From the NCBI GenBank assembly GCA_018400015.1, contig JAGYNB010000001.1, positions 264,124 to 328,123 of the forward strand: a stretch of 64,000 nucleotides of DNA. Reading direction: 5' to 3'. Of this stretch, positions 1 to 64,000 are shown in pieces (the first letter of the stretch is position 1; the number at the start of each line of letters is the position of its first letter). Below the pieces are notes generated by a model, which saw only the letters and a list, made by a program, of their open reading frames with translations, made no database searches and had not been told where the DNA came from. The position numbers were made by a program, and so were the translations under genes. Source of the stretch: Candidatus Omnitrophota bacterium (GTDB lineage: Bacteria; Omnitrophota; Gorgyraeia; Gygaellales; Gygaellaceae).

Positions 1-34
1 ACTATAATTTTACAAGAAGGGGGTGTAGTAGATA

Positions 35-235
35 ATGGCAACAGGAACAGTTAAGTGGTTCAATAACCAAAAAGGTTATGGTTTTATAACTCCTGAGTCA
101 GGTAATGATGTTTTCGTACATCATACTGATATTCAAGGTGACGGTTACAAGTCTTTAGAAGAAGGTCAAAAAGTTGAGTTTGAAATTGCTCAAGGTCCTA
201 AAGGTGAACAAGCCAAGAACGTAGTAAAGTTATAA
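35..235 (+). CDS. cspA: Cold-shock protein, CspA family
   Basis: 66 aa; [18 protein letters not shown]...VFVHH is the classic cold-shock domain RNP motif; RBS aaggggg 10 nt upstream. Confidence 0.9.
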
Positions 236-253
236 CCATAAAGAAAAAAAAGA

Positions 254-284
254 AAGACCCGGGAATGTTCCCGGGTCTTTTCTT
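254..284 (+). terminator. Rho-independent terminator between the two csp genes
   Basis: Perfect 11-bp stem aagacccggga/tcccgggtctt (254-264 / 269-279), 4-nt loop, followed by ttctt. Confidence 0.6.
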
Positions 285-302
285 GAGAAGGGATAACCTA
301 AA

Positions 303-506
303 GTGCATACAGGAAAAGTTAAGAAACTTATAAGAGATAAAGGTTTTGGTTTTATTAAAGATGTAGACGGCAGGCAGGTTTTTTTTCATAAGAGCACGAT
401 AATCGATAATCGTTTTGATTCTTTAATTGAAGACCAGCTTGTTGAGTTTGAAGTTGAGAAGTCAGATAAAGGCCCACGCGCTTTTAATGTTAAAGTCTTG
501 GATTAA
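303..506 (+). CDS. Cold-shock protein, CspA family (GTG start)
   Basis: 67 aa; VKKLIRDKGFGFIKDVDGRQVFFH cold-shock domain motif; second paralog in tandem. Confidence 0.85.
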   Translation: MHTGKVKKLIRDKGFGFIKDVDGRQVFFHKSTIIDNRFDSLIEDQLVEFEVEKSDKGPRAFNVKVLD

Positions 507-539
507 AAGCTAGATTACCAATCAGTTATTGATTTACCT

Positions 540-2108
540 ATGCTTGAACAGAACAAAAAAAGATACAGATTAAGAATAGTTATTCCTGCATATCCGGCGT
601 TTAATATTTATTCCTGCGTAGCTGATAAAACTACGGCTTTAGGGCCGGTTTGTGTAGCCAGTTCAGTAAATGAAATGTCGGGTTGGGATGTTGAGATAAT
701 TGATGAGAATAACCTGCGTATGTACGGTCCGCGTGCTCAAGATATTGGTGCAGATCATGAATTTTTACAGCAGTTAAGGCCTGCAGATGTGGTTGGTTTT
801 TATGGAGGCCTTACCAGTACAATTCCACGCCTTTACGATATAGCTAATTTTTATAAACAAAAAGGAGTAATTACGGTTGCCGGCGGCCAGCACTTTGCTC
901 AAGAAAATATTGCCGAGGCATTAAGTTCAGGGGTCGATTATGTGGTTATTGGAGAAGGTGAAGAGACGATTAAAGAGCTTCTTGTGGCGCTGCAGAATAA
1001 TAATGAGTTAGATTCGATTAAAGGCATTGCTTTTTTGGAGGATGGTAAGATAATTGAAACTTCTAAAAGAGAGCCTTTGATGGATTTTGACAATTTGCCA
1101 TTGCCTGATTTTTCTTTGGTGCGTTATGCAAAGATAAAGATGTATCCTGTGGAAAGAATCCGTGGCTGCGGCATGAATTGCGAATTTTGCACGGTAAAAG
1201 ATAAGCCGCGTTTTTCTTCTCCCGAGAGGCTTCTTGAGCGTATCAGTTATATTGTAGAAACTAAAGACGCCAGACATTTCTTTATAGTCGATGATTTATT
1301 TGGTCAACAAAGAGAAGAAACTATAAGATTTTGTAAGATGCTTAAGGATTATCAAGCGAATATCAACAGAAGGCTTGATTTCACGGTTCAGATAAGACTG
1401 GATAAGGCAAAAGATACCGAACTTTTGACTGTTATGCGCGAATCCGGCATAAATACAGTCGCCATTGGTTTCGAGTCCCCTATTGATGAAGAGCTAGAGG
1501 CAATGAATAAGCATCTTAAGGCGCAGGAAATGTTATCTCTTGTAAAGGTGTTTCATAGGTTTGGATTTTTGATCCATGGTATGTTTATTTTTTGCTATCC
1601 TATGAAGGAGGGGAATCATTTTGACATGTCCGTTGATGAAAGAGTAAAACGGATGAAGGATTTTGTAAAGAAAGCTAGAATTGATACTATACAGGTGATG
1701 TTGCCTGTCCCCCTTCCCGGAACCGAGTTAAGATCAAGGCTTGCGGCGCAGGGCCGCATATTTGCACTTAAAGATATAGGTTGGCAGTATTATGACGGTA
1801 ATTTCCCTCTTTTTATCCCCGATGAGCCTATGACTGCAGAGGATATGCAATGTTCCATAAGAAAGATCATGGGTAAGTTTTATCAGTTTAGGTATATGTT
1901 TATGGTGGTGGTTAGCATATTTTCTTTTCCGGCGATTGTGTTCTTTTTTAGCAATATTAAAAAAGGCTGGAGAATATGGTATCGTTTGTGGCGCAATACC
2001 TTGATTCGTTTTGGTGGTTGGATAACCATTAAGGGTTGGACAAGCGAATTTAAGAAAAATAAATTTTCTCAGCGTCTGCAACAGGCGCAAACACATCTAA
2101 AAGGTTAA
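540..2108 (+). CDS. B12-binding radical SAM protein (class B-like) with C-terminal transmembrane segment
   Basis: 522 aa; N-terminal Rossmann-like B12-binding region; RGCGMNCEFC CxxxCxxC motif; hydrophobic tail MFMVVVSIFSFPAIVFFF. Confidence 0.75.
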   Translation: MLEQNKKRYRLRIVIPAYPAFNIYSCVADKTTALGPVCVASSVNEMSGWDVEIIDENNLRMYGPRAQDIGADHEFLQQLRPADVVGFYGGLTSTIPRLYDIANFYKQKGVITVAGGQHFAQENIAEALSSGVDYVVIGEGEETIKELLVALQNNNELDSIKGIAFLEDGKIIETSKREPLMDFDNLPLPDFSLVRYAKIKMYPVERIRGCGMNCEFCTVKDKPRFSSPERLLERISYIVETKDARHFFIVDDLFGQQREETIRFCKMLKDYQANINRRLDFTVQIRLDKAKDTELLTVMRESGINTVAIGFESPIDEELEAMNKHLKAQEMLSLVKVFHRFGFLIHGMFIFCYPMKEGNHFDMSVDERVKRMKDFVKKARIDTIQVMLPVPLPGTELRSRLAAQGRIFALKDIGWQYYDGNFPLFIPDEPMTAEDMQCSIRKIMGKFYQFRYMFMVVVSIFSFPAIVFFFSNIKKGWRIWYRLWRNTLIRFGGWITIKGWTSEFKKNKFSQRLQQAQTHLKG

Positions 2109-2234
2109 TTCGTAATAAGCCGCGTTAATATTCAAGCTCAGTTTTTCCAATAAAGTTATGGTTAGCTTTTTGATTTTTCTTATTCAATATGATAGAATAC
2201 ATCCAAGTCAATCAAATAAATTATTATTAAGCCT

Positions 2235-2894
2235 GTGATGTCTTTAGATGCTATAAAAATAAGAAGACTAGAAAAGAAAGATATCCCTACTTTAAGAAAG
2301 TTGGCTGCTGATACTGCATATTTTGGCAGTGCCTGCGAGAATTTTTTTCCTGACAGAGAGTTTTTGTCGGTTTTAATCATGGATTATTATCTATTTTTTG
2401 AACCTGAGCATACTTGGGTGGCAGATGACAATGGAGAGGCTGTTGGCTATCTTTCTGCAGGGTTTGATGAATCTTCATATGCAAAGTATATGTTAAGATA
2501 CATGCCGAAATATTTTTTAAGATTTTTAATAAAAGGCGGCCTTTTTGATAAAAGGACAATAAAATTAATCTGGTATAATCTGTTGGTTGCGATCAATAAA
2601 CAGAATCAGCTAAAAAAAATTGACTATAGTAAATACCCAGTACATATCCACCAGAATATGAAACAGGGATATCGAGGTAAAGGTATCGGTAGCGGTTTGG
2701 TAAAGGCTTTTTTAGAATTTGTAGATAATAAAAAGTTTGGTGTTCATTTTCGCGCATTACGAGAGGTCGATAATTTTGCCTTTTTCGAAAGGTACGGTTT
2801 TAGAAAAATAGATTATAAAAGGGTTCCTATTTGGGAGAAGTGGCTTAATAGGAGCCCGCTTTATTTTATGGAATATGTAAGAGAAAGCGCATGA
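2235..2894 (+). CDS. GNAT-family N-acetyltransferase
   Basis: 219 aa; acetyl-CoA binding-like HIHQNMKQGYRGKGIGSGLVKAFLEF motif; stop overlaps next gene start (ATGA). Confidence 0.55.
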   Translation: MMSLDAIKIRRLEKKDIPTLRKLAADTAYFGSACENFFPDREFLSVLIMDYYLFFEPEHTWVADDNGEAVGYLSAGFDESSYAKYMLRYMPKYFLRFLIKGGLFDKRTIKLIWYNLLVAINKQNQLKKIDYSKYPVHIHQNMKQGYRGKGIGSGLVKAFLEFVDNKKFGVHFRALREVDNFAFFERYGFRKIDYKRVPIWEKWLNRSPLYFMEYVRESA

Positions 2895-3541
2895 TAGACA
2901 AAGTTATTAGTAAAGAATCCCTCCAGACAGGAATAAAGCGTATTTCACTTACCTTTGATGATGGCCCGGATAGGCTTTATACGCCCAAGATTCTAGATAT
3001 CTTAAGAGATTTTAATATAAAAGCAACTTTTTTCGTTGTGGGTAAAAATGCCCAGAATAACCCTGATATAATCACTCGTATCAACAAAGAAGGCCATGAT
3101 ATCGGTAATCATACATTTAGGCATCCGGTAAGCCCGCTTTTACTGAGGAGGAAGAACTTCATTAGGGAAGAGATTCTAAAAACTAACCGTATATTAAACA
3201 AGATCTTAGGCAAGATCCCGCTTTTTTTCCGTCCGCCTCTTGCAAGGTGGGATGCCTCAAGCAAGGATTTAATTTCTCAGGCAAGAAAGTTTGGCCACGT
3301 GAGCGTAGGTTGGTCGTGTTCTTCTGTTGATTGGATAGGCAGCCGCAAGATAATAGCAAATAAAATACTTAAGAATCCCAAAAAAGACGGCGATATTATA
3401 CTTTTGCATGACGGTGCGGAGAAAACATTCATCAAAAAAAGAAGCGCAACGGTAGAGATGCTTCCTGCGATTATCAAAGATTTACAAGAAAAATCTTTCC
3501 AGATGCTGTCATTAACCAAGTTGTTGTCTAATTTTCATTGA
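2891..3541 (+). CDS. Polysaccharide deacetylase (CE4 / NodB homology domain)
   Basis: 216 aa; LTFDDGPD...ATFFVVG...GHDIGNHTFRHP are the canonical NodB motifs. Confidence 0.8.
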   Translation: MIDKVISKESLQTGIKRISLTFDDGPDRLYTPKILDILRDFNIKATFFVVGKNAQNNPDIITRINKEGHDIGNHTFRHPVSPLLLRRKNFIREEILKTNRILNKILGKIPLFFRPPLARWDASSKDLISQARKFGHVSVGWSCSSVDWIGSRKIIANKILKNPKKDGDIILLHDGAEKTFIKKRSATVEMLPAIIKDLQEKSFQMLSLTKLLSNFH

Positions 3542-3628
3542 TTAAAACATTAATAATATCTATTGCAAAATAAAAGAGTATATTATAGAATATGCTCGTC
3601 TTTATAAATCCTTCAAAGGGGTATCGTT

Positions 3629-5374
3629 ATGAAAAATAAGCCAATCAATAAAGGAATAGAAAATCTTCGAAAATCCGGTAGTAATGTTTATAAAAAAGGC
3701 GCGCAGATGTTGCCGTGTGTGTCTTTGATGATGGCAGAAGGAGTTTTGGACTCTGTTAAAGATTTAAAGAAGCCTTTTGTGACTATTGTCAATTCCTACA
3801 CTACGCATATACCCGGTCACGCCCATTTGGATAAGATCGGAGAAGTCGTAAAAAAACAGCTTGAAGGTATGGGTGTTAATGTTTGGTATGCTAATATTGG
3901 CGGTGCAATTTGTGACGGTATTGCCATGGGACATTTTGGGATGAAGTATTCGCTAGCTTCCCGCGAGCTTATTACTGACCAGATCGAAACGATTATCGCA
4001 GCGCATCCTTGCGATGCCTGGATTGGGATCGGCAATTGCGACAAAATCGTTCCGGGGATGTATAATGCCATGGTCAGGCTTAATATTCCGTCTATTTACG
4101 TAAGCGGCGGACCGATGCTTGCTGGTAAAAATAATACTGATTTAATATCTGTTTTTGAAGGTGTGGGAAAATACAGTGTAGGTAAACTTTCTAAGAAGTC
4201 ATTGGAAGAATTAACAGAAGTTGCCTGTCCAGGTTACGGTAGTTGTTCAGGGATGTTTACGGCTAATTCGATGAATTGTTTGGGTGAAGTATTAGGTTTT
4301 GCCTTATCCGGTAACGGCACAATTCCGGCAACAATCCGTGTGAAAGATAAAACCAGACAGTTTACGATTAACCCCCAAAGGATAAGCCTTGCGAAAAAAG
4401 CAGCCAGAACTTTGGTAGATTTAATGAAGAAAAATATTAGACCTCTAGATATTTTAACCAAAGACTCAATTGATAATGCTTTTGTTCTTGATATGGCTAT
4501 GGGTGGTTCTACCAACACAGTGCTGCATATCTTGGCTTTAGCGCATGAGGCAGGAATAGATTATGATTTAAACCGGATTAGTTATATTGCTAAAAATACG
4601 CCAAACGTAATAAAGATTGCTCCTTCAAGGCCAGAGGTTCATTTAGAACATGTTCACAAAATAGGCGGAATGGGAGCAATATTAAAATCAGTTGTTAAAT
4701 CTAAGAAAACGCCCTTGAAACTTAACGCAAAGACAGTTTACGGTAGTTTAAAGAATTATGTTTTAGGATCTCCAGAACCAGATGGCAATATTTTACGCAG
4801 TGTTGATAATGCTTTTTCCAAACAAGGCGGTTTGGCAATTCTTTTTGGCAATATTGCCAAAAAGGGTGCGGTGGTAAAAACCAGCGGTGTGGAAGCTGAC
4901 ATGATGCGTTTTACAGGACCAGCTAAGATATATAATTCTCAGGAAGAAGCATTAGAGGGTATTTTAAAAGGAGAAGTCAAAGACGGTGATGTGGTCATAA
5001 TTCGTTATGAAGGTCCAAAAGGCGGACCTGGTATGCAGGAAATGCTTTCTCCTACAGCGGCAATTAAAGGTGCAGGGATAAAGGCGGCGCTCATAACCGA
5101 CGGCAGATTTTCCGGAGGTACGCGCGGGTTATGCATAGGGCATGTTTCACCTGAAGCCGCATCCGGCGGCGAGATAGGTTTGTTAAAAAACAAAGATATA
5201 ATTGAAATCGATGTTGAGAAAAAATCATTAAACGCCAAGGTTTCTAGCCAAGAGTTTAAAAGAAGGGCCAAAGGTAAAAAACCCTTTGTCTGTAAGGTGG
5301 AGGGCGGTTGGCTTCGCAGGTATTCATATTTTGTCACTAGCGCAGACACTGGCGCAGTATTAAGCAATCCTTAA
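3629..5374 (+). CDS. ilvD: Dihydroxy-acid dehydratase (IlvD/EDD family)
   Basis: 581 aa; CDKIVPGM and SGGPM motifs; the C-terminal GG-rich region is typical of IlvD/EDD dehydratases. No other ilv genes nearby. Confidence 0.7.
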
Positions 5375-5385
5375 ATAGAATATTT

Positions 5386-6516
5386 ATGCAAAAAGTTTTT
5401 AAACGTAATCTTAAAATTATAAGCGTACTTATACTTTTGTACCTATTTTTAGTAAGTATAAAGATGATGGGTAGTTCTTTTAAGATGTTTGGTTCCGGAT
5501 TCGCTGAACGTCTGATTTGTTCCTGCAGTAATCCTATTGTAGGCCTATTTATCGGGATTTTGGTTACAAGCATAATACAGAGTTCTTCCACCACCACCTC
5601 CTTAGTAGTTGGTTTTGTTGGAGGGGGAATGCTTCCGATTGGGTATGCTATTCCGATTATTATGGGAGCGAATATCGGCACAACTATTACCAATAGTCTT
5701 GTATCGTTGTCTTTTGTAACCAGAAGAGAGGATTTTAGAAGGGCTTTTTCCGGAGCAACCATGCATGATTTCTTTAATCTCTGTTCGGTAATCCTGTTTT
5801 TGCCTTTAGAATTGAAATTCCACTTTCTGCAGCGGTCAGCTTTATTTCTAACGAAAATATTCGAGACAGTCGGCGGGGTAAGATTTACAAGCCCTTTAAA
5901 GATAATAATCGATCCGATTATAGATTTAATTGAACACTTACTAAAGAATGTTATACATACTCCTGATATTGCCTGCGGGGTTATAATGCTTTCGGTTTCG
6001 GTAATTGTAATGATATTTTCTCTTGTATATATCGTTAAAGTTATGCGTTCTTTGATTATTTCCAAGACCGAAGGTTTTATCCATAAATATCTTTTTAGGA
6101 ATGACGCTACGGCATTTGTATTGGCTTTGTTATTGACAGCGGTAGTACAAAGCAGTTCGGTTACCACGGCTTTAGTGGTGCCGTTAATTGGAGCAGGTAT
6201 ACTTACGGTTTATCGGGCATATCCATATGTTTTGGGAGCAAATCTGGGGACTACTTTTACCGCGCTTTTAGCATCTTTAGCAACCGTGACTATTTTAAAC
6301 GGCAAGGCAGTAAATACTATCGGAATAACCGCTGCATTCGCTCACTTAATGTTTAATATCTGCGGAATTGTTGTTTTTTATCCTTTAAGAAAAATCCCCA
6401 TATATTTTGCAACTAAACTTTCTGATTTGGCATACCGTAAGAGAAGATGGGCGCTTGTTTATGTATTGGGGTTTTTTATTGTGATTCCTTTGGTTATGAT
6501 TTTCTTTGTTAAGTAA
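5386..6516 (+). CDS. Na+/phosphate cotransporter (NptA / Na/Pi-II family)
   Basis: 376 aa polytopic membrane protein with duplicated QSSSTTTSL / QSSSVTTAL repeat motifs characteristic of Na/Pi cotransporters. Confidence 0.75.
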   Translation: MQKVFKRNLKIISVLILLYLFLVSIKMMGSSFKMFGSGFAERLICSCSNPIVGLFIGILVTSIIQSSSTTTSLVVGFVGGGMLPIGYAIPIIMGANIGTTITNSLVSLSFVTRREDFRRAFSGATMHDFFNLCSVILFLPLELKFHFLQRSALFLTKIFETVGGVRFTSPLKIIIDPIIDLIEHLLKNVIHTPDIACGVIMLSVSVIVMIFSLVYIVKVMRSLIISKTEGFIHKYLFRNDATAFVLALLLTAVVQSSSVTTALVVPLIGAGILTVYRAYPYVLGANLGTTFTALLASLATVTILNGKAVNTIGITAAFAHLMFNICGIVVFYPLRKIPIYFATKLSDLAYRKRRWALVYVLGFFIVIPLVMIFFVK

Positions 6517-6540
6517 ATTCAAAAGAAAGAGGTGGTTTAA

Positions 6541-7212
6541 ATGTTAAGAGAAATAATTGCTATCTGGAAGGGTGAAAGTTTTATGAATAAGGTGGTTGAG
6601 GAATTCGTCCAGATGCTTGAGGATGCCAATAGTGTTTTCGAAAAGTCATGGAGTGCATTTAAGGAAAATAATGTTAATGATCAGATAAAAAACGAGATTT
6701 ACGATAAAGATAAGTCCGTTAATAAAAGAGAACGCTCGATAAGGAGGATGCTTCTAGAGCATTTAAGCATAAATCCTCAGCAGGATGTTTCCGGGTGTCT
6801 TGCGATGATAAGTCTGGTAAAAGATGCAGAGCGTATAGGAGACTATGCTAAAAATATCTTTGAGGTGGCGATACTTATGTCTGAGGAATTGAAAGACATG
6901 AAGTATGTCTTTAGGCTTAGCGAAATCCAATCTAGGATTAATTTACATTTTGTGGCACTTTTTACGGCTTTTAAGGATTCCGATGAGGCTAGCGCAAAAA
7001 AGGTTTTGGATGATTATAAAGCTATTAAAGAACAGTGCAACAGCGTTTTAAATGATCTTTTGGGTGATTCTATGTCCAATAAAGAGGCAGTTTCAACTGC
7101 TTTGCTTTCCAGGTACCTCAAGAGGATAAACTCTCATATCAGCAATATTGCTTCAGGATTGGTCTATCCCTTGGATAGAATAGATTTCGTAAGGGGCGGT
7201 ATTTTAGAATAG
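6541..7212 (+). CDS. PhoU-like phosphate-signalling protein
   Basis: 223 aa; DAERIGDYAKNIFE PhoU-domain motif; directly downstream of the Na/Pi transporter. Confidence 0.65.
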   Translation: MLREIIAIWKGESFMNKVVEEFVQMLEDANSVFEKSWSAFKENNVNDQIKNEIYDKDKSVNKRERSIRRMLLEHLSINPQQDVSGCLAMISLVKDAERIGDYAKNIFEVAILMSEELKDMKYVFRLSEIQSRINLHFVALFTAFKDSDEASAKKVLDDYKAIKEQCNSVLNDLLGDSMSNKEAVSTALLSRYLKRINSHISNIASGLVYPLDRIDFVRGGILE

Positions 7213-7222
7213 GCAAGCTTCA

Positions 7223-7251
7223 TTGACTAAATTCAGGTAGCGTACTATAAT
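7223..7251 (+). promoter_or_regulatory. Sigma70-like promoter upstream of the sensor kinase
   Basis: TTGACT (7223-7228), 17-nt spacer, TATAAT (7246-7251); 45 nt upstream of the ATG at 7297. Confidence 0.4.
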
Positions 7252-7296
7252 TATATCAACAGGCGATTTCTTGAGAAAGCCTATAATAATCCTATC

Positions 7297-10200
7297 ATGA
7301 ATCAAGCTGTCCAAAAAAGATTATCTGCAAAATACAACAAATTAAATTCATTCACCATGTATAAAACTACAATCGACTCTATGGCTGATGCCATACACGT
7401 CATTGATCGGGATTTTAATATTGTCATATTCAATAAACAATTTAAAAGATGGAACCGTATTCTAAAACTAGAGACTAAAGCTGTGGGAAAGAAGCTTTTT
7501 GATATTTATCCATTCTTGCCAAAGAAAGTTTTGTATGAGTATAAACAGGTTTTTGAAACGGGAAAGGTTTTATCTACAGAAGAATCCAATGTTATAAACA
7601 ATAAAGAATATGTTACTGAAACACGTAAGATCCCTGTTGTCGAAAAAGGGGAAGTTGTAAATATTATTACCGTAGTGCGGGATATTACCGAGCGTAAAAC
7701 AAAAGAAAAAGAACTTCTGCTTAAGAATATGGCTATAGAATCTTCGATGGCAGGTTTTGCCATAGCGGATATGAAAGGTAAGCTGATTTCTGTAAACAAA
7801 GCCTTTTTAAAGATATGGGGATATAACAGTAAAAAACAGGTTTTGGGAAGACCGGTCAGTCAATTTTGGTTAACGGAAAGACAGGTTGTGGATGTCTTGC
7901 AAGACATAGGAGAAAATAGCGAGTATTTCGGAGAAATGGATGCAAAAAGAAAAAATGGTTCTTCTTTTGTCGCTAAGGTTTCAGCATGTCTTGTTAAAGA
8001 TAAAGATAATAAGTCCATTGCGATGATGGCTTATTTTATGGATGTTACCAAAGAAAAACAAATCAGAGAGAATTTAAAGGATTCGGAAGAAAAGTACCGG
8101 CTGGTTATGGAGAATATGAACGATTTGGTTTTTCAGATTTCTCCGCTTGGGTTCATTCAGTATGTAAGCCCGAAAGTTAAAGAGTTTTATGGTTATGATC
8201 CGCAGAAACTCATAGGCAAACATTTAAAGCAAACCACAGTTTTAAGTCAACTGCCTAAAGCTTTATTGATATTGAAACGTGTTTTAAGTGGTGATAGCAT
8301 AAGAGGTTTTGAAATAAGGCTTAAAGACAAAAAAGGTAAATCTACCGCAATGGAGATTAATATATCTCCGGTAATGAGTAATGGACGTATCATAGGTGCT
8401 CAAGGAGTGATGAGGGATGTTACCCACACCAGAAAGATTCAGCTTGCCATAAGAAAGAACGAACAGCTTCTTAAAGCTATTATAACCAACAGTCCAAACT
8501 GTGTTTATGCAAAAGATAGCAGGGACAGATTCATTTTAGTCAATAAAAAGATGGCTTCTTTGTTTTCGCTAACACCGGAGGATTTTATAAATAAAACCGT
8601 AGATGATATATTGAATAAGTTTGGTAAAAAGGCGAGAAATAAGTTTAAGAAGATGTTCGATACCGATAAGCAGGTTATCAGAGAAAAGAAAATAAGAGTT
8701 TATCCGCAGGATAATTTTGTATTTCCTAATGGGAAAGAACTTTGCTGTAGGGTGAATAAAATTCCTTTTGATACCGCTGATTACAGAAATTGTGTTTTAT
8801 GTATTGGGATCGATTTGACCGATTATAAAAAAGCTATTGAACAGGTAAGCCTTTTAAAGGAAAGAATAGAGTTTATTTTGGGAGCAACGAAAACCGGCCT
8901 AGATATTATCGACAGCGATTTTAATATTATTTATGTAGACCCGGTTTGGGCAAATAAATACGGTAATCCCATAGGCAGAAAATGTTATGAATATTTTATG
9001 AAACGTAAAACACCTTGTCTTGATTGCGGTGTGATAAAAGCTAAACGTACGAAAAAACCTGTAGTTTCAGATGAAGTCTTGGTTAGAGAAAAGAATAGGC
9101 TTGTGCAGGTAACAACTATTCCTTTTAATGACGGTAAAGGCAATCTGTTGTTTGCTGAGGTTAACGTCGATATCACCGAAAGAAAGAAATCAGAGGAAAA
9201 ATTGGCGGATTCCGAAAGAAGAATGGAAGAGCTTTATGAAAGCAGCCGTGATGGGTATGTATTCGTGGACATGCAAGGCAATGTAAAAGAATATAATAAT
9301 GCTTATAAGGATATGCTTGGCTATAGCGATAAAGAGATCGCCAAATTAAATTATAAAAAACTTACTCCTAAAAAATGGCACGCTATGGAAGATACGATTG
9401 TTAAAAATCAGATATTAAAGTACGGATTTTCCGAACTATATGAAAAAGAGTATATTAGAAAAGACGGTAAAGTTATTCCCGTAGAATTAAGGACTTATTT
9501 AGTAAGGGATGTTTTTGGTATGCCCGAGGGGATGTGGGCGTTTATTAGAGATATTTCGCGCAGAAAAGATATAGAAAATAAATTAAAACAGGCTTATGAT
9601 AGGTTAAAAACAACTCAGGACAGTCTTATCTTGTCAGAAAAACTTGCCGCATTGGGCAAGTTCTCATTAGGAATTGCTCATGAGGTAAAAAATCCTCTTG
9701 GTATTGCCCTGGGAGGAGTGGAATTCTTAGATCAAAAACTGGGCTCTAGTGATAAAGAAATTGCCATTACAACCAGCAAGATAAAAGACGCGCTTATGAG
9801 AGCGAATAAGATACTTTATTCGCTGTTGCAGTCGGCAAGGCCATCAAGTATGAATATCGCCGAAGGCGATATAAATGAATTGATTGATGATGTATTAAGC
9901 CTGGTAAGATTCAAGATCGATCCAAAAAATATAGTTATAGAAAAATCATATGCATTAGATTGTATAAATGTAATGATGGATAAATCCCAGATTCATCAGG
10001 TGATGTTTAATGTTTTTATGAATGCTATTGAGGCAATTGATAAAAAAGGCAAGATATCAGTAAAAACATATGTAAAATTATCAAACGATAACAAAAAACA
10101 ATGTGTGATAGAAATTATTGATACTGGCAAAGGGATAAAAAAGGATCATTTTTCTAAATTATTTGAGCCATTTTTTAGCACAAAAGACAAAGAAAAAGGT

Positions 10201-10317
10201 TTGGGGCTAGGGCTTATTATTGTTAAAAATATAATCGACAGGCACAAAGGGGCCTTTTCCATAAAAAGTCAGGCCAATAAGGGTACTTGTGTATTGGTTA
10301 CTTTACCTATGAACTAA
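7297..10317 (+). CDS. Multi-PAS sensor histidine kinase
   Basis: 1006 aa; several PAS/PAC-like repeats; H-box LGKFSLGIAHEVKNPLG; C-terminal HATPase_c (N, G1, G2 boxes: IIDTGKGI, GLGLGL). Confidence 0.85.
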   Translation: MNQAVQKRLSAKYNKLNSFTMYKTTIDSMADAIHVIDRDFNIVIFNKQFKRWNRILKLETKAVGKKLFDIYPFLPKKVLYEYKQVFETGKVLSTEESNVINNKEYVTETRKIPVVEKGEVVNIITVVRDITERKTKEKELLLKNMAIESSMAGFAIADMKGKLISVNKAFLKIWGYNSKKQVLGRPVSQFWLTERQVVDVLQDIGENSEYFGEMDAKRKNGSSFVAKVSACLVKDKDNKSIAMMAYFMDVTKEKQIRENLKDSEEKYRLVMENMNDLVFQISPLGFIQYVSPKVKEFYGYDPQKLIGKHLKQTTVLSQLPKALLILKRVLSGDSIRGFEIRLKDKKGKSTAMEINISPVMSNGRIIGAQGVMRDVTHTRKIQLAIRKNEQLLKAIITNSPNCVYAKDSRDRFILVNKKMASLFSLTPEDFINKTVDDILNKFGKKARNKFKKMFDTDKQVIREKKIRVYPQDNFVFPNGKELCCRVNKIPFDTADYRNCVLCIGIDLTDYKKAIEQVSLLKERIEFILGATKTGLDIIDSDFNIIYVDPVWANKYGNPIGRKCYEYFMKRKTPCLDCGVIKAKRTKKPVVSDEVLVREKNRLVQVTTIPFNDGKGNLLFAEVNVDITERKKSEEKLADSERRMEELYESSRDGYVFVDMQGNVKEYNNAYKDMLGYSDKEIAKLNYKKLTPKKWHAMEDTIVKNQILKYGFSELYEKEYIRKDGKVIPVELRTYLVRDVFGMPEGMWAFIRDISRRKDIENKLKQAYDRLKTTQDSLILSEKLAALGKFSLGIAHEVKNPLGIALGGVEFLDQKLGSSDKEIAITTSKIKDALMRANKILYSLLQSARPSSMNIAEGDINELIDDVLSLVRFKIDPKNIVIEKSYALDCINVMMDKSQIHQVMFNVFMNAIEAIDKKGKISVKTYVKLSNDNKKQCVIEIIDTGKGIKKDHFSKLFEPFFSTKDKEKGLGLGLIIVKNIIDRHKGAFSIKSQANKGTCVLVTLPMN

Positions 10318-10332
10318 AACAGGAGACGTTAG

Positions 10333-10701
10333 ATGAAAAAAATAATGATAGTTGATGATGAAAATGATTTTTGTTTTTTTATCAAGAAAAACCTAGAAAT
10401 TACCAAGTTGTTTGAGGTTGTAGTTTGTACAGATGCAAACAAAGCATTTAACGAGATAAAGAAAGAAAAACCAGACCTTGTTATTTTGGATGTGGCTATG
10501 CCTGGTAAAGATGGCAGCCAGATTGCTCAGGAAATAAAAGAAGATCCTGATCTTGTAAACCTGCCGTTTATATTTTTGACAGCTTTAGTTACTGGAGAAG
10601 AAGCAAAAAGGCAGGCTGATCAGAGTAAACGCCAGTATATATTCGCCAAACCTGTTGAAATACAAAGTCTTATCACCGCAATAAACAGAATTTTGAATTG
10701 A
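10333..10701 (+). CDS. Response regulator, receiver domain only (CheY-like)
   Basis: 122 aa; MIVDDE...LDVAMPGKDG with conserved Asp; no output domain. Confidence 0.8.
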   Translation: MKKIMIVDDENDFCFFIKKNLEITKLFEVVVCTDANKAFNEIKKEKPDLVILDVAMPGKDGSQIAQEIKEDPDLVNLPFIFLTALVTGEEAKRQADQSKRQYIFAKPVEIQSLITAINRILN

Positions 10702-10730
10702 TCTGAAGTAATTCTAAGAAAGTTTAACCC

Positions 10731-10785
10731 TTGACAAGTGCAGGAAGTGTATGCTATACTTTAACTGGAAATGAAAATCATTTTC
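10731..10785 (+). promoter_or_regulatory. Promoter with putative Fur box upstream of fur
   Basis: TTGACA (10731-10736), 18-nt spacer, TATACT (10755-10760). 10770-10785 aATGAaAATCATTtTC matches the Fur-box core AATGATAATCATTATC with 2 mismatches, and is the perfect palindrome GAAAAT-c-ATTTTC. Confidence 0.4.
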
Positions 10786-10803
10786 AATAAGGGGATGAGA
10801 TAA

Positions 10804-11265
10804 ATGCGGTTTGGAAGAAGAGGTTTTTGTAAAGCATGGCAGGGTCAGATTAAAGATGCCGGGTATCGTTTAACTATACCCAGACAGGTTATTTTGGATG
10901 TGCTAGCAAATAACACCGGGCATCTAAGCGCTGAAGATATTTATTTAAAAGTGCATAAGATTTATCCTCAGATAGGCCTAACAACTATTTATAGGACTTT
11001 GGATTTGTTGGTTAGTGTGGGGGTTGTTTTAAAAAGCGATTTTGGAGATGGACGTGCGCGTTTTGAAATAAAAATAAAAGATAAAACACACCATCATCAT
11101 TTAATATGTACTAAATGTTCACGAGTAATAGATTATACGGATTTTATTGATAAAGAACTAAAACTTTTAGCCGAGACTAAAAAAGGGTTAAGTGAGAAGT
11201 TTGATTTTGAAATTACAGGCCATTTGATTCAATTTTACGGAGTATGTAAAGACTGCAGGTCTTAA
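10804..11265 (+). CDS. Fur-family metalloregulator (Fur/Zur/PerR)
   Basis: 153 aa; winged-helix N-terminus; HHHHLICTKC and CKDC metal-binding motifs. Confidence 0.8.
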   Translation: MRFGRRGFCKAWQGQIKDAGYRLTIPRQVILDVLANNTGHLSAEDIYLKVHKIYPQIGLTTIYRTLDLLVSVGVVLKSDFGDGRARFEIKIKDKTHHHHLICTKCSRVIDYTDFIDKELKLLAETKKGLSEKFDFEITGHLIQFYGVCKDCRS

Positions 11266-11281
11266 AACAAAGGAGGGTATT

Positions 11282-11650
11282 ATGCCTAGAGGAGACGGAA
11301 CAGGTCCTATGGGACAGGGTTCAATGACAGGAAGAGGTTTAGGCTATTGTGCTGGTTTTAATGCACCAGGATATGCCAATTCAGGTTTTGGCAGAGGATT
11401 TGGTATGGGTGCAGGTCGCGGTATGGGAAGAGGCAGGCGCAACTGGTTTTACCAGACAGGGCTTCCTGGATGGGTAAGAGCGGGTTATGGTATGAGCGCT
11501 TACGGCAATCCTTATATGTCTGCCAACCAAGCTTATGCACCTTCAAAGAAGGACCAGCTTGATTATTTAAATAATGAAGCTGAAAGTTTAAAGGCAAGGT
11601 TAAAGGATATAGATTCTCAGATCAATAGTCTAGATAAGCAAGAAGAATAG
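11282..11650 (+). CDS. DUF5320-like glycine-rich / coiled-coil protein
   Basis: 122 aa; Gly-rich GRGxGMG repeats then a C-terminal coiled coil. This architecture commonly precedes NifB/NifX-like genes in anaerobes. Confidence 0.55.
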   Translation: MPRGDGTGPMGQGSMTGRGLGYCAGFNAPGYANSGFGRGFGMGAGRGMGRGRRNWFYQTGLPGWVRAGYGMSAYGNPYMSANQAYAPSKKDQLDYLNNEAESLKARLKDIDSQINSLDKQEE

Positions 11651-11670
11651 GTAAACTAAAAGGAGATAAT

Positions 11671-12060
11671 ATGCGGTTTGCAATATCTACTGACGCAGGT
11701 GAGGTGTCTGCACATTTTGGCAGGTGCCCGTCTTTTACAATCGTTGATATTGAAGAAGGGATAGTAAAAAGTAGGACTATAGTGGCTAATCCAGGACATC
11801 ATCCAGGACATATTCCTAAATTTCTGCATGATAAGGGTGTAAATTGCGTTATTGCCGGCGGAATGGGTATGAATGCAACTAATTTATTCAATCAGTTTGA
11901 TATAAAAACGGTTGTGGGCGCGGTTGGTTCTATTGATGAGGTGGTTGAAGCCATACTTAAAGGTAATTTAACCGCTGGTGAAAGTACATGCAAACCTGGA
12001 CAGGGCAAAGGATATGGTTTGGATAAGACTGTCTGCGATCATGAAGACGGTCATGACTAA
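11671..12060 (+). CDS. NifB/NifX-like 'dinitrogenase FeMo-cofactor biosynthesis' domain protein
   Basis: 129 aa; AxHFGRCPxFTIVD...VIAGGMGMNA motif of the PF02579-type fold. Confidence 0.7.
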   Translation: MRFAISTDAGEVSAHFGRCPSFTIVDIEEGIVKSRTIVANPGHHPGHIPKFLHDKGVNCVIAGGMGMNATNLFNQFDIKTVVGAVGSIDEVVEAILKGNLTAGESTCKPGQGKGYGLDKTVCDHEDGHD

Positions 12061-12074
12061 CAGAAGGAGAGATA

Positions 12075-12440
12075 ATGAAAGTTTGTGTTAGTGCTCAAGG
12101 CGATAATTTAGATTCAAGCGTTGATCCGCGTTTTGGCCGTTGCCAGTATTTTGTTTTTGTTGATACGGATACTTTGGAATTTGAAGCTGTTAATAATCCC
12201 AACATTACCGGTATGGGCGGAGTGGGCATACAGTCAGCCCAGTTTATTGTCTCTAAAGGAGCAGAAGCTGTTCTTACGGGCAATGTCGGGCCGAACGCTT
12301 TCACTACATTACAGGCAGCTAATTTAAAAATCATTACTGGTGTAGCGGGCTCGGTAAAAGAGGCAGTGGATAATTATAAAAACGGAAAATACAATTCTAC
12401 AAACGGTCCCAGCGTAGATTCTAAATTCGGGATGTCTTAA
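12075..12440 (+). CDS. NifB/NifX-like 'dinitrogenase FeMo-cofactor biosynthesis' domain protein (paralog)
   Basis: 121 aa; DPRFGRCQYFVFVD...VLTGNVGPNA, same fold as the upstream gene. Confidence 0.7.
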   Translation: MKVCVSAQGDNLDSSVDPRFGRCQYFVFVDTDTLEFEAVNNPNITGMGGVGIQSAQFIVSKGAEAVLTGNVGPNAFTTLQAANLKIITGVAGSVKEAVDNYKNGKYNSTNGPSVDSKFGMS

Positions 12441-12451
12441 ATAATGCTATT

Positions 12452-13312
12452 ATGATAATATCAGTTGCAAGCGGCAAGGGTGGAACAGGTAAAACAACTG
12501 TTGCTGTTAATTTGGCTTTGTCTTTGGATGAAAAGCTGCAGTTTTTAGATTGCGATGTTGAAGAGCCTAATGCCCATTTATTTCTAAAGCCTAAAATAGA
12601 ACATGTCCAGCCGAGTTTTATTAAGGTGCCTGAGATAGATGAGTCTAAATGCAGTCTCTGCGGTAAGTGCCAGTCTGTTTGTCAATACAATGCATTAGCG
12701 GTTATGCCTAAAACCGATAAGGCAAGCGGCAAGGTTATGGTTTTCCAGCAACTTTGCCATGGCTGCGGTGGATGTATGTTGTTATGTCCTGAAAAAGCAA
12801 TAAAAGAAGTTGATAGGAAAATCGGCGTTGTGGAAATAGGCAAAGCCAAAGATATTGATTTTTTCCACGGGAAACTCGACATATCGGAACCTATGGCTCC
12901 TCCTTTAATCCGCCACGTCAAAAGATATATTGATAAGAATGCATTAGTTATCAGTGACTGTCCGCCAGGTACTTCTTGTCCTGTGGTTACGGCAGTCAAG
13001 GGAAGTGATTTTTGCCTATTGGTAACTGAACCAACGCCATTTGGCCTGCATGATTTAACCCTAGCTGTAGAATTATTAAGGATAATTCATGTAAAATTTG
13101 CTGTTGCAATCAATAAATCAGGTGAAACAGATAATATAATTGACGATTACTGTAAAAAAGAGAACATCCCTATATTATTAAAGCTTCCTTTTGATAAAAA
13201 AATAGCCTCAGCTTATTCTAAAGGCGAGAATATCGTAGAGGTGTTCAAAGAATACAAAAACAATTTTAAAGGTCTATTTAATTCAATAAAAACAATAGTA
13301 AACAATAAATGA
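12452..13312 (+). CDS. MinD/Mrp-family P-loop ATPase with inserted 2x[4Fe-4S] ferredoxin domain
   Basis: 286 aa; deviant Walker A SGKGGTGKTT; two CxxCxxCxxxC motifs (CSLCGKCQSVC, CHGCGGCMLLCP). Confidence 0.8.
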   Translation: MIISVASGKGGTGKTTVAVNLALSLDEKLQFLDCDVEEPNAHLFLKPKIEHVQPSFIKVPEIDESKCSLCGKCQSVCQYNALAVMPKTDKASGKVMVFQQLCHGCGGCMLLCPEKAIKEVDRKIGVVEIGKAKDIDFFHGKLDISEPMAPPLIRHVKRYIDKNALVISDCPPGTSCPVVTAVKGSDFCLLVTEPTPFGLHDLTLAVELLRIIHVKFAVAINKSGETDNIIDDYCKKENIPILLKLPFDKKIASAYSKGENIVEVFKEYKNNFKGLFNSIKTIVNNK

Positions 13313-14163
13313 AACAGATACTTGTTATAAGCGGCAAGGGTGGAACAGGTAAAACAGTATTGTCTGCTTCGTTTGCATCGTTAGCAAAAAAATGCGTAGT
13401 TTCCGATTGTGATGTGGATGCGGCGGATTTACATCTATTGCTTAGGCCAAAGGTAAAAGAAACAATTAATTTTAAAAGCGGTAAAAGCGCCAATATTGAT
13501 GAGAATTTATGCATAAAATGCGGCAAATGCATTAATTTTTGCAGGTTTGATGCTATTACCAGTGACATTAGAATTGACCATGCTTCCTGTGAAGGTTGCG
13601 GTGTATGTACTTATTTTTGCCCTGTTTCGGCGATTAAGATGATAGAAAACGAATGTGGAGAGTGTTTTATATCCGATACTCGTTATGGCACCATGGTCCA
13701 TGCGCGGCTGGGGATTGCTGAAGAAAATTCCGGCAAGCTGGTGAGCCTGGTGAGAAAAAAATCTCAGGAGATAGCTGCGGAACAAAATTGCGAGTTTTTG
13801 ATAATTGACGGGCCTCCGGGAATAGGTTGTCCGGTTATTGCTTCTCTTTCCGGTGTGGATGTTGCGGTTATTGTAACTGAGCCTACCTTATCGGGTTTGC
13901 ATGATGCAAAAAGAGTAATTGAGGTGGCGCGCCACTTCAAAGTTGCAGTTAATTTAGTAATAAATAAGTTTGACCTTAATCTGGATATGACTAAAACCAT
14001 AGAAGGCTATTGCAGTAAAAATAATATTAGGTTGTTGGGTAAGATTGCTTTTGATGAAGCATTTGTTAAAAGCCTTATTGAGGTAAAGCCGATAGTAGAG
14101 TGTGAGTATAGCAAGGTAAATAAGGATATAGTGGATATTTGGCAGAAGTTAGCTTATAATTAA
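13309..14163 (+). CDS. MinD/Mrp-family P-loop ATPase with inserted 2x[4Fe-4S] ferredoxin domain (paralog)
   Basis: 284 aa; SGKGGTGKT; CIKCGKCINFC and CEGCGVCTYFCP; start overlaps the stop of the upstream paralog. Confidence 0.8.
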   Translation: MKQILVISGKGGTGKTVLSASFASLAKKCVVSDCDVDAADLHLLLRPKVKETINFKSGKSANIDENLCIKCGKCINFCRFDAITSDIRIDHASCEGCGVCTYFCPVSAIKMIENECGECFISDTRYGTMVHARLGIAEENSGKLVSLVRKKSQEIAAEQNCEFLIIDGPPGIGCPVIASLSGVDVAVIVTEPTLSGLHDAKRVIEVARHFKVAVNLVINKFDLNLDMTKTIEGYCSKNNIRLLGKIAFDEAFVKSLIEVKPIVECEYSKVNKDIVDIWQKLAYN

Positions 14164-14168
14164 AAATA

Positions 14169-14960
14169 ATGAAAGAACAAAATTTTAAATATATCTATGG
14201 ACCTGTTTCCAGCTGGCGGCTGGGAAGTTCGCTCGGAGTTGATCCTATATGTACGCGTGGCAAGGTATGTTCTTTTAACTGCATTTATTGCCAGATAGGC
14301 AAGACAACAAAGCTAACTACCAAAAGAGAGGTTTTTGTAGACGCGGATAAGATTGTAAGCGAGATAAAATTACTGCCCAAAAGAAGAATCGATTATATTA
14401 CTTTATCCGGTATGGGAGAGCCGACTTTAGCAGCGAATTTATCCGAGATTATAAAAAAAATCAGGAGAATACGCAAAGAAAAAATTGCCGTAATCACCAA
14501 TTCTTCTCTTTTAGGCGATAAAGATGTCAGAAGAGATTTATCCTTGGTGGACTTTGTGATTGCAAAATTAGACGCTCCCAATGAATGGATATATTCTAAG
14601 ATCAACAGGCCCTATGGACTGGTGAAGTTTAATGATATAGTAAAAGGTATAAAGAATTTTAAAAAAACTTTTAAGAAAAAACTTGCTATACAGATAATGT
14701 TTACTGCTATCAATAAGGATTTTGCTTTAGAGTTGTCGCGTTTGGTTAATTCGATTAATCCCGATGAAGTGCAGATTAATACCCCCTTAAGGCCTTCGAA
14801 GATAGAGCCTTTAATCAAGAAGGAGTTAAAGAAGATCACGGATATTTTCAAAAAAACCTGCAAGAAGATAAATGTTGTGAGCGTTTATGATGTTAAAAAG
14901 AAGAAAGTGGAATCAATCAGCCAGCCGGATACCTTAAGAAGAAGAGGTAAACCTTATTAG
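14169..14960 (+). CDS. Radical SAM protein (small, single domain)
   Basis: 263 aa; CSFNCIYC CxxxCxxC motif near the N-terminus; GMGEPT SAM-binding motif. Confidence 0.7.
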   Translation: MKEQNFKYIYGPVSSWRLGSSLGVDPICTRGKVCSFNCIYCQIGKTTKLTTKREVFVDADKIVSEIKLLPKRRIDYITLSGMGEPTLAANLSEIIKKIRRIRKEKIAVITNSSLLGDKDVRRDLSLVDFVIAKLDAPNEWIYSKINRPYGLVKFNDIVKGIKNFKKTFKKKLAIQIMFTAINKDFALELSRLVNSINPDEVQINTPLRPSKIEPLIKKELKKITDIFKKTCKKINVVSVYDVKKKKVESISQPDTLRRRGKPY

Positions 14961-14963
14961 TTT

Positions 14964-15854
14964 ATGCAGACCTACCTAGATTGTATCCCTTGTTTTTTCA
15001 AGCAGGCAATAGAATCATCCCGCATGATCGGCGCCTCAAATAATGAACAGGAGTGCATTATAAGGGAGATTTCTCAATTGTTAGCTGAGGCTTCTTTTAG
15101 GCAGTCTCCACCTGAGATAGCAAGTTCAATCCATGCGATAATAAAGAAGGTTACAGGTAACCCCGATCCCTATAGGCAGATTAAAATTAAAAGCAATAAG
15201 AAAGCTTTGAAGATTTATCCAAAGTTAAAAAGAATTGTAAAGAGTAAAGCCAACAGGCTTTTAATAGCAACAGAGCTGGCTATTGCCGGCAATATCATTG
15301 ATTACGGGGTTAAAAATTCTCTTAATGTTGAAGAGGAGCTAAAGAAAATATTAGTTCAGGAAGAGCAAAATCTTAAAAAGAAAAAAAAGTTTTTTGATTT
15401 TTCTCATTTTGAAAAAGACTTAAAGAAAGCCGATAGAATTGTTTATTTGGCTGATAATGCAGGCGAGATTGTTTTCGACCGTGTATTATTAGAAGAGATT
15501 AAATCACTTTTTCCAAAGAAGAAGATTTATTTTGTTGTAAAGGAAAAACCGATTATAAACGATGCCTTGGCCGGTGATGCTTTGTTTTGCAAGATCGATA
15601 AATTTACCGAGATTATCTCTTCCGGATTAGACACTCCCGGCACTGTTTTGGCTAGATGCAGTAAAAGTTTTTTAAATATTTTTAATAAAGCGGATATGGT
15701 TATCAGTAAAGGCCAGGGCAATTTTGAGTCGTTAAGTTCATCAAAAAAGAAAATCTACTTTTTATTCATGGCCAAATGCCCTGTAGTTGCAGATAGCATT
15801 GCTTGTCAGGTAGGCGATATTAACTTAGTCAATAGCAGTCTGAGAAGATTATAA
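14964..15854 (+). CDS. DUF89 / ARMT1-like (damage-control phosphatase family) protein
   Basis: 296 aa; the LADNAGEIVFD and VISKGQGNFE motifs are typical of the DUF89 metal-dependent phosphatase fold. Confidence 0.55.
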   Translation: MQTYLDCIPCFFKQAIESSRMIGASNNEQECIIREISQLLAEASFRQSPPEIASSIHAIIKKVTGNPDPYRQIKIKSNKKALKIYPKLKRIVKSKANRLLIATELAIAGNIIDYGVKNSLNVEEELKKILVQEEQNLKKKKKFFDFSHFEKDLKKADRIVYLADNAGEIVFDRVLLEEIKSLFPKKKIYFVVKEKPIINDALAGDALFCKIDKFTEIISSGLDTPGTVLARCSKSFLNIFNKADMVISKGQGNFESLSSSKKKIYFLFMAKCPVVADSIACQVGDINLVNSSLRRL

Positions 15855-15866
15855 ATAAAAAGTATT

Positions 15867-16580
15867 ATGCATAAAATATTATTGATTAAACAGGGTTCAA
15901 CCAAAAAAGACCGTTCTCTTCGCAAATGGGGATTAAGTTTTTTAATCGATGATGATATCATATTCGATACTTTTGGCTCAAGAGAAGATCTTATTGCAGA
16001 GATTAAAAGTTTATCGATAGATTTAAACAAAATACGTCATGTAGTTATCTCACACGATCACTGGGATCATATAGAAGGGTTATCCTACATATTAGAAAGA
16101 AATAAAGATCTTACCGTATACCTGCCGTTTAAAACAAATGAAGATTTAATAAACAAAATTATCTCTTCCGGAGTAAATTTAGAATTAGTAAATCAAAGCA
16201 TAAAGATAAAAGATGGTATTTTTGTAAGTAAGCAGATGGTTAATGCTTTGGATAAAAATACCGTTTTTGAGCATTGTCTGGTGATTGATACAACAGAGGG
16301 TTTGGTTGTGATTACAGGCTGTGCGCACCCTGGGATTGATTATATGGTAAAAGAAGTAAAGAATGATTTTAAAAAGCGGATCAGGTTGTTAATTGGCGGA
16401 TTTCATTTGAAGAATGAGCCGGAAGATAAAATAAGAGCGGTTATAGACAGGCTTATTGTTCTTGGCGTAAAAGAAGTTGCGCCAATCCATTGTACAGGGG
16501 AAGTTGCTACAGGTTTATTCAAAGAGTATTTTAAGGATAGATTTATCGATTTAATTAATTCCCGCCAGGTTACAGTTTAA
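15867..16580 (+). CDS. MBL-fold metallo-hydrolase
   Basis: 237 aa; ISHDHWDHIEG metallo-beta-lactamase zinc-binding motif. Confidence 0.7.
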   Translation: MHKILLIKQGSTKKDRSLRKWGLSFLIDDDIIFDTFGSREDLIAEIKSLSIDLNKIRHVVISHDHWDHIEGLSYILERNKDLTVYLPFKTNEDLINKIISSGVNLELVNQSIKIKDGIFVSKQMVNALDKNTVFEHCLVIDTTEGLVVITGCAHPGIDYMVKEVKNDFKKRIRLLIGGFHLKNEPEDKIRAVIDRLIVLGVKEVAPIHCTGEVATGLFKEYFKDRFIDLINSRQVTV

Positions 16581-16640
16581 TAGAAACCCTTAAATTTTAT
16601 TCGCAATAGTTTGTTGTTTTTGGTAGAATAATAAATAATT

Positions 16641-17384
16641 ATGAGAAAGAAAAGGAATATTTTTGTTGTTTTGTTTTTTTGTTTAGTGTTGTCATCATGC
16701 GCTTCTGCAGTAGTTAAGCCTGTTTCTGGGCCTATTTATCAGCCGCCTGCTCCTGTAATAAGGGCTAATATAACCCATACGGTAGCACCTGGTGAAACTG
16801 TCTGGCGTATAAGCAAGATGTATGATGTACCGATGAACGATGTCATCAGATACAATAATATCAAAAGGGTGGATGATCTGAAGATGGGGCAGAAATTAGT
16901 CATTCCTAATGCCGCACCGATTAAGCCGGTTATTACTCTTTATCCGTCCCGAAAATGGAAATATATCATAATCCACCACAGCGCTACTGATGAGGGCAAT
17001 GCATTTTGTTTTTATAATTCACATAGAAAAAGAGGCTGGAAGGACTTGGGGTATCATTTTGTAATCGATAATGGCACTAAAGGAAAAACCAATGGCCAGA
17101 TTGAGACGTCTTCTCGTTGGCTTAAGCAGGAAGACGGCGCTCATTGTAAGGCCAATAATATGAATTCAAGGGGAATTGGAGTCTGTTTGGTGGGAAATTT
17201 TAGTAAAGAAAGATTATCAGACAAACAAATGGATTCTTTAGTTTATCTGGTCGATACTTTAAGAAAGTATTACGGGGTTCCTTTAAGCAATATCCTTGGC
17301 CATGGTCAGGTAAAAGGTGCAAGGACAGAGTGTCCGGGAAAACTTTTCCCCTGGTCTGAATTCAAAAGAAGATTATCGCAGTAA
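16641..17384 (+). CDS. N-acetylmuramoyl-L-alanine amidase (Amidase_2/PGRP) lipoprotein with LysM domain
   Basis: 247 aa; signal peptide + lipobox LSSC; LysM (HTVAPGETVWRISKMY...GQKLVIP); amidase_2 motifs IIIHHSAT...GYHFVIDNG...CPG. Confidence 0.8.
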   Translation: MRKKRNIFVVLFFCLVLSSCASAVVKPVSGPIYQPPAPVIRANITHTVAPGETVWRISKMYDVPMNDVIRYNNIKRVDDLKMGQKLVIPNAAPIKPVITLYPSRKWKYIIIHHSATDEGNAFCFYNSHRKRGWKDLGYHFVIDNGTKGKTNGQIETSSRWLKQEDGAHCKANNMNSRGIGVCLVGNFSKERLSDKQMDSLVYLVDTLRKYYGVPLSNILGHGQVKGARTECPGKLFPWSEFKRRLSQ

Positions 17385-17408
17385 TATTTTTTAAAAAAGG
17401 AGGCTGTT

Positions 17409-17864
17409 ATGAAGGCAAAAGAGATAATGTCGAAAAATGTCATTACAGTCTCACCTAGCGACGATGCCCAAGATGCTTTAGGTTTATTACAGAGAAAGCG
17501 CATAAGCGCCCTTCCGGTTGTAAATGAAAAAGGCGAAGCAATAGGGATGTTTAGTGAAAAAGAGATTCTTTCTTTTGTTTTTCCCAGTTACATCCAGCAT
17601 GTAGGTAATTTTGTTTATGAAGAAAACCCCAAGTCAATCAAGAAAAAATTCAACGAACTAAAAGGTGTTCCTGTTAAAAAACTTATGCGTGATGGCGTGC
17701 TTACGATAAATGAAAACGCTACGCTTTGTGAGATAGCCCGTATCATGATGACGGAAAAATCCCGCAGAATATGCGTTATCGATGATAATAATAAGCTTTT
17801 AGGCATAGTTGGCCGTTGTGATGCCATAGCTGCTTTTATCAAGGAAGCAGAAGAGGCAAAATAA
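17409..17864 (+). CDS. CBS-pair domain protein
   Basis: 151 aa; two CBS motifs (VITVSP...ALPVVNEKGEAIGM; VLTINENATL...RRICVIDDNNKLLGIV). Confidence 0.75.
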   Translation: MKAKEIMSKNVITVSPSDDAQDALGLLQRKRISALPVVNEKGEAIGMFSEKEILSFVFPSYIQHVGNFVYEENPKSIKKKFNELKGVPVKKLMRDGVLTINENATLCEIARIMMTEKSRRICVIDDNNKLLGIVGRCDAIAAFIKEAEEAK

Positions 17865-17870
17865 TAATCA

Positions 17871-19253
17871 ATGATTAAAAAGTTTATAATTCTTTTCAGT
17901 CTTGTTTTGACTGCCGGTATTCTCGCTTCAAAAATCGGTTTTACTACTCAGCAGGTAATTGCCATATCCATATTTTCAACATCCATCCTCGGTACTCTTT
18001 TTTTCTGGGATTTCCGCTTGAGTTTCGCATTTTTAGGCACATCAATACTGCTTATAACTAAGACAATCAATTTAGAAAGTGTTATTAAGTATTCATCTTT
18101 AGAGGTAATACTTTTTTTAGTTGGCATGATGGTTTTGGTGGGATTGTTGAAGAATGCAGGATTTTTTGCCTGGATTGTCAGTCTTATTTTAAGGATAAAG
18201 AATCTTAACGCCAACAGATTCCTGATTGCAATTTCATTTATTTCTGCTCTTTTAGCCTGTGCTGTGGATGAGGTTACTTCAATCATATTCGTAGTTGCGG
18301 CGATATTTGAAATCTGCGATTATTTTGAGGTAGAACCCACGCCATTTTTAATAATTTCAATTCTATCAACCAATATCGGTTCAAGCGGTACGGTTTTGGG
18401 TAATCCCATCGGTATTTTAATTGCTGCAAAATCAGGCCTGACGTTCGAAGATTTTATTCTAAAGGCGTTTCCGATAATGCTTCTATGTATCGGGGTAACC
18501 TTTTTAGTGGTGAAGAAATGGTTTAAAAAGCCGCTGCAGGAGCTGGACAATAAAATTAAGGAGTTTGGCTATAATGATATGTTGGTAAGGTTGATTTCAG
18601 TTCCTCCGGAAAGGGAGCTGAAGATTAGTCTGGGTATTTTTGGCGTGACGTTATTTTTTATTGCCTTGCATCATAGATTAGAGGTGCTTCTGGGTTTAGA
18701 GCCTAATACAATACTTTTGATCATGCCTTTAATCTCAAGCGGATGTGTGATGATCTGGAAACACAAACGCGCCAGGGAATATATTGAAAAGCATGTTGAG
18801 TGGTGGACGCTTTTGTTTTTTATGCTTCTTTTTGCCCAGGCAGGCACATTAAAGTATACCGGCGCGACCGATGTCTTAGCGGAAAAGTTAGTCAGTTTTG
18901 CCGGCAGCAGCGTTAATTTCTTAATCACAATTGTATTGTGGGTTTCGGCAATCGGTTCGTGCATGCTGGATAATGTAGTGTTAGTGGCCGCGTTTATTCC
19001 TATAATACAGAGTTTTGAGTCTTTTAGTATAAGTGTACAGCCTTTATGGTGGGCGCTATTATTCGGCGGATGTTTCGGCGGCAATATTACCATAATCGGC
19101 TCAACCGCCAATATCGTTGCTTTAGGAATATTAGAAAAAGATAAAAATATAAAGATAACATTCTTTAAGTGGTTCTGGATCGGCTTGACTATAGGTTTGA
19201 TGACCACAACCATTGTCTGGATAGTTTTAACCATACTTCCATTTTATAAATAG
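17871..19253 (+). CDS. SLC13/ArsB/NhaD-superfamily anion permease
   Basis: 460 aa, ~12 TM; internal repeat topology; GSSGTVLGNPIG and GGNITIIGSTANIV motifs typical of ion-transporter superfamily permeases. Confidence 0.6.
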   Translation: MIKKFIILFSLVLTAGILASKIGFTTQQVIAISIFSTSILGTLFFWDFRLSFAFLGTSILLITKTINLESVIKYSSLEVILFLVGMMVLVGLLKNAGFFAWIVSLILRIKNLNANRFLIAISFISALLACAVDEVTSIIFVVAAIFEICDYFEVEPTPFLIISILSTNIGSSGTVLGNPIGILIAAKSGLTFEDFILKAFPIMLLCIGVTFLVVKKWFKKPLQELDNKIKEFGYNDMLVRLISVPPERELKISLGIFGVTLFFIALHHRLEVLLGLEPNTILLIMPLISSGCVMIWKHKRAREYIEKHVEWWTLLFFMLLFAQAGTLKYTGATDVLAEKLVSFAGSSVNFLITIVLWVSAIGSCMLDNVVLVAAFIPIIQSFESFSISVQPLWWALLFGGCFGGNITIIGSTANIVALGILEKDKNIKITFFKWFWIGLTIGLMTTTIVWIVLTILPFYK

Positions 19254-19262
19254 GAGATATTT

Positions 19263-19709
19263 ATGAATATAGCCGAATATATTAAAAAAGAGTGTTTAGT
19301 AATGGATTTAAGCTCCAATATAAAAGAAGATGCGATAGCCGAAGTAGCCGCTACTTTTAGTGATGAAAGCGTAAAGGATAAACAGCTTTTTGTAAAAGAG
19401 ATCCTGCAAAGGGAAGAGGAAGGCTCAACCGGAATCGGTTTTGGCGTGGCAATTCCCCATGCGCGCACAGACCAGGTAAAAGATTTTGTCATTGGTTTTG
19501 GCCGTTCTAAAGCTGGAATTGAGTTTAATTCTATTGATAAACAAAAAGTGCATATTATTTTCGTATTAGGGGCAAACCCTGATTATATGAGTCTGTATTT
19601 AAGGATGCTGGCAGAGTTAGCAAAGTATCTCATGTATGAAGATGTAAGAGAAAAGATTATTGCTGCAGCAGACACAGAATATGTTTTAAGGGTATTCAAT
19701 AAGGGTTGA
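19263..19709 (+). CDS. ptsN: PTS EIIA-Ntr-like regulatory protein (PtsN family)
   Basis: 148 aa; GIGFGVAIPHART with the phospho-acceptor His of the EIIA(Fru/Ntr) fold. Confidence 0.7.
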   Translation: MNIAEYIKKECLVMDLSSNIKEDAIAEVAATFSDESVKDKQLFVKEILQREEEGSTGIGFGVAIPHARTDQVKDFVIGFGRSKAGIEFNSIDKQKVHIIFVLGANPDYMSLYLRMLAELAKYLMYEDVREKIIAAADTEYVLRVFNKG

Positions 19710-19731
19710 ATAAAGCTATTTTTAAATTAAA

Positions 19732-21132
19732 ATGAAAAAGTACGCATTAATCTTAGCCGGAGGCAAAGGTACTAGGCTTTGGCCGCTTTCCCGGGCTAAT
19801 CATCCCAAACAGTTCATTGATTTTATCAATGGACAGTCATTGTTTCAGCTTACGATAACTAGGCTGTTGGGATTTTTTAAAGCTAGTGATATTTATTTTA
19901 TCACACAATCAGATTATGAGTTTACGGTTAAAAACCAGATCGATCAGATAAAAGGGTTAAATAGCCTAAAGAAGAAAGTTTTAAAGAATAATCTTGTATT
20001 TGAGCCAAGTTCAAAAAACACCCTTGCGGCAATCACCTTAGGCATGAGGTATATCCAGCAGCATAATAGATTATCTGATAAGGATTTATTTTATGTATTT
20101 GCTTCTGATCATGTTATTGAGCCGATAAATAAATTTAAGCAGGCCCTTAAGCAGGCTCAAGATATAGCAATCCAGGATAAGATAGTTATTTTTGGCGTTA
20201 AGCCAAAGTATCCTAAACAGGGATACGGTTATGTGTTGGTAAAGGATAAATTTGCTAATGGGTATTTGGTAGAGAAGTTTGTGGAAAAGCCGTCTTTAAC
20301 CCGTGCCAAGCAATTATTAAAAAAGCATGCTTATTGGAATGCAGGGATATTTTGTTTTAACAAAAAGCATTTTATAAAAGAACTGCAGAAGAATTCCCCT
20401 AAGCTGTACAGATTGTATAAGACTTCCTTAAAGAAGATGCAGCAGGATTTTAAAAGATTAGAGTCTATTTCCATTGATTATGCAATTATGCAAAAGACCA
20501 AAGATATTGCCTTAGTGAAGTTTGACCTTAACTGGTCTGACTTGGGCAGCTGGGACAGTTTTATTGAGTTTTACAAAAAAGACAAGGGTAATGTCAGTAT
20601 TGGCAAAGCGGAGTTTATCAATTCAAAAGGATGCTTTGCCCGTTCTGAAAAAAGGCTTATTTCCTTTGTCGGTATTAACGATGTTATTGCCATAGATTCA
20701 TCTGATGCGCTGTTAATCGTAAAAAAGGGCAATTCCGATAAGGTAAAAGAATTAACTATGCAGGTTGAGCGAAAAGGCCTGACGCATTCTAAAGAAAGCC
20801 TTACCGTGCATAGGCCATGGGGTTATTATACGGTTTTACATGAACAGAAGCATTATAAGGTAAAGGAAATCGGCATATATCCAAAAAAGGCAATATCTTT
20901 GCAGACGCATAAATACAGAAGCGAGCACTGGAATGTGGTGGAAGGCGAGCTGATTGTGTTTATTAATAGGAAGCGAAAGAAGGTTATACGCAATCAGAGT
21001 GTATTCGTTGGTAAGAATACCAAGCATAAAGTATATAATCCGGGGAAAAAGACATCCCGGATAATCGAGGTACAGATCGGCAGTTACGTTGGAGAAGACG
21101 ATATTAAAAGGTTTGATAAGTACAGAGCATAG
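19732..21132 (+). CDS. manC: Bifunctional mannose-1-phosphate guanylyltransferase / mannose-6-phosphate isomerase (ManC/CpsB type)
   Basis: 466 aa; N-terminal nucleotidyltransferase ILAGGKGTRLWPLS; C-terminal type-II PMI cupin region (SLQTHKYRSEHWNVVEG). Confidence 0.8.
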   Translation: MKKYALILAGGKGTRLWPLSRANHPKQFIDFINGQSLFQLTITRLLGFFKASDIYFITQSDYEFTVKNQIDQIKGLNSLKKKVLKNNLVFEPSSKNTLAAITLGMRYIQQHNRLSDKDLFYVFASDHVIEPINKFKQALKQAQDIAIQDKIVIFGVKPKYPKQGYGYVLVKDKFANGYLVEKFVEKPSLTRAKQLLKKHAYWNAGIFCFNKKHFIKELQKNSPKLYRLYKTSLKKMQQDFKRLESISIDYAIMQKTKDIALVKFDLNWSDLGSWDSFIEFYKKDKGNVSIGKAEFINSKGCFARSEKRLISFVGINDVIAIDSSDALLIVKKGNSDKVKELTMQVERKGLTHSKESLTVHRPWGYYTVLHEQKHYKVKEIGIYPKKAISLQTHKYRSEHWNVVEGELIVFINRKRKKVIRNQSVFVGKNTKHKVYNPGKKTSRIIEVQIGSYVGEDDIKRFDKYRA

Positions 21133-21270
21133 TTTGATAACGCTACTTTTATCTTATATATTTGTTTCTGCAGATAATTAGTTTTGATTATTTAAAGAAA
21201 TAAGCTTTTTAGTCAAGCGATATAATCATAATGAAGGTTAGCTTCCCGCTTTTTTTATCTCTAAACTACG

Positions 21271-22293
21271 ATGAACGACATTAAGCAATATTCTCTGGAT
21301 GAGTTAAAATCTGCTTTTAAAGATATGCGCCTACCGTCATTTGCTGCCGGTCAGGTATTTGACTGGATTTATAAAAAAAGAATAGAAGATTTTGATAAAA
21401 TGAGCAATCTTTCCAAAGCGACAAGGCAGACGCTAAATGAGAGTTTCTTCTCTGCCTATCCAAAAATAGCCGAAAGAATAAAATCAAGCGACAACACGGA
21501 AAAATTCCTTTTTGAACTAGATGACGGGGCATTGATTGAAACAGTATTAATTCCTGAGAAGACGCGCACTACATTATGTATTTCTACTCAAGTTGGGTGC
21601 AGATTTAATTGTAAATTCTGCATGAGTGCAAAGGGCGGTTTTAAGCGCAATTTAACCGCATCTGAGATAATCAACCAGTATCTGGTTATACTTGATTTAA
21701 TATCGCCAAAACGAATTACCAATATTGTTTTTATGGGAATAGGCGAGCCGTTGGATAATTATGATAACTTAACCAAAGCAATCGATATCTTGCAGGAACC
21801 AATAGGCATAGCTTTAAGTAAAAGAAGGCTGTGCGTCTCAACGTGCGGGATAATACCGAATATGGAAAGGCTTGTTAAAAGTTATCCTTTGGTGAAGCTT
21901 TCGGTTTCACTGCATAGCGCTTTTAACGATAAAAGAACTAAGATTATGCCGGTAAATAGAAAATATCCCATTGATGAGCTGATCAAAGCCTTAAAATCAG
22001 TCAGCAGGATACAAAAGTTTCCCGTAACTTTTGAGTATGTATTATTGAGCGGTTTTAATGATTCGAAAGAAGATGCATCAGAGCTTGCCCGAATTTTAAA
22101 TAGACTGAGGTCTAAAGTTAACCTGATCGTTTATAACCGTTCCAGCCTTGATTTTAAATCCTCCGAAGAAGACACGATAAGGCAATTTACACAAATTTTA
22201 AAAGCCAAGAGTGTGACTTTTACCTTGCGCCGTTCCCGCGGCGAGGATATCGATGCTGCCTGCGGTCAATTAAGGGCTTCCTGGAAGAAGTGA
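21271..22293 (+). CDS. rlmN: 23S rRNA/tRNA adenine C2-methyltransferase RlmN (radical SAM)
   Basis: 340 aa; CRFNCKFC rSAM motif; conserved downstream C (CGIIPN) and MGIGEPL motif typical of RlmN/Cfr. Confidence 0.8.
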   Translation: MNDIKQYSLDELKSAFKDMRLPSFAAGQVFDWIYKKRIEDFDKMSNLSKATRQTLNESFFSAYPKIAERIKSSDNTEKFLFELDDGALIETVLIPEKTRTTLCISTQVGCRFNCKFCMSAKGGFKRNLTASEIINQYLVILDLISPKRITNIVFMGIGEPLDNYDNLTKAIDILQEPIGIALSKRRLCVSTCGIIPNMERLVKSYPLVKLSVSLHSAFNDKRTKIMPVNRKYPIDELIKALKSVSRIQKFPVTFEYVLLSGFNDSKEDASELARILNRLRSKVNLIVYNRSSLDFKSSEEDTIRQFTQILKAKSVTFTLRRSRGEDIDAACGQLRASWKK

Positions 22294-22371
22294 TAAAATA
22301 TATTGACGAGTGAGGTTTATTGTGCTAAAAATCATCTTTAGCATGGATAATTATCAAGGAGGTGATAATCT

Positions 22372-22566
22372 ATGAAAAAGATTTTAAAGAGGATGACAGG
22401 CAGAACCACCACTAAAAATAGAAAGAATTCTTTAAGTGGTGATGAGTTTTTTGCTAAAGTGCAGCAGAAGGCCTTTGAGCTTTATGAAAAAAGAGGCTTT
22501 ACTTCCGGTAATGAGTGGTCGGATTGGTTTGAGGCAGAAAAACTTGTAAAATCAGGTAAATTTTAG
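22372..22566 (+). CDS. Small DUF2934-like protein
   Basis: 64 aa; IAxxAYxLYEKRGfxxGxexxDWxxAE-type motif; strong RBS aaggagg. Confidence 0.45.
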   Translation: MKKILKRMTGRTTTKNRKNSLSGDEFFAKVQQKAFELYEKRGFTSGNEWSDWFEAEKLVKSGKF

Positions 22567-22614
22567 TTAACAAAGCGATTTATTGTAGCCTTTTTATTAT
22601 CAACAGGTTATAAA

Positions 22615-22648
22615 ATAAGGGTAAGCTGTAAGCTTGCCCTTATTTTTT
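22615..22648 (+). terminator. Rho-independent terminator
   Basis: Stem taagggtaagct/agcttgccctta (one G-U wobble), then TTTTTTG. Confidence 0.55.
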
Positions 22649-22690
22649 GTTGATTAGAGTCTATGTTTGAGTTAGAATATTACTCATAAC

Positions 22691-23851
22691 ATGCTACCAT
22701 TAATCATATTAATTCTTTTTTTAAGGCCGTTTATTTCCGAGTTTATAAGCCTGAGATTTGATAGTTTGTTCAGCCTTATTTTAGTTTTAATGATTTCTAT
22801 TTATCTTATCGTCAGCAAGAAGATCAGGAAGACTAAATACGATAAACTCATTTTCTTTTATTTCCTTACCATTATAATTGCCGGTTTTTTCTCGTCAGAT
22901 TTAGTAAAAAGTATCAGCAATATACATAAATATACAACTTCGATTATGATTTTTTATTTAGTTTTCTTGGAAGAAGAAAGAAGACTTTTTATACCCTTTA
23001 TCATAGTCAGTGGTTTTTTCATAAGTATTTATTCGCTGTTTCATTTATTTTTCGTTCCCGGAATGGTGATGGATTATCTTAATAAACAGGGGATTGTTTA
23101 TCCTTTTGCAGAAAATTTTCTTGCAAGGAGAAGGGCTTTTGTCCCTTTTGTTTCTCCCAACCTTCTTGCAGGATATATAGCTATGGTTTTTTCCATTGCT
23201 TCTGGGTTTGTTATGGAGCGTTTGCGTAGGCAAAACAAATCACCAGTTTTGATTTTCTATGTTCTTATTTTATTGACTTTGTTTTTTGTTCTGTTTGCCA
23301 CAAAATCAATAGGGGCTTGGTTATCGTTATTGGCTTCTTTATCGTGCTATGTTTTATTCAGGAAACGAATAAACGGGAAATCTTTGTTTTATATAGCTCT
23401 AATTACTGTTTTTTTGCTGGTTATTTTGTATCTACGTTTTAAAGAATCGAGTGTTATTACTTTTCCATCTTTTTCTTTGCATCAAAGGATAAATTATCTT
23501 TTGGAGAGTTTTAAGGTTATATCGGCCCATCCTTTTATGGGCGTGGGTTTAGGTAATTTTATGATCAAAGAAACACTTTTTTGCCATAATTCTTTTATTC
23601 AGATATGGGCTGAAGCTGGCATTGCCGGGTTTATTTCATGGTTGATTTTAGTGGCTGTATTTATTAGAGAGTCAATTATTGGTTTGAAAATAAAGAAAGA
23701 CTATTTTTTTGACGGTTTATTTATAGCTGGAATGTGTTTTATTTTCCATAATTTTGCAGATTTTAGTTATTTTATTCCGCAGGTTTCGTTTATTTGGTGG
23801 ATGGTTTTAGGTTTTATTCTTGCCGAGAGCAGGTTAAGTACTAATGAGTAA
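22691..23851 (+). CDS. O-antigen ligase/polymerase-family (Wzy_C) polytopic membrane protein
   Basis: 386 aa, ~10-12 TM; Wzy_C-like HNSFIQIWAEAGIAGF motif in the distal periplasmic loop. Confidence 0.6.
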   Translation: MLPLIILILFLRPFISEFISLRFDSLFSLILVLMISIYLIVSKKIRKTKYDKLIFFYFLTIIIAGFFSSDLVKSISNIHKYTTSIMIFYLVFLEEERRLFIPFIIVSGFFISIYSLFHLFFVPGMVMDYLNKQGIVYPFAENFLARRRAFVPFVSPNLLAGYIAMVFSIASGFVMERLRRQNKSPVLIFYVLILLTLFFVLFATKSIGAWLSLLASLSCYVLFRKRINGKSLFYIALITVFLLVILYLRFKESSVITFPSFSLHQRINYLLESFKVISAHPFMGVGLGNFMIKETLFCHNSFIQIWAEAGIAGFISWLILVAVFIRESIIGLKIKKDYFFDGLFIAGMCFIFHNFADFSYFIPQVSFIWWMVLGFILAESRLSTNE

Positions 23852-25148
23852 AAAAAATATTATTATATTGGGCGCCGGTCTTTGCGGCTTAAGCGTTGCC
23901 TGGCACCTTAAAAAGATGGGTATAGCTGCTTGTGTATATGAAAAAGAAGATAAAGTGGGGGGGCTTTGCAAAAGCGAGAGCATAGGGGATTTTGAGTTTG
24001 ATTATGATGGTCATGTTTTACATTTTAGATATCCCTATGTATTTAATCTTGTTCAGAGGTTGTTGAATAACAATATACTTGAATTTAAAAGGAGTTCATG
24101 GTTTTATTTTCATGGTAAATATTTTCCTTATCCGTTTCAGGCAAATCTGTATGGTTTTCCTTTCCGCATAAGCCGGGAATGTCTTCTTGGGTTCATTGAG
24201 GCGCAGAAGAATAAAAAAACAGCAGATAATAAAAACACAAGTTTCTTAGACTGGATAAATCATACGTTCGGTCCGGGTATTGCCAAATATTTTATGATTC
24301 CTTATAACGATAAATTTTGGACAGTTGCTCCAAAAAGATTGACTTATCATTGGTCAAAGCGCGTTATTCCGGTTCCTTCTTTGAGCCAGATTATTGAAGG
24401 CACATTATCGCAGAGCAAGAATGACTTTGGTTACAATATACAGTTTTGGTATCCTAGATCCGGAGGAATTATGCAGCTGCCTTTAGCTTTTGCAAAAGGC
24501 AATAAAAATATTTTCACAGGTGTTTCGGCAGTTCAGATAGATCTTAAAAAGAAAATAGTTTATCTTTCAAACGGCGAAAAAAATAAATTCGATTATTTGA
24601 TTTCTACGATACCTTTGCCAGAGCTTGGTGGTATAATTAAAGATATGCCTTATTCGATAAAAAGGTCTTTGAATAGGCTAAGATGGAACTCCATTTTTAA
24701 CCTGAATTTGGGTTTTGACGATAAACGAAAAGTTAATCGACATTGGATTTATTTTCCTCAGAAAAATATTAGTTTTTTTAGAGTCGGGTTCTATAGCAGT
24801 TTTTCAGCAGGTTCATGCCCTAAGGAAAAAAAAGCTATTTATACAGAAGTGTCTTATTCGCGTTTAAGGCCACTGCGCCGCAAAGGAATAAAAGACAGAA
24901 TAAAGAGAGATTTAATTAAAACTGGAATAATCGCCTCAAAAAATGATATTGTTGTTGAGTTTGAGAATGATATTAAATACGGTTATCCGATTTACGATAA
25001 GAATTATGCACCGGCTAGATTGGCGATATTGGATTACTTAAAGCAGAATAAAATGTTTTCATGCGGCAGATACGGGTCGTGGGCATATATGTCTATGGAG
25101 GATGTTATCCTTGATGGGTATAGGATTGCAAATTCAATTAAGGGATGA
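23844..25148 (+). CDS. FAD/NAD(P)-binding oxidoreductase, UDP-galactopyranose mutase-like (Glf family)
   Basis: 434 aa; N-terminal Rossmann ILGAGLCGLSVA; GGL...DGHVLHF, YNDKFWTV and C-terminal YGSWAYMSMEDVI resemble UGM/protoporphyrinogen-oxidase-like folds. Confidence 0.45.
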   Translation: MSKKNIIILGAGLCGLSVAWHLKKMGIAACVYEKEDKVGGLCKSESIGDFEFDYDGHVLHFRYPYVFNLVQRLLNNNILEFKRSSWFYFHGKYFPYPFQANLYGFPFRISRECLLGFIEAQKNKKTADNKNTSFLDWINHTFGPGIAKYFMIPYNDKFWTVAPKRLTYHWSKRVIPVPSLSQIIEGTLSQSKNDFGYNIQFWYPRSGGIMQLPLAFAKGNKNIFTGVSAVQIDLKKKIVYLSNGEKNKFDYLISTIPLPELGGIIKDMPYSIKRSLNRLRWNSIFNLNLGFDDKRKVNRHWIYFPQKNISFFRVGFYSSFSAGSCPKEKKAIYTEVSYSRLRPLRRKGIKDRIKRDLIKTGIIASKNDIVVEFENDIKYGYPIYDKNYAPARLAILDYLKQNKMFSCGRYGSWAYMSMEDVILDGYRIANSIKG

Positions 25149-25927
25149 ATATTAAAAAGAGAATAATTAGTAATTTCTATAAAAAAGATATATTGCTGGA
25201 TATGTCTTTCAGGCAGATGCGGTTAAAATATGCCGGAGCCAAATTGGGTTTATGGTGGGCTGTTATTTCTCCTTTTATTCTTGCTTTGAGTATTAATTTT
25301 GTTTTTAGACATGCTTTCAAGATCAATATTGATAATTTCGCTTTTTTTGTACTTTCAGGGATTATCCCCTGGATTTATATTACCAATACCTTATCTGAAT
25401 CAACAAGCGTATTAATTAATGATGCTTCATTGGTAAGACAAGGATCAATTCCTATAGAGTTTTTGCCGTTTTCTACCGCTCTTGCCAATTTATTGATTTT
25501 TCTTATAGGTATGTTGTTTTTATTGCCTTTTTTTATCATAATCAAATATAACATAGTATTTATGTTGTGGTTTTTACCATTTGTTATACTGATGCATTTT
25601 ATGTTTTTGACAGGGTTAGCGTTATTTGTATCATTTATAAATGTTTTTGTCAGAGATTTTTCCCATCTATTGAATAGTATTTTTATGGTTTGGTTTTGGG
25701 TGACTCCAGTATTTTATTCGCTGGAAATGATTCCTTCTTCATATAGATGGGTTTGTTTATTAAACCCCGTGACTTATTACGTTATAATGTACAGGGATAT
25801 TTTGTTTTACGGGCAATTACCAGATTTAAATATTATTCTCGCTGGTTTGTTCATCGCGATGGTATCTTTATTGTCTGGGTATAGCACATTTATCAAAAAT
25901 GAGTTTTCAATTTTAAAACGATTATGA
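25145..25927 (+). CDS. wzm: ABC-2 type polysaccharide exporter permease (Wzm/TagG/KpsM-like)
   Basis: 260 aa, 6 TM; ABC-2 family signature region; translationally coupled to the downstream ATPase. Confidence 0.75.
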   Translation: MNIKKRIISNFYKKDILLDMSFRQMRLKYAGAKLGLWWAVISPFILALSINFVFRHAFKINIDNFAFFVLSGIIPWIYITNTLSESTSVLINDASLVRQGSIPIEFLPFSTALANLLIFLIGMLFLLPFFIIIKYNIVFMLWFLPFVILMHFMFLTGLALFVSFINVFVRDFSHLLNSIFMVWFWVTPVFYSLEMIPSSYRWVCLLNPVTYYVIMYRDILFYGQLPDLNIILAGLFIAMVSLLSGYSTFIKNEFSILKRL

Positions 25928-27984
25928 ATGCGCTAAGTTTTAATAAAGTAAGTGAAAAGTACCGTATTAAGTTTGTTGAAAACGGTATAGTTTCTTGGGA
26001 GGAAATATGGGCCTTAAGAGATATAAGTTTTAATTTGAAAAAGGGAGAGGTGTTAGGTTTAATCGGACATAATGGTGCCGGTAAGACTACGTTACTAAAA
26101 TTGATATCAGGAGCAATTGTTCCTGATGAAGGGGTTATTGATGTTGTTGGCAGGATCTCTGTATTGATGGAGCTGGGTATAGGGTTTAATCCGGAGTTTA
26201 CTGGCAGAGAAAATATTATTTTCAATGCAAAAATATATGGATTTAATGAGGAAAGCTTAGCGGTTAAGATTGATAAGATAATCGAATTCGCGGATTTAGG
26301 CAGATTTATAGACTCGCCAATAAAATATTATTCTCAAGGCATGTATATGCGTTTGGCATTTGCCTTGGCTATATTTGTTGATCCGGACATACTTTTAATC
26401 GATGATATTTTAGCCGTGGGTGACGAAGATTCTCACAGAAAGTGTATAAGTAAAATATTTGAATTGAAAGCATCTGGTAAAACCATAGTTTTGGTAACTC
26501 ACGATATAACTATGGTGGAAATGCTTTGCGATAGAGTGATTCTGTTGGAAAAAGGGAGAAAGATTAAAGAGGGATTACCAAAAGAGGTAACCAGATATTA
26601 CCTTCAGGCATGCCAGGCCCGCATTAAGGCAAAGCAGGAAGAAGAGACCAGGCTTCTTCGCCAGCAGCGTACGATAACAAATGGTGACATAAGCCTCTAT
26701 GCTGATGTCGAAAGCAAGGCCTTAAGAATTTACCATAAGGACAAGGAAATAACCAATGGCAACGGCCTGCATAGTTCCTTTTTGATAAATGATATATGGT
26801 ATGAATTCCAGGCAGATTGGGAAATAGAAAAGATTGATGAAGGCGTCTTGAAGGTGGGTATGCATTTTGATAGTTTTATTCAGAATATAATCTTAACGCT
26901 GAATCAGGGCGTGTTGGAAATAAATATTGAATATAGTGTTCTAGAAAATAATAATTTGGACAGTTATCATATTAAGTTTGAGTTTGCCGATAGTTATAAA
27001 ACTTGGTTTTGTCATGACGACAGAGGGAGTTTTGATGTGCAGGATTATATAGATTATGCAGCTCCGGTACGCTTAAAAGATAATAAAGTGAGTAAAATTG
27101 CTTTTATTCATGGAGAAAAAACTGAGATTCCTTCCCTTTTGATCGAAGTTTTATCGGATTTAGACAAGAGAATAGCTTCTCTTTATCGTAGAAATGATTT
27201 ATCGTGCGAGAGGGTTTGTTTTCAGTCTAGTTTTATTGTTCCCCGGATGAAAGGTTTTTCAGAAAATTATAGCGGTGCGTTTCAAGCAAAAATTAATTTT
27301 AAAGATAAAATAGAAGAATCTGAAATTACTGATAATAAATTGGAATTTATATATCAGCTTTCAAATGGCGATCTCGATTTTATCTTCGATCGTGGTAAGG
27401 GGAAAATAATTTATAGAGGCAATGAATTAACGTCTGGATTGGGATTTTATACCACTGTTCGTTCAAAAGGGATGTGGTTTGATTCTTCGCAAGCGTTTTG
27501 GAAGGTTGAAAAAAAGAGCAAGAACAAGATTGAATGTTTTGGCCAGTGGTTTTATCTTCCTATTTTACAGAGATGGAGTATTTGTGTAGGCAAAAAAGGT
27601 ATTGATTTTGATATAAGGATGGATATTCCTGAGGAATGCATAACAGAGCTAAGGCACTCAGCATTGATGTTAAGTAACAATTATAAAAAATGGTTCGTAA
27701 ACGATAATATTTTCGGCGATTTTTTGGAAGAATATCATGAAGAATACGATACTATTCCTTTTCGTTTTTGGAGTGGCAATACCGCTGTGCTTGCTGCTTT
27801 ATCTGCAAAAAAGAACTTTCCTCAGGTATTTTTTAAAAGCAAGAATTGTCCATTGGCAATAGTGGAAAATAGTGAATCTATTTATTGGGCAAGGAGATTT
27901 CAGTTTCAGTCTAAAACGGATAATAAGGTAAGCTTGGGCAATAAAGGCATATTTTTTGCAGGCAAAATAACGATCAATGATTAG
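25924..27984 (+). CDS. wzt: Polysaccharide ABC exporter ATPase (Wzt/TagH-like) with ~430-aa C-terminal extension carrying two copies of a putative glycan-binding domain
   Basis: 686 aa; Walker A GHNGAGKTT, signature YSQGM, Walker B LLIDD within the first ~250 aa. The C-terminal extension has two related ~120-aa modules: W.EFQADWEIEK...YKTWF and WFDSSQAFWKVEK...WFYLPILQRWSI...YKKWF. Confidence 0.8.
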   Translation: MNALSFNKVSEKYRIKFVENGIVSWEEIWALRDISFNLKKGEVLGLIGHNGAGKTTLLKLISGAIVPDEGVIDVVGRISVLMELGIGFNPEFTGRENIIFNAKIYGFNEESLAVKIDKIIEFADLGRFIDSPIKYYSQGMYMRLAFALAIFVDPDILLIDDILAVGDEDSHRKCISKIFELKASGKTIVLVTHDITMVEMLCDRVILLEKGRKIKEGLPKEVTRYYLQACQARIKAKQEEETRLLRQQRTITNGDISLYADVESKALRIYHKDKEITNGNGLHSSFLINDIWYEFQADWEIEKIDEGVLKVGMHFDSFIQNIILTLNQGVLEINIEYSVLENNNLDSYHIKFEFADSYKTWFCHDDRGSFDVQDYIDYAAPVRLKDNKVSKIAFIHGEKTEIPSLLIEVLSDLDKRIASLYRRNDLSCERVCFQSSFIVPRMKGFSENYSGAFQAKINFKDKIEESEITDNKLEFIYQLSNGDLDFIFDRGKGKIIYRGNELTSGLGFYTTVRSKGMWFDSSQAFWKVEKKSKNKIECFGQWFYLPILQRWSICVGKKGIDFDIRMDIPEECITELRHSALMLSNNYKKWFVNDNIFGDFLEEYHEEYDTIPFRFWSGNTAVLAALSAKKNFPQVFFKSKNCPLAIVENSESIYWARRFQFQSKTDNKVSLGNKGIFFAGKITIND

Positions 27985-30346
27985 GCATATTTTAAAAAGA
28001 ATTAAAGCGCATTTTAAAAAAGGCGGTTTGTTATATGTCGGATTACGTGTTGTTAAATATCTTAAATTTCTAATTATATCTTTGATTATAAAAATAAAGC
28101 GTGATAAAAAAAAGTCAGTTACCTTAAAGGAAACAGTTTTATCATCAGATAATCTTAAGATTGTAGTTTTAAATTCAGGAATAAACTTTTTATGGAAGGA
28201 TGTTCTTTTTACTGTTCATCCTGGTGTGAATTTAGGTTTTAATATATTGGGGTTATGGAATGATTCTGCCAGGGCCGATTGGCATATCGTAGAGAAGGCA
28301 ACTAATTACTTAAAAATAAAAGTTTATTTCTGGGAATTGCCTTTGAACCAAACATGGGAAATTAAGCTTTTAAGTAAAAACAGGGTAAAAATAGATATTT
28401 GGCTTGAGGTTGAGGAATGGTTGCATATTGATGAAATTCGGCTTTTGTGTCTTGCCGAAGGAAAATATAAATGTTGGATTAATAATTTTGAAATAAATAA
28501 TTTCCAGAAATTTGGCAATGCCTGGCGGGATATATGTATGAGTTCAGAGGTTTCTTCTTTGGTGGGCTTGAGGTTTCCTAAAATCAACGATATTCCTTCG
28601 TTTACTATGGAAACAGACGAAAAAGACACCTTTGCCATTATTCAGAATTCTCCCCAGAATATGTCAGCGCATGCAGTTGGTTTTAGAAAGATTATCCCAA
28701 CCGGAAAAAGAGATTATGCTCCCGGCACATATGGACTTTTCTCAGTTTATTTTAATTTTTTTAGTTCTGATCAGCCTCTTGATAATAAAATCGAGCTTTT
28801 AAGAAAAATAGATCTTAAAAAAATGTCAGCCGTTAATAATAGAGCGAGCAGTACTTATAATCAAGGGATTTTGTTGGTTAATCTTCCATGGCAGGAGGAA
28901 GGCCAATTCGGCGTGAGAGCAGGTTCACGCTGGCCACATATAAAAGATTATTACGAAGGCGATTATACTCCTTTTCCTTTTTTTCTGGCTTACTCAGTCG
29001 CATTATTAAGAAAACACGGTTTTAAATCTATGATAATTGATGCTCTGGCAGAGAGACTTAACGAAAACATATTTCTAGAGAAAGTTTCTAGATTGGGTGC
29101 TGATATTTTAGTCGCAGAGGTTTCAACGCCTTCATTTAAAAACGACATTTCGCTTTTGAAGAAAATGTCGGGGAAGGGAATGAAAATTGTAGTTTGCGGT
29201 CCGCATATTGAGATTCATGAAAGAGATTTCTTGAGTAAGCATCCTTTTATAGATTATGTTTTGTTCGGGGAATACGAGTTTTCTTTACTTGATTTGGTTA
29301 CTGCCATATTTGAAAATAAGCCGCTTTGCGATGTCAAAGGTTTAATCTACCGTGAAGGCGACACTATTATTAAAAACCCTCCAAGAGAAGCTTTTGACAT
29401 AAACTTGCTGCCTTGGCCTTCCCGGGAAGATCTACCTATGGAAAAGTATTGGGATTTGCCTGGTAATATCCCTTATCCATCTGTACAGATGGCTGCTTCT
29501 AGAGGCTGTCCTTTTGGCTGTAATTTTTGTCTTTGGCCCCAGGTAATGTATTTGGGTAATCATTACAGGGTAAGAGATGTTAAGGATACAATAGATGAAA
29601 TGGAGTATCTTGTAAGGGAAATGGGGTTTAAGTCTGTTTACTTTGATGACGATACTTTCAATATAGGCAAAACAAGAATGCTGGATTTTTGCAACGAAAT
29701 TAAAAAACGCGGTTTAAATGATATTCCTTGGGCGATTATGGCAAGAGCAGATTTAATGGATGAAGAGATATTGAACAATATGGAATCTGCGGGACTTTGG
29801 GCTGTTAAGTATGGAGTGGAAAGCCCAAACAGTAAGCTCATTAAGACAATAAATAAAGATATGGGTATCGATAAGACAACGAGAAATATAAAGATTACAC
29901 AGGGGTTGGGGATTAAAACTCATCTTACTTTTTGTTTTGGAGCAGATGGTGAAACAAAAGATACGGTTCAAGAAACTATTAATTATGCCTTGAAGCTTAA
30001 TCCGGAATCAGTACAGTTTTCCATTCTTACTCCTTTTCCCGGAACAAAATTGTACGAAAAACTGGACAAGGAAGGAAGAATTTTAACTAAAGATTGGTTT
30101 AAATATGACGGTCATTATCAATGCGTTTTTCGTCATGATAACTTTACCCCTGAGGAGTTGGTTGCTATTAAGAAACGCGCTTACGGTATCTGGCTGGATC
30201 ATACAAGAAGAAGAAGGGGCGTAAAAGGAGACATAGACAGGTTCAATAAATATCTAAGAAAACATGGATTAGCCAAGGCAATTAGCAAGACCTTATCTTA
30301 TTTTGAATTTGTTATGTTTAAAAGAAAAGAGTTTCTGAATGGATAA
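27977..30346 (+). CDS. B12-binding radical SAM protein with N-terminal TM helix and Wzt-CTD-like domain
   Basis: 789 aa; TM LIISLIIKI; residues ~55-190 carry LWNDSARADWHIVEK...FWELPLNQTWEI...YKCWI, homologous to the Wzt C-terminal modules; B12-binding region; ASRGCPFGCNFC rSAM cluster. Confidence 0.75.
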   Translation: MIRHILKRIKAHFKKGGLLYVGLRVVKYLKFLIISLIIKIKRDKKKSVTLKETVLSSDNLKIVVLNSGINFLWKDVLFTVHPGVNLGFNILGLWNDSARADWHIVEKATNYLKIKVYFWELPLNQTWEIKLLSKNRVKIDIWLEVEEWLHIDEIRLLCLAEGKYKCWINNFEINNFQKFGNAWRDICMSSEVSSLVGLRFPKINDIPSFTMETDEKDTFAIIQNSPQNMSAHAVGFRKIIPTGKRDYAPGTYGLFSVYFNFFSSDQPLDNKIELLRKIDLKKMSAVNNRASSTYNQGILLVNLPWQEEGQFGVRAGSRWPHIKDYYEGDYTPFPFFLAYSVALLRKHGFKSMIIDALAERLNENIFLEKVSRLGADILVAEVSTPSFKNDISLLKKMSGKGMKIVVCGPHIEIHERDFLSKHPFIDYVLFGEYEFSLLDLVTAIFENKPLCDVKGLIYREGDTIIKNPPREAFDINLLPWPSREDLPMEKYWDLPGNIPYPSVQMAASRGCPFGCNFCLWPQVMYLGNHYRVRDVKDTIDEMEYLVREMGFKSVYFDDDTFNIGKTRMLDFCNEIKKRGLNDIPWAIMARADLMDEEILNNMESAGLWAVKYGVESPNSKLIKTINKDMGIDKTTRNIKITQGLGIKTHLTFCFGADGETKDTVQETINYALKLNPESVQFSILTPFPGTKLYEKLDKEGRILTKDWFKYDGHYQCVFRHDNFTPEELVAIKKRAYGIWLDHTRRRRGVKGDIDRFNKYLRKHGLAKAISKTLSYFEFVMFKRKEFLNG

Positions 30347-33300
30347 GCTGTTAGTAAAAGGTATTAATAGCGAAAAGCATGCCTTTGCAGGTCCTAAAAT
30401 AGTACAGATTGATCTTACGGGTAAATGTAATAATAGTTGTATAGGCTGCTGGGTGCACTCTCCTTATATAAAAAACCCACCTAGAGACAAGAATGCAGTG
30501 CTTTCATTTGAAAGAATATCGAGATTAATAGATAATTTGGCACAGTTGGGTACGCGTGAGATTTTTTTATCAGGGGCAGGTGAACCTTTTTTGCATCCTG
30601 AAGTTTTCAGGATTATCGAGGCAATAAAAGCAAAAGGTTTAAAACTTAATATAATTACCAATTTTAGTTTGATCAATAGAAGAAATGCAGAGAAGTTGGT
30701 TGATTTGAAAGTAGATATGATTACAGCAAGCATTTGGGGAGGTGATGAGGACACCTATATAAAAACTCACCCAGGTAAATCCGCAAATGATTTTGCGGCA
30801 ATCAGAAACAATATTAAAACACTGTCGCAAATAAAGAATAAAAATAATGTTTTTTTCCCTCATGTTAAGATTTTTAATGTTATTTGCAATTTGAATTGCA
30901 ACAATATACATAGTATGATCGATTTTGCTTTGGAGGCCGAGGCAGAATCTATTGAATTTCAAATCATGGATATCGTCGAAGGCTCTACTGATTTTTTAAG
31001 GTTGTCATCAGATGATATCAATATTATTAAACAGCAATTTTGTACACTTTTTGAACGAAATGATCTGTTTTTTAGAGATATAAATGAATATAATGCAGAA
31101 AATAGCAGATCTCAAGAATTATTTGAATTTTCAGGAAGGTTTATCAAGATACCCGTTGGTTTTCGTTTAGAAGAGAAGATTGAATGTACCGAAGGTAAGA
31201 ATATTTGTTTGCGTTCCTTAATCTGTCCCTCCGGATTTACCAGTTTGCCTTCTGAATCCAATCCGTTAGTCAAAGAGGACTGCAATAAGATTATTTTTAA
31301 GCGCAGCAAAGAGGAGTGTATGAACTGCAGGCATTTTAAAACAGATTGTCCTGTAAATAGAGATTTCGATATTCCCTTTAAGTATCTTCAGGTTCTTGGA
31401 CATTATCCGTTTATGAGAAGAATTAATTCTGCGGATATATATAAAAAAGAATATGAGCGTGATTTTATTGATAAATTACCTTGTTACATCGGATGGATAT
31501 ATTCTCGAGTCATATCTACGGGAGACGTTATTCCATGTTGCAAAGCGATTAATAAACCGTTGGGTAATATCAATAAAGAATATTTCAAAGAGATATGGGA
31601 CTCACAAGATTACCAAGAATTCCGGTTTAATGCCAAAAATCTGTCAAAAGCTGATGGTTATTTTAATGAAATTGATTGTTTTAAATCATGTGATAACGTG
31701 GGAATGAATATTCAGATTATTGATAATTTATCCAAAATTAATCTGGAAAAAGATCATGGTTGTAAGCTCGAAGCTGTTTATAATGGAGCAAAGTTGTATA
31801 AAAAACTGCCTCAAGCAGAGCAACAAATAATAGTAATGGCAAATTCATTCCATAACGGAAATCTTAATAAATACACCGACGAATTCGGAAAAGGCGTAGT
31901 AATCGATGGCGGATTTAAATATGGTTATGCTGAGTATGAGGTAGACTTTACTAATTCTGGGATTTATGAATTATGGTTATGTTATGCCAGCAATGAGAAA
32001 AGAGGGTTAAAGATATATATTGATGGACAGTTAGTTAAGGATAAAGCAGCTGATTATATAACCGGTGGTTGGGATAAAAGTCATTTAATTTGGAGTAAAG
32101 AACTAAAGATTTCTAACATAAAAGGCAAGCATTATATAAAGTTTGCATCGAATAATGTTTTTCCCCATATACATAGTTTTGTTTTTTTATCGAATGTAAA
32201 AAGAGAAGATTCTGATTTGATTGAATGCGGTTGTGAACAGATTTATGATGGAAAATTTCCATTCGGTGTTTTACGTGAAAAAATTAAGCGAAATGGAATA
32301 ATAATTGCATTCCGGTCTTTAGCTAAGTATATCTTGTCAGGAAAGTTTTTGAATAGCTATCTTGATATTTTGGGCATTTTTAATGGCAGTTATGCATTCA
32401 AAGGCCCTTTTCATGTGCAAATTGATCTTACTTATCGGTGTAACAATGATTGTATTGGTTGTTGGTGTAACTCACCGCTTCTTGGAGAAAAACGGATAAC
32501 AAACGAGAAGAAAAACGAAACGTTGCCTTATCCGTTAGTGATTGATTTGTTGGATGAGATTTCAGCAATGGGTGTTAAGGAAATTTATTTTTCAGGCGGA
32601 GGAGAGCCTTTTATGCATCCGAATATATTCGAAATCTTAGAATATGCAAAATCAAAGAAGCTATTATGTTATATTAATACCAATTTTACTCTTTTGGACA
32701 AAGAGAAAATTAACAAACTTATTGAGTTGGGCATAGATCATTTGACTGTGAGTACTTGGGCGGCAACCGCACAGACTTATGCAAAAACGCATCCTAACAA
32801 GAACGAAGATACTTTTAATACTATTCGCGAGAACTTAAAGTTTCTTAATAGTGTTAAAAAAACAAAACCTCATATAAAACTTTATAATGTTATATTTAAT
32901 TATAATTATCATGAGTTAAAAGAGATGATCTTATTTGCAAAGGATACGGGTTGTGAATCGGTAGAGTTTACTGTTCTTGATACGATTCCCGGGAAAACGG
33001 ATAGACTGCTTTTAAATAAGGAGCAGATCAAGGAACTCGAAGAATCTGTGATCCAAATTAAGGCGGGTATAGACAGCAAAGGTTTATATGAGGGAGTGTT
33101 GTTGTTTCGGTTTGAATCGTTTTTAAGAAGGATTTCCTCGCGTGAGGATTTATCTAATGCAACGTACGATAGGAATATTATCGATAAAATTCCCTGTTAT
33201 ATCGGATGGTGTTTTTCACGCATTATGCCAAATGGCGATGTTAATGCATGTTTAAAGGCGCATCGCATACCCAGCGGTAATTTATTTCAGCAGAACTTCA

Positions 33301-34661
33301 GGGAGATTTGGAATGGCGATAAACAGATATTTTTTCGAAAAAAAACTTTAGTGAAAGAGAAGAAGGGAGAGTTTTTTACTCTTATTGGCAATGATCTGGA
33401 CATTAAAGAAGCAGGTTGTTATAAAAGTTGTGATGATATCGGAAGAAATATATATATGCATAATAGAATAATGTCTTTAACCCTTGTTGAGAGATTTTTT
33501 CTTAAGATTTTGTCAAAGATATTCAAAAAACCGCCAGTGTCCAAAGAGAACAAAATTCTTAAAAATAACGATTTGATAAGAAAAGGTATCTTAACGAAAC
33601 GTAAGGCATTTGTCGGGCCAGAACAGGTGGTGGTTGATATTACTAATCGTTGTAATTTAAGATGTGTTGCCTGCTGGTTGTATTCTCCTGTATTAAAGAA
33701 TCCTCCGAAAAGCGATATTTTATCTGCAGAGTTATCTTTCGATCGTTTATCCGGTTTAATTAAAGAGCTTGCGGCTATGGGTACAAAAAGAATAAGATTT
33801 ACCGGAGGAGGAGAGCCTTTTTTGTATTCTCGTATTTTTGATGCTATAGCCTTAGCCAAACAAAGAAAATTGATTTGTTCTGTGACAACAAATTTTACGT
33901 TATTAAATAAGAAAAAGATCGATGAATTGATTAAGCTTGGTATTGATGAACTTACTGTAAGTCTTTGGGCTTCAAACGAGGATAATTACAGGATAATGCA
34001 TCCGGGCTGTGCTCAGGATATGTTTAAAATGATAGACGATAATTTAGATATGCTTATACAAAATAAAAAAAAGAAACCTTTTGTTACTGCGGCCAATGTG
34101 ATATCCAATCTTAACTATCGATATCTTGAGCAGATGTTCGATTTTGCTGTAAAAAAAGGGTTGGATTCGGTCTACTTTACATTGCTTGATCCTTTAGAAG
34201 GTACAGATGAACTACTTTTGGATTCAGGGCAAAAGAAAGATGTTTTAAAACAGTGTGAGAATATAAAAAGAAAAATTAAACTGTTTTCATCAGAAAAAAG
34301 AATTGAATTGCATTATTTTGATGGTTTTATATCGAGGCTTACTCAATCTCAATCAAGAGACGGTAATTATGATAAACAAAGGGTCCAAGGCGTACCTTGT
34401 TATGCAGGATGGTTGTTTGCGAGGATAATGGCGGATGGGTCTGTGTCTCCTTGCTGTCGGGCAGTAAAGAAAACAATGGGCAACATCAATAAAAATTGTT
34501 TTAAGGATATTTGGTTCTCGCGAATATATAATGAGTTTAGATCCAAAGCACTGCTTTTAGATAAAGCCGATATTTATTTTAAAGATATAGGATGTTTTAA
34601 AACATGCGATAATCTAATGCATAATGAACATATGCATAATATTCTAACATATGGAAAGTAA
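30339..34661 (+). CDS. Giant tri-modular radical SAM/SPASM(twitch)-domain protein with internal beta-sandwich (CBM-like) insert
   Basis: 1440 aa; three tandem modules, each with a CxxxCxxC motif (CNNSCIGC, CNNDCIGC, CNLRCVAC) and an SPASM-like tail (PCYIGW/PCYAGW...GDVxPCC/NAC...GN(I/L)...EIW). Residues ~470-625 (nt ~31746-32214) form an extra Trp/Tyr-rich putative carbohydrate-binding insert. Confidence 0.75.
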   Translation: MDKLLVKGINSEKHAFAGPKIVQIDLTGKCNNSCIGCWVHSPYIKNPPRDKNAVLSFERISRLIDNLAQLGTREIFLSGAGEPFLHPEVFRIIEAIKAKGLKLNIITNFSLINRRNAEKLVDLKVDMITASIWGGDEDTYIKTHPGKSANDFAAIRNNIKTLSQIKNKNNVFFPHVKIFNVICNLNCNNIHSMIDFALEAEAESIEFQIMDIVEGSTDFLRLSSDDINIIKQQFCTLFERNDLFFRDINEYNAENSRSQELFEFSGRFIKIPVGFRLEEKIECTEGKNICLRSLICPSGFTSLPSESNPLVKEDCNKIIFKRSKEECMNCRHFKTDCPVNRDFDIPFKYLQVLGHYPFMRRINSADIYKKEYERDFIDKLPCYIGWIYSRVISTGDVIPCCKAINKPLGNINKEYFKEIWDSQDYQEFRFNAKNLSKADGYFNEIDCFKSCDNVGMNIQIIDNLSKINLEKDHGCKLEAVYNGAKLYKKLPQAEQQIIVMANSFHNGNLNKYTDEFGKGVVIDGGFKYGYAEYEVDFTNSGIYELWLCYASNEKRGLKIYIDGQLVKDKAADYITGGWDKSHLIWSKELKISNIKGKHYIKFASNNVFPHIHSFVFLSNVKREDSDLIECGCEQIYDGKFPFGVLREKIKRNGIIIAFRSLAKYILSGKFLNSYLDILGIFNGSYAFKGPFHVQIDLTYRCNNDCIGCWCNSPLLGEKRITNEKKNETLPYPLVIDLLDEISAMGVKEIYFSGGGEPFMHPNIFEILEYAKSKKLLCYINTNFTLLDKEKINKLIELGIDHLTVSTWAATAQTYAKTHPNKNEDTFNTIRENLKFLNSVKKTKPHIKLYNVIFNYNYHELKEMILFAKDTGCESVEFTVLDTIPGKTDRLLLNKEQIKELEESVIQIKAGIDSKGLYEGVLLFRFESFLRRISSREDLSNATYDRNIIDKIPCYIGWCFSRIMPNGDVNACLKAHRIPSGNLFQQNFREIWNGDKQIFFRKKTLVKEKKGEFFTLIGNDLDIKEAGCYKSCDDIGRNIYMHNRIMSLTLVERFFLKILSKIFKKPPVSKENKILKNNDLIRKGILTKRKAFVGPEQVVVDITNRCNLRCVACWLYSPVLKNPPKSDILSAELSFDRLSGLIKELAAMGTKRIRFTGGGEPFLYSRIFDAIALAKQRKLICSVTTNFTLLNKKKIDELIKLGIDELTVSLWASNEDNYRIMHPGCAQDMFKMIDDNLDMLIQNKKKKPFVTAANVISNLNYRYLEQMFDFAVKKGLDSVYFTLLDPLEGTDELLLDSGQKKDVLKQCENIKRKIKLFSSEKRIELHYFDGFISRLTQSQSRDGNYDKQRVQGVPCYAGWLFARIMADGSVSPCCRAVKKTMGNINKNCFKDIWFSRIYNEFRSKALLLDKADIYFKDIGCFKTCDNLMHNEHMHNILTYGK

Positions 34662-36042
34662 TAATTTAATTAGTTATTTGGATGTATTTTTCCAAAAAGA
34701 TTGCTTTGAAAGAATAAATTCAATTATTGATCCGGATAGCCTTCAATTTAAGCCTGCCAAAGAAGTTTACGAAGATTTAAGATATTATGTGTCTAGATTT
34801 AAGACTAACAAATTCGAATTTAACAGTTATTGCAATTTAAATACGGGTTTTCTATCAAAATTGTGCGATTTGATTATTAACGCTGATTTCTGTATCAAGT
34901 GGTCGAGCCCCGCAGTTTTCAAAAAGGATTTTAACGAAGATAATATTCTACAATTAAAGAAATCAGGATGTTATAGACTTGTTTTTGATTTGTTCTCTGC
35001 ATCGGATAATTTTCTTGAAAGAATGAAAATACCTTTTGACAGCCGAGTGGTTATAAATATATTGCAAAAGTGTAAAGAGCATGGGATTGATGTTGGAATT
35101 AGGTTGTTGTTTTATCATCCGCAGTCAGATATAACTGATTTTGATAACACATTGGAGTTTATTCGTTTAAATTCAGAATATATCAAGGAGATATCCTGCG
35201 TTGACTTATGTATTAGCTCTTTTTTGCGACAGCCTAGATGCAGGAATTTTTATTCCTGCAAAGGCGATAGTAATAATAATTATTCTTCTTTGGCTAAGCG
35301 CATCATGAAACCTTACCGCATAATCAAAGATTTAGGTATTCCGGCGGTTGTTTTTTCTCCATCTGAACAGCAGTTTGATTTAATCAATAGTTTCTTTACT
35401 CGCCACGTAATTTGTAACAGAAATTTATCTTTAGTTTTTGATGGCGGTTGTTGCCATATTTTCTGGAAGAATATGCGCTTAACTAAAGGTTTCGGAATAT
35501 ATACATCTATTTTTGCTTTAGGTAATTGGCAAGATTCTCGGCAGGTCGATTGGAAATTTGTCTGTAAAGACAATTCTAGCATAGTTGTTGTTGGCAATTG
35601 GAAATTCTTGCCTATAGTACAGCAATGGCGTATAGAGATGTTTGCTGAAAATAAGATTTCTTTTTGTGTAACTATGGAAATCAAGGATGGTATCATTATA
35701 GATGGTGAACAGCAGTTTAATGTCATGTTAGACTCAGTATATAAAAGCTGGTTTTTCTCTAAAGATCTTTCCAATATTTTTCCAGAATTTTTTAACAAAG
35801 AGTGGGTTAATTTATTTGAGAAAACAATTGAACACGCTGATTGTATTGGCGTTGAGGCAAATTCTGAAAAATTCCCTGATTTGAGATTGCGCTGCGATTT
35901 TTTCCATGGAAGAAAGCTGGCCGTATTGAACACGCCATTAGAGTTTAGTTCCAGAAAGCTTAAGGCATATTTTTTCGACATGAATAAAAAACCACCAGGG
36001 GAAATAGTTTATTTTAAAGGAGAGATTTTAATTGGCAAATAA
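34651..36042 (+). CDS. Degenerate radical-SAM-like (no CxxxCxxC) protein fused to Wzt-CTD-like domain
   Basis: 463 aa; residues ~90-190 align to the distal half of the B12-rSAM barrel of ORF 36032 (LKKSGCYRLVFDLFSASDNFLERM... vs KAGCTRLCYGIESASDDVLKRM...) but the Cys triad is absent. Residues ~255-380 carry NWQDSRQVDWKFV...WKFLPIVQQWRI...YKSWF. Confidence 0.5.
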   Translation: MESNNLISYLDVFFQKDCFERINSIIDPDSLQFKPAKEVYEDLRYYVSRFKTNKFEFNSYCNLNTGFLSKLCDLIINADFCIKWSSPAVFKKDFNEDNILQLKKSGCYRLVFDLFSASDNFLERMKIPFDSRVVINILQKCKEHGIDVGIRLLFYHPQSDITDFDNTLEFIRLNSEYIKEISCVDLCISSFLRQPRCRNFYSCKGDSNNNYSSLAKRIMKPYRIIKDLGIPAVVFSPSEQQFDLINSFFTRHVICNRNLSLVFDGGCCHIFWKNMRLTKGFGIYTSIFALGNWQDSRQVDWKFVCKDNSSIVVVGNWKFLPIVQQWRIEMFAENKISFCVTMEIKDGIIIDGEQQFNVMLDSVYKSWFFSKDLSNIFPEFFNKEWVNLFEKTIEHADCIGVEANSEKFPDLRLRCDFFHGRKLAVLNTPLEFSSRKLKAYFFDMNKKPPGEIVYFKGEILIGK

Positions 36043-38002
36043 TGTTTATGATGCTGCTTTAGTTATGATGCCTCCGTGGGAGCCTAAGATAGCGCCTTTA
36101 GGTCTTGCTTATATTGCTGAACATTTAAAAAGCAATGGGTTGAAAGTTAAGATTATTGATTTTAATCTGCGTCTTTATAAGCAGTCTGATGAGAGAAAGC
36201 GCATTTTTTGGAATATTTCCAACATTAACTTTATGCCTCTTCCGGAAATTACGGCCAGAATGTCAAGTTTATTTAAAAAAGAAATTGACGGTTTAACCGA
36301 TGAGCTTATTTCTTGTAACGCCGGTGTAATAGGTTTTTCTGTCAATATTACCAGTATTGGTCTTGCCGGCAAGATAAGTTCGATCATAAAGCAAAAGGAC
36401 AGCAGTAAAATAGTTGTTTTTGGGGGAACAGGTTGTTTTTGGCAAAATGATAGAGATAGTATTGCTAGAGAAGATTTGGCATCCATAGATGCTTTTGTGA
36501 TAGGGGAAGGAGAGGAAGCTTTCACAAAAATAGTCGAGAGTCGGGGAGAGTTAATTAACCAGCTTTCTTGTGTTCTCAGCAAAGAGCAGGGTTTTCAGAA
36601 TAGGGTAATGCCCTGTCATATTTCGGATATTAATTCTTTAAGTTTTCCTAAATTTGCTGATTTTGATTTGAATTCGTATTTAGATAAGCATGTACCGATG
36701 CTGATCAGCAGAGGATGTATAGGAGGATGTGTTTATTGCATTGACCGTTTAATGTGCGGTAAATATAGAGCAAGGGACGCAGAGAGTATTATCGAAGAAA
36801 TGCAATATCATATAAATTATAATAAAATCAACGATTTTGCTTTTAATGATTTGATATGCAACGGTGATCTCAGGCAGCTGGAGAAGCTATGTGATTTAAT
36901 TATCGCTTCCGGACTTAAAGTTGTATGGAATAGCTATGCAATGATACGTAAAGATATGACGAAGGATTTATTTGATAAGATGCATAAGGCGGGCTGCACA
37001 AGGTTATGTTATGGGATTGAGAGCGCTTCCGACGATGTATTAAAAAGAATGAATAAATTTTATCTTTCAGATGATGCCAAAAGGATAGTTCAATTAACTC
37101 ATGATGCGGGGATAAACACTGCTTTTAATGTTATAGTTGGTTTTCCCGGCGAAACAATGGAAGATTTTGAAGAAACAATTAGTTTTATTGTCGATAATCA
37201 CGCATCGATAAATGAAATAACTAATATATCAAGTTTTGCAGTAATGCAGAATTCAGTTTTAGGCAAAGATACAGAAAAGTTCGGTATAATTATTCCCGAA
37301 AATAAAGATCTAAACTATTTTGTTGATAATAGAGGGTTGGATTTAAACGGGAGAATTAAACGAGTTTATAAAACTGTATTTACATCCGTAATGCTGGGTA
37401 TTAAAAATGTTATTGTAAATGTACCAAGTTATAATATCAGTTCTGATAATAATTTGGTTATGATGATTAATTTACCTCCGGCACGTGTTGATATGCCGTG
37501 TTTAGGTCTGTTGAAGATGCACAATAAACTAAATATAGCGAATGTAAAGAAAATTATAAGGGATTCGAATATTGAGTTATTTCGGATGGTTAACGAGGAT
37601 GAAAAAAGATTATGGCTAACGGAAAATTATTTTTCTTGGTTAAAGCCAGAATTTCTATTGAAAGAATACAGCCATTTGAGTGATGTTTTTTTTCAATATA
37701 TAAACGATATTGTTTCTTCTGGCGCGGGGAGAATCTACTTTTTCATAAATAAGGAGAATTGGATGTTATCTTGTAAGATATCTAACTATCTTAAGAAGAT
37801 TAGGCCAGATCTATTACTTTTTTATAACCAGGATTCTTCCGAAGAATTTATTGCGATGGACGATATTGATTTTTGCAAGATTAAACCTTTTGTTGAAAGC
37901 TTTGAAAGAAAAGAAATCAAAGATAAACAACCATTAAAATATGATTTATTAGATTTAAGTTTATACGAAGATTTATGTTTACCTATAGACCTGATTAAAT
38001 AA
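36032..38002 (+). CDS. B12-binding radical SAM protein
   Basis: 656 aa; N-terminal B12-binding-like Rossmann (ALVMMPPWEPKIAPLGLAYI); SRGCIGGCVYC cluster; GIESASDDVL, IVGFPGET core motifs. Confidence 0.75.
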   Translation: MANNVYDAALVMMPPWEPKIAPLGLAYIAEHLKSNGLKVKIIDFNLRLYKQSDERKRIFWNISNINFMPLPEITARMSSLFKKEIDGLTDELISCNAGVIGFSVNITSIGLAGKISSIIKQKDSSKIVVFGGTGCFWQNDRDSIAREDLASIDAFVIGEGEEAFTKIVESRGELINQLSCVLSKEQGFQNRVMPCHISDINSLSFPKFADFDLNSYLDKHVPMLISRGCIGGCVYCIDRLMCGKYRARDAESIIEEMQYHINYNKINDFAFNDLICNGDLRQLEKLCDLIIASGLKVVWNSYAMIRKDMTKDLFDKMHKAGCTRLCYGIESASDDVLKRMNKFYLSDDAKRIVQLTHDAGINTAFNVIVGFPGETMEDFEETISFIVDNHASINEITNISSFAVMQNSVLGKDTEKFGIIIPENKDLNYFVDNRGLDLNGRIKRVYKTVFTSVMLGIKNVIVNVPSYNISSDNNLVMMINLPPARVDMPCLGLLKMHNKLNIANVKKIIRDSNIELFRMVNEDEKRLWLTENYFSWLKPEFLLKEYSHLSDVFFQYINDIVSSGAGRIYFFINKENWMLSCKISNYLKKIRPDLLLFYNQDSSEEFIAMDDIDFCKIKPFVESFERKEIKDKQPLKYDLLDLSLYEDLCLPIDLIK

Positions 38003-38021
38003 GCAAAAAAATAATAAAATT

Positions 38022-40571
38022 ATGCAGAGTACGTTTCCTGAGAATTTATCGATTCAAACTACATCCATTTGCAATGCTCATTGTATTTTTTGTCCTTATG
38101 AGCAGATTAAAGATAAATTTCCCGCAAAGGTTATGGATAATAGTTTGTTTAGAAAGATTATAGATGAATCTAGCTCTTATCGTCAAATCAAGAGAATAAT
38201 TCTTTATATGAATAATGAACCTTTGACTGATAAGTTTATTATTGAGCGGATTAATTATGCAAAGGAGAAAATTCCTTGGTCCAGCGTGCATTTATTGACT
38301 AACGGTAGTCTTCTGAATGATGCATTGATAAGAAATCTGCTAGATTCTCGGCTTGACTGGATTGGTTTTAGTTTACATGGGGTAAGGAAGCAGACTTTTG
38401 AAAAGACAATGGGCATAGACTATGATAAAACATTTAAAAATGTAAATAATTTTATAAACTCGGCGAAAGAAGTAAAAAATATAAAAGAATACGTAATGGT
38501 TACTTTTTTGCGCCATATATATTTAAGTGAATCTGAAAAAGAAGAAGCCTTTGCTTATTGGAAAAGCAAAGGTATAGAGAGAATTAGTTATTTTGATGGT
38601 CCTGTCAGCCGTGCCGGAAACGTAAAGAATATGCCAACGGTAAGAAATCATTCGGTTTATGGCTGTAATTCAATTTGGGCAAATGAGATGATGCATATAG
38701 TTGAGGATGGAAATGTTGTTGCCTGTTGCATGGATTGGAATAGAGAAATAAACTTAGGCAATCTTAATGCTGATTCGATTGCTCAGGTGTGGAATTCACA
38801 AAGTTACAACGAATTTAGAGAAAGAAGAGACGGTTTATTGTCTTCAGAAGAAGAATTTCTGTGTAAAAGGTGCGAAATGGCAAAGACCGGTGAAACAGAT
38901 ACTAATATCCGGACAAGAAATAGCGGCAATTTGGATATTGGATTAGTAACGCTTCCTCCTTGGGGGGTTGAGAATCCTCCTATTGGGCTGGGCTATTTAG
39001 ATTCGCACCTGAGGAACAAGGGTTTTAAGACAAAGATATTTGATTTTAATATTTTATTTCATAATAGTGTTGAAGATTCTTTAAAGATGCTTTGGCATGT
39101 GGAAAATAAAAACTATTGGAGCAATAAAGAGACATTTTCCTTGCTGGTTAATATTTTCAAGAAACAGATAGAGGAAACGGTTGCTATATTGTTGTCGTCT
39201 AATTGTAAGTTTTTTGGATTTTCTGTAGTTGATCCCAAGGAAAGAATTACAATAGAAGTTATAAAAAGAATGAAGAAGAAAGCACCTCAAATAAAAGTAA
39301 TTCTAGGCGGGCCCGCCTGTTCCAGCGATGTGCAAAGAGAATTCTTTTTGCATAATGCCCCTGGGGTTATAGATTATTTTGTTGTCGGAGAAGGAGAAGA
39401 AACTCTTGAGAAAATTATCGACAACGAGATTAAATCAATAAATCCCCCTAGGGAAAATGGTGTTGCATTTTATGAATCCAAGAAATGGCATTACATTCCA
39501 AGGGATCCGATAAAGCCCTTGGATAAAATCGGTTTCCCTAAGTATGCCGGTATCAATCTCAAGGAGTATAACGGAGGCCGTTCCCTTCTTGTAGAATGGT
39601 CCAGGGGGTGTATAGGAAATTGTAGTTTTTGTAAGAATTATCACTTGGTTAAGGGCTATCGCTTCAGAAGCCCTAAAAACATAGTAGAAGAATTAAGTTA
39701 TTTTGTAAACAATCATAATATACGCGAATTTACAGTATGCGACAGTTTAATGAATGGGAATTTTAAACAGCTCAATGACGTTTGTGATGAAATTATTAAA
39801 AAAGGAATCAATATTAGATGGTCTGGTCAAATTGCATCAAGAAAAGAAATGACTGTTGATTTATTCACTAAGATGAAAAGGGCAGGCTGTTTAAAGATGC
39901 AGATTGGTGTTGAGAGCGGTTCGGATTTAGTTTTAAAGAAAATGAATAAAATTTATACTTCGAAAATCTCCCGAAATACAGTAAGAAATGCAAATAAGGC
40001 GGGTATTGAAACGGAAATATTTATAATCATAGGTTTTCCCGGAGAATCGCATAAAGAATTTATGAAAACCTATGATTTTATAAAACATAACGCCGCCTAT
40101 ATTGATACAGTTAAATCAATTAATACGCTTCATTTAATCGCAGGCACAGAGGTTTATGAACAAAAAGAGAAGTTTGGCATAAAAGAACTTCCCAGTGAAA
40201 ACTGGCATTATCTTTGGGAGACAATAGATGGCAATAATTATTCCGTAAGGAAAGAAAGAGCACAAAAAATCTTGGATTTATGTTGGCGATTAGGTATTAA
40301 GGTTATGGAAACGAACATAAAAGAAGGCAAAGAGGCGTCAGCGACAGTTTATGAAAAAATGGCAATTCCACAAGCAGTAGAAAAATTAAAGTTTGAAATA
40401 AATAAATTACAGGGTTTGCCTCAGCAGAATAAGGTAAAAACAAAGATGAGAAGAAGTTGTCTGAAATATATTCTTCTTGTTCCTATAGTTTTCTATACTT
40501 TATTTTACATAATTTATTTCCAGTTATTTAGGTTGATAAAAGGCAGGTTTATATTAGGGGGAAGCGAATAA
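38022..40571 (+). CDS. Dual radical SAM fusion: N-terminal SPASM/twitch-type rSAM + C-terminal B12-binding rSAM, C-terminal TM anchor
   Basis: 849 aa; first domain CNAHCIFC with VACCMDWN...LGNL...VWNS SPASM-like tail; second domain B12-binding + SRGCIGNCSFC; hydrophobic C-terminus ILLVPIVFYTLFYIIYFQLF. Confidence 0.75.
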   Translation: MQSTFPENLSIQTTSICNAHCIFCPYEQIKDKFPAKVMDNSLFRKIIDESSSYRQIKRIILYMNNEPLTDKFIIERINYAKEKIPWSSVHLLTNGSLLNDALIRNLLDSRLDWIGFSLHGVRKQTFEKTMGIDYDKTFKNVNNFINSAKEVKNIKEYVMVTFLRHIYLSESEKEEAFAYWKSKGIERISYFDGPVSRAGNVKNMPTVRNHSVYGCNSIWANEMMHIVEDGNVVACCMDWNREINLGNLNADSIAQVWNSQSYNEFRERRDGLLSSEEEFLCKRCEMAKTGETDTNIRTRNSGNLDIGLVTLPPWGVENPPIGLGYLDSHLRNKGFKTKIFDFNILFHNSVEDSLKMLWHVENKNYWSNKETFSLLVNIFKKQIEETVAILLSSNCKFFGFSVVDPKERITIEVIKRMKKKAPQIKVILGGPACSSDVQREFFLHNAPGVIDYFVVGEGEETLEKIIDNEIKSINPPRENGVAFYESKKWHYIPRDPIKPLDKIGFPKYAGINLKEYNGGRSLLVEWSRGCIGNCSFCKNYHLVKGYRFRSPKNIVEELSYFVNNHNIREFTVCDSLMNGNFKQLNDVCDEIIKKGINIRWSGQIASRKEMTVDLFTKMKRAGCLKMQIGVESGSDLVLKKMNKIYTSKISRNTVRNANKAGIETEIFIIIGFPGESHKEFMKTYDFIKHNAAYIDTVKSINTLHLIAGTEVYEQKEKFGIKELPSENWHYLWETIDGNNYSVRKERAQKILDLCWRLGIKVMETNIKEGKEASATVYEKMAIPQAVEKLKFEINKLQGLPQQNKVKTKMRRSCLKYILLVPIVFYTLFYIIYFQLFRLIKGRFILGGSE

Positions 40572-40676
40572 TAATGTCGGTTATTTTGTTATGCTGGAGA
40601 GAATTTTTTTAAAAAATAAAATTGATTGGTTATTCGGTAGCGGCATAGTGGATTTGAAAAACAAAAGGTAAAGATT

Positions 40677-41840
40677 ATGCGTATTTTGATGGTTCATCCC
40701 CATGATATTCATTCATCAGTTGAACCTTGGACCAGAAGAGTCAAAAGTTTAGCGGAAGAGTTCGCGAAAAGCGGGCATGAAGTAAGATTGGTTTATTTTC
40801 CTTTAAAGAAAAGAGATCCAACTAACAGTAGTAACAATCTATATGAAGAGTTTGTGTTTAATCGTAATTGTTCTTTCACTAATTTTATTAAAAATACAGT
40901 TAAGTTAATAAAATTGGCTGAGTGGTCTGATGTTATGCATTTTCAAAAATGTCATCATTACGCCTCAATCCCTACAGTCATAGCAGCTTATATAAAAAAG
41001 AAGCCGTTACATTACGATTGGGATGATTGGGAAGAAATGATTTGGTATGAATCTTGCGGGAGAGGATTACATTCTTTGTTTATAGGATTTTCTTTTAGGA
41101 TTTTGGAAAGGTTTTTGCCTGTATTTGCTGATAGTGTATCTGTAGCAAGCCATCATTTAAGAACGCTTGCTTTGAAATATGGAGTAAATGAAGATAGGAT
41201 TTGTCTTGCTCCGGTAGGGGTAGATTCTAAAGAGTTTAATCCCTCTGTTGCATCGGGAAATATTAAAGATAACTATAATATTAAAGGAAATTTAGTGCTC
41301 TATGTTGGTCAATTACATGGTGCACAGTATATTGAGTTACTTATAAAAGCGGCAAAATCTGTACTGGAGCAAAGAAAAGATACCACTTTTATGATAGTGG
41401 GTGAAGGAGTTATGGAGAGAGATTTAAGGATCCTGACCAGGGATTTGGGCATAGATGACAAGGTAATATTTACAGGATCAGTTTCACATGGCCAAATTCC
41501 GGCGTATATAAACGCAGCGGATGTGTGTGTTGCTCCTTTTAGGGATACTTTGGTTACTCGTTGTAAAAGCCCTTTGAAGATAGTGGAATATTGTTCATGC
41601 GCCAAGGCGATAGTTGCAAGCAATGTAGGGGAAGTGAGAAGGATGCTGGGGGGAGTTGCCGTATTGGTTGAGCCGGGTAATTTCCAAGCTTTATCAGAAG
41701 GAATCTTGCGACTTTTGAATGAGAAGCAGTTAAGAGCTAATCTGGGAAAATTTGCACGTCTTCGCGTAGAGAAGCATTATAATTGGGCAAATACAGCAGG
41801 GGCAATATTTTCTTTATACCAAAGAATCTGCATAAAATAA
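40677..41840 (+). CDS. Glycosyltransferase, family 4 (GT-B)
   Basis: 387 aa; C-terminal EX7E-type motif region LKIVEYCSCAKAIVASNVGEV. Confidence 0.75.
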   Translation: MRILMVHPHDIHSSVEPWTRRVKSLAEEFAKSGHEVRLVYFPLKKRDPTNSSNNLYEEFVFNRNCSFTNFIKNTVKLIKLAEWSDVMHFQKCHHYASIPTVIAAYIKKKPLHYDWDDWEEMIWYESCGRGLHSLFIGFSFRILERFLPVFADSVSVASHHLRTLALKYGVNEDRICLAPVGVDSKEFNPSVASGNIKDNYNIKGNLVLYVGQLHGAQYIELLIKAAKSVLEQRKDTTFMIVGEGVMERDLRILTRDLGIDDKVIFTGSVSHGQIPAYINAADVCVAPFRDTLVTRCKSPLKIVEYCSCAKAIVASNVGEVRRMLGGVAVLVEPGNFQALSEGILRLLNEKQLRANLGKFARLRVEKHYNWANTAGAIFSLYQRICIK

Positions 41841-41850
41841 AATATTCATT

Positions 41851-42957
41851 GTGAAAATCTTATTTATAACAAGAGAAGGATATAAAATGGCGGGAGCCAG
41901 AATTCGTTGTTATAATTTTTCAAGAAATCTTATTGCCCGCGGCATTGATGCGCAGGTTGTGTCTTTTAAGGATGGTTTTGGCGCGTTTGACGGTGCAGAA
42001 GAATCAAAAATGACATTGAATGACAAAATAAGAGCAAATTTAAAGGTTTTAAATTATATAAGGCAGCAGAAGGACATAATCTTATTGATTCAGCGGTTTA
42101 ATTATCATTCTTTTGCACCTTTCTTGATGCATATTTTTGCAAAAACGAAAACTATTTTTGATCTTGATGATTGGGAAATGGATGAAAACCCAAGATATCA
42201 TTTTGGTTTTTATCCATCATCAAAAGCCCATTTTTTTTCAAAGGTTATCGCAAAAAGAAGTAATTTTTGTATAGGGGCCAGTAGGTTTTTGCAGGATTTT
42301 TTAAGCCTTTCAAACAAAAAAAGTTATTATCTTCCATCAGGCGTAGACACGGAAAAGTTTTATCCTGTTTATGATAATTTGAATAACCGGGAGTTTGTTT
42401 TTGCTTGGATAGGGACATTGAATAGAATGGAGTATATAGAGAATTTAGAGTCGCTTTTTCGTTGTTTTCAACAGGTAAGAAGAGTTTATCCATTTGTTTA
42501 TCTTGATATTATCGGTTCTGGTATATATGAGGTTGAATTAAAGGAAATAGTAAGGCTTATTGGAGATTCCCATATAAGGTTAAAAGGGTGGATTGATCCC
42601 GATAAGGTTAATAGTTATTTGGCATCGGTTAATGTTGCTGTTATGCCAATGGTGAGATCAAATAATTTTAATTTTTCCAAAAGCCCTGTTAAGCTTTTTG
42701 AGTATATGTCAACAGGAAAACCCGTTGTTGCAAGCAGTATAGGAGAAGCAAGCAAAATAATCCAAGACGGATCAAACGGTTTTTTGGCAAAAACAGAGAA
42801 AGAATTTACAGAAAAGATGCTTATTTTGGTCAATGACCCTGAGTTGTGTATAAAGCTGGGCAAAGAAGCTGTCAGAACAATTGAACAAAATTATTCATTA
42901 AATATCTTGGGTGATAAGTTGTATAACATGATTTTAGAGAATATACAATGTTCTTGA
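41851..42957 (+). CDS. Glycosyltransferase, family 4 (GT-B)
   Basis: 368 aa; KLFEYMSTGKPVVASSIGEA GT4 motif. Confidence 0.7.
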   Translation: MKILFITREGYKMAGARIRCYNFSRNLIARGIDAQVVSFKDGFGAFDGAEESKMTLNDKIRANLKVLNYIRQQKDIILLIQRFNYHSFAPFLMHIFAKTKTIFDLDDWEMDENPRYHFGFYPSSKAHFFSKVIAKRSNFCIGASRFLQDFLSLSNKKSYYLPSGVDTEKFYPVYDNLNNREFVFAWIGTLNRMEYIENLESLFRCFQQVRRVYPFVYLDIIGSGIYEVELKEIVRLIGDSHIRLKGWIDPDKVNSYLASVNVAVMPMVRSNNFNFSKSPVKLFEYMSTGKPVVASSIGEASKIIQDGSNGFLAKTEKEFTEKMLILVNDPELCIKLGKEAVRTIEQNYSLNILGDKLYNMILENIQCS

Positions 42958-43805
42958 GCATAGTTATTTTAACATTTAACAGCGGAGATTTTATAAAAAG
43001 ATGCCTTGATTCTTTGTTCTCTAATGTCTTAGAAGATACAGAAGTTATAGTTGTGGATAATGCTTCGACTGACAAGACAAAGGAGATTCTTAAATTATAT
43101 TCGTCTAAGTTACGATTTATCGCGAACGAAAGCAATCTTGGTTCCTGCGCAGGCAGAAATATTGCTATTGATAATTCTTCTGGTGATTGGATATTATTTT
43201 TGGACTGTGATATAGTCTTGCATAAAGATTTTATTGAGCAGATTATTCTTAAAATTAAATCTGTTTCAGGCCGGGTTGGTGCGGTTCAGCCGTTGATTCT
43301 TAAATCTGATTCAGAAACTATTTATTCTTGTGGAATTCGTCTTACTTTTCTTAGAAGGTTTTTTGATATTGGCAGGGATAAATCCGACAGAAGAAAATTT
43401 GCCTGTGAGAGAAGTATTTTTGGAGCATGTTCCGCAGCATCCGTTTATAGACGTAATATGATCGAGCAGATAAAAGATCAGTATGGTTATTTTGATGAGC
43501 GTTTTTTCTTTTTAGTAGAAGATGTAGATTTGTCGTGGCGCGCCAGAAAAAAAGGCTGGGAGACATTATTTTTTCCTGGTGCAAAATGTATCCATGCCGG
43601 CAACAGCTCATATTTTTCAAAACACTTAAGGCAGTATCTCAGTTTCCGCAATAGATACTATATGATATTAAAGAATGAAAATAAATATTTCCTTCTGCTA
43701 AAATCATTATTTTATATTTTTTACGATGTCCCCAGATTGGTTTTTTTATTATTTACTAATCCGTATATTTATCAGCGAAAGCTGAAATTATCCCAGCAGT
43801 ATTAA
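42948..43805 (+). CDS. Glycosyltransferase, family 2 (GT-A)
   Basis: 285 aa; SIVILTFNSG...VVDNASTD...LDCD DxD-type GT2 motifs. Confidence 0.75.
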   Translation: MFLSIVILTFNSGDFIKRCLDSLFSNVLEDTEVIVVDNASTDKTKEILKLYSSKLRFIANESNLGSCAGRNIAIDNSSGDWILFLDCDIVLHKDFIEQIILKIKSVSGRVGAVQPLILKSDSETIYSCGIRLTFLRRFFDIGRDKSDRRKFACERSIFGACSAASVYRRNMIEQIKDQYGYFDERFFFLVEDVDLSWRARKKGWETLFFPGAKCIHAGNSSYFSKHLRQYLSFRNRYYMILKNENKYFLLLKSLFYIFYDVPRLVFLLFTNPYIYQRKLKLSQQY

Positions 43806-43871
43806 CTTTCTTACCAGGTATGAGTTTATTCAGGGATAGCAGACTGATTATTTTTTTGCAAGTTAGAATAG

Positions 43872-44834
43872 ATGACTATAAATAAATTGATAAATAATAT
43901 GAAAATATGTTGTGTAATTGTGGCTTATAAAAATAAGCAATCATTGTTTAAATGCGTTTCTTGTGTTTTTGAACAATCGCTGGCAGTCAGCGATATAGTT
44001 ATTGTAAATAATCACGGCACGTTAGAGGATAATTTTAATTCAAGGATACCGATAACTATTATTAATAATTCAAACAATCTATTCTATGGAGTTTCGTTAA
44101 ATATTGCCATAAATAAGGTTCGGGCAGATTTTTATATTTGTTTAAATGACGACGCTTATATAGATAATAATTTTGTTAAAGAAGCAATCAAAGGGTTCGA
44201 CATTGGGGAAGATATTGGCATGGTCTGCGGTAAAGTTTTATCTTCTGATGGGATGAGAATAGATTCTGCTGGGTTATTTCTAGGATTAGCCAGGCAGCCT
44301 GTTGATAGAGGTCATCAAAAAGCCACAGCCGCAAGTTTTAATAATCAAAATTATGTTTTTGGTGTTCCCGGGGCTGTTGCTTTTTACAGAAAAACCATGT
44401 TGGATAGTGTTCGTATAGGAAGTGATTATTTTGATTCGGAGTATAAAATGTTTTATGAAGATATAGATCTGTGCTGGCGCGCCAATAGGTTAGGATGGCG
44501 TGCCTATTATGTTCCTTCGGCGCTTGCTTATCATCAAAGAGGGTTGAGTGCAAGAACTAACGATGGAGTTGGTAGAAGATTTGGCCGAAGGTTTTTAAAT
44601 AAAGAACTACATTTTGAATTGATCAAAAATAGATATCTTACGATAATAAAGAATGAAACCATTGCTGGTTTCTTAAGCCATATGTTGTTTATTATTGTTT
44701 ATGAGGCTGTTATTTGGTTGTATATTATTATTTTTAATCCTCTTATCGCCATGAATTTCATTCGGTTATTTTCGCTTAAGAAGGCTTTTAGAAAAAGGAA
44801 GCTGATAAATAATTTAGTTCTTAAAAAAAGTTAA
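43872..44834 (+). CDS. Glycosyltransferase, family 2 (GT-A)
   Basis: 320 aa; CCVIVAYKN...LNDDAY; shares GVPGAVAFYRK / EDIDLCWRA motifs with the preceding GT2 (paralogs). Confidence 0.7.
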   Translation: MTINKLINNMKICCVIVAYKNKQSLFKCVSCVFEQSLAVSDIVIVNNHGTLEDNFNSRIPITIINNSNNLFYGVSLNIAINKVRADFYICLNDDAYIDNNFVKEAIKGFDIGEDIGMVCGKVLSSDGMRIDSAGLFLGLARQPVDRGHQKATAASFNNQNYVFGVPGAVAFYRKTMLDSVRIGSDYFDSEYKMFYEDIDLCWRANRLGWRAYYVPSALAYHQRGLSARTNDGVGRRFGRRFLNKELHFELIKNRYLTIIKNETIAGFLSHMLFIIVYEAVIWLYIIIFNPLIAMNFIRLFSLKKAFRKRKLINNLVLKKS

Positions 44835-44858
44835 TTATATAATTTTATATTTAAATAC

Positions 44859-45989
44859 ATGAAGCGTATAAAAATACTTTTTATTATAACTTATCTTGAA
44901 CTTGGCGGTGCACAGAAGCAGTTGTTGTCGATATTGCAGTCGTTAGATAAAAAGCGTTATGATATTCATTTGTTTGCCGGTTCCTGCGGGTACCTTTTGG
45001 ATAAATTTAAAAATTTACAAGGCGTCACTTTAAAGCTATCTTCACATCTTAGGAGAGAAATAAGTTTATCTTGTGATCTAGCTTCCTTTCTGGAGATCTA
45101 TCATTATGTTAAGGTAAATGGATTCGATATAGTCCATTTGCACTCTCCCAAAGCTTCCTTTTTGGGGCGTTGGGCTGCATATTTAGCAGGCGCAAAAAAT
45201 ATTATATACACAGTGCATGGGTGGCCATTCCATGCTTTTATGAATCCTTTTTTGTTTTCTCTATATTGGATTATTGAGTTTAGCAGCGCCAGGATCACCA
45301 AGAAAATCATTGTAGTTTCCAAGGCAGATCTTAAGACCGGAATTACAAAATTCATAGCTGGGGAAAAAAAACTCGAGCTTATTTATTACGGTATTGATAT
45401 AGATAAATTCCATTCTATATCTTGCCATAGAAGAAATAGCTTTATAGACAATAAAACTATTATGGTCGTGTCTTCTTTTAAGAAACAAAAAGGCCTTAAT
45501 GATTTTCTGGTAGTTGTGAGTTTGCTTTTAAGGCAATTACCCGATACAAAGTTTATTCTTATTGGTAAAGGTCCTTTGTTTTCTGCTGTAAAAGATAAGT
45601 TAAAAAAAGAAAGTCTTGAAGGGTCTGTGGAGATGGTTGGCTGGCAGGAAAATATAGATATTTATTATGAAAAAGCCTCGCTATTATTATTAACATCCTT
45701 ATGGGAAGGTCTACCTGTTTGTTTGATTGAAGCGGTGGTTGCTGGTTTGCCTGTTGTATGCACTGATACAGGAGGGGTTAAGGATTTAATAAAAAATGCT
45801 GATAATGGAATAATAGTGCAGGTAAAGGATATCCTGGGCTTAAAAAATGCATGTTTAGACATGCTAGAAAACTATTCTGATTGGTATAAGAAAATAGTAA
45901 AATACAGATTTGATATTGATGTTTCTATCTGGAGCGATGATAGAATGTTAAGGCAACTGCAGGAAATTTATAGCGATATAGTTGAATAA
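44859..45989 (+). CDS. Glycosyltransferase, family 4 (GT-B)
   Basis: 376 aa; SLWEGLPVCLIEAVVAGLPVVCTDTGG GT4 motif. Confidence 0.75.
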   Translation: MKRIKILFIITYLELGGAQKQLLSILQSLDKKRYDIHLFAGSCGYLLDKFKNLQGVTLKLSSHLRREISLSCDLASFLEIYHYVKVNGFDIVHLHSPKASFLGRWAAYLAGAKNIIYTVHGWPFHAFMNPFLFSLYWIIEFSSARITKKIIVVSKADLKTGITKFIAGEKKLELIYYGIDIDKFHSISCHRRNSFIDNKTIMVVSSFKKQKGLNDFLVVVSLLLRQLPDTKFILIGKGPLFSAVKDKLKKESLEGSVEMVGWQENIDIYYEKASLLLLTSLWEGLPVCLIEAVVAGLPVVCTDTGGVKDLIKNADNGIIVQVKDILGLKNACLDMLENYSDWYKKIVKYRFDIDVSIWSDDRMLRQLQEIYSDIVE

Positions 45990-46017
45990 ATAACCTATTG
46001 TGTTAGAATAAATTACG

Positions 46018-47010
46018 ATGAAAATCGCATTATTTTTTATATTCAGTCTTGTTTTGAATGCAATATTGTTGAGTTTTGCTAATAAATTCGGTATAAAGTT
46101 TTCCTTATTCGGCAGGGAAAGGAAGATACCATTTACTGGAGGGCTAGCTATATTTTTAGGGTTTATTATATCTTTTGTTTGTATTGTTTTTTTTACTGAT
46201 TTAGTTTTTTCTTTTCAAGTCGTATGGTTCTTAGTTTTTTCTCTATTGATAATTATTGTTGAAACTGTAGATGATTTAAAGGATCTTTCTCTTAAGGCGA
46301 GGATATTTATACAGGTTTTAATAGTTTTTTTGTTTTTACTATTCTCAAAAAGGATTCAGATATATTTTCTCCCTGGTTGGTTAAATTATCTTGTTTCATT
46401 CATTTGGATAATAGGTATAACCAATGCTTTTAATCTTTTGGACATAGAAGATGGTTTATGCGGGGGAGTTAGTATTATAGTAGCAGCTTCATTATTAGTT
46501 ATTGCTTTGTTGAAAGTAGATTTGTTGATAATTTATTTGCTTTTGAGTCTGTTGCCTTCATTAATCGTATTTATATTTTTTAATTTCCCGCCAGCTAGGA
46601 TATTTATGGGCAATGCAGGAAGTCATTTCTTGGGTTTTTCTATAGCCGTTTTTTGCATTCAACAAGATTATGCCTTACCAAGCAATAAGATTTCTTTGCT
46701 GATTCCTTTTTTATTCTTAGTTGCGCCGATAATGGATACAATATATCTTGTTATCTCAAGAATAAGAAATAAAATACATCCTTTAAGAAAAAGCCCCGAT
46801 CATATATTCTTGCATCTTTTATCTAAAGGGTACTCTAAAAGGAAAATGTTGTTTTTGGTTTATTCTGTGACTTTACTTTGGTGTATGAGTGCAATAACGC
46901 TTTTTGAAGGGTTTAATTATATTTTTATCGTTTTGTTATTTCTTGCTGTTTTCTTAAGTGTGGTTGTTTATTTTATGGCTATTGGTGTAAAAGTTAATAA
47001 CAGTAGTTAA
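46018..47010 (+). CDS. wecA: Polyprenyl-phosphate HexNAc-1-phosphate transferase (WecA/MraY family), initiating glycosyltransferase
   Basis: 330 aa polytopic; ITNAFNLLDIEDGL (NAxNxxDGxDGL) signature. Confidence 0.75.
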   Translation: MKIALFFIFSLVLNAILLSFANKFGIKFSLFGRERKIPFTGGLAIFLGFIISFVCIVFFTDLVFSFQVVWFLVFSLLIIIVETVDDLKDLSLKARIFIQVLIVFLFLLFSKRIQIYFLPGWLNYLVSFIWIIGITNAFNLLDIEDGLCGGVSIIVAASLLVIALLKVDLLIIYLLLSLLPSLIVFIFFNFPPARIFMGNAGSHFLGFSIAVFCIQQDYALPSNKISLLIPFLFLVAPIMDTIYLVISRIRNKIHPLRKSPDHIFLHLLSKGYSKRKMLFLVYSVTLLWCMSAITLFEGFNYIFIVLLFLAVFLSVVVYFMAIGVKVNNSS

Positions 47011-47052
47011 TTTTTTTCGTTACAATATATACGTTATGTTAGTTAAAATAAT

Positions 47053-48321
47053 ATGGATATAAAAACTTTAAATCTTATTATATTTGTGACTGCGTATCTT
47101 TTGATTGTTTTATTTACCAAAAAAAGAACGTTTATATCTATAGTTGCCGCAATATTATTAATATTAACTGGTTGTCTTTCTTTTCAGGAAGCATTATTTT
47201 CAATAAACTGGAATGTATTGGGTATATTTGTAGGCATGCTTTTCGTTGCTGATATATTTATGGAAAGCAAAGTGCCGGCGTATCTTGCAGAAGTAATCAT
47301 AGATCGTTCTAAGAATGTCAGCTGGGCAATTCTTTTTATCTGTATTTTAAGCGGAGTCATTTCAGCATTTTTAGAAAATGTCGCAACTGTGATTATTATT
47401 GCGCCTATTGCCTTGTCTATGGCAAAAAAGCTTAATTTCAATCCTGTAAAGATGATGATAGCAATTGCTATATCGAGTAATCTTCAAGGGGCAGCGACTT
47501 TGGTGGGGGATCCTCCGAGTATGCTTTTAGGTGGTTTTGCCAAAATGAATTTTGCCCATTTCTTTTTCTATCAAGGGAAGCCCAGTATTTTCTTTGCCGT
47601 GGAGTTGGGGGCTGTGGTTTCATTTGCCGTTTTGTATTTGATTTTTAGAAACAGAAAAGAAAAACCTTTATTCTTGCCTTTAGAAAAGGTGCGTTCCTGG
47701 GTGCCTACGGTTATTCTTGGTGTATTGATTTTATTATTGGCCTTGACATCTTTTGTAGATCTTGAGTTTTCCTATATGGCGGGTATTTTATGTATGATGT
47801 TTGCTTTGGTTAGTTTAATCTACAAGAGGTTAATTGTAAAAGAAAGCATAATAAACAATTTTAAGTTTTTTGACTGGGATACATCAGTTTTTTTGGTAGC
47901 GATTTTTGTTCTTGTGGGCAGTCTTCAGGTCAATGGATGGATTGATATCATATCTTCCAAGATTTCAGGCATAATCGGCGCAAATGTACTCTTAGGTTTT
48001 ATACTCATAATATTATTTTCTATTATTTTTTCAGCTTTTATCGACAACGTACCATTTCTGGCAGCTATGCTACCTGTGGCTATAGGTATTTCTGCTAATT
48101 TGAACATAAATCCGACTTTGTTTTTATTCGCTTTGCTAATCGGTGCCAGTCTCGGCGGGAATATAACCCCGATTGGCGCATCGGCAAATATAGTAGCCTG
48201 CGGCTTGCTTAAAAAAGAGGGTTATAACGTAAGCTTTAGAGAATTTGCCTGCATAGGATTACCTTTTACCATTGCAGCGACTTTGGCTGCGTCAATATTT
48301 GTTTGGTTTATCTGGAGTTAA
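47053..48321 (+). CDS. SLC13/ArsB/NhaD-superfamily permease (paralog of 17871..19253)
   Basis: 422 aa, ~12 TM; GGNITPIGASANIVA and GAATLVGDPPSML repeat motifs. Confidence 0.6.
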   Translation: MDIKTLNLIIFVTAYLLIVLFTKKRTFISIVAAILLILTGCLSFQEALFSINWNVLGIFVGMLFVADIFMESKVPAYLAEVIIDRSKNVSWAILFICILSGVISAFLENVATVIIIAPIALSMAKKLNFNPVKMMIAIAISSNLQGAATLVGDPPSMLLGGFAKMNFAHFFFYQGKPSIFFAVELGAVVSFAVLYLIFRNRKEKPLFLPLEKVRSWVPTVILGVLILLLALTSFVDLEFSYMAGILCMMFALVSLIYKRLIVKESIINNFKFFDWDTSVFLVAIFVLVGSLQVNGWIDIISSKISGIIGANVLLGFILIILFSIIFSAFIDNVPFLAAMLPVAIGISANLNINPTLFLFALLIGASLGGNITPIGASANIVACGLLKKEGYNVSFREFACIGLPFTIAATLAASIFVWFIWS

Positions 48322-48342
48322 AAATTTAAAGTCGCTCTTGAC

Positions 48343-48367
48343 AAATGATACTAATATGGTATCATTT
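48343..48367 (+). promoter_or_regulatory. Palindromic operator candidate overlapping promoter of the rrf2-nifU-sufCBD operon
   Basis: Perfect 9-bp inverted repeat AAATGATAC-n7-GTATCATTT immediately after a TTGACA hexamer (48338-48343). Confidence 0.4.
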
Positions 48368-48486
48368 ATTAAGAGGAGGCCGATATGGATATAAACATCA
48401 GATACATGTTAAGGCCTGTAGCCCACTGTAAAGAAGGCTGCAGTATTTAGTCCTGGGCAAGACATTAAACTGCCCAGCATTTAATC

Positions 48487-48909
48487 ATGAAACTTATCAC
48501 AAGACACACGGCTTATGCGGTGGGTGCTATACTTTTTGCCGCAAAAAGCAAGCAAGATATAATTTCTGTTGAGGAATTTTATAAAGGAACCCGTATTCCA
48601 AAAGCTTTTTTAAGAAAGATCCTGCAGATTTTGAGTAAGAGGAATATATTCAGTTCTTTTAAAGGCAAACAAGGCGGTTTTCGTTTAAGGAAAAATTCGA
48701 ATCAGATATCTTTAATAGATATAGCTGATATTTTCCAAGAAGGTTTGAAGATAAACGAGTGTTTTTTCAAGAAAAAACTTTGTGATAGCGAAAAGAATTG
48801 CGCCTTAAAAAAGAAAATCGATGACATAGAAAGAATGGTTGTAAAAGAATTAGAAAGTATTACAATAGCCTCTTTATTAAATTACAATAAAAGAAGGAGA
48901 TTAAAATGA
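48487..48909 (+). CDS. Rrf2-family transcriptional regulator
   Basis: 140 aa; the [12 protein letters not shown]...[21 protein letters not shown] winged-HTH is typical of Rrf2 (IscR/SufR-like); stop overlaps the nifU-like start. Confidence 0.75.
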
Positions 48910-49127
48910 GAGAGAAAGTAGAAGCAGCTTTGAATATGATCAAACCGATATTACAGGCAGATGGAGGTAATGTTGAGCTTGTAGATGTAACAAGTGATGG
49001 AATTGTAAAAGTAAAATTAACCGGTGCCTGCGGAAGTTGCCCGATGAGTCAGATGACTTTAAAAATGGGCATAGAGCAGACCCTTAAAAAAGAAGTTCCT
49101 GAGGTTAAAGAAGTAATCTCGGTTTAA
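48906..49127 (+). CDS. NifU-like (Nfu C-terminal domain) Fe-S cluster carrier
   Basis: 73 aa; GACGSCPMS CxxC motif of the Nfu/NifU C-terminal domain. Confidence 0.7.
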
Positions 49128-49139
49128 CATGTTAATTTT

Positions 49140-49862
49140 ATGTTTTTCGAGATAAAAGACCTAACAGTTGAAGTTGAAGGTAAAACAATACTTAGAGATA
49201 TCAATCTTTCTATTGATAAAGATGAGGTTATGGTTCTTTTTGGTCCTAATGGAAGCGGGAAGACTACGCTTTTAAGGGCGATAATGGGTTTTGCTGGTTA
49301 TAAAGTAATTCAAGGTGAAATCATCTTTGAAGGCGAAAGAATAAATAATCTAACTATAGATGAGCGTGCCAGGCTTGGGTTAGGTATAATATATCAGCAC
49401 CCCGCGAGTATAAGGGGTGTAAAATTACATCAGATTGCCAGTTTTTTAACTAAAGATGATTCAAAAATAAAAGATCTCTCTCAGAGGCTGTCGCTTAGCA
49501 AGCATCTTGACAGAGACTTAAACCAGGGTTTTTCCGGAGGCGAGATGAAGCGGTCTGAGCTGTTTCAGATAATCCTGCAGGATTCTAAATTTCTCTGTCT
49601 TGACGAGCCGGAATCAGGAGTTGATATAGAAAATATTTCTATCATGGGTAAAGTTTTAGGCGAATATATTACCAAGTTAAAGAAATCCGCACTTGTAATA
49701 ACGCATACAGGATATATTCTAGATTATATAAATGCACAAAAAGGTTGTGTTATGATTGACGGGAAGCTTTGGTGTGTAGGCAATCCCAGACATATGTTTG
49801 AAAAAATCAAAGAGCTAGGCTATGAAAAGTGTAAAGACTGCCTCATCAGGAAAAGTACTTAA
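49140..49862 (+). CDS. sufC: Fe-S cluster assembly ATPase SufC
   Basis: 240 aa; Walker A GPNGSGKTTL, signature FSGGEMKRSE, Walker B LCLDEPESG. Confidence 0.85.
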   Translation: MFFEIKDLTVEVEGKTILRDINLSIDKDEVMVLFGPNGSGKTTLLRAIMGFAGYKVIQGEIIFEGERINNLTIDERARLGLGIIYQHPASIRGVKLHQIASFLTKDDSKIKDLSQRLSLSKHLDRDLNQGFSGGEMKRSELFQIILQDSKFLCLDEPESGVDIENISIMGKVLGEYITKLKKSALVITHTGYILDYINAQKGCVMIDGKLWCVGNPRHMFEKIKELGYEKCKDCLIRKST

Positions 49863-50946
49863 TACTAATCTGAAAAAGAATGATGTAGAGATTATTTCCT
49901 CTTCGGGAATGGATTTTTCTCAAGATAAACGCTCTGGGAGTTTTCTGCAATCCGATAATAAAATAGAGTTTATGAATACTTTGTATGACGGCCTTGATAT
50001 TATCGATATGGAAACCGCCCTGAAGAAAATACCTGAGGCAAAGAAATACTATGCGCGGGCTTTCAAGGAGTTAAAAAGAGATTTCCCCAAAGGCACAAAA
50101 GGCGGTTATTTTATTAGGGTAAAAAAAGGGACTGTCTTAAAGTTGCCCATACAGGCATGCCTGTTTTTAAAACAAAAAGCCTTTAAGCAAAAGGTGCATA
50201 ATTTGATAATTATTGAGGAAGGTGCAAAAGTTTATCTTATAACTGGTTGTTCCGCATCTAAAAGCGCATTTCATGCACACCATTTGGGTATATCTGAATT
50301 TTTCGTGAAAAAGGGAGCTTATTTGAATTTTACAATGATACATTCCTGGAAAGAAGATACTTTTGTGAAACCGATGAGCATTGCTATTGTAGAAGAAGAT
50401 GCTACATTTATATCAAATTACATATCTTTAAAACCTGTAAAGGAAGTTCAGATGTATCCTACGGCAGTATTAAAAGGGAAATCTGCCAGAGCGAGTTTTA
50501 ATTCTTTAATACTTTCTCATCCAGGCTCTGTCCAGGATATAGGTTCACGGGTGATATTTAAAGCTAAAAATACTCAAGCCGAGGTGATTTCCCGGGCAAT
50601 AAGCCTGGGTGGAAAGGTTATTGCCAGAGGTCATTTAAAATCAGAAGTTCCTCAAGTAAAGGCGCATCTTGAGTGCCGCGGTTTGATCTTGTCAGAAAAA
50701 GGGACTATACATGCTATTCCTGAAATGGAATCAGATTATAGAGATGTGAACATGTCTCATGAGGCAGCAATTGGAAAAATCAATAAAGAAGAGATAGAAT
50801 ATCTTTGTTCCAGGGGTTTTACGAGAAATCAAGCGCAATCAATTATAGTAAGAGGTTTTATGGATGTTGATGTTTTAGGTCTTCCTCAAGAGTTGAAGCA
50901 GGGAATAGAAGATTTAGAGAACAAAACTCTTCAGTCAAGTTTTTAG
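49822..50946 (+). CDS. SufB/SufD-family Fe-S assembly protein
   Basis: 374 aa; C-terminal beta-helix region similar to the SufBD fold (AHLECRGLILSEKGTIHAIPEME); the 41-nt overlap with sufC suggests the true start may be an internal Met. Confidence 0.65.
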   Translation: MKSVKTASSGKVLNTNLKKNDVEIISSSGMDFSQDKRSGSFLQSDNKIEFMNTLYDGLDIIDMETALKKIPEAKKYYARAFKELKRDFPKGTKGGYFIRVKKGTVLKLPIQACLFLKQKAFKQKVHNLIIIEEGAKVYLITGCSASKSAFHAHHLGISEFFVKKGAYLNFTMIHSWKEDTFVKPMSIAIVEEDATFISNYISLKPVKEVQMYPTAVLKGKSARASFNSLILSHPGSVQDIGSRVIFKAKNTQAEVISRAISLGGKVIARGHLKSEVPQVKAHLECRGLILSEKGTIHAIPEMESDYRDVNMSHEAAIGKINKEEIEYLCSRGFTRNQAQSIIVRGFMDVDVLGLPQELKQGIEDLENKTLQSSF

Positions 50947-50949
50947 AAG

Positions 50950-51660
50950 ATGAATTCTTTTAAGGCAAAATTGGTTGAAAAAATAAAGCGGACTCCCACC
51001 ATAGAGAGTTTTAGGTTTTCTATAATTGATAAACTTTCTTTTTTGCCGGGTCAGTATATTCAGGTTATGTTTGATTCGAGTAATCCTGATAATACAAAAA
51101 TAAATAAATATTTATCAATTTCCTGTTCGCCGTCAAAGGACTATATTGAAGTTACTAAAAGGTTGAGCGAGAGTGATTTCTCGTATCGTTTAAGGTCTTT
51201 GAAAGAGGCAGATGAATTAAGCTTCTCAGGTCCTTTTGGCAATTGTGTTTTTAGGCCCGAGTTTGAGAAAATAGCTTTTCTCATAGGCGGGATAGGCATT
51301 ACTCCTGTAATTTCTATGCTTGAGTATGTTGCCGAAAAAAACCTTTCTACGGATAGCATATTATTGTATTCTAATAGAAGTACAGAAGAAGCAGCCTTTA
51401 AGGATGTTTTAGATGGCTTTAGCGGGCATTCAAAGAACATAAAAACTATTTTTACCGTAAGCGAAGAAAGTGTTCAAAATCAAGATTATTTATATGGGCG
51501 GATTGATAAGACAATGGTGGAAAGCTATATGCCTGATTTTCAGCAGAGAATATTTTTTATTTTTGGGCCAGGCGCCATGGTAGAAGCCATGGTAAAGATT
51601 TTAAAAGATTTAAAAGTGCAAGAAGCCAACATAAAAAAAGAAGTCTTTATCGGCTATTAA
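50950..51660 (+). CDS. FNR-like FAD/NAD(P)-binding oxidoreductase
   Basis: 236 aa; FAD-binding barrel + NAD Rossmann (FLIGGIGITP, FIFGPGAM); no C-terminal Fe-S Cys cluster. Confidence 0.55.
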   Translation: MNSFKAKLVEKIKRTPTIESFRFSIIDKLSFLPGQYIQVMFDSSNPDNTKINKYLSISCSPSKDYIEVTKRLSESDFSYRLRSLKEADELSFSGPFGNCVFRPEFEKIAFLIGGIGITPVISMLEYVAEKNLSTDSILLYSNRSTEEAAFKDVLDGFSGHSKNIKTIFTVSEESVQNQDYLYGRIDKTMVESYMPDFQQRIFFIFGPGAMVEAMVKILKDLKVQEANIKKEVFIGY

Positions 51661-51671
51661 AAGGAGGCTTT

Positions 51672-52064
51672 ATGAAGACTATAAAAGAATTATTTAACAG
51701 CGCAGATTGGAAATTGGAAAAACATGTTCCGGTGATTGAGGTCAAAGGCAGTATTAAAAAGAGCGAGAATATAAATTTTAGTGTGAGCGTAGGAAAAGAA
51801 ATTACACATCCCAACACAACCGAACATCACATAGTTTATATGGAGGTATATTTTCTTCCTGATGCGGAGAGAAACCCGTATCTTCTTGGAAGGGTGGATT
51901 TTTCTGCGCATGGCGCATCTGTAAAAGGGCCTAATACAAGCGGTGTTTATACTGCTGCGATGATTGAATTGAGTTTTAAAACAGATTCACCCGGTACGAT
52001 TTTAGCATATAGCTACTGTAATATTCACGGGCTTTGGGACAGTTCTTACGAATTAAAGTTCTAG
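51672..52064 (+). CDS. sor: Superoxide reductase (neelaredoxin-type desulfoferrodoxin family)
   Basis: 130 aa; EKHVPVIE catalytic Glu-Lys-His motif plus His/Cys ligands (HPNTTEHH, CNIHG). Confidence 0.8.
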   Translation: MKTIKELFNSADWKLEKHVPVIEVKGSIKKSENINFSVSVGKEITHPNTTEHHIVYMEVYFLPDAERNPYLLGRVDFSAHGASVKGPNTSGVYTAAMIELSFKTDSPGTILAYSYCNIHGLWDSSYELKF

Positions 52065-52073
52065 GAGATTATT

Positions 52074-52940
52074 TTGGAAAATAAGCTTAAGCAAAAAATC
52101 ATAAATTTAGAAAATAACGAATTTACGGAATATCTTATCTACCAAAAAATTTCTAAATTAGTAAAGGATAAATCTCAATCGGAGGTTTTATCGCAGATTG
52201 CACAGGAAGAGTTAAAACACTGCGATATCTTTAAGTCTATCACTAAAGTAGAGCCAAAGCCGAAGCATTTAAAGCTGATTTTTTATGTTTTAACCGCGAG
52301 ATTATTGGGCCTTACTTTTGCTTTAAGGCTTATGGAATCCCAGGAAGGCTTAGCGCAAAGCACATATGAAAAAGTTAGTCAGATAGATTCGAGGATTGAA
52401 GAAATTATTAAAGATGAGAATAAGCATGAGAATGCACTTATTGATCTTATAAATGAAGACCGTCTTAAATATGTAAGTTCAATAGTGTTAGGTTTAAACG
52501 ATGCCTTGGTGGAATTAACCGGTGCATTGGTTGGATTTACCCTTGCGCTTCAGAATACCCGCCTTATTGCAATAGTCGGACTTATTACAGGGATAGCTGC
52601 TTCTATGTCTATGGCTGCTTCGGAATATTTATCCACAAAGCAGGAAAAGACCGACAAGAACCCCTTAAGGGCGAGTATCTATACAGGTTTTGCATATGTG
52701 TTAACGGTGTTATTTTTAGTTTTTCCGTACTTTTTATTGGAAAATGTAGTTTTATGTTTATTGTTGGTCATTTTCAATGCACTGCTGGTGATAGTTATAT
52801 TTACTTTCTATATTTCGGTTGCAAAGCAGTTATCTTTTAGAAAGCGTTTCTTAGAGATGGCTTCTATAAGCTTGACCATCGCCGGTATTAATTTTGTTAT
52901 TGGTCTAGGCATCAGAAAATTTTTCGGTATAGATATTTAA
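52074..52940 (+). CDS. Ferritin-like domain fused to VIT1/CCC1-family iron transporter
   Basis: 288 aa; N-terminal diiron-like EELKHCDIF...ENKHE helices; C-terminal 5-TM VIT1 region (GLNDALVELTGALVG). Confidence 0.65.
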   Translation: MENKLKQKIINLENNEFTEYLIYQKISKLVKDKSQSEVLSQIAQEELKHCDIFKSITKVEPKPKHLKLIFYVLTARLLGLTFALRLMESQEGLAQSTYEKVSQIDSRIEEIIKDENKHENALIDLINEDRLKYVSSIVLGLNDALVELTGALVGFTLALQNTRLIAIVGLITGIAASMSMAASEYLSTKQEKTDKNPLRASIYTGFAYVLTVLFLVFPYFLLENVVLCLLLVIFNALLVIVIFTFYISVAKQLSFRKRFLEMASISLTIAGINFVIGLGIRKFFGIDI

Positions 52941-52958
52941 TTAAACAAGGAGGATATA

Positions 52959-53135
52959 ATGGGACCTGTCGAAGCATTGAAAATAGCTCTTTCTAAGGAA
53001 GAAAGCTCCGTAGAGTTGTATACCAGACTTTCAACACAAGCGCCGGCAGCTCGTGATATTCTTCTTTTTTTAATTGAAGAAGAGCAAAAACATAAACATC
53101 TGATTGACAAAAAAATAGCAGAGTTAACAACCTAA
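52959..53135 (+). CDS. Small ferritin/rubrerythrin-like fragment protein (58 aa)
   Basis: Not in the ORF track (<60 aa). RBS aaggagg 5 nt upstream. Sequence MGPVEALKIALSKEESSVELY...LLFLIEEEQKHKHL resembles the first helix pair of ORF 54171. Confidence 0.3.
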   Translation: MGPVEALKIALSKEESSVELYTRLSTQAPAARDILLFLIEEEQKHKHLIDKKIAELTT

Positions 53136-53145
53136 AGGATAAACG

Positions 53146-53610
53146 ATGGTTAGTTTATCTATAGATGTGATCAAATTCTTCGAACGTCAGGGTTGCGTAT
53201 TGGTGGCGACTTTTTCTAGTGACGGCAGTATACATAATTCCTGTAAAGGCATTGTCAGGATTAACAAAAAAGGCGAAGTTTATATAATGGATCTTTATAA
53301 AGCAGTTACTTATAACAATCTTCAAAAAGATCATAGGATTTCCATAACGGCTTACAATGAAACTAAATTTACCGGATATAGCCTAAAGGGAAGAGCTAAA
53401 ATTCTTCCAGAAAGTGGCATAACAGCATCACTTTTAGATGATTGGAATAAAAGACTTACTTCAAGAATAGCCACAAGATTACTGGATAATATAAAAAGTA
53501 ATAATTCTTTAGCTCGACATCATGAAGCTCATTTGCCCAAGCCTAATTATTTAATTGTTATTCAGGTTGACGAAGTGGTTGATCTTGCTCCAAAAGAAGT
53601 GAAAATTTAG
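53146..53610 (+). CDS. Pyridoxamine 5'-phosphate oxidase-like FMN-binding split-barrel protein
   Basis: 154 aa; size and the GCVLVATFSSDGSIHNS pattern fit the PNPOx-like fold. Confidence 0.5.
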   Translation: MVSLSIDVIKFFERQGCVLVATFSSDGSIHNSCKGIVRINKKGEVYIMDLYKAVTYNNLQKDHRISITAYNETKFTGYSLKGRAKILPESGITASLLDDWNKRLTSRIATRLLDNIKSNNSLARHHEAHLPKPNYLIVIQVDEVVDLAPKEVKI

Positions 53611-53619
53611 AGGTGTTTT

Positions 53620-54156
53620 ATGTTTGTTTTGGCAATTAATGCAAGTCCAAGAATAAACGGAAATACGGATATATTGATTGATAAGGTATTGGAGGGGTTT
53701 ATTTCTAAAGGCTGTGATAGCGAGAAAATATATCTTGATAAACTTAACATAGCAGCTTACCGCGATGATCTGCCGCAGGATGATTTTAATAATGTTTTAG
53801 AGAAAATTAAAGCTGCTGATATTTTGATTTTGGGCTCACCGATATATTTTGGCAGCATGACAGCTCAATTAAAAACATTGATCGATCGCTTTCAAAGCGT
53901 GTGGGAAGATAAAATATTCAGAGGGTTAAATTTTTCGCACAAGAGGCAAAAGGGTATTTTTATATCCGTTCAGGGTGATAAAAAAAGCTCATATTTCGAT
54001 AATGCAAGATCTATCATTAAAAACTTTTTTGCTGTTACGGGCATAGAATATTCTAATGAATTATTTTGTACTGAGTGCGAAGATAAGCAAGACGTTTTAA
54101 ATAATAATGATTTACTGCAAGAAGCTTTTGAAATGGGGAAAGACTTTTCATTTTAA
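53620..54156 (+). CDS. Flavodoxin-like NAD(P)H-dependent FMN reductase
   Basis: 178 aa; the AINASPRINGNT...ILILGSPIYFGSMTAQLKTLIDR motif is typical of the NADPH-dependent FMN reductase / iron-sulfur-flavoprotein family (no Isf Cys cluster). Confidence 0.65.
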   Translation: MFVLAINASPRINGNTDILIDKVLEGFISKGCDSEKIYLDKLNIAAYRDDLPQDDFNNVLEKIKAADILILGSPIYFGSMTAQLKTLIDRFQSVWEDKIFRGLNFSHKRQKGIFISVQGDKKSSYFDNARSIIKNFFAVTGIEYSNELFCTECEDKQDVLNNNDLLQEAFEMGKDFSF

Positions 54157-54170
54157 TAAAGGAGAATTTT

Positions 54171-54668
54171 ATGGAAAATAAGATTTCCGGAGCGGAGTTG
54201 TTAAATATCGCTGTTAGAATTGAAAATAATGGTTATGCTTTTTATGATCAGTTTGCTAAAAAGGCTAAAGATAACGCAGTAAACGCTATGCTTATTTATT
54301 TAAGAGACGAAGAAAAGAAACACTCGGATAAATTTAGCTATATGCTAGAAGAATTGCATAAAAAAGCTGGTCAAGAAAGCCTTTATACGCAGGAATACTC
54401 TGCTTATATAAAAAGTATTGCTTCAAAGCTAGTATTTTCTCAAGAAAATACAGGTATAGAGATTGCTCAAGAAATGAAAAGCGATAAACAGGCAATTGAG
54501 AAGGCGATTGAATTTGAAAAAGATTCTATCCGTTATTATAATGCGATGAAAGAAGCGGTTTCTGAAGGAGAAAAGAACGTATTGGAAGAAGTGGTACATG
54601 AAGAAGAGGTGCATCTTGAGAAATTATCAGGTTTATTGGCAGGTTTAGAGAATGCAGGAGGTGTTTAA
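54171..54668 (+). CDS. Rubrerythrin/ferritin-like diiron protein
   Basis: 165 aa; paired E...EEKKH and EFEKDSIRYY...EEEVH helices consistent with a ferritin-like four-helix bundle. Confidence 0.55.
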   Translation: MENKISGAELLNIAVRIENNGYAFYDQFAKKAKDNAVNAMLIYLRDEEKKHSDKFSYMLEELHKKAGQESLYTQEYSAYIKSIASKLVFSQENTGIEIAQEMKSDKQAIEKAIEFEKDSIRYYNAMKEAVSEGEKNVLEEVVHEEEVHLEKLSGLLAGLENAGGV

Positions 54669-54905
54669 ATGAATAAGAATGTAATAGTGTATAGTACGCC
54701 TACATGTCCATATTGCGCGAAACTTAAAGATTTCTTAAAAGAAAATAATATTAATTTTACCGAATTTGATGTTTCTACTGATTTAACAGCAGCCCAGGAG
54801 ATGACTTCCAAGACAGGCCAGATGGGCGTGCCTGTTTTGGATATTGAGGGAGAAATTATTATTGGTTTTGATAAGGAAAAGATAAAATTCATTTTAGAAA
54901 TTTAA
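54669..54905 (+). CDS. Glutaredoxin-like protein
   Basis: 78 aa; YSTPTCPYCAKLKDFL CPYC active site; GVPVL cis-Pro region. Confidence 0.75.
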   Translation: MNKNVIVYSTPTCPYCAKLKDFLKENNINFTEFDVSTDLTAAQEMTSKTGQMGVPVLDIEGEIIIGFDKEKIKFILEI

Positions 54906-54924
54906 TAAAAAGGGAAACATAATT

Positions 54925-55869
54925 ATGCATATTTCTAAAGTTGCGGTTGTCGGTGTTGGCAGTGTAGGAAGCACGTTCGCTTATTCGCTGATGATTAGCG
55001 GCCTAGCAAGAGAAATAGTTTTAATTGACGCCAATAGGGAGCGCTTAATAGGCGAATGCATGGATTTAAACCACGGGGCGAGCTTTGTAAATCCGGTTGA
55101 TATTCATGAAGGTGATTATAAAGATTGTAAAGATGCTGATGTCGTGGTTGTTACTTTAGGAGCAAAACAAAGTCCGGGTCAGTCGCGGCTTGATTTAATA
55201 AAAACCAATGCCGGCATATTTAAAGAAGTGATTCCTAAAGTCGTAAAATATTGTAGGCAGGGGGTATTGTTGATTGTATCAAATCCCGTAGATATCCTCA
55301 CTTATCTTGCTTTGAAGATATCCGGAATCGAAAAAAATAGAGTTTTTGGTTCTGGTACAGTATTGGATAGTTCGAGGCTTAAGTATTCTATAAGTAAAAA
55401 CTGTAAAATTGATGCAAGGAATATCCATGCTTATATTATTGGAGAGCACGGTGATAGTGAATTGGTAGTATGGAGCCAGGCGAGCATTGCCGGAATGAAA
55501 ATTGCCGAATATTGTCCTAAGTGCAATAAGGCTTGTGATTATCACAAGAGGTTGAATAATATTTTTGATGAGGTTAAGAATTCCGCGTATGAGATTATTA
55601 AGCGCAAAGGCTCTACTTATTATGCCATAGGTTTATCTTTGGTTAAGATTGTGCAGGCAATAATAAGGGATGAAAATTCCATTCTGCCGGTTTCTAGTTT
55701 AATCGATGACTATTATGGGATAAAAGATGTTTGTTTTAGTCTTCCTTGCAAGGTTAACAGATCCGGAGTAGAAAAAGTTTTAAAGATAGAGTTGTCAAGT
55801 CAAGAACAGGTTCAGCTTAAAGAATCAGCGGATAAATTAAAGGGTATTATTGAATCGTTAGGTATATAA
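54925..55869 (+). CDS. ldh: L-lactate dehydrogenase (LDH/MDH family; Gln at substrate-specificity position suggests LDH)
   Basis: 314 aa; GVGSVGS NAD Rossmann; GAKQSPGQSRLDL (Q not R); IGEHGDSEL catalytic His loop. Confidence 0.75.
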   Translation: MHISKVAVVGVGSVGSTFAYSLMISGLAREIVLIDANRERLIGECMDLNHGASFVNPVDIHEGDYKDCKDADVVVVTLGAKQSPGQSRLDLIKTNAGIFKEVIPKVVKYCRQGVLLIVSNPVDILTYLALKISGIEKNRVFGSGTVLDSSRLKYSISKNCKIDARNIHAYIIGEHGDSELVVWSQASIAGMKIAEYCPKCNKACDYHKRLNNIFDEVKNSAYEIIKRKGSTYYAIGLSLVKIVQAIIRDENSILPVSSLIDDYYGIKDVCFSLPCKVNRSGVEKVLKIELSSQEQVQLKESADKLKGIIESLGI

Positions 55870-55898
55870 GTTTCTATTAAGGGTTTAAGGTAAATTAA

Positions 55899-55930
55899 AA
55901 AGGCAGCTGTTTAGGCTGCCTTTTTTGTTT
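55899..55930. terminator. Bidirectional rho-independent terminator between convergent ldh and glnA
   Basis: GGCAGC-tgtttag-GCTGCC hairpin flanked by A-run upstream and T-run downstream. Confidence 0.55.
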
Positions 55931-55943
55931 GTTATTGCATGGT

Positions 55944-57479
55944 TTAAAGAAGCGGAAGATATTTTTTGATTTCGTGTTGGGTAATTTGGATTCTGTATTC
56001 TTCCCACTCCTTCCTTTTGTTAAACAGGAACCTGTTAAATATATGGTTTCCCAGAGTTTCTTTTACGAATTGGCTGTTTTCGGTCTCTAATATTGCCTCA
56101 AACAGGTTCCCCGGCAAAGATGTAAGGCCGCGTTTTTCTCGTTCTTCCATGGCCATGTGGTATATATTTGGTTCTACCGGATCGGGAAGAGGGTATTTTT
56201 TTTCGATTCCTTCTAAACCTGCAGTGAGCATTACAGCAAACGCAAGATATGGATTGCATGCCGGGTCAGGGCAGCGCAATTCTGCGCGTGTTGCTTTTTC
56301 ATTACCAGGTCTATACATCGGTACTCGTATGAGCGTGGTTCTGTTTTTCTGCGCCCAGGAAGCGTATACAGGGGCTTCGTATCCTGAGACAAGCCTTTTA
56401 TATGAGTTTACCCACTGTGCAGTTAGAGAACATATTTCCCTGGCGTGTTTTAGCTGTCCGGAAATAAAATATTTGGCAATGCTTGATAAATGATGTCTGT
56501 CTTTTTTATCATAAAATGCGTTTTTGTCTTTATTGAACAATGATTGATGTATATGCATTCCAGAGCCGTTAAAACCGAATAAAGGCTTTGGCATAAAAGT
56601 AGCGTATACGCCGTTTTGTTGGGCGATTTCTTTTATGACGTACTTACAGGTGATTACGTTATCTGCAGCTTTTAAAGCGCTGGTGTATTTGGGGTCTATT
56701 TCGTGCTGGCTGGGCGCTACTTCATGGTGCGTAGCTTCCATAGTAATACCCATTTCTTCAAGAGTTCTTACAGTTTTATTTCTTAATGTGTTAGCTAAAT
56801 CATTAGGTATTAATTCGAAATACGACCCTTCGTCGATTATTTCAGGATTTTTCTCTGATTTAAAATAAAAGTATTCTATTTCCGCTCCGATCATAAAATC
56901 AAACCCGATTTTTTTAGCTCTTGCAAGGGCTCTTTTGAGAACATGCCTTGGGTCTCCTGCGTAAGGGGTTCCGTTCGTGGTGAGTATATCGCAGAACATC
57001 CTGGCAACAGGGTAATCTTTTGTTGTCCAGGGTAGTATTTTAAAAGTTGATGGGTCTGGAAGAGCAATGATATCGCTTTCTTCAGCCTCGGCAAAACCGG
57101 TGACAGAGGAGCCGTCAAAACCTTTGCCGTGTTCAAGAGCATCTTTTAACTCTCCCTTAGTGATAGAGACGCATTTTAAGATGCCCAGGATATCTACAAA
57201 CCAAAGCTGTATTGTTCTTATATCGTTTTGGTCAACTATTCTTAGAATTTCTTTAATCGAGGTTTTGTCTGAGGTGGTTGGTAAAGATGAAAAATTTGAT
57301 TGTTTATATGTGACAGTATTAAATCCTTTTTGGTTTTCGATTTCCTCCAAGGCAATAATGTATTGTTTACCTACTTTTTCTGCCTTTAATGATCCGTGGT
57401 TTATGCGTTCTATCACGGCCTGTCTTGAGATCTTAAGTACTTTGGCAGCTTCTGTAGGGCTTAAAAAATCCTTTTTCAT
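55944..57479 (-). CDS. glnA: Glutamine synthetase type I with N-terminal excisionase/MerR-like HTH DNA-binding domain
   Basis: GS motifs GFDGSS, KPLFGFNGSGMHIHQSL, NPYLAFAVMLTAGL; N-terminal ~65 aa LSPTEAAKVLKISRQAVIERI is an HTH_17-like domain. ATG at 57479 has a perfect RBS aaggagg; the tracked ORF extends to a TTG at 57497. Confidence 0.8.
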   Translation of the reverse strand: MKKDFLSPTEAAKVLKISRQAVIERINHGSLKAEKVGKQYIIALEEIENQKGFNTVTYKQSNFSSLPTTSDKTSIKEILRIVDQNDIRTIQLWFVDILGILKCVSITKGELKDALEHGKGFDGSSVTGFAEAEESDIIALPDPSTFKILPWTTKDYPVARMFCDILTTNGTPYAGDPRHVLKRALARAKKIGFDFMIGAEIEYFYFKSEKNPEIIDEGSYFELIPNDLANTLRNKTVRTLEEMGITMEATHHEVAPSQHEIDPKYTSALKAADNVITCKYVIKEIAQQNGVYATFMPKPLFGFNGSGMHIHQSLFNKDKNAFYDKKDRHHLSSIAKYFISGQLKHAREICSLTAQWVNSYKRLVSGYEAPVYASWAQKNRTTLIRVPMYRPGNEKATRAELRCPDPACNPYLAFAVMLTAGLEGIEKKYPLPDPVEPNIYHMAMEEREKRGLTSLPGNLFEAILETENSQFVKETLGNHIFNRFLFNKRKEWEEYRIQITQHEIKKYLPLL

Positions 57480-57490
57480 AGTTACCTCCT

Positions 57491-57555
57491 TTGACAATTG
57501 TTATGTTACTTTACGATTGACAAATGAATTATAACATATGATTTACGTTTGTCAA
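57491..57555. promoter_or_regulatory. Repeated TTGACAA half-sites / inverted repeat in the glnA-crtI divergent intergenic region
   Basis: TTGACAA at 57491-57497 and 57517-57523; inverted partner TTTGTCAA at 57548-57555 (TTGACAAA-n23-TTTGTCAA). Confidence 0.35.
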
Positions 57556-57651
57556 GTAGTTTTTATATTATTTTTGCTGTTATATTCAATTGAAAAAAAC
57601 CCTTGTTTGTATATATTTTTGGCAATAGAATAGTAATAACAGGAGGTTGCT

Positions 57652-59091
57652 ATGGCTGGTAAAATTATAGTTGTTGGTGCAGGAATTGGCGGTTTGGCTA
57701 CAGCAGCAAGATTATCAAGCAAGGGGTATGATGTTGAAGTGTTTGAGAAACTTCCTGTATGTGGAGGCAGAAACAATATAATAGAAGATAGAGGTTTTAA
57801 GTTTGATACAGGGCCTTCGTTTGTTTTGATGCCGGATTTTTTCGAAGAATTGTTTACATATTGCAATAAAGATATCAAAGATTATTTGGATTTAAAGGTA
57901 TTGGACCCAAGCTACAAGATTTTTTATCCGGATTCAGATGTTTTAACTGTTTTTAAAGATAGCGATAAAACCAAAGAGGAGCTGGAAAGAATAGAAAAGG
58001 GCGCTGCAAAAGGCTTTGATGGCTTTATCCGCGAGACCACCCGGCTTTATAATATAACTAGACCTTTATTGTACAAGTGCTTTTCTAAAAAAACCCTTTT
58101 TGACGTTAGATACCTACCGTTATTATTTAAGCTTAATCCTTTAAAAAGTTACTGGGATATTGCCAAGAAGTTTTTTAAAAGCGAGAAACTGCTTTATGCA
58201 TTTACTTTTGAGGCGATGTTTATGGGGGTTTCTCCTTTTAATGCTCCGGGTTTTTATAGTATTATCAGCTATGCCGACCATGTGCAAAAAATCTTTCATC
58301 CTATGGGCGGGATGTATGAAATACCCAAAAGCCTTGAGAAGATTTGTTTAGAAAACGGTGTGAAGATTCACTATAATTCACCGGTTAGTAAAATAAATAA
58401 GATCAACCGCAAGCTAAGCATTTCAACAGATACTATGATTACTGAAGCAGATAAAGTTGTTGTAAACGCCGATTATTCTTATACTCAGGAAAGTCTTTTA
58501 AAAAGAAAACTGCCTGATTATAAATATAGCTGCAGCGTATATCTGATTTATTTGGGTTTAAAGAAGAAATTAGGTCCTTTAGCGCATCATAATCTGTTTT
58601 TTTCTTCAAATCTTATAAAGAACCTGGATGAGATCTTTTCCTTAAAGAATGTTCCTGGCGATCCGTCTTTTTATATTCATGTGCCTACGGTTACAGATTC
58701 CAGTTTGGCTCCGGAAGGCAAGGAGATACTATATTTATTGATTCCCGTGCCTAATCTGGATAATCCAAAAGAAGATTTTTACTCAAAAGAGATTTATTTA
58801 AGGAATATTGTGTTTAATAAGATAAATAAAACCCTTGATATAAATCTGGAAGATTTAATTGAAGTCGAGCATAGGTTTTACCCCAAGGATTTCATCGGAA
58901 AATACAATATCAAATTTGGTGCAACCTTTGGTCTGGCCCATAATCTTATGCAGAGTGCTTTTTTTAGGCCTGTAAATTTCGACAATAAGTTCAGGAATCT
59001 TTATTTTGTAGGTGCAAGTACCCAGCCAGGTGGTGGATTGCCGGTTGTTATAGCAGCATCGAGAATAGTGGCAGATTTGATAACTCTTTAA
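57652..59091 (+). CDS. crtI: Phytoene desaturase-family FAD-dependent oxidoreductase (CrtI/CrtN-like)
   Basis: 479 aa; VVGAGIGGLATAARL...FEK..V.GGR Rossmann; C-terminal FVGASTQPGGGLPVV motif of the CrtI family. Confidence 0.75.
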   Translation: MAGKIIVVGAGIGGLATAARLSSKGYDVEVFEKLPVCGGRNNIIEDRGFKFDTGPSFVLMPDFFEELFTYCNKDIKDYLDLKVLDPSYKIFYPDSDVLTVFKDSDKTKEELERIEKGAAKGFDGFIRETTRLYNITRPLLYKCFSKKTLFDVRYLPLLFKLNPLKSYWDIAKKFFKSEKLLYAFTFEAMFMGVSPFNAPGFYSIISYADHVQKIFHPMGGMYEIPKSLEKICLENGVKIHYNSPVSKINKINRKLSISTDTMITEADKVVVNADYSYTQESLLKRKLPDYKYSCSVYLIYLGLKKKLGPLAHHNLFFSSNLIKNLDEIFSLKNVPGDPSFYIHVPTVTDSSLAPEGKEILYLLIPVPNLDNPKEDFYSKEIYLRNIVFNKINKTLDINLEDLIEVEHRFYPKDFIGKYNIKFGATFGLAHNLMQSAFFRPVNFDNKFRNLYFVGASTQPGGGLPVVIAASRIVADLITL

Positions 59092-59936
59092 TAAAGCTTA
59101 CTTAATTTTCTAATGTATTTGATCACTGCGTTAGTTGTAACATCAGGTGTAGAAGCCCCTGCAGTTACGCCAACACTTTTTACATTTTTAAGCCACTCTT
59201 TTTTAATATCAGTAGGTTTATTAACCCAGTAACTGTTTTTATTAAGTTCACGTGAGATTTGATAAAGCCTTTTTGTATTGGCGCTGTGTTTAGATCCGAT
59301 AATGATCATCACATCGTTTTCTAACGGGAGTTTCTTTATTTCTTTTTGTTTGAGCCTGGTAGGGTTACAGATGGTGTTAAAAAACATAAGGTGTTTTATG
59401 ACTTTTTTTAAATTATTTGAAACTCGCATCACCTTATTGTAATTTTGCGTAGATTGAACGACAACAGCTGCTTTTTTTACTTTTTTCAATGTTTTTAAAG
59501 GCAGTTTATGTTTTGTATCAATTAAAATAGCTTTTTTATCCAGCTGTCCAAGGATACCCAGGACCTCATCGTGTTTTTTGTCCCCGATAACTATTATCTT
59601 ATAACCTTTCTTTTCCATGGTCACAGCTATGTTATGGATTTCTTTTACCATGGGACAGGTGGCGTCTACAATGTTATATCCTAATTTATTAGCAGAGTTT
59701 ATTGTTTGTTTCCCTACCCCGTGTGCCCTGACAAGTAAGAGTTTATTTGTGCCCTTTTTTAGCTTAGTGACTTTTTTGATTCCGATTTTACTGATTTGTT
59801 TTACAACATCTTCGTTGTGTACGATATCTCCGAGCATCTCTACATTAAGGTGGGGTTTTTTGGTTTCATGGGCAATTTTTAAAGCGCGTTTTACCCCGAA
59901 GCAAAAACCAGCTGATTTTGCAAGATTGATTTTCAT
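59088..59936 (-). CDS. ispH: 4-hydroxy-3-methylbut-2-enyl diphosphate reductase IspH (LytB)
   Basis: 282 aa; MKINLAKSAGFCFGVKRAL N-terminus with the first cluster Cys; later Cys ligands (ATCPMV, NTICNPT). Confidence 0.85.
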   Translation of the reverse strand: MKINLAKSAGFCFGVKRALKIAHETKKPHLNVEMLGDIVHNEDVVKQISKIGIKKVTKLKKGTNKLLLVRAHGVGKQTINSANKLGYNIVDATCPMVKEIHNIAVTMEKKGYKIIVIGDKKHDEVLGILGQLDKKAILIDTKHKLPLKTLKKVKKAAVVVQSTQNYNKVMRVSNNLKKVIKHLMFFNTICNPTRLKQKEIKKLPLENDVMIIIGSKHSANTKRLYQISRELNKNSYWVNKPTDIKKEWLKNVKSVGVTAGASTPDVTTNAVIKYIRKLSKLY

Positions 59937-60814
59937 GATAGGTTCCTTAAGATATGCTTTAATAGGGTCATTATTTTTTTTATATTACTGACGTATATTC
60001 TTTTTGAGAATACATCATAACCTTTTTTTTCTATTTCTTCAAGAATAAGGGAGTAGATTTCACTCATTAAGGCAACCAACATTCGGAACTGTTTTTGTTT
60101 TATAAGCGCTATGCCTTGTTTTGAATGGAAGTAATAGCTTTTTGCTCTTTTAACCTGCATTTTTAATAGGTCTATAAAATCGTTATTTAAAGTGGAATCT
60201 TTGATATCATTTTCGCATAAATTGTATTGTTTTAATTCGTCAAGCGGCAGGTATATTCTGTTTCTGAAGTAATCTTCTTTTATGTCCCTGATTATATTGG
60301 TTAGTTGCATGGCAATTCCAAGCTCAATTGCGTGTTTTTGGGCGTCTTCATTATCTATGCCGATTATTTTAAGCAGCATAAGCCCGATTACCCCAGCAAC
60401 TTTATAGCAGTAGCTGTAAAGTTCGTTAAAATTACTGTACCTATTTTTATCTAGGTCTATCTCCATTCCTGAGATGAGTTCAATGAAGTATTCTTTTGGT
60501 ATGGAATATTTATTGGTAATGTGTCTGAGTGCCAGAAATAGATTCTCCTTGATTGGCTGGCTGCTATAAGAGATATTTATTTTAGATTTAATGTTATTTA
60601 GCTTATTCGCGGCGTTTACAGGGGTTAAATCAACGGCTTCATCAATGAGTCTACATACTGCATAAATACAGTAACAGGCAATTCTTTTTTCTTTGTTTAA
60701 TACCTTAGAGGCAAAGTAGAATGTCTTGGCGTGTTTTTTGGTTATGTATTGTGCCTTTTTAAAACCTGCCTCAAGTGAGTTTTCGGGTTTACGAATCATG
60801 AAAGTATTGTACAA
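59933..60814 (-). CDS. crtB: Phytoene/squalene synthase-family enzyme (CrtB-like)
   Basis: 293 aa; YCYKVAGVIGLM and GIAMQLTNIIRDIKED...RIYLP trans-isoprenyl diphosphate synthase head-to-head motifs. Confidence 0.75.
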   Translation of the reverse strand: MYNTFMIRKPENSLEAGFKKAQYITKKHAKTFYFASKVLNKEKRIACYCIYAVCRLIDEAVDLTPVNAANKLNNIKSKINISYSSQPIKENLFLALRHITNKYSIPKEYFIELISGMEIDLDKNRYSNFNELYSYCYKVAGVIGLMLLKIIGIDNEDAQKHAIELGIAMQLTNIIRDIKEDYFRNRIYLPLDELKQYNLCENDIKDSTLNNDFIDLLKMQVKRAKSYYFHSKQGIALIKQKQFRMLVALMSEIYSLILEEIEKKGYDVFSKRIYVSNIKKIMTLLKHILRNLS

Positions 60815-60845
60815 CTAACTTTGGTTTATTCCAAGAAGGATTTGA

Positions 60846-61190
60846 TTGTATTGTTTTTGGCTTTGCAGTAAAATAGTAGTAATGTCAGATTATATGCTTG
60901 TTTTACTATTATCGGTTTCGGTTCCTTTGGTGCTTAGTTTCTATCCAAAACTTAGATTCTACCAGAATACAAGAGCACTTTTTCTAAGTATAGGCTGTAT
61001 TTTACTTATTTTCGGCTCTTGGGATGTGTTTGCTACCTGGCGCGGGCACTGGTTTTTTAATCCAGAGAAAATTTTTGGTGTCCATGTAATTAATCTTCCC
61101 TTGGAAGAGGTTTTGTTTTTTATCGTGATTCCGTTTTGCTGTATTTTTACCTGGGAAGCCCTTAAGTTCATAAGAAAACGCATAAAATGA
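60846..61190 (+). CDS. Lycopene cyclase domain protein (CrtYc/CrtYe-like half)
   Basis: 114 aa, 3 TM; conserved INLPLEEVLFF (hPhEE) motif of heterodimeric carotenoid cyclases. Confidence 0.65.
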   Translation: MYCFWLCSKIVVMSDYMLVLLLSVSVPLVLSFYPKLRFYQNTRALFLSIGCILLIFGSWDVFATWRGHWFFNPEKIFGVHVINLPLEEVLFFIVIPFCCIFTWEALKFIRKRIK

Positions 61191-61477
61191 AAGAGTATAC
61201 TATCCTTGCGGCAATTTCTGTTATCGTAACCTGCTATATGGATAAAAAGCTGGATACGAAACTGCTTAAAAACGGACTTTTTTATCTGTTTATAGTTATT
61301 ATTTTCGGTTTTAAGCTGCTTGTTAACGGCTTTCTAACCGGTGAAGGGATCGTGCTTTATAATCCAGATTTTTTTCTGGGAGTTAGAATTACAAGCATTC
61401 CCTTAGAGGATTTTTTATTCGGCTTCAGCATGGTTACAATGAATGTCATCTTTTGGGAAAAATTAAAAAAGGAATGA
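61187..61477 (+). CDS. Lycopene cyclase domain protein (CrtYd/CrtYf-like half)
   Basis: 96 aa, 3 TM; TSIPLEDFLFGF motif; overlaps the stop of the partner gene. Confidence 0.65.
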   Translation: MKEYTILAAISVIVTCYMDKKLDTKLLKNGLFYLFIVIIFGFKLLVNGFLTGEGIVLYNPDFFLGVRITSIPLEDFLFGFSMVTMNVIFWEKLKKE

Positions 61478-62340
61478 AAAAGATAATTTTTATATTAGGA
61501 CTCTTATTGTTAGTTACAGTAAATATTGTTTTTTGTTTTGATTGGCGTAGTCTGCATGAAAAGGCCACCGTAAACGATTTAAAAGATCTTGATTCTGTAA
61601 AGCTGGACCCGCTTGAGAAAACCTATATACAAGCTTTAATTAATTTAAGTTTACATAATGACGTTAAAGCCAGAGATTTTTTTGAAGACATCCTTGAGAG
61701 AGATTCCAAAAACATTGCTGCCCTCTGGGGCACTGCAGAGGTGTTGCGTAGAGAGCATAAACTTGAAGAAAGCGAAAAGATTTTAAATAAAATTATAAAG
61801 ATAGATAAGGGTTTTGCGCCTGCCTATATAAGCCTTTCTTATATTCAATATATAAATTTGAATTTCGAGGATTCCGTTAGGCTCGCTGCTTATGTTATCA
61901 AACAAGGAAAAGATAAGGTTGGTACGGATAATTATGTCAGGGCTATATTGATGTTTGCAGGCGCCAAGGGGATGATTGCTCATTTTGGCGGGCCATTGTC
62001 AAAGGCAATAAATGGCATAAAAGTTTTTCCTAACTTGAAAAGGGCCGAAAAGATTCTTCCAGATGCTCCTGCGGTTTTATTCGGTTTAGGCAGTTTTTAT
62101 CTGCTTGCTCCTTCGATAATCGGCGGTGATTTGGAAAAAGCAGAGGAATACTTAAGAAAAGCCATAGAAAAAGATCCTTTATTTGTGGATCCATACGTCC
62201 GGCTTGCTCAAGTATATAGATTAAATAACAAAGAGGAAGAGTTCAGCAGGGTTTTAAATAAGGCATTAGAAATCGATCCAAAAAGCGAGCTTGCTCTTGA
62301 TATAAAATCAGGAGAGTGTAATTTTATCTGTTTTAAGTAG
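61453..62340 (+). CDS. TPR-repeat protein with N-terminal signal/anchor
   Basis: 295 aa; N-terminal hydrophobic segment; multiple TPR-like A..Y..LG...A helix pairs. Confidence 0.55.
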   Translation: MGKIKKGMKKIIFILGLLLLVTVNIVFCFDWRSLHEKATVNDLKDLDSVKLDPLEKTYIQALINLSLHNDVKARDFFEDILERDSKNIAALWGTAEVLRREHKLEESEKILNKIIKIDKGFAPAYISLSYIQYINLNFEDSVRLAAYVIKQGKDKVGTDNYVRAILMFAGAKGMIAHFGGPLSKAINGIKVFPNLKRAEKILPDAPAVLFGLGSFYLLAPSIIGGDLEKAEEYLRKAIEKDPLFVDPYVRLAQVYRLNNKEEEFSRVLNKALEIDPKSELALDIKSGECNFICFK

Positions 62341-63414
62341 TTAGTTGAGGATTTTATTGGTCAGGTCTTTAAGAATCTTTTTATAGCGTTTATCCATTCT
62401 TGATTTGTTAAGGAAGGTTTCCACCTTAGTATTTAATTTCACAATTTCTCTTTTTGCGTAAGCCAAAGATCCGCTTTGTATCAACAGTTTTCGCATCTGC
62501 AGAAGGTCTGATTTCTTTACCTTATTTTTATTCAATATTTTTTTAATAATCTGTTTATTTTTGCTGGATATGTTATAGGCGTGCCAAATAAGCAGGGTTT
62601 TTTTTGCTTCTTGAAGATCTGTCAAAGATGATTTGCCGCTTTGTTTTTGTTCGGTGAACATTCCGATTATATCATCTTTTATCTGAAACGCCCTCCCGAG
62701 ATTCAAGCCAATTTTAAATACTTTATTTATTTCTGATTTATTTGCCCCAGCAAGTATTGCTCCTGTTGCCAAAGGTGCGGCAAAGGTATATATGGCTGTT
62801 TTTAAGTCGTATATTTTATATATTTTTTCTTTTTTAATCTTTTCTAAATTCTGAGTGCCGTAAAGAAGTTCAATAAACTCCCCGCTGCCTGTGAATATTG
62901 CAGCTTCTATGAATTTTTTCAACGCCCTTTCTTTTAAGGAGAAATCAACTTTTACGCTTAAGAAAGCATGTATTGCAAGGGCATACATTACATCTCCTAC
63001 GACTATAGCAAGATCGCTACCTGTTGTTTTGGGCGATTTATATCGCTTGAGGTAATTATCAAGCGCTTTATGCATTGAAGGTTTGCCGCGTCTTTTATCC
63101 GACCTGTCGATTATGTCGTCATGAACAAGCATAAAGTCATGCAGGAGCTCCAAAGAAAGAGCAGATCTGTACAGACCAGAAGGGTTACTCTTAGAAAACG
63201 CTTTGAAGCCTACAATTAGAAGCAAAGGGCGGATTCGTTTTCCGGGTCGCAGAAGAAATTCCTTTATATTATTCGATAATATCGGCGAAATTTTCTTCAA
63301 TCCGCAGGTTTTATCTATATCTTTGAGGAATATTTTTAACTCTTGATTAAGTGTATTTTTTATTTTATGCAGCATTGTTTTATGATACCATATAGCTAGT
63401 TTAATCACAATCAA
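62341..63414 (-). CDS. crtE: Polyprenyl diphosphate synthase (GGPP synthase / CrtE-IspA family)
   Basis: 357 aa (true start probably the internal Met ~14 codons in); FARM LVHDDIIDRSDKRRGKPS and SARM FQIKDDIIG motifs. Confidence 0.8.
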   Translation of the reverse strand: MIVIKLAIWYHKTMLHKIKNTLNQELKIFLKDIDKTCGLKKISPILSNNIKEFLLRPGKRIRPLLLIVGFKAFSKSNPSGLYRSALSLELLHDFMLVHDDIIDRSDKRRGKPSMHKALDNYLKRYKSPKTTGSDLAIVVGDVMYALAIHAFLSVKVDFSLKERALKKFIEAAIFTGSGEFIELLYGTQNLEKIKKEKIYKIYDLKTAIYTFAAPLATGAILAGANKSEINKVFKIGLNLGRAFQIKDDIIGMFTEQKQSGKSSLTDLQEAKKTLLIWHAYNISSKNKQIIKKILNKNKVKKSDLLQMRKLLIQSGSLAYAKREIVKLNTKVETFLNKSRMDKRYKKILKDLTNKILN

Positions 63415-63437
63415 ATTTACTTAGTTTAACTAAACTA

Positions 63438-64000
63438 TGAATTTACTCAGGGCATTAAGAATCGAGTTTTTAAGCGTGAGTATTCTGCCGTTTATTTTCG
63501 GCAGTCTAGTCGATATAAGCAGTTTTAAGATCTTAACGTTCTGTTTAGGTATGATTTGTGTTATTTTTATGCATCTAAGCGCTAACTTGATTAACGATTA
63601 TGCAGATTCTTGCTATGGAGCGGATAATATCGATAAGAGGTTTTATAAACTTTTCGGCGGGTCAAAACTTATACAGGAGGGCGTTTACTCGAAACTGTTT
63701 TTCCTAAGACTGTCAATTGGCCTTGCTTTAGTTAGTTTTATAATGGCGATTAGCTTATCTATTTTGGTAAAAAGTTTTATTCCCGTAGTTTCTTTTCTGG
63801 TTATAGTTTTTCTCGGTTGGTCTTATTCTGTAGGTTTTTTTCGCTTTGTTTACAGGAGAACGGGAGAGCTTATTATATTTACTCTTTTTGGCCCGGCAAT
63901 AGTAATGGGAGCTTTCTTTTTACAGACAGGAGTATTCCCTAGTTTTAAGGCGTTTATATTATCAATACCTTTTGGTTTTTTAACAACATCGATTTTATTT
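63438..64000 (+). CDS. UbiA-family prenyltransferase (N-terminal part; runs off window)
   Basis: Polytopic; NDYADSCYGADNIDKR is the UbiA Asp-rich prenyl-diphosphate binding motif (NDxxDxxxD-like). Position after crtE suggests a carotenoid elongase/prenyltransferase. Confidence 0.6.

Follow-up and report, generated by a model that had tools for sequence, protein, structure and literature searches.

The roughly 150 bases 5' of an Fe-S/stress operon in Candidatus Omnitrophota hold a promoter with an operator-like repeat, a 21-codon micro-ORF and a pseudoknot, and the locus raises the question of whether these elements are more than accidents of an intergenic region and, if so, what they do. The DNA that we analysed (henceforth the window) comprises 64,000 nt of Candidatus Omnitrophota bacterium GCA_018400015.1 (contig JAGYNB010000001.1, positions 264,124-328,123 of the forward strand), and coordinates below refer to it. 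A sequence-only reading had listed an inverted repeat, a short ORF with a ribosome-binding site and a hairpin ahead of the regulator gene rrf2, all of which were in place when we read the sequence directly.

From the window sequence alone, the features of this leader are not beyond chance. Its predicted fold is no better than that of shuffled sequence (z = -1.32), and inverted repeats are common in the window (92 with a length of 9 nt or more and at most 12 nt between the arms). Comparison with relatives is what makes the features significant, because the operator recurs at 71 of 80 loci, the ORF has a coding signature and the RNA covaries. Both the unremarkable fold and the abundance of similar repeats would suit the view that the ORF and hairpin arose by accident in AT-rich intergenic DNA, but that view is already refuted by the 150 copies, conserved and with the signature of a coding sequence, and by the covariation of the structure, and we assign it practically no probability.

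The leader precedes an Rrf2-type regulator gene and Fe-S and stress genes

The rrf2 gene (48487-48909, + strand) encodes a protein of 140 aa, and its ATG lies 9 nt 3' of the pseudoknot without a Shine-Dalgarno (SD) sequence. Placement of this start at 48487 is backed by an N-terminus, MKLITR, that is invariant in 27 homologues. The product contains an Rrf2 domain (PF02082, E = 1.3e-25) and three cysteines, C92, C99 and C105, that are invariant in homologues, as expected for a winged-helix Rrf2 protein with cluster-ligand cysteines. Among NCBIfam models for named subfamilies, the IscR, NsrR, RirA and SUF-regulator equivalogs scored far below their cut-offs and only the superfamily model passed.

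Downstream of rrf2 lies a presumed operon of same-strand genes (48906-55869, + strand), the extent of which we infer from orientation and spacing. Its first four genes encode an Nfu-type NifU domain, SufC, a SufB/D-like protein and an FAD/NAD oxidoreductase, and the next five a desulfoferrodoxin-family protein, a VIT1-rubrerythrin fusion, a PNPOx-like protein, an FMN reductase and a rubrerythrin-like protein, all on the + strand. The last two genes, also on the + strand and named from their translations alone, presumably specify a glutaredoxin-like protein and a lactate/malate dehydrogenase-like protein.

A conserved palindrome covers the promoter of the operon

A -35 hexamer, TTGACA (48338-48343, + strand), which belongs to the consensus TTGACAAATGATAC in 71 loci, is followed 16 nt later by an extended -10 element, TGgTATCAT (48357-48365, + strand), in which TG precedes the second hexamer. 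This promoter scores 11/12 and is the top promoter match within 47800-49200; transcription is predicted to start at about 48372. The perfect inverted repeat AAATGATAC-n7-GTATCATTT (48343-48367, unstranded) covers the promoter spacer and the -10 element, its arms occupying 48343-48351 and 48359-48367 on either side of a 7-nt gap, and the palindrome occurs as a single copy in the window.

Several observations suggest that the repeat is a regulatory site, as had been proposed from sequence alone. The element comprising TTGACA and AAATGATAC-n7-GTATCATTT is found 5' of rrf2, with the operator consensus TTGACAAATGATACtAaTaTgGTATCATT, in 71 of 80 loci from related genomes, and 46 of these 71 have no micro-ORF. 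What had been put forward as a candidate operator is thus a conserved operator-like element between the -35 and -10 of the rrf2 operon promoter, and a conserved palindrome over the promoter of a regulator's own operon is the arrangement found with autoregulated regulators of the Rrf2/IscR/NsrR type. As with IscR, NsrR and RirA, a palindrome of ~25 bp over the promoter of its own operon is paired here with a three-Cys regulator. Likeness to NsrR extends to the regulon in relatives, which includes hcp and redox/NO genes such as that for a flavodiiron protein, and to the ATG...CAT flavour of the half-sites; however, in comparison with the NsrR motif gATGyAT-N5-ATrCATc (PMC1274295), the ATG-to-CAT spacing is 15 nt here versus 11 nt in NsrR. 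The 25-bp palindrome is likely to serve as operator for the Fe-S-type Rrf2 repressor that the operon itself encodes, in which case the operon would be autoregulated: the repressor would bind across the spacer and -10 of a sigma-70-type promoter and so control its own synthesis.

A 21-codon micro-ORF belongs to an undescribed family of coding genes

The micro-ORF, MDINIRYMLRPVAHCKEGCSI (48385-48450, + strand, 21 codons), begins 5 nt after a Shine-Dalgarno sequence, AGAGGAGG (48372-48379, + strand), with an ATG at 48385. Its conserved core of 19 residues corresponds to 48385-48441, the codons for an invariant H-C-K-E-G-C to 48424-48441, and its TAG (48448-48450) is an earlier stop than in most relatives. 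We found 150 homologous copies, which share the core [YFW]-x-[LI]-R-P-[VI]-x-H-C-K-E-G-C and in which the R, P, H, C, K, E, G and C residues are invariant or nearly so. The micro-ORF is present in 33 of the 80 genome loci and in about 117 of 120 metagenome stretches, and the length from Met to Cys is 18-20 residues in most copies. A search for diverged variants of the peptide motif found none.

The pattern of substitution among 145 distinct core sequences is that of a protein-coding gene under purifying selection on its amino acids. Third codon positions have an entropy of 1-1.9 bits, as opposed to approximately zero at positions 1 and 2, and nucleotide differences at codon positions 1, 2 and 3 number 21473, 11087 and 73612, respectively. 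Synonymous changes make up 72% of codon differences (21% expected), and among them are switches between AGG and CGN and between TTA and CTN. An SD-like motif precedes 134 of 149 homologous micro-ORFs. The sequence-only reading had proposed this uORF with its RBS and would have abandoned it had the ORF been poorly conserved, or lacked an RBS, in relatives; since the ORF is strongly conserved and is accompanied by an RBS, the proposal holds. On these substitution patterns, the micro-ORF reads as a genuine coding micro-gene and not a chance ORF.

The family is undescribed. Only 2 of 5.8 billion called proteins matched when the 57-aa read-through translation was used as the query, four variants of the peptide had no match in Pfam or NCBIfam at E values of up to 10, and a profile search of the PDB with the micro-peptide, also at E up to 10, was likewise negative. 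Literature searches with peptide strings and with Omnitrophota and Rrf2 terms returned nothing on the micro-ORF element. Copies are found in Omnitrophota and in Geobacteraceae/Desulfuromonadales, and thus in at least two phyla.

Covariation points to an H-type pseudoknot after the micro-ORF

Immediately 3' of the micro-ORF lies the hairpin that had been noted earlier, in which CTGGGCA (48453-48459) and TGCCCAG (48471-48477) are separated by 11 nt. The hairpin is indeed conserved; it is not a simple one, since GAC in its loop pairs with GTC just 5' of the stem to form a pseudoknot (48450-48477, + strand). Helix S1 pairs 48450-48452 (GTC) with 48461-48463 (GAC), its first base being the G of the micro-ORF stop codon, and helix S2 pairs 48455-48459 (GGGCA) with 48471-48475 (TGCCC), extended in the window to 48453-48459 and 48471-48477. 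The loop L3 (48464-48470, ATTAAAC) contains an invariant AAA; all three elements are on the + strand.

The folding programs that we used cannot predict pseudoknots, and the assignment rests on covariation. Across 97 distinct sequences, 93.4% of alignment cells are paired and seven of nine pairs have changed on both sides. Controls in which the register was slid gave only 30-49% paired, and shuffled controls scored as high in 0 of 500 trials on four of five measures and in 1 of 500 on the fifth. S1 (alignment columns 9-11 and 20-22) is 100% paired, with two pairs compensated (GC replaced by CG in 4 sequences, UA by CG in 2), and S2 (columns 14-18 and 30-34) is 94.8% paired, with four pairs compensated and with AU and GU alternatives. 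Having two crossing helices that each covary, the conserved RNA structure is, by comparative sequence analysis, an H-type pseudoknot. Loop positions C11, C12, A18, G20 and the AAA at 26-28 are invariant.

Loci totalling 1.35 Mb contain 102 instances of the pseudoknot motif, each of them 3' of a micro-ORF. The pseudoknot is kept at three loci despite being split by large insertions (L027, L075, L190), and at three ferritin loci a tandem duplication has produced a second, untranslated pseudoknot outside any ORF (L097, L108, L171), which implies that the RNA element must do more than meet the ribosome that translates the micro-ORF. Searches with Rfam 15, which includes preQ1-I and ykkC-III, gave no relevant match over the whole window at the gathering score; at E values of up to 10 over 48200-48600 there were two noise matches (E of 3 or more), and over 18 type B and C loci (types are defined below) only tRNAs and an unrelated c-di-GMP-I riboswitch were found.

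We considered and rejected three further roles or partners for the structure. A T-rich tail follows ~26% of pseudoknots, the same fraction before rrf2 as before other genes, which speaks against a general terminator. A segment 3' of the pseudoknot, CGUCUU, is complementary to its AAGACG in only about 8 related loci and does not stand out from controls (3.91 versus 3.86). Finally, a frameshift or read-through device is not supported, there being no conserved slippery heptamer 5' of the structure and two in-frame stops before rrf2.

The module of micro-ORF and structure is not confined to rrf2 leaders

Together, micro-ORF and structure form a module that is found after hcp and before ferritin, rubredoxin, Tpx, RNR and efflux pump genes, and which occurs both as the last cistron of operons and as stand-alone transcription units. 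In the terminal-cistron copies after hcp, the next gene seems to have its own promoter, as judged from one locus (L054). Because it occurs in terminal positions, next to unrelated genes and on its own, the module is not specifically an rrf2-suf leader. No partner gene is strictly co-inherited with the micro-ORF (for Hcp, 21/33 versus 15/47). In loci L201-L206, where sucC synteny was used to look for a copy in a cultured Geobacter/Geotalea genome, the motif was not found within 6 kb of sucC.

Copies fall into Omnitrophota-type subfamilies (types A and C) and a Geobacteraceae-type subfamily (type B). Among types A and C, a same-strand gene lies within 300 nt downstream in 98 of 105 copies. Type B units consist of their own promoter, ORF, hairpin and terminator, and 9 of the 27 units are followed by a called ORF of opposite orientation. 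When type B units were folded, the terminator was intact whether or not the 5' arm of the first hairpin was masked. Third codon positions vary in type B as well, indicating that the conserved entity is the peptide and not an RNA seed. Some subfamilies carry plain GC hairpins in place of the pseudoknot, and in several type C copies Cys is the last codon before the stop, with a true terminator starting 4-5 nt further on. Types A, B and C agree in where the stable RNA structure starts, at ~5-9 nt (mostly 7-9) 3' of the final conserved Cys codon; given this spacing, once the core is complete and lies within the tunnel, the ribosome would meet the structure at its mRNA entrance.

Translation of rrf2 may be coupled to that of the micro-ORF

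Since rrf2 begins 9 nt 3' of the pseudoknot, leaving no room for an SD sequence, its translation in the window probably would depend on ribosomes arriving from the micro-ORF. A terminating ribosome must melt the pseudoknot, and unwinding followed by re-initiation would couple rrf2 synthesis to micro-ORF translation. Across loci, the distance from pseudoknot to rrf2 ATG ranges from 8 to 278 nt; all five loci with a gap of 8-14 nt have no rrf2 SD, as opposed to an SD at 47 of the 56 others. Most rrf2 genes have a free SD that the pseudoknot does not sequester, and in a consensus fold of the region from pseudoknot to rrf2 start (37 loci) only the S2 hairpin was conserved, with the SD not involved. 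The argument from the missing SD is weakened by the finding that 8 of 18 other gene starts checked in the window also have no SD-like motif, and the 36 nt between the micro-ORF stop and the rrf2 ATG are long for re-initiation. We regard coupling in this window as a tentative proposal, with chances somewhat short of even.

What the peptide does

The reading that best explains the region as a whole is a three-layer expression module of promoter and operator, micro-gene and pseudoknot, in which we place middling confidence. The micro-gene would be the first cistron of an Rrf2-repressed operon, and the peptide itself, not a throw-away leader, would be the functional product, as suggested by selection that keeps the peptide sequence and by the occurrence of the ORF as a terminal cistron or free-standing unit. 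With one His and two Cys, its most likely role would be that of a thiol- or metal-binding micropeptide made together with the products of genes for stress of the redox, NO, metal and Fe-S kinds. Comparison with Pfam, NCBIfam and the PDB linked the peptide to no known family, structure or metal site. Action in trans, which we argue from genomic context, and thiol or metal chemistry are both suggestions from sequence; that the peptide functions in trans we judge to be evenly balanced between true and false.

Classical attenuation, in which slow decoding of Cys codons at low Cys-tRNA would refold the leader and release suf expression, was prompted by the presence of an SD-led ORF of few codons, two of them for Cys, and a hairpin 5' of a Cys-consuming Fe-S assembly operon, and an attenuation-like device of this sort was the function originally envisaged for the leader. 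In the trp, his and leu attenuators and in the polycysteine sORF attenuators of mycobacteria, a tiny ORF with the relevant codons likewise lies upstream of a related operon. The leader ORF here is short and SD-led, but in contrast to those systems codon runs and a terminator/antiterminator pair are missing, and conservation extends over the peptide as a whole: the two Cys are separated by three invariant residues in a fixed H-C-x3-C, and the non-Cys neighbours (R, P, H, K, E and G) are as invariant as the Cys of the H-C-K-E-G-C motif. No intrinsic terminator was found on the + strand of 47800-49200, and neither a mutually exclusive antiterminator pairing nor any other alternative fold was found in the window; the type B terminator is likewise indifferent to masking of hairpin 1. 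In addition, the genes that follow the module have, for the majority of copies, nothing to do with cysteine use, examples being hcp, ferritin, rubredoxin and efflux pump genes. Attenuation by cysteine supply is largely refuted by these sequence comparisons and appears very improbable.

More weight attaches to the possibility that the peptide acts only in cis as a nascent-chain sensor, although we consider this rather unlikely. Here the core would sit in the exit tunnel, its Cys19 still bound to tRNA in the P site, while the RNA structure stands at the mRNA entrance; a pause or arrest that depends on a small ligand, or on the redox state sensed by H-C-x3-C, would control the downstream structure and through it the next gene, in the manner of TnaC, SpeFL, SecM, ErmCL or CutF. 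An arrest peptide of this kind, to which we give the same restrained credence, would account for the conservation of amino acids as opposed to nucleotides, for the clustering of this conservation within 10-13 residues N-terminal to the presumed pause site, and for the freedom to vary of the N-terminus and of a tail of 0-8 residues. That three unrelated structures begin at about +8 to +12 from the P-site Cys codon is more naturally explained by a ribosome-centred cis mechanism, and the 98 of 105 type A and C copies that lie within 300 nt 5' of a same-strand gene fit a cis leader; in several type C copies, the adjacent terminator would be kept from forming by any ribosome detained at the stop codon. 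A copper-sensing CxxxC uORF with a stem-loop provides a precedent (PMC9973294). In type B, however, the opposite-strand orientation of the next ORF in 9 of 27 units, together with a terminator that survives masking, leaves nothing to regulate in cis, and some copies are terminal cistrons after hcp, with the following gene apparently under a promoter of its own, as judged from L054. Furthermore, the rrf2 SD is not sequestered, spacing varies over 8-278 nt, pseudoknots are usually not terminators, and a second pseudoknot stands outside any ORF at three loci. To our knowledge, the peptide contains no known arrest motif (RAPP, PPP or a TnaC-like W/D/P pattern).

Alternatively, the pseudoknot itself might be the regulator, as a ligand aptamer or as a protein- or peptide-binding site governing stability or translation, with the micro-ORF separate or auxiliary; the ferritin IRE offers a functional analogy. 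Its strongly conserved loops, the covariation of both helices, its duplication without an ORF 5' of ferritin genes (L097, L108, L171) and its retention despite insertions (L027, L075, L190) would all be explained in this way. Yet the pseudoknot never occurs without a micro-ORF immediately upstream, the plain GC hairpins of other subfamilies cannot be aptamers, Rfam offers no matching family at any E value up to 10, and the distance to the downstream start is unconstrained, so we consider this alternative improbable. A bolder synthesis, which we hold to be unlikely without being far-fetched, is that the H-C-K-E-G-C micro-ORF and its 3' structure constitute a new class of ribosome-based sensor common to Omnitrophota and Geobacteraceae, in which the His and two Cys in the tunnel would detect a metal or an oxidant/NO and a pause against the structure at the mRNA entrance would set the expression of redox, metal and Fe-S stress genes; in a variant, the free peptide, when loaded, would bind the pseudoknot or hairpin encoded with it and so act as a peptide-RNA switch.

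Relation to known leader peptides and RNA elements

A close parallel to the module is CutF of the Rhodobacter cutFOG operon (and CruR in Bordetella), a small uORF with CxxxC that is followed by a stem-loop and precedes genes for metal and redox homeostasis (PMC9973294). CutF has a mature part of 90 residues, a Sec signal peptide and a proline-rich, stalling-like motif at its C-terminus, and is involved in periplasmic Cu sensing (PMC9973294). Shared with CutF/CruR are a CxxxC uORF with a downstream RNA structure and an apparent requirement for the peptide sequence itself, not just its translation. In contrast, the micro-peptide has a core of 19 residues with no signal peptide, no hydrophobic N-region, a single Pro and no proline-rich tail, the structure is a pseudoknot that leaves the downstream SD uncovered, and the ORF also occurs in stand-alone units. 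Of the combination that marks the CutF-like family (Sec signal and proline-rich motif with CxxxC), only CxxxC is common to both.

The micro-ORF shares with TnaC, SpeFL, ErmCL, SecM and MifM the plan of a conserved short SD-led ORF with an RNA element immediately downstream. In those systems, conserved amino acids and the position of the ribosome set the state of the adjoining RNA. Their motifs are absent here, we could detect no rut site, antiterminator or SD-sequestering helix, and unlike them the micro-ORF is not restricted to leaders. As an RNA, the pseudoknot resembles the preQ1-I aptamer and the frameshift pseudoknots of luteoviruses, which are compact H-type folds with an A-rich third loop: it too has a short S1, a hairpin loop that pairs with a 3' tail, a 7-nt A-rich L3 and a total length of ~27 nt. 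It differs in having no Rfam match and no slippery heptamer 5' of it, and in being embedded at the 3' end of an ORF. In pqqA and other RiPP precursors, and in the dual-function sRNAs SgrS/SgrT and RNAIII, an ORF that is very short and highly expressed also has a structure after it, sometimes on an independent short transcript; the micro-ORF, by contrast, has no conserved maturase or partner gene, its third positions vary freely and it contains no RNA seed.

Implications

A peptide of ~19 residues that is invariant across at least two phyla and is accompanied by its own RNA structure has been overlooked by annotation, and the first gene of this operon lies 5' of rrf2. Operons headed by the module serve Fe-S assembly, NO and O2 detoxification, iron storage and metal handling. 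Omnitrophota is a phylum without cultured members; cultured species do exist in Geobacteraceae, where related units occur, which should open the module to direct genetics. The module also provides a well-delimited system for learning how very small ORFs and adjoining RNA structures cooperate. Whichever reading of the peptide is correct, it adds a missing component to Rrf2-type stress regulons.

The leader micro-ORF is a conserved protein-coding gene

Direct reading of positions 47900–49100 located every element that a sequence-only reading had listed in the leader of rrf2. One is a 21-codon ORF, MDINIRYMLRPVAHCKEGCSI (ATG 48385, TAG 48448–48450, + strand; hereafter the micro-ORF), whose Shine-Dalgarno (SD) sequence AGAGGAGG (48372–48379, + strand), 5 nt before the ATG, is the strongest among the inspected gene starts of the window. 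The earlier reading had proposed checking ORF and ribosome-binding site in relatives, and both are kept: of 80 genome loci retrieved through the Rrf2 alignment, 33 contain the micro-ORF, and an SD-like motif lies ahead of 134 of the 149 copies listed. A metagenome scan with a back-translated R-P-x-x-H-C-K-E-G-C pattern returned at least 120 stretches, about 117 of those listed being true copies, so that genome loci, metagenome stretches and the window together hold at least 150 instances.

In the first 34 copies, entropy is 1–1.9 bits at third codon positions versus ~0 at positions 1 and 2, and codons switch between AGG and CGN for Arg and between TTA and CTN for Leu. Counted over codon positions 1, 2 and 3 of 145 distinct core sequences, nucleotide differences amount to 21473 : 11087 : 73612, and the synonymous share of codon differences is 72% versus 21% expected. 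Among the copies listed, R10, H14, C15, E17, G18 and C19 never vary and P11 and K16 hardly do, and the length from Met to Cys19 is 19 residues for 92 of 106 copies of the type A subfamily, which the window copy resembles, 18 in 30 of 31 of type B and 20 in all 12 of type C. No degenerate variants of the motif occur in 1.35 Mb of loci. On this comparative evidence the micro-ORF is a real protein-coding gene. Only two called proteins among 5.8 billion represent the family; Pfam, NCBIfam and PDB gave no match to the peptide, and our literature search found no paper containing its motif. The micro-ORF and rrf2 (48385 and 48487) share a reading frame, with TAG (48448) and TAA (48463) intervening, which we take as coincidence because the spacing varies in relatives.

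A conserved promoter and putative operator precede rrf2

The best promoter match of the region (11/12 in a promoter scan) combines the −35 hexamer TTGACA (48338–48343, + strand) with an extended −10, TGgTATCAT (48357–48365, + strand), 16 nt after it; given this position of the −10, the perfect inverted repeat AAATGATAC-n7-GTATCATTT (48343–48367) spans spacer and −10. The palindrome alone is not significant, as inverted repeats that are 9 nt or longer and have arms separated by 12 nt or less number 92 in the window. A palindrome of GATAC-n7-GTATC type (consensus TTGACAAATGATACtAaTaTgGTATCATT) lies 5' of rrf2 in 71 of the 80 genome loci, 46 without the micro-ORF and 25 with it. Because it is kept in either case, we regard it as the conserved promoter/operator of the rrf2 operon, which upholds its earlier designation as a candidate Rrf2-type operator. 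It would be an autoregulatory site, binding by Rrf2 being putative, and its motif occurs once in the whole window. The NsrR motif, gATGyAT-N5-ATrCATc (PMC1274295), has the same ATG...CAT flavour but a spacing of 11 nt rather than 15 nt; the operator fits the Rrf2 pattern, yet no named subfamily. One related locus (L022, about 2890–2990) has a tandem pair of Rrf2-type operators 5' of rrf2.

The product of rrf2 (start 48487, + strand) contains a PF02082 domain. Its N-terminus, MKLITR, and C92, C99 and C105 are invariant among 27 homologues, so the start is correct and the protein an Fe-S-type Rrf2. In NCBIfam it matched the superfamily model only, falling far under every cut-off of the IscR, NsrR, RirA and SUF-regulator models. 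Candidatus Gygaella obscura has the nearest homologue (72% identity), and named matches are mostly from Omnitrophota. Domain searches identified, 3' of rrf2 on the + strand, genes for an Nfu-type NifU domain protein, SufC, a SufB/D-like protein, an FAD/NAD oxidoreductase, a desulfoferrodoxin-family protein, a VIT1-rubrerythrin fusion, a PNPOx-like protein, an FMN reductase and a rubrerythrin-like protein. From translation alone, we take two genes after these to be glutaredoxin-like and lactate/malate dehydrogenase-like. A glutamine-synthetase-like ORF of 517 aa lies at 55944–57497 (− strand); its N-terminal extension of ~60 residues presumably, from translation only, resembles a DNA-binding helix-turn-helix.

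A covarying pseudoknot lies at the 3' end of the micro-ORF

The 7-bp hairpin CTGGGCA-n11-TGCCCAG (48453–48477) noted earlier is real in the window, but its outermost two pairs are not general and it is part of a pseudoknot. We aligned, without gaps, 97 distinct type A-style 3' elements, numbering columns from the first base 3' of the Cys19 codon (column 1 = 48442). Stem S1 joins columns 9–11 (GUC) with 20–22 (GAC) and is paired in 100% of the sequences; in the window it occupies 48450–52/48461–63, its first base being the G of the stop codon. Stem S2, the form in which the hairpin is conserved in relatives, joins columns 14–18 with 30–34 (94.8% of cells paired, with AU, GU and UA alternatives). 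It lies at 48455–59/48471–75 and extends to 48453–59/48471–77 through columns 12–13 and 35–36, the outermost pairs, which form in the window and not generally. The architecture predicted from these pairs is a compact H-type pseudoknot whose loops L1, L2 and L3 measure 2, 1 and 7 nt; L3 reads GUUAAAC in the alignment, with AAA invariant, and occupies 48464–70 in the window.

S1 shows compensatory changes from GC to CG in four sequences (at least two lineages) and from UA to CG in two; because these alter encoded tail residues, RNA pairing is their sole explanation. Over the whole pseudoknot 93.4% of cells are paired, with both-side changes at seven of nine pairs; shuffles matched the observed values in 0 of 500 cases on four of five measures and in 1 of 500 on the fifth, and slid alignments gave 30–49% pairing. 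A single-sequence fold of the window leader was no better than shuffles (z = −1.32), and no Rfam family matched the pseudoknot or the module. The ORF ends within the pseudoknot in most relatives, at TGA (columns 19–21) or TAA (columns 25–27), and at columns 7–9 in the window through a TTG to TAG change; since the end point shifts, the tail after Cys19 is free of protein selection.

All 102 occurrences of the motif in the 1.35 Mb of fetched loci lie directly 3' of a micro-ORF, bar tandem copies at three ferritin loci (L097 and L108, both − strand, and L171 at about 1350), where a second full pseudoknot stands ~36 nt after the first with no ORF around. Because these second copies are untranslated, the pseudoknot must have a further role, candidates being a binding site, possibly for its own peptide, or a stability element. 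In L027 (about 2855–2960), L075 (about 2388–2505) and L190 (about 1990–2080), the 5' part of the pseudoknot is interrupted between GTCCT and CTGGGCA by a GC-rich insertion of 85–150 nt whose ends are the inverted repeats CCGACG...CGTCGG, and the pseudoknot is re-formed beyond; the core of the insertion, GGAGTCCCGRCCGAGCGAAAGCGA, is common to L027 and L075. The insertion resembles a miniature mobile element or else an optional RNA domain.

Three subfamilies occur in distinct genomic contexts

Type A (MDITIKYMLRPVAHCKEGCSxLSWARR), found in contexts like those of the window and the Omnitrophota genome loci, is usually the first cistron, ahead of rrf2, which in relatives is followed by genes for a 4Fe-4S protein, a small Cys-rich protein, hcp, an oxidoreductase and a flavodiiron protein. 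Other type A copies are found 3' of hcp (L054, L059, L095, L099, L112) and 5' of rubredoxin (L037, L089, L098), ferritin (L084, L097, L108, L124, L145, L171), Tpx, RNR and other genes. Type C (MARNCIRWMLRPIAHCKEGC) lies 5' of genes for a YHS-domain protein and a DUF1573/cupredoxin-like protein.

Type B has the peptide MWTARFRIRPVSHCKEGC(PS|SI|RS), and the SucC adjoining one copy is 87–93% identical to Geobacter, Geotalea and Desulfuromonadales proteins. A TTGACA promoter of their own and a GC hairpin from the stop codon's last base mark these copies; in most an intrinsic terminator follows, a few being without a clear T-run. As third codon positions vary, it is the peptide that is conserved and not an RNA seed. 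In 9 of 27 units the strand changes at the next called ORF, so type B copies look like free-standing units; about a third precede a gene for an HlyD-type adaptor, followed in several loci by ABC transporter genes. Six such HlyD-linked, Geobacteraceae-type units (L094, L117, L165, L175, L192, L193) share a conserved ATCCTGTTAGGAAT-like partial palindrome between TTGACA promoter and SD, which suggests a separate dedicated regulator. In the MWTSRFRIRPVSHCKEGCSI subtype (L102/L110, L111/L126, L127, L138, L144, L151, L160, L177, L196), 5' UTR and ORF are near-identical yet found in at least seven different neighbourhoods, and four contigs come from a single metagenome (Ga0209123), hinting at several copies per genome. 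L144 also has, at 3354–3430, a c-di-GMP-I riboswitch (44.8 bits), ~2 kb from its type B micro-ORF.

Regulatory mechanisms and the function of the micropeptide

The attenuation-like sensing through Cys codons proposed by the sequence-only reading is not supported: there is no terminator, alternative fold or codon run, and the module is not a classical attenuator. A scan of the region found no terminator-like site on the + strand, the leader yielded none of the alternative terminator/antiterminator folds that reading had suggested looking for, and when the first hairpin of type B was masked, the terminator stayed unaffected in every unit folded. In L053, L056, L063, L113, L139 and a few others, a CGTCTT segment ~5 nt 3' of the pseudoknot complements AAGACG within it and could compete with S1; it is confined to one subclade, with no overall enrichment. 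The pseudoknot is not a terminator in general, and its sequestration of the rrf2 SD is ruled out, as it stands anywhere from 8 to 278 nt before the rrf2 ATG, an SD is present at 47 of 61 rrf2 genes, and S2 is all that the consensus fold from pseudoknot to rrf2 contains. In the window 9 nt separate pseudoknot and rrf2 ATG, which leaves no space for an SD, and the SD is absent from all five loci with a spacing of 8–14 nt, from which we infer, tentatively and somewhat short of an even chance, that Rrf2 translation may be coupled to that of the micro-ORF. This argument is tempered by the 36 nt between the micro-ORF stop and the ATG and by the lack of an SD-like motif at 8 of 18 other gene starts inspected (42948–55869), including three glycosyltransferase-like genes, a CitMHS transporter, sufC, sufB and the oxidoreductase.

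Each of the three subfamilies has a stable structure that starts ~5–9 nt (mostly 7–9) after the Cys19 codon, although the structures (pseudoknot, GC hairpin, terminator hairpin) are unrelated and the stop varies from 0 to 8 codons after Cys19 while this distance holds. With Cys19 in the P site the structure would start at about +8 to +12, in the region of the ribosome's mRNA entrance, indicating a possible interplay between structure and core-carrying ribosome, a lead and not proof from only three independent designs. Such a geometry would suit a nascent-chain sensor of the TnaC, SpeFL or CutF kind, the main rival reading, which we consider unlikely; so would the finding that 98 of the 105 type A and C copies listed occupy a leader position, and the type C copies with a terminator starting 4–5 nt after the stop. 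Selection acts on the peptide, and the ORF can be first, last or free-standing, which favours a micropeptide function. The nearest functional analogue, the CutF/CruR class, has in common only CxxxC and an adjacent stem-loop, and the signal peptide and proline-rich motif that characterise that class are absent here (PMC9973294).

Comparison of the sequences demonstrates a conserved promoter bearing a putative operator, a strongly selected, apparently translated first-cistron micro-gene and a covarying 3' pseudoknot, a module best filed as a conserved small ORF plus RNA structure outside every described family. With about an even chance, in our judgement, its product would be a functional micropeptide whose His and two Cys form a site for metal or thiol-redox chemistry, and it would be expressed together with Fe-S, NO/O2 and metal stress genes.

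Follow-up and report, generated by a model that had tools for sequence, protein, structure and literature searches.

A glutamine synthetase with an N-terminal winged helix-turn-helix domain and operator-like palindromes at its own promoter in Candidatus Omnitrophota

The window analysed here, a 64,000-nt stretch of Candidatus Omnitrophota DNA, contains on its reverse strand a gene whose 511-aa product, read from the ORF list and the sequence, joins a helix-turn-helix (HTH) domain to a glutamine synthetase (GS). The protein, designated HTH-GS, is identical to database cluster P0001. The features of the locus are listed below.

55944..57479, reverse strand: HTH-GS coding sequence, 511 aa, stop included (ORF list, sequence)
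57336..57467, reverse strand: HTH_17 winged HTH, residues 5-48 (Pfam PF12728 and predicted fold)
57276..57335, reverse strand: Lys-rich, disordered, variable linker, about residues 49-68 (pLDDT, pairwise identity)
56979..57275, reverse strand: GS helix alpha1 (residues 69-84) and beta-grasp domain (to residue 167) (Pfam, TIGR00653, model)
55959..56957, reverse strand: GS catalytic domain, residues 175-507 (Pfam Gln-synt_C)
57485..57491, reverse strand: ribosome-binding site AAGGAGG (read from the sequence)
57528..57555, reverse strand: sigma-70 promoter, TTGACA at 57555-57550, 16-nt spacer, TG-extended TATAAT at 57533-57528
57541..57556, no strand assigned: operator-like box 1, CTTGACAAACGTAAAT, overlapping the -35 hexamer
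57509..57524, no strand assigned: operator-like box 2, degenerate, TTTGTCAATCGTAAAG, directly after the -10 hexamer and over the expected transcription start
55897..55925, no strand assigned: intrinsic terminator that works in both directions and also serves the convergent ldh gene (terminator scan)

The initial annotation had described a GS with an N-terminal excisionase/MerR-type HTH that is translated as part of the enzyme, and both points are borne out. Pfam places HTH_17, Gln-synt_N and Gln-synt_C on one ORF. With no Met anywhere in residues 2-160, the enzyme part lacks an ATG from which it could be translated separately, and both the ribosome-binding site and the promoter precede the HTH. 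The AAGGAGG motif reported before the ATG is present, with a spacer from 57491-57485 to the ATG at 57479 of 5 nt instead of the 6 nt first given, a trivial difference. An alternative TTG start at 57497 overlaps the ribosome-binding site and is used by no orthologue. In the terminator scan, either strand shows an 11-12 bp stem with a T run behind it, and this terminator leaves HTH-GS as a single-gene transcription unit.

The N-terminal module is assigned, from profile scores and structural models, to the HTH_17/excisionase-MerR-type winged helices. The Pfam HTH_17 profile (PF12728) matches residues 5-48 with 30.1 bits, above its gathering cut-off of 27, and the NCBIfam profile TIGR01764 ('excise') falls marginally under its own (28.2 vs 28.8). 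The AlphaFold2 model of the N-domain (pLDDT about 90) contains helices 8-15 and 19-28, a hairpin of strands 33-36 and 39-43, and helix 44-52, that is, a two-helix HTH followed by a beta-hairpin wing. In Foldseek it comes closest to DNA-bound BldC and RacA, to excisionases and to the N-domains of MerR-family proteins, with TMq (TM-score normalised to the query) of 0.62-0.72, and the probability is 0.99-1.0 for Pukovnik Xis, RdfS, a P2 Cox-like protein, BldC and RacA. The fold matches also include the S. aureus GlnR-DNA structure 7tea (TMq 0.65) and, weakly, the BirA structures 1hxd and 8fi3. Against PDB sequences, the single N-domain sequence matched nothing, and its profile gave matches at E>0.04 only and none to GlnR/TnrA chains at E<=10. 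In the full-length model, the HTH is a separate domain on a disordered tether (pLDDT <50 for residues 52-69); helix 44-52 is followed by disorder and then by GS helix alpha1 (residues 69-84). No MerR-type C-terminal coiled-coil dimerisation helix or effector-binding domain follows the winged HTH (wHTH) in the models, and the wHTH as modelled lacks its own dimerisation domain.

The GS part, about 435 aa, is classified by sequence as a complete type I-alpha glutamine synthetase. Pfam Gln-synt_N covers residues 87-167 (89.4 bits) and Gln-synt_C residues 175-507 (420 bits), and the GlnA equivalog TIGR00653 of NCBIfam scores 509.5 bits across residues 77-508, against a cut-off of 429. GSI-beta enzymes carry an insertion of roughly 25 residues, which the alpha subtype lacks. 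The closest solved GS is M. mazei GlnA1 (8ufj/8tfb; 482 bits, residues 73-511). Archaeal and Gram-positive GSI-alpha structures align full-length to the enzyme part with 430-483 bits; enterobacterial and mycobacterial structures, which we take to be GSI-beta, align from residue about 215 only, with about 255 bits. Across 24 orthologues there is no variation in EIEYFYF, HHEVAPSQHEID, NGSGMHxH, NSYKRL, GYEAP and ELRCPD, which presumably represent the metal, ATP, glutamate and flap motifs; they align with M. mazei GlnA1. In Bacillus GS, an Arg of the D50' loop contacts glutamine-bound Glu304 and the GlnR tail (PMC9249791; PMC4335299); the equivalent of this Arg62 is an invariant Glu131 in HTH-GS. 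The 2-oxoglutarate site of M. mazei GlnA1 comprises F24, R26, S38, R87, D170, R172, R173 and S189 (PMC11957540), and at these positions the alignment reads T89, Q91, C103, T152, T231, R233, N234 and T250 in HTH-GS. With these residues replaced, or mostly so, Bacillus-type Arg62 glutamine feedback and the M. mazei-type 2-oxoglutarate switch were both rejected as sensing mechanisms, and the alignment indicates that the latter is probably absent. Of the suggestion that the protein merges the GlnR/TnrA-GS feedback circuit into one polypeptide, the feedback half, in which the state of the enzyme would control DNA binding, is not supported.

All 120 protein clusters among the matches listed (69-100% identical) carry the fusion, as judged with a dedicated HTH profile, and the precomputed Pfam column reports PF12728 for 113 of these 120. 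The same in-frame fusion occurs at 60 independent loci, among them 47 metagenome loci and the genomes of 12 GTDB species, which goes far beyond chance, and the carriers among the listed clusters and the loci are essentially all Candidatus Omnitrophota. Across the 120 orthologues, mean pairwise identity is 71% for the HTH, 81% for the GS, whose catalytic domain is the best conserved part, and 19% for the linker, which varies from 20 to 40 aa with a mean net charge of +2.9; in conservation the HTH thus comes close to the enzyme. P8, R19, Q20, A21, I26, A33, G37, Y40 and I41 of the HTH are invariant in the alignment, a pattern of identity that marks the HTH as a domain under constraint. A representative-library search with residues 1-170 returned mostly GS fragments, only P0122 and P0192 spanning both HTH and beta-grasp, and thus points to little more than a single narrow family; a word-indexed search with residues 1-80 alone gave one candidate and no scored match. 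No Pfam HTH was found in other GS proteins with N-terminal offsets of 50-95 aa. Two apparent full-length matches, L044 and L056, were discarded as artefacts of an upstream glnB gene or a high-GC open frame. The fusion also bears on annotation: NCBI names these proteins 'beta-grasp domain-containing protein', and at least one record has the HTH trimmed off.

The window promoter matches the sigma-70 consensus at 12 of 12 positions, the sole such match in the region, and a near-consensus sigma-70 promoter is conserved across orthologous HTH-GS loci, with a spacer of 16-17 bp counted by hand from the sequences. A 16-bp palindrome, CTTTACA-NN-TGTAAAG, lies upstream of the gene at 56 of the 60 loci, usually twice, once over the -35 box and once over the -10/+1 region. 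In 46 non-identical promoters, the two copies read CTTGACAAnTGTAAAG (box 1, over -35) and CTTTACAATTGTAAAG (box 2, over -10/+1). These operator-like palindromes are exclusive to HTH-GS genes. At <=2 mismatches, 88 sites fall in the 14.6 kb made up of the 250 bp upstream of each HTH-GS gene, vs 1 in the remaining 456 kb of the same loci; the surroundings of 68 HTH-less GS genes (747 kb) hold 1 and those of stand-alone HTH genes (113 kb) none, and shuffled upstream regions give 0.1. In the lineage L009/L126, no palindrome was found within 250 bp. In the window, box 1 is good, with three mismatches to the ideal palindrome CTTTACANNTGTAAAG and two to the family box-1 consensus, and its placement agrees with that in L081 and 50+ further loci. 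The degenerate box 2 is the weak part, with four mismatches to the palindrome and an unusual distance of 32 bp from box 1; L081 carries CTTGTCAATCGTAAAG at its place. In other lineages, box 2 is near-perfect and the boxes are 21 or 27-28 bp apart, the latter spacing putting them on different helix faces. No further site at <=2 mismatches was found in the 64-kb window. An RNA hairpin as the main explanation of box 2 was rejected, since box 1, which is conserved better, precedes the transcription start, so that the signal acts on DNA rather than RNA; Rfam detected no known glutamine riboswitch or leader in the window and 12 loci with long leaders.

These observations suggest that HTH-GS is probably a trigger enzyme that exerts direct negative autoregulation at its own promoter. 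A GSI-alpha enzyme, predicted to be active, is joined by a short disordered linker to a MerR/excisionase-type wHTH, and the GS oligomer would gather many HTH domains in close proximity. Pairs of these domains would bind the 16-bp palindromes over -35 and -10/+1 of the strong sigma-70 promoter and so switch it off. The earlier proposal of an enzyme acting as its own transcription factor gains strong comparative support from the paired operator-like palindromes, which overlie the core promoter of HTH-GS genes and of no others; its feedback analogy is not supported. A regulon of the GlnR/TnrA kind does not fit: the palindrome is absent from the nitrogen genes that neighbour some orthologues (amtB-glnK, gdhA, gltD-like), upstream of amtB-glnK even at four mismatches, and the pattern is one of self-regulation. 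Several points count against autorepression. The HTH-GS loci form one clade, and the co-occurrence of motif and HTH could reflect shared ancestry; the window's own boxes depart from the palindrome and are unusually spaced; the lineage L009/L126 has no palindrome within 250 bp; spacings of 27-28 bp turn the two boxes to different helix faces; BldC, the closest analogue in structure, binds not palindromes but direct repeats, head-to-tail; and the effector-coupling residues known from other GS enzymes, the Arg62 equivalent and most of the M. mazei 2-oxoglutarate ligands, are replaced. A further step, possible but doubtful, is that the GS oligomer serves as a 12-valent nitrogen sensor and repressor, in which the state of assembly or the catalytic or feedback state would set how many HTH pairs reach the two operators. 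Glutamine, nucleotides and the oligomer equilibrium might control such states, so that oligomeric or ligand state would modulate binding to the boxes.

An unlikely alternative is that the palindromes are operators of a separate, clade-specific repressor, with the HTH of the GS serving nucleoid or non-specific DNA association or the docking of a partner. Neither motif nor fusion occurs outside one clade, and their link may therefore be phylogenetic, and stand-alone HTH_17 relatives exist (L125, L129, L131). However, in about 520 kb of HTH-GS-bearing DNA the motif occurs only at the HTH-GS promoter, and the HTH-less GS genes of other Omnitrophota are without it. Among 22 HTH-GS loci, no neighbour gene family is common to more than 9, the commonest being a GAF-ANTAR RNA-binding protein, and no conserved DNA-binding neighbour was found; the GS's own HTH is therefore the one DNA-binding domain that invariably accompanies the operator. 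The recognition helix, moreover, keeps SRQAV-I-xRI without change, as would suit sequence-specific binding better than a non-specific role.

A highly improbable reading is that HTH-GS has lost its enzymatic function and become a GS-derived sensor or transcription factor while another GS assimilates nitrogen. Enzyme-derived sensors are known, but the GlnA equivalog score is above its cut-off, the GS motifs are invariant and it is the catalytic domain that is conserved best. No less improbable is activation, or a dual role, in the manner of MerR proteins, whose fold the HTH resembles and which bind between -35 and -10. MerR activation relies on over-long promoter spacers of 19-20 bp, and no operator inside such a spacer was found; here it is 16-17 bp. 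With its consensus TTGACA and TG-extended -10, the promoter can do without an activator; the boxes lie over -35 and the start site, and the HTH is followed by neither coiled coil nor effector domain. Finally, the fusion might be an artefact of assembly joining, of a frameshift or of a misplaced start, for which the 443-aa NCBI record MDP8259448.1 (beginning after the HTH) and a stop in the linker of L106 might speak. Conservation already refutes this: the fusion is kept in frame throughout the 60 loci and the listed clusters, behind a ribosome-binding site and promoter placed before the HTH. P0271, the identical protein at its full 511 aa, has an Ile codon where MDP8259448.1 starts, and L106, the sole split example, is a 1.5-kb contig with the stop in an A-rich run after which the reading frame resumes. 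The outcomes that the initial annotation named as refuting, a missing HTH fold or orthologues with a separate HTH gene, are thus not borne out.

GS is the textbook enzyme that informs transcription via partners, namely GlnR/TnrA, PII/NtrBC and the NtcA/IF factors. Full-text searches of the literature found no description of an HTH-GS fusion. If autorepression by HTH-GS is true, enzyme and transcription would be linked here as directly as can be, by a naturally occurring GS that carries a DNA-binding domain and has the operator to match. A major enzyme of central metabolism would then join the short list of trigger enzymes (PutA, BirA, NadR), and nature would have supplied a test case for the model put forward for GlnR, in which 'tethering drives dimerisation'. 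If the more tentative sensor-repressor reading is true, one polypeptide would take over the control of glnA from a GlnR/TnrA, NtrBC or NtcA layer in the small-genome Omnitrophota, as the first enzyme-transcription factor built on glutamine synthetase. HTH-GS also offers an easily testable set of promoter, operator and putative repressor from an uncultivated phylum.

Among known systems, the best structural matches to the DNA-binding domain are BldC and RacA (6ama, 6amk, 5i44; TMq 0.66-0.72), likewise small MerR-like wHTH proteins without the MerR coiled coil, whose multimerisation is supplied externally. RacA recognises a short inverted repeat. Neither is fused to an enzyme, and sequence identity is only 16-20%; BldC binds its direct repeats as head-to-tail multimers (PMC5859096). 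M. mazei GlnA1 (8tfb, 8ufj, 8s59; PMC11957540) is of the same GSI-alpha type as the enzyme part, but has no HTH and has a 2-oxoglutarate site of its own that is mostly replaced in HTH-GS. In the trigger enzymes PutA (RHH and proline dehydrogenase), BirA (wHTH and biotin ligase) and NadR (HTH and NMN adenylyltransferase), as in HTH-GS, an N-terminal DNA-binding domain and a metabolic enzyme share one polypeptide and the operator lies at the protein's own promoter, for HTH-GS as judged from sequence comparison. HTH-GS differs from them in its enzyme, in its HTH family and in its oligomeric scaffold, which is presumably a dodecamer. The coupling of ligand to DNA binding is well defined for BirA and PutA.

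A further comparison is with the FBI-GS - GlnR/TnrA circuit, known from Bacillota (Travis et al. 2022, PMC9249791; Schumacher et al. 2015, PMC4335299). There, FBI-GS captures the tails of GlnR and thereby concentrates its DNA-binding domains on linkers of about 30 residues (PMC9249791; PMC4335299), and the tether drives GlnR dimerisation on operators (Travis et al. 2022; PMC9249791). In both systems a GSI-alpha enzyme is combined with a MerR-type winged HTH on disordered linkers of about 30 residues from a GS oligomer, which is presumed for HTH-GS, and the glnA promoter is the repressed target in Bacillota, as it probably is for HTH-GS. In HTH-GS, however, the Arg of the D50' loop is Glu131, there is no C-tail and no detectable sequence relationship to GlnR/TnrA, and neighbouring nitrogen genes carry no sites. 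The TnrA/GlnR box consensus is TGTNA-N7-TNACA, and this box was not found at the HTH-GS promoters: the conserved site is the 7-2-7 palindrome described above, and the inter-box TGTAA...TTACA spacing, counted by hand, is 9 or 15 nt and never 7. The link between enzyme and HTH is N-terminal and covalent in HTH-GS, rather than a C-tail captured in the active-site pore, and HTH-GS may thus be regarded as a hard-wired version of the Bacillus FBI-GS-GlnR complex in which the tether has become covalent.

The ORF that the initial annotation had placed at 55944-57479 on the minus strand is present as described and encodes a glutamine synthetase (GS) of 511 aa with an N-terminal HTH_17 domain (HTH-GS). 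The gene, its signals, and the two candidate operator palindromes (boxes 1 and 2) are as follows:

57556-57541, box 1, CTTGACAAACGTAAAT, three mismatches to the ideal palindrome and two to the box-1 consensus
57555-57528, minus strand, sigma-70 promoter (TTGACA, 16 nt, TG-extended TATAAT), perfect match
57524-57509, box 2, TTTGTCAATCGTAAAG, degenerate, 32 bp from box 1
57491-57485, minus strand, ribosome-binding site AAGGAGG, 5 nt ahead of the ATG at 57479
55944-57479, minus strand, HTH-GS ORF (ORF list and sequence)
55897-55925, both strands, bidirectional terminator that ends the HTH-GS unit

The AAGGAGG motif before the ATG had been correctly recognized, but its spacer is 5 nt instead of the reported 6 nt. 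The promoter is the sole perfect sigma-70 promoter of the region and, together with the terminator, indicates that the gene is monocistronic. The translated ORF contains no Met between residues 1 and 161; therefore, the GS part has no separate ATG-started synthesis, and the HTH is translated as part of the GS, as had been proposed. The gene is flanked by a redox/lactate-dehydrogenase cluster of oxidative-stress type (52959-55869; PNPOx-like, FMN reductase, rubrerythrin, glutaredoxin, and Ldh) and by isoprenoid or carotenoid-type genes (57652-60814; amine-oxidase/CrtI-like, IspH, and squalene/phytoene synthase). Neither flank contains nitrogen genes, and there are no Rfam matches across the whole 64-kb window.

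Pfam searches located HTH_17 over residues 5-48, with 30.1 bits and so above the gathering cut-off of 27, in agreement with the N-terminal HTH originally noticed, followed by Gln-synt_N (residues 87-167) and Gln-synt_C (residues 175-507); the excisionase model TIGR01764 scored slightly below its cut-off. An AlphaFold2 model of the HTH, built from a 40-sequence alignment, predicts a helix, helix, β-hairpin wing, and helix for residues 1-52 (pLDDT of approximately 90). A Foldseek search of the PDB with this model gave matches with TM-scores, normalized to the query, of 0.62-0.72 to BldC-DNA and RacA-DNA (MerR-like winged HTH proteins), excisionases (RdfS, Pukovnik Xis, and a P2 protein), N-domains of the MerR family (NmlR, SoxR, BmrR, and MtaN), and S. 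aureus GlnR-DNA. The full-length model shows the HTH as a separate domain followed by disordered residues 52-69 and the usual GS helix α1 (residues 69-84), and no MerR-like coiled coil is seen after the HTH.

Whole-protein searches retrieved at least 120 clusters with 69-100% identity at full coverage. Among the 120 listed, the HTH HMM matches all, nearly all carry precomputed PF12728+PF03951+PF00120, and the named ones belong to Candidatus Omnitrophota/Omnitrophica; the window protein groups with one from Candidatus Gygaella obscura of this phylum. Of the 80 best GS loci in GTDB species genomes, 12 also have the HTH in frame with GS, and a further 47 HTH-GS loci came from metagenomes scanned with the HTH alignment. 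These in-frame orthologues exclude an artefactual fusion and dispose of the earlier concern about an assembly join or a separate small gene. In one locus (L106:1087-1536), on a contig of 1.5 kb, an in-frame stop lies in the A-rich linker region of a gene otherwise identical to that of L105. As the reading frame carries on beyond it, the stop probably reflects a sequencing error in a homopolymer and not a split of the gene. On average, pairs among the 120 orthologues share 81% identity in each GS domain, 71% in the HTH, and 19% in the Lys-rich linker of 20-40 aa. The nearest GS proteins without the domain (L012-L017) have GS-part identities of 69-74%; therefore, the HTH was acquired or lost inside a lineage of closely related GS proteins. 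The MAGs that contain four of the HTH-GS loci (L002, L003, L004, and L006; 75-77% identical to the window protein) bear the labels 'Methanosarcinales archaeon' or 'Planctomycetia'; the contigs are probably from Omnitrophota and were mis-binned or mislabelled. The nearest non-GS relatives retrieved by the HTH query are proteins of approximately 236 aa with four tandem HTH_17 domains (L130-L141, e.g., L132:4995-5705; P0209 and P0262), several of them from human-gut assemblies. Two giant proteins, P0121 (4424 aa) and P0123 (2757 aa), contain 10 and 5 separate GS beta-grasp-like stretches, respectively, matching query residues ~70-150. Many public records name HTH-GS a 'beta-grasp domain-containing protein' and not GlnA. 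The 443-aa Ca. Gygaella obscura record MDP8259448.1 (P0272) is near-identical to a 511-aa protein (P0271, L081:5001-6536) and starts at an Ile codon of the latter, so its HTH was trimmed by annotation. A full-text literature search found no description of the fusion.

When the regions upstream of the orthologues are aligned, a promoter that contains a palindrome of 16 bp, CTTTACA-NN-TGTAAAG, stands out as conserved in intergenic DNA that is otherwise unalignable. With up to two mismatches allowed, the 250 bp upstream of HTH-GS genes (14.6 kb; 56 of 60 loci matched) contain 88 sites. One site lies in the remaining 456 kb of these loci (L011, within the GS coding region), one in the 747 kb that surround 68 HTH-less GS genes, and none in the 113 kb that surround HTH_17 genes of the stand-alone or tandem kind; 0.1 is expected in shuffled upstream regions of the same size. 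L009 and L126 have no box within 250 bp upstream. Two boxes occur in 46 non-identical promoters. The left half of box 1 (consensus CTTGACAAnTGTAAAG) is the -35 hexamer. Box 2 (consensus CTTTACAATTGTAAAG) takes one of two positions: in 16 promoters, at a spacing of 21 bp, it includes the -10, and in 29, at 27-28 bp, it begins in the last two bases of the -10 and extends over the start site. Since box 1 precedes the transcription start, the constraint on it acts on DNA. Both variants of the window box 1 occur elsewhere, and the close relative L081 has the same box arrangement; as the window box 2 is degenerate and the spacing is 32 bp, the operator case, judged from sequence, is strong at the family level and moderate for the window promoter. 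A sub-lineage (L120, L121, and L124) has an extra box-1-like site (CTTGACAAnTGTAAAG) ~190-200 bp upstream of the start and ~120-130 bp upstream of the main pair, which may represent another promoter or a site for looping.

Direct negative autoregulation by HTH-GS is the best-supported reading of this arrangement, since the consensus promoter would need no activator, the boxes cover the -35 and the -10/+1, and the HTH of the enzyme is the sole DNA-binding module always linked to them. Because all HTH-GS loci belong to one clade, a separate clade-specific repressor may bind the boxes instead, but such a repressor is disfavoured by the confinement of the boxes to a single target and by the fact that no regulator gene is linked to them. 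The most widely shared neighbour family occurs in at most 9 of 22 HTH-GS loci, the commonest neighbours being a GAF-ANTAR RNA-binding protein, gdhA, and a gltD-like gene; in four loci, amtB-glnK lies ~2-3 kb away, with no box upstream of it even at four mismatches. In the 21-bp-spacing lineage (L086:1381-4719, L087, L088, L090, and L004), the divergent neighbour is the GAF-ANTAR gene, followed by an ECF-sigma-like gene, amtB, and glnK, and the promoters carry a third CTTTACA half-site close to the ribosome-binding site; nitrogen control may have an additional layer here, at the level of RNA. MerR-style activation by HTH-GS is unlikely with promoter spacers of 16-17 bp, and a pseudo-enzyme is unlikely in view of the GlnA equivalog score (NCBIfam TIGR00653, 509.5 bits, cut-off 429, residues 77-508) and catalytic motifs that are invariant in the orthologue alignment.

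The closest solved GS to the enzyme part is Methanosarcina mazei GlnA1 (482 bits), followed by Gram-positive GSI-α enzymes; the enterobacterial and mycobacterial enzymes, which we take to be GSI-β, align only partially. Of the M. mazei 2-oxoglutarate ligands, HTH-GS retains only R172, with replacements at residues 89, 91, 103, 152, 231, and 234. The D50'-loop arginine position is an invariant Glu131 (window 57087-57089; GFAEAEESD), also Glu in the HTH-less relatives L012-L014; its M. mazei counterpart is R66, and it presumably corresponds to Bacillus Arg62, which stabilizes the glutamine-bound flap and contacts GlnR (PMC9249791).

For autoregulation, dimerization of a monomeric MerR-like winged HTH on a palindrome would require help, which the GS oligomer, to which the HTH is covalently tethered, would supply. 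PutA, BirA, and NadR are trigger enzymes with a fused DNA-binding domain, and HTH-GS is proposed to work similarly and is relevant to specialists in nitrogen regulation and moonlighting enzymes. It does not belong to the classical MerR family, having no coiled coil and a different promoter geometry. Nor is it a member of the GlnR/TnrA family, to whose feedback circuit with GS it had initially been likened, as it has no sequence match, no C-tail, and a different operator. Its proposed working is nevertheless similar to the GS-GlnR circuit, in which feedback-inhibited GS captures GlnR tails and juxtaposes the DNA-binding domains, and this juxtaposition, across linkers of approximately 30 residues or more, is proposed to promote dimerization on the operator (Travis et al., PMC9249791).

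Follow-up and report, generated by a model that had tools for sequence, protein, structure and literature searches.

The eight genes at the end of the 64 kb stretch of Omnitrophota DNA analysed here (the window) probably form an isoprenoid locus of two layers, a conserved quinone-type layer and a C40 carotene layer, with no C5 elongation. In the best reading, crtB, crtI and a pair of crtYc/Yd-like genes are nested inside a conserved ispH/TPR/GGPP-synthase/MenA-like/NDH-2/DoxX locus. The neighbouring UbiA-family enzyme is, by its sequence, assigned as a menaquinone-type prenyltransferase and not as a C50-carotenoid elongase. Family assignments, synteny and co-occurrence were obtained directly for the following features:

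57652-59091, plus strand: crtI, CrtI-family carotene desaturase (479 aa)
59088-59936, minus strand: ispH, HMBPP reductase (282 aa)
59933-60814, minus strand: crtB, SQS_PSY, phytoene-synthase-type head-to-head prenyl synthase (293 aa from TTG)
60882-61190, plus strand: cycA, first lycopene-cyclase-domain subunit, CrtYc/Yd-like (102 aa; longest ORF from 60846)
61187-61477, plus strand: cycB, second lycopene-cyclase-domain subunit (96 aa)
61474-62340, plus strand: TPR gene (288 aa from ATG 61474; ORF from 61453)
62341-63414, minus strand: short-chain (GGPP-type) polyprenyl synthase (357 aa from TTG), divergent from the UbiA gene
63440-64000, plus strand: 5' part of the UbiA gene, MenA/UBIAD1-like (187 of the 294 codons of P0001)

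All eight genes listed in an earlier, sequence-only reading were recovered in place by ORF, Pfam and NCBIfam analysis, and the UbiA gene is cut at the window edge as that reading had stated. Its description of an AT-rich anaerobe agrees with a GC content of about 0.35 and with the desulfoferrodoxin, rubrerythrins, SUF system and many radical-SAM and Fe-S genes of the window; no respiratory complexes were found in the 64 kb. The order crtI (+), ispH (-), crtB (-), cycA (+), cycB (+), TPR (+), polyprenyl synthase (-), UbiA (+) is found without change in the genomes of at least six other Omnitrophota species and recurs from crtI to UbiA, with minor variants, in about ten further ones; the repetition across species shows that the arrangement is not due to chance.

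Since the crt genes are set before ispH and the TPR gene with 4 nt ATGA overlaps, the sequence divides into five predicted transcription units: crtI; crtB-ispH; cycA-cycB-TPR; polyprenyl synthase; and UbiA with whatever comes after it. The ATG of ispH, second in its operon, overlaps the crtB stop codon, cycA and cycB share a further ATGA, and the start of the TPR gene, third in its unit, is most likely ATG 61474, which overlaps the cycB stop. The most likely start of CycA is ATG 60882, as judged from 16 orthologues. A strong Shine-Dalgarno sequence (AGGAGG) lies upstream of crtI, the 3' end of which overlaps that of ispH by 4 nt. Alternative starts are an internal ATG at about 60799 for crtB and ATG 63375 for the polyprenyl synthase.

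The UbiA fragment matches the full-length protein P0001 (294 aa) at 100 %. The significant NCBIfam matches of P0001 were MenA-type models (45-113 bits), with the sole exception of a weak match to a generic prenyltransferase model (NF009523, 27 bits). As the scores stayed below every MenA equivalog cut-off (112.6 vs. 264; 82.2 vs. 102 bits), P0001 is classed by sequence as a divergent MenA-like family and not as a certified MenA. UBIAD1 was the only match in a PDB search, and E. coli MenA was aligned over 261 residues (26 % identity, E=8e-17). The Asp-rich motif NDYADSCYGAD has the MenA-specific spacing NDxxD-x5-D, instead of which NDxxDxxxD is found in E. coli UbiA, LyeJ and CrtEb. The three elongase-clade models NF009516, NF009608 and NF010119 gave zero matches to P0001 even at E≤10. 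Two controls were scored with the same models: a haloarchaeal LyeJ orthologue, encoded between crtD and a CruF that passes its equivalog cut-off (426, 109 and 133 bits), and an Arthrobacter cyclase::elongase fusion from within a crtE-B-I cluster (134, 469 and 150 bits). An HMM of the Omnitrophota UbiA proteins scored E. coli MenA at 75.9 bits, the LyeJ orthologue at 12.2, E. coli UbiA at 3.9 and the Arthrobacter CrtEb-type fusion at 1.1. When the window and 83 loci were searched by tblastn, E. coli MenA found the UbiA gene in 75 loci; LyeJ, CrtEb, CruF and E. coli UbiA found no match.

Relatives are encoded in 543 GTDB species. For 46 Omnitrophota species the locus reaches at least 7 kb upstream and is informative. 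UbiA and the polyprenyl synthase are neighbours in 42 of these loci, eight contain crtI, crtB and cyclase genes together, and 32 have no crt gene nearby and keep UbiA with its polyprenyl-synthase and NDH-2-like neighbours; such genomes may carry crt genes elsewhere (cf. L063). Loci with crt genes are scattered through the UbiA tree. Of 67 loci, 60 have a gene for an NDH-2-like flavoprotein after UbiA, and a DoxX gene (Pfam match) lies downstream in 31 of 51; judged from these relatives only, both would be expected just past the window edge in this genome. The TPR gene, the product of which matches several TPR Pfam families and has an N-terminal hydrophobic signal or anchor, has the polyprenyl-synthase and UbiA genes as its neighbours in 50 of the 83 loci, many of them crt-free. 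The ispH gene (PF02401, 287 bits; NF002187, 277 bits, cut-off 276; TIGR00216, 268 bits, cut-off 188) has one of two neighbours in crt-free loci also, the TPR gene or that of the polyprenyl synthase. Since the UbiA neighbours are kept in crt-free loci, it is the carotenoid genes that lie nested within a conserved isoprenoid locus, and the earlier proposal of an ispH embedded in a carotenoid cluster does not hold. The ispH gene is co-transcribed with crtB (ATGA overlap).

The carotenoid gene set itself is genuine, as the sequence-only reading had it: a CrtI-family enzyme, a phytoene-synthase-type enzyme and a split cyclase pair stand beside a GGPP-type synthase. The crtI product scored 420 bits with TIGR02734 (cut-off 238), had Pantoea CrtI (4dgk, 226 bits) as its best PDB match and has orthologues of 58-69 % identity that occupy the corresponding place in Omnitrophota loci. 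Both cyclase subunits matched PF18916 (CycA 51, CycB 62 bits) and TIGR03462 (73 and 53 bits) and contain the quoted motifs INLPLEEV and TSIPLEDF; the PLEE motif of CycA is invariant in 12 of 12 orthologues, and cycB is always paired with cycA in 16-17 related loci. They are not CruF-type, as these models are passed and a genuine CruF query finds nothing here. The nearest non-split relatives of CycA are fused two-domain cyclases of about 230 aa (33-47 % identity, 70-90 bits); where these carry a taxonomic label, it is Bacteroidota or candidate division WS6. The polyprenyl synthase (PF00348, 184 bits; best NCBIfam matches to short-chain synthases, none over the cut-off) has DDIID as its FARM and DDIIG as its SARM. 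A Phe five residues ahead of the FARM (position -5), conserved with or without crt genes, is counted as a C40 indicator.

We infer the substrates, the C40 chain length and the quinone product as follows. In the phylum-wide layer, ispH and the TPR protein would stand with the MenA/UBIAD1-like prenyltransferase and a prenyl synthase of short-chain, probably GGPP, type; relatives add a DoxX membrane protein and an NAD(P)H:quinone oxidoreductase resembling NDH-2. This layer would make and reduce a short-tailed (C20) naphthoquinone-type lipid. A C20 tail would be unusual for a bacterial menaquinone, which counts against this quinone reading. The second layer, found in roughly one fifth to one third of related species, would consist of crtI, crtB and the split CrtYc/Yd-type lycopene cyclase: CrtB would convert GGPP into phytoene, CrtI phytoene into lycopene or neurosporene, and CycA/CycB either of these into a mono- or bicyclic C40 carotene, with no C5 elongation step. 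Any redox link between the layers is likewise inferred; quinones can replace O2 as the electron acceptor of CrtI (PMC3382138).

The sequence-only reading had taken the split cyclase plus UbiA as the signature of a C45/C50 carotenoid pathway, in which UbiA would add C5 units to lycopene like CrtEb/LyeJ and the cyclase pair would act like CrtYe/Yf, and had named grouping with menaquinone prenyltransferases as a ground for dropping the idea. The inventory of split cyclase pair, UbiA-family gene and crtE/B/I does fit superficially, and with enzymes as versatile as the UbiA family a non-orthologous elongase is conceivable from sequence. Yet UbiA sides with the menaquinone-type models and not with CrtEb/LyeJ, so that the elongase inference fails; it also lies two genes away from the cyclases in a different transcription unit, in the reference clusters examined the elongase comes after the gene for the cyclase or hydratase or is fused to it, the UbiA neighbourhood persists in crt-free loci, and CycA is nearer to the fused Bacteroidota/WS6 cyclases than to an Arthrobacter C50 cyclase subunit (just 26 % identity, 28 bits). 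Elongation is therefore hardly credible. C30 diapocarotenoids made from FPP by CrtM/CrtN-like enzymes, or compounds derived from squalene, as other PVC bacteria have them, must be taken into account since the crtB product (PF00494, 231 bits) lies under all NCBIfam equivalog cut-offs and scores as near HpnD (226 bits, cut-off 279) as CrtB (cyanobacterial model, 231 bits, cut-off 550). Its best PDB matches are CrtM enzymes, with no genuine CrtB structure among them; the crtI product is marginally closer to staphylococcal plasmid CrtN-type genes (33 % identity) than to proteobacterial CrtI (30-31 %), a similarity that does not separate the two, and a polyprenyl synthase stopping at FPP is possible in principle. 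Such products are nevertheless very unlikely. A Ser, conserved in orthologues, replaces the Phe26 that limits S. aureus CrtM to C15 substrates, and the CrtM variants F26S, F26A and F26L are C40-competent (PMC13304436). In the NCBIfam search HpnC was absent and HpnE similarity reached just 43 bits (cut-off 283), and no squalene-hopene cyclase was found in the window. The lycopene-cyclase-domain genes are translationally coupled within the block, and we know of no natural C30 cyclase. With Ser at the size-limiting position and fused two-domain cyclases as the cyclase kin, the carotenoid genes look C40.

It is conceivable, if rather unlikely, that the conserved layer is not a quinone system, and that UbiA prenylates another aromatic compound, a lipid head group or a cofactor while the flavoprotein is a disulfide or other reductase. 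UbiA does lie under all MenA cut-offs, the best NCBIfam models of the flavoprotein are of the CoA-disulfide-reductase type (all far under cut-off), no naphthoquinone head-group genes (men, mqn) or quinone-dependent complexes were seen in the 64 kb window, and a published survey of the phylum reports that only some Omnitrophota have menaquinone pathways (PMC10066038). Against this, the flavoprotein is nearest to NDH-2 structures (4nwz, 5na1) and then to FSP1, has the motifs GGGFAG, GGGYTGIE and an NDH-2-like AVQFAxxQG (AQxAxQ-type) and contains no conserved CoADR-type cysteine; the MenA-like spacing and alignment of UbiA also favour a quinone. DoxX family proteins, represented downstream in relatives, are associated with quinone oxidoreductases.

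The quinone-type layer is best compared with MenA (DHNA polyprenyltransferase) and UBIAD1, to which the UbiA protein has its best and nearly exclusive similarity. Its partner flavoprotein resembles NDH-2 (type II NADH:quinone oxidoreductase) and FSP1, and a short-chain (C20) partner synthase is as in UBIAD1 (MK-4) or phylloquinone-type MenA; unlike MenA, the protein is under all curated cut-offs and has no head-group pathway nearby in the window. To our knowledge, fixed MenA operon partners of this kind (divergent polyprenyl synthase; NDH-2-like and DoxX genes downstream) have not been described previously. The C50 clusters of Corynebacterium glutamicum (crtE-B-I-Ye-Yf-Eb), of the Dietzia/Arthrobacter lbtA-lbtBC type (L087) and of haloarchaea (crtD-lyeJ-cruF, L086) likewise combine crtE, crtB and crtI with a split pair of cyclase genes and a member of the UbiA superfamily; here, in contrast, UbiA belongs to the MenA/UBIAD1 branch, has another Asp-rich spacing, is neither beside nor fused to a cyclase, and is conserved without carotenoid genes. 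C40 clusters with a heterodimeric cyclase (crtE-crtB-crtI-crtYc-crtYd of Brevibacterium linens, Mycobacterium and Myxococcus; fused CrtYcd-type in Bacteroidota) share with this locus the GGPP synthase, SQS_PSY synthase, CrtI-family desaturase and two translationally coupled cyclase subunits of about 100 aa with a PxE(E/D) motif. They differ in that the crt genes here are interleaved, on alternating strands, with ispH, TPR and a quinone-type prenyltransferase module, and in that the block contains no conserved tailoring genes (hydroxylase, ketolase, CrtU desaturase, glycosyltransferase). An ordinary C40 carotene pathway would in this way sit in an uncultured, apparently anaerobic Omnitrophota bacterium, inside a phylum-conserved isoprenoid locus.

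The gene inventory that the sequence-only reading had drawn up for 57652–64000 was confirmed by ORF listing together with Pfam and NCBIfam scans. The CrtI-family desaturase passes TIGR02734 (420 bits, cut-off 238), an assignment to the family as a whole, within which similarity does not separate CrtI from CrtN, and is matched by the Pantoea CrtI structure 4dgk at 226 bits. The window IspH lies above the cut-offs of NF002187 and TIGR00216, the CrtB-type synthase is a member of the SQS_PSY family (PF00494, 231 bits), and the polyprenyl synthase matches PF00348 with 184 bits. The TPR protein has a hydrophobic N-terminus. Only the first 187 codons of the UbiA-family gene are carried in the window; the full-length protein (294 aa), known from public data and identical to the encoded part, is referred to here as P0001.

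The genes of the locus are packed without spacers. The crtB stop codon is overlapped by the ispH start codon (ATGA), and ATGA overlaps are also found at cycA/cycB, the genes for the lycopene-cyclase-domain proteins CycA and CycB of about 100 aa each, and at cycB/TPR. The crtI and ispH genes are convergent with a 4-nt overlap, the TPR and polyprenyl synthase genes are convergent with zero gap, and the polyprenyl synthase and UbiA genes are divergently oriented. From these overlaps and orientations five transcription units are predicted: crtI; crtB-ispH; cycA-cycB-TPR; the polyprenyl synthase gene; and UbiA together with any genes after it. When 57300–64000 was scanned for consensus promoters and terminators, the counts gave results no better than chance (29 vs. 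21.7±5.1 and 6 vs. 5.0±2.4 in shuffled sequence, respectively).

A C50 pathway with the UbiA protein as lycopene elongase had been the main source of interest in the sequence-only reading, and this claim is not supported. To judge by its sequence, the protein is MenA-like, and closest to MenA/UBIAD1 among the UbiA subfamilies. P0001 matches ten MenA-type NCBIfam models (45–113 bits) at an E-value limit of 10; it stays below the curated MenA equivalog cut-offs (best 112.6 of 264 for NF004751 and 82.2 of 102.15 for TIGR00751), and is therefore assigned to a divergent MenA-like family and not called MenA. Its sole PDB match is UBIAD1, the animal menaquinone-4 synthase. In BLASTP comparisons with reference sequences taken from the E. 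coli K-12 record, MenA was aligned over 261 residues (26% identity, 65 bits, E=8e-17), and UbiA gave a local alignment only (24 bits). NDYADSCYGAD, the first Asp-rich motif of P0001, is spaced as in MenA, NDxxD-x5-D (E. coli MenA, NDYGDAVKGSD), whereas UbiA, LyeJ and the Arthrobacter enzyme have the spacing NDxxDxxxD. A DGGGPS-type (archaeal-lipid) reading was rejected, P0001 being unmatched by the DGGGPS model and matched, apart from the MenA-type models, by one generic prenyltransferase model only (27 bits).

Elongase references, one haloarchaeal and one from Arthrobacter, were chosen by genomic context. On a Halocatena salina plasmid the order is crtI-family gene, prenyltransferase gene, cruF and phytoene synthase gene, and the CruF passes its equivalog NF041333 (356 bits, cut-off 300); from this arrangement with cruF the prenyltransferase was taken as the LyeJ orthologue. 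The Arthrobacter megaplasmid carries crtE-crtB-crtI, a gene for a 129-aa cyclase subunit and then one for a 399-aa fusion of a cyclase subunit with a prenyltransferase, which is the Dietzia LbtA/LbtBC-type C50 architecture. The C50-type cluster on plasmid NZ_AP024649.1 of Arthrobacter sp. StoSoilB13 is complete (reference locus L087, 6315–7900); the PLSDB table lists no genes at this cluster and one annotated feature across the 1.0-Mb record. The LyeJ orthologue scores 426 bits on NF009516 and the Arthrobacter fusion 469 bits on NF009608; both cross-match each other's models and NF010119 (109–150 bits), and neither matches a MenA equivalog. P0001 has no match to NF009516, NF009608 or NF010119 at E≤10. 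The same separation was obtained in the opposite direction, with an HMM built from 33 Omnitrophota UbiA proteins.

Scores of reference prenyltransferases on the Omnitrophota UbiA HMM
E. coli MenA: 75.9 bits
LyeJ orthologue (Halocatena salina): 12.2 bits
E. coli UbiA: 3.9 bits
Arthrobacter fusion (CrtEb-type): 1.1 bits

Neither the window nor any of 83 related loci gave a tblastn match to LyeJ, the Arthrobacter fusion, CruF or E. coli UbiA, and E. coli MenA found the UbiA gene in 75 of the 83. Models, HMM and motif agree in grouping the protein with the menaquinone prenyltransferases, the placement that the sequence-only reading had itself set against an elongase.

Relatives of the UbiA protein were found in 543 species in a scan of GTDB with one genome per species. 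The best match among these representatives has 53% identity; P0001 homologues at 52–60% identity are nearly all labelled Omnitrophota or Omnitrophica, and the homologue lists for UbiA and CycA are dominated by Omnitrophota sequences with generic names. The 80 best loci were retrieved, with flanks of as much as 10 kb if the contig reached that far.

Presence of the window genes by tblastn across 83 loci
Polyprenyl synthase: 74
TPR protein: 50
IspH: 33
CrtB: 21
CrtI: 18
Each cyclase subunit: 17

Gene neighbourhoods were compared in those loci that extend 7 kb or more upstream of UbiA, 46 in all. The polyprenyl synthase gene adjoins UbiA in 42 of them. The crtI, crtB and cyclase genes occur together in 8/46, crtI with crtB in 2/46 and crtB alone in 3/46, and 32/46 have no crt gene within the retrieved locus. 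The exact gene order of the isoprenoid locus in the window was found in at least six species, including on the closed chromosome CP070807.1; upstream of crtI nothing is conserved among the related loci. In a poorly resolved neighbour-joining tree of UbiA, crt-positive loci are scattered among negative ones, a pattern that fits an ancient arrangement from which crt genes were lost repeatedly more easily than a single recent insertion. Either way, UbiA, the polyprenyl synthase and an NDH-2-like protein are kept where crt genes are absent, a pattern that an enzyme acting solely on lycopene would not give. Two variants of the arrangement were also seen. Three related loci (L067, L071 and L078) have crtB-ispH beside the polyprenyl synthase and UbiA genes, with no crtI or cyclase gene within the retrieved 20 kb, and lone crtB genes of this type retain Ser at the position of CrtM Phe26. 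In a fourth (L063), a crtI-ispH-crtB block is relocated downstream of the UbiA module.

Chain length was assessed from the polyprenyl synthase, the CrtB-type synthase and the cyclases. The polyprenyl synthase reaches no NCBIfam equivalog cut-off. Its FARM is DDIID and its SARM DDIIG in the window (SARM pattern DDxx(G/D)), and the residues F-M-L-V-H stand before the FARM both in the window protein and in 44 of 45 orthologues, with Phe at −5 in crt-positive and crt-negative loci alike. A bulky residue at −5 before the FARM limits the product of a prenyl synthase to about C20, and this established chain-length rule, applied to the Phe, indicates a short product of about C20.

Alignment of the CrtB-type synthase with CrtM shows both of its Asp-rich motifs, DEAVD and DIKED. 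The synthase stays below the cut-offs of the CrtB equivalogs (NF045686, 231 of 550; NF045921, 156 of 500; NF042419, 141 of 480) and is therefore divergent, a result that weakens only its membership in those named groups. The score on HpnD is also below cut-off (226 of 279), and cyanobacterial CrtB and HpnD score about equally. For a hopanoid-type squalene route by way of HpnC, HpnD and HpnE the gene set is incomplete: there is a single SQS_PSY gene, no HpnC and no credible HpnE, the desaturase flavoprotein reaching 43 bits on HpnE (cut-off 283) vs. 420 on crtI_fam, and no squalene-hopene cyclase is encoded within the window. As to C30 vs. C40, the PDB matches of the synthase include no genuine CrtB structure, so the ranking of structures is uninformative and the residue at the position of Phe26 in Staphylococcus aureus CrtM was used instead. 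Phe is also found at this position in 8is6 (annotated as CrtM) and in 5iys (annotated as phytoene synthase). Phe26 sterically bars C20 substrates, and the exchanges F26A, F26S and F26L let CrtM accept GGPP and make phytoene (PMC13304436). The window synthase has Ser at this position, conserved among its Omnitrophota orthologues; this residue, the GGPP-type synthase and the coupled cyclases together favour a C40 product.

CycA scores 51 and 73 bits and CycB 62 and 53 bits on PF18916 and TIGR03462, all above the cut-offs, and the residues PLEE (within INLPLEEV) and PLED (within TSIPLEDF), both of the PxE(E/D) form, are invariant among orthologues. The two genes are adjacent and always paired in the 16–17 related loci that have them. 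As two small one-domain membrane proteins with adjacent, apparently co-expressed genes, CycA and CycB have the make-up of a heterodimeric CrtYc/CrtYd-type enzyme. A CruF-type identity had been named as the alternative; both proteins match lycopene-cyclase domain models only and not the CruF families NF041333 and TIGR03460, and the tblastn query with genuine CruF (the 356-bit member of NF041333) agrees in finding nothing in the window or the 83 loci. When CycA was scanned against 1.84 billion representative proteins, a handful of split relatives of about 100 aa was followed mostly by proteins of about 225–240 aa that were matched twice, that is, fused two-domain cyclases (33–47% identity to CycA); those with a taxonomic label belong to Flavobacteriales, Reichenbachiella (Bacteroidota) and candidate division WS6. 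The Arthrobacter C50 cyclase subunit is far more distant (26% identity, 28 bits). A plasmid search for C40 heterodimeric cyclase references gave no match for CycB, and the Arthrobacter subunit matched only itself. We infer that the pair is a C40 lycopene cyclase.

Beyond the window edge, a flavoprotein of about 375 aa follows UbiA in 60 of 67 relatives' loci. Among solved structures it is closest to type II NADH:quinone oxidoreductases (4nwz, 5na1, YjlD), followed by FSP1, and it has two GxGxxG motifs and AVQFAxxQG, which resembles the NDH-2 quinone-site motif. Its reading as a CoA-disulfide reductase was rejected: the conserved active-site Cys of the CoADR type is absent and the motifs are NDH-2-like. 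A DoxX-family membrane protein comes next in 31 of 51 loci. Examples of this stretch after UbiA are 10888–12021 of locus L001, 6167–7683 of L007 and 10876–12414 of L023. Both genes are assigned to the window genome from its relatives, the window stopping at base 64000. The polyprenyl synthase, the MenA-like protein, the NDH-2/FSP1-like flavoprotein and DoxX are, as read from gene content, a four-gene module conserved across the phylum, in at least 543 species genomes, and this module, which is more widely conserved than the carotenoid set, is also more intriguing.

The Omnitrophota are a phylum without cultured members and for the most part anaerobic. Outside the isoprenoid locus the window (GC content ∼0.35) is likewise anaerobe-like, with desulfoferrodoxin, rubrerythrins, SUF and flavodoxin-like proteins, many radical-SAM and Fe-S proteins, and a lactate/malate dehydrogenase; respiratory complexes were not found within it. 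The following neighbouring features were recorded:

10804–15854, a set recurrent among anaerobes: in order, Fur-family regulator, DUF5320, two small Nitro_FeMo-Co-like proteins, two MinD/ParA-type ATPases with inserted 4Fe-4S domains, radical-SAM protein and ARMT1-like phosphatase
22691–47010, polysaccharide locus
23844–25148, second amine-oxidase-family flavoprotein (434 aa, PF01593 and NAD_binding_8), adjoining a Wzy-like gene and an ABC-2 exporter, outside the carotenoid cluster
27977–40571, giant radical-SAM run inside the polysaccharide locus: 789 aa (B12-binding and rSAM); 1440 aa (three rSAM and three SPASM domains); 463 aa without a Pfam match; 656 aa (B12 and rSAM); 849 aa (rSAM-SPASM and B12-rSAM)
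49140–54905, oxygen-defence and Fe-S island directly upstream of the isoprenoid locus: SufC/SufBD, NAD-binding oxidoreductase, desulfoferrodoxin, rubrerythrin-like::VIT1 fusion, PNPOx-like protein, FMN reductase, rubrerythrin and glutaredoxin-like protein
55944–57497, minus strand, glutamine synthetase in which an N-terminal HTH_17 DNA-binding domain (residues 11–54) is joined to Gln-synt N and C domains
57555–57528, minus strand, glnA promoter, a perfect 12/12 sigma-70 consensus with extended −10 TG

The radical-SAM run is flanked by an O-antigen-ligase/ABC-2 exporter block and by six glycosyltransferases, and is unusual for a surface-polysaccharide locus. At the position of the oxygen-defence island, the related locus L001 has a methionine sulfoxide reductase gene and a gene for a desulfoferrodoxin N-domain.

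In the working that is proposed for the locus, IPP and DMAPP would come from IspH and GGPP from the polyprenyl synthase. In carotenogenic species CrtB would then join two GGPP to phytoene, to be desaturated by CrtI and cyclised at its ends by CycA/CycB; a conserved enzyme for later tailoring is absent from the block. The oxidative-stress genes immediately upstream suit a protective role of the pigment. The MenA-like enzyme probably draws on the same GGPP pool and prenylates a naphthoate-type head group, and the product would then be reduced by the NDH-2-like enzyme. No men or mqn head-group genes were seen within the 64-kb window; menaquinone pathways are reported for only some Omnitrophota lineages (PMC10066038). 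CrtI requires an electron acceptor and quinones can stand in for O2 in this role (PMC3382138), which makes a redox link between the crt genes and the putative quinone genes plausible. We give a small chance to the fuller proposal that the module provides these mostly fermentative, often host-dependent nanobacteria with a short-tailed, MK-4-like quinone, its head group perhaps salvaged by analogy with animal UBIAD1-FSP1, and that in carotenogenic species this quinone also serves as the oxygen-independent electron sink of CrtI. Such a sink would explain why crt genes are spliced into the module locus. A quinone product of the module would bear on the membrane redox chemistry of Omnitrophota and on CrtI function without oxygen.

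A literature search gave nothing informative on carotenoid, phytoene or futalosine pathways in Omnitrophota. Carotenoids are unmentioned in the Omnitrophota survey PMC10066038, which covers quinone biosynthesis partially, and Omnitrophota are unmentioned in the supplements of a quinone-distribution paper. The predicted C40 pathway is of a known kind, and its occurrence in Omnitrophota is undiscussed in the literature found. A substantial minority of the phylum has the full, syntenic gene set for the predicted C40 carotene, located beside oxidative-stress genes.

The comparison with known C50 systems turns on the place of the prenyltransferase as well as on its kind. No UbiA protein of the elongase clade is encoded in the window, and UbiA is kept in the 32 of 46 loci that have no crt gene. 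It is set apart from cycB by the TPR and polyprenyl synthase genes, in a separate predicted transcription unit. A split cyclase pair beside a UbiA gene is not by itself a sign of a C50 carotenoid pathway. In the C50 reference loci the elongase gene lies directly after the cyclase gene, is fused to it, or precedes cruF, whereas the window UbiA gene has neither the cyclase nor cruF as its neighbour.
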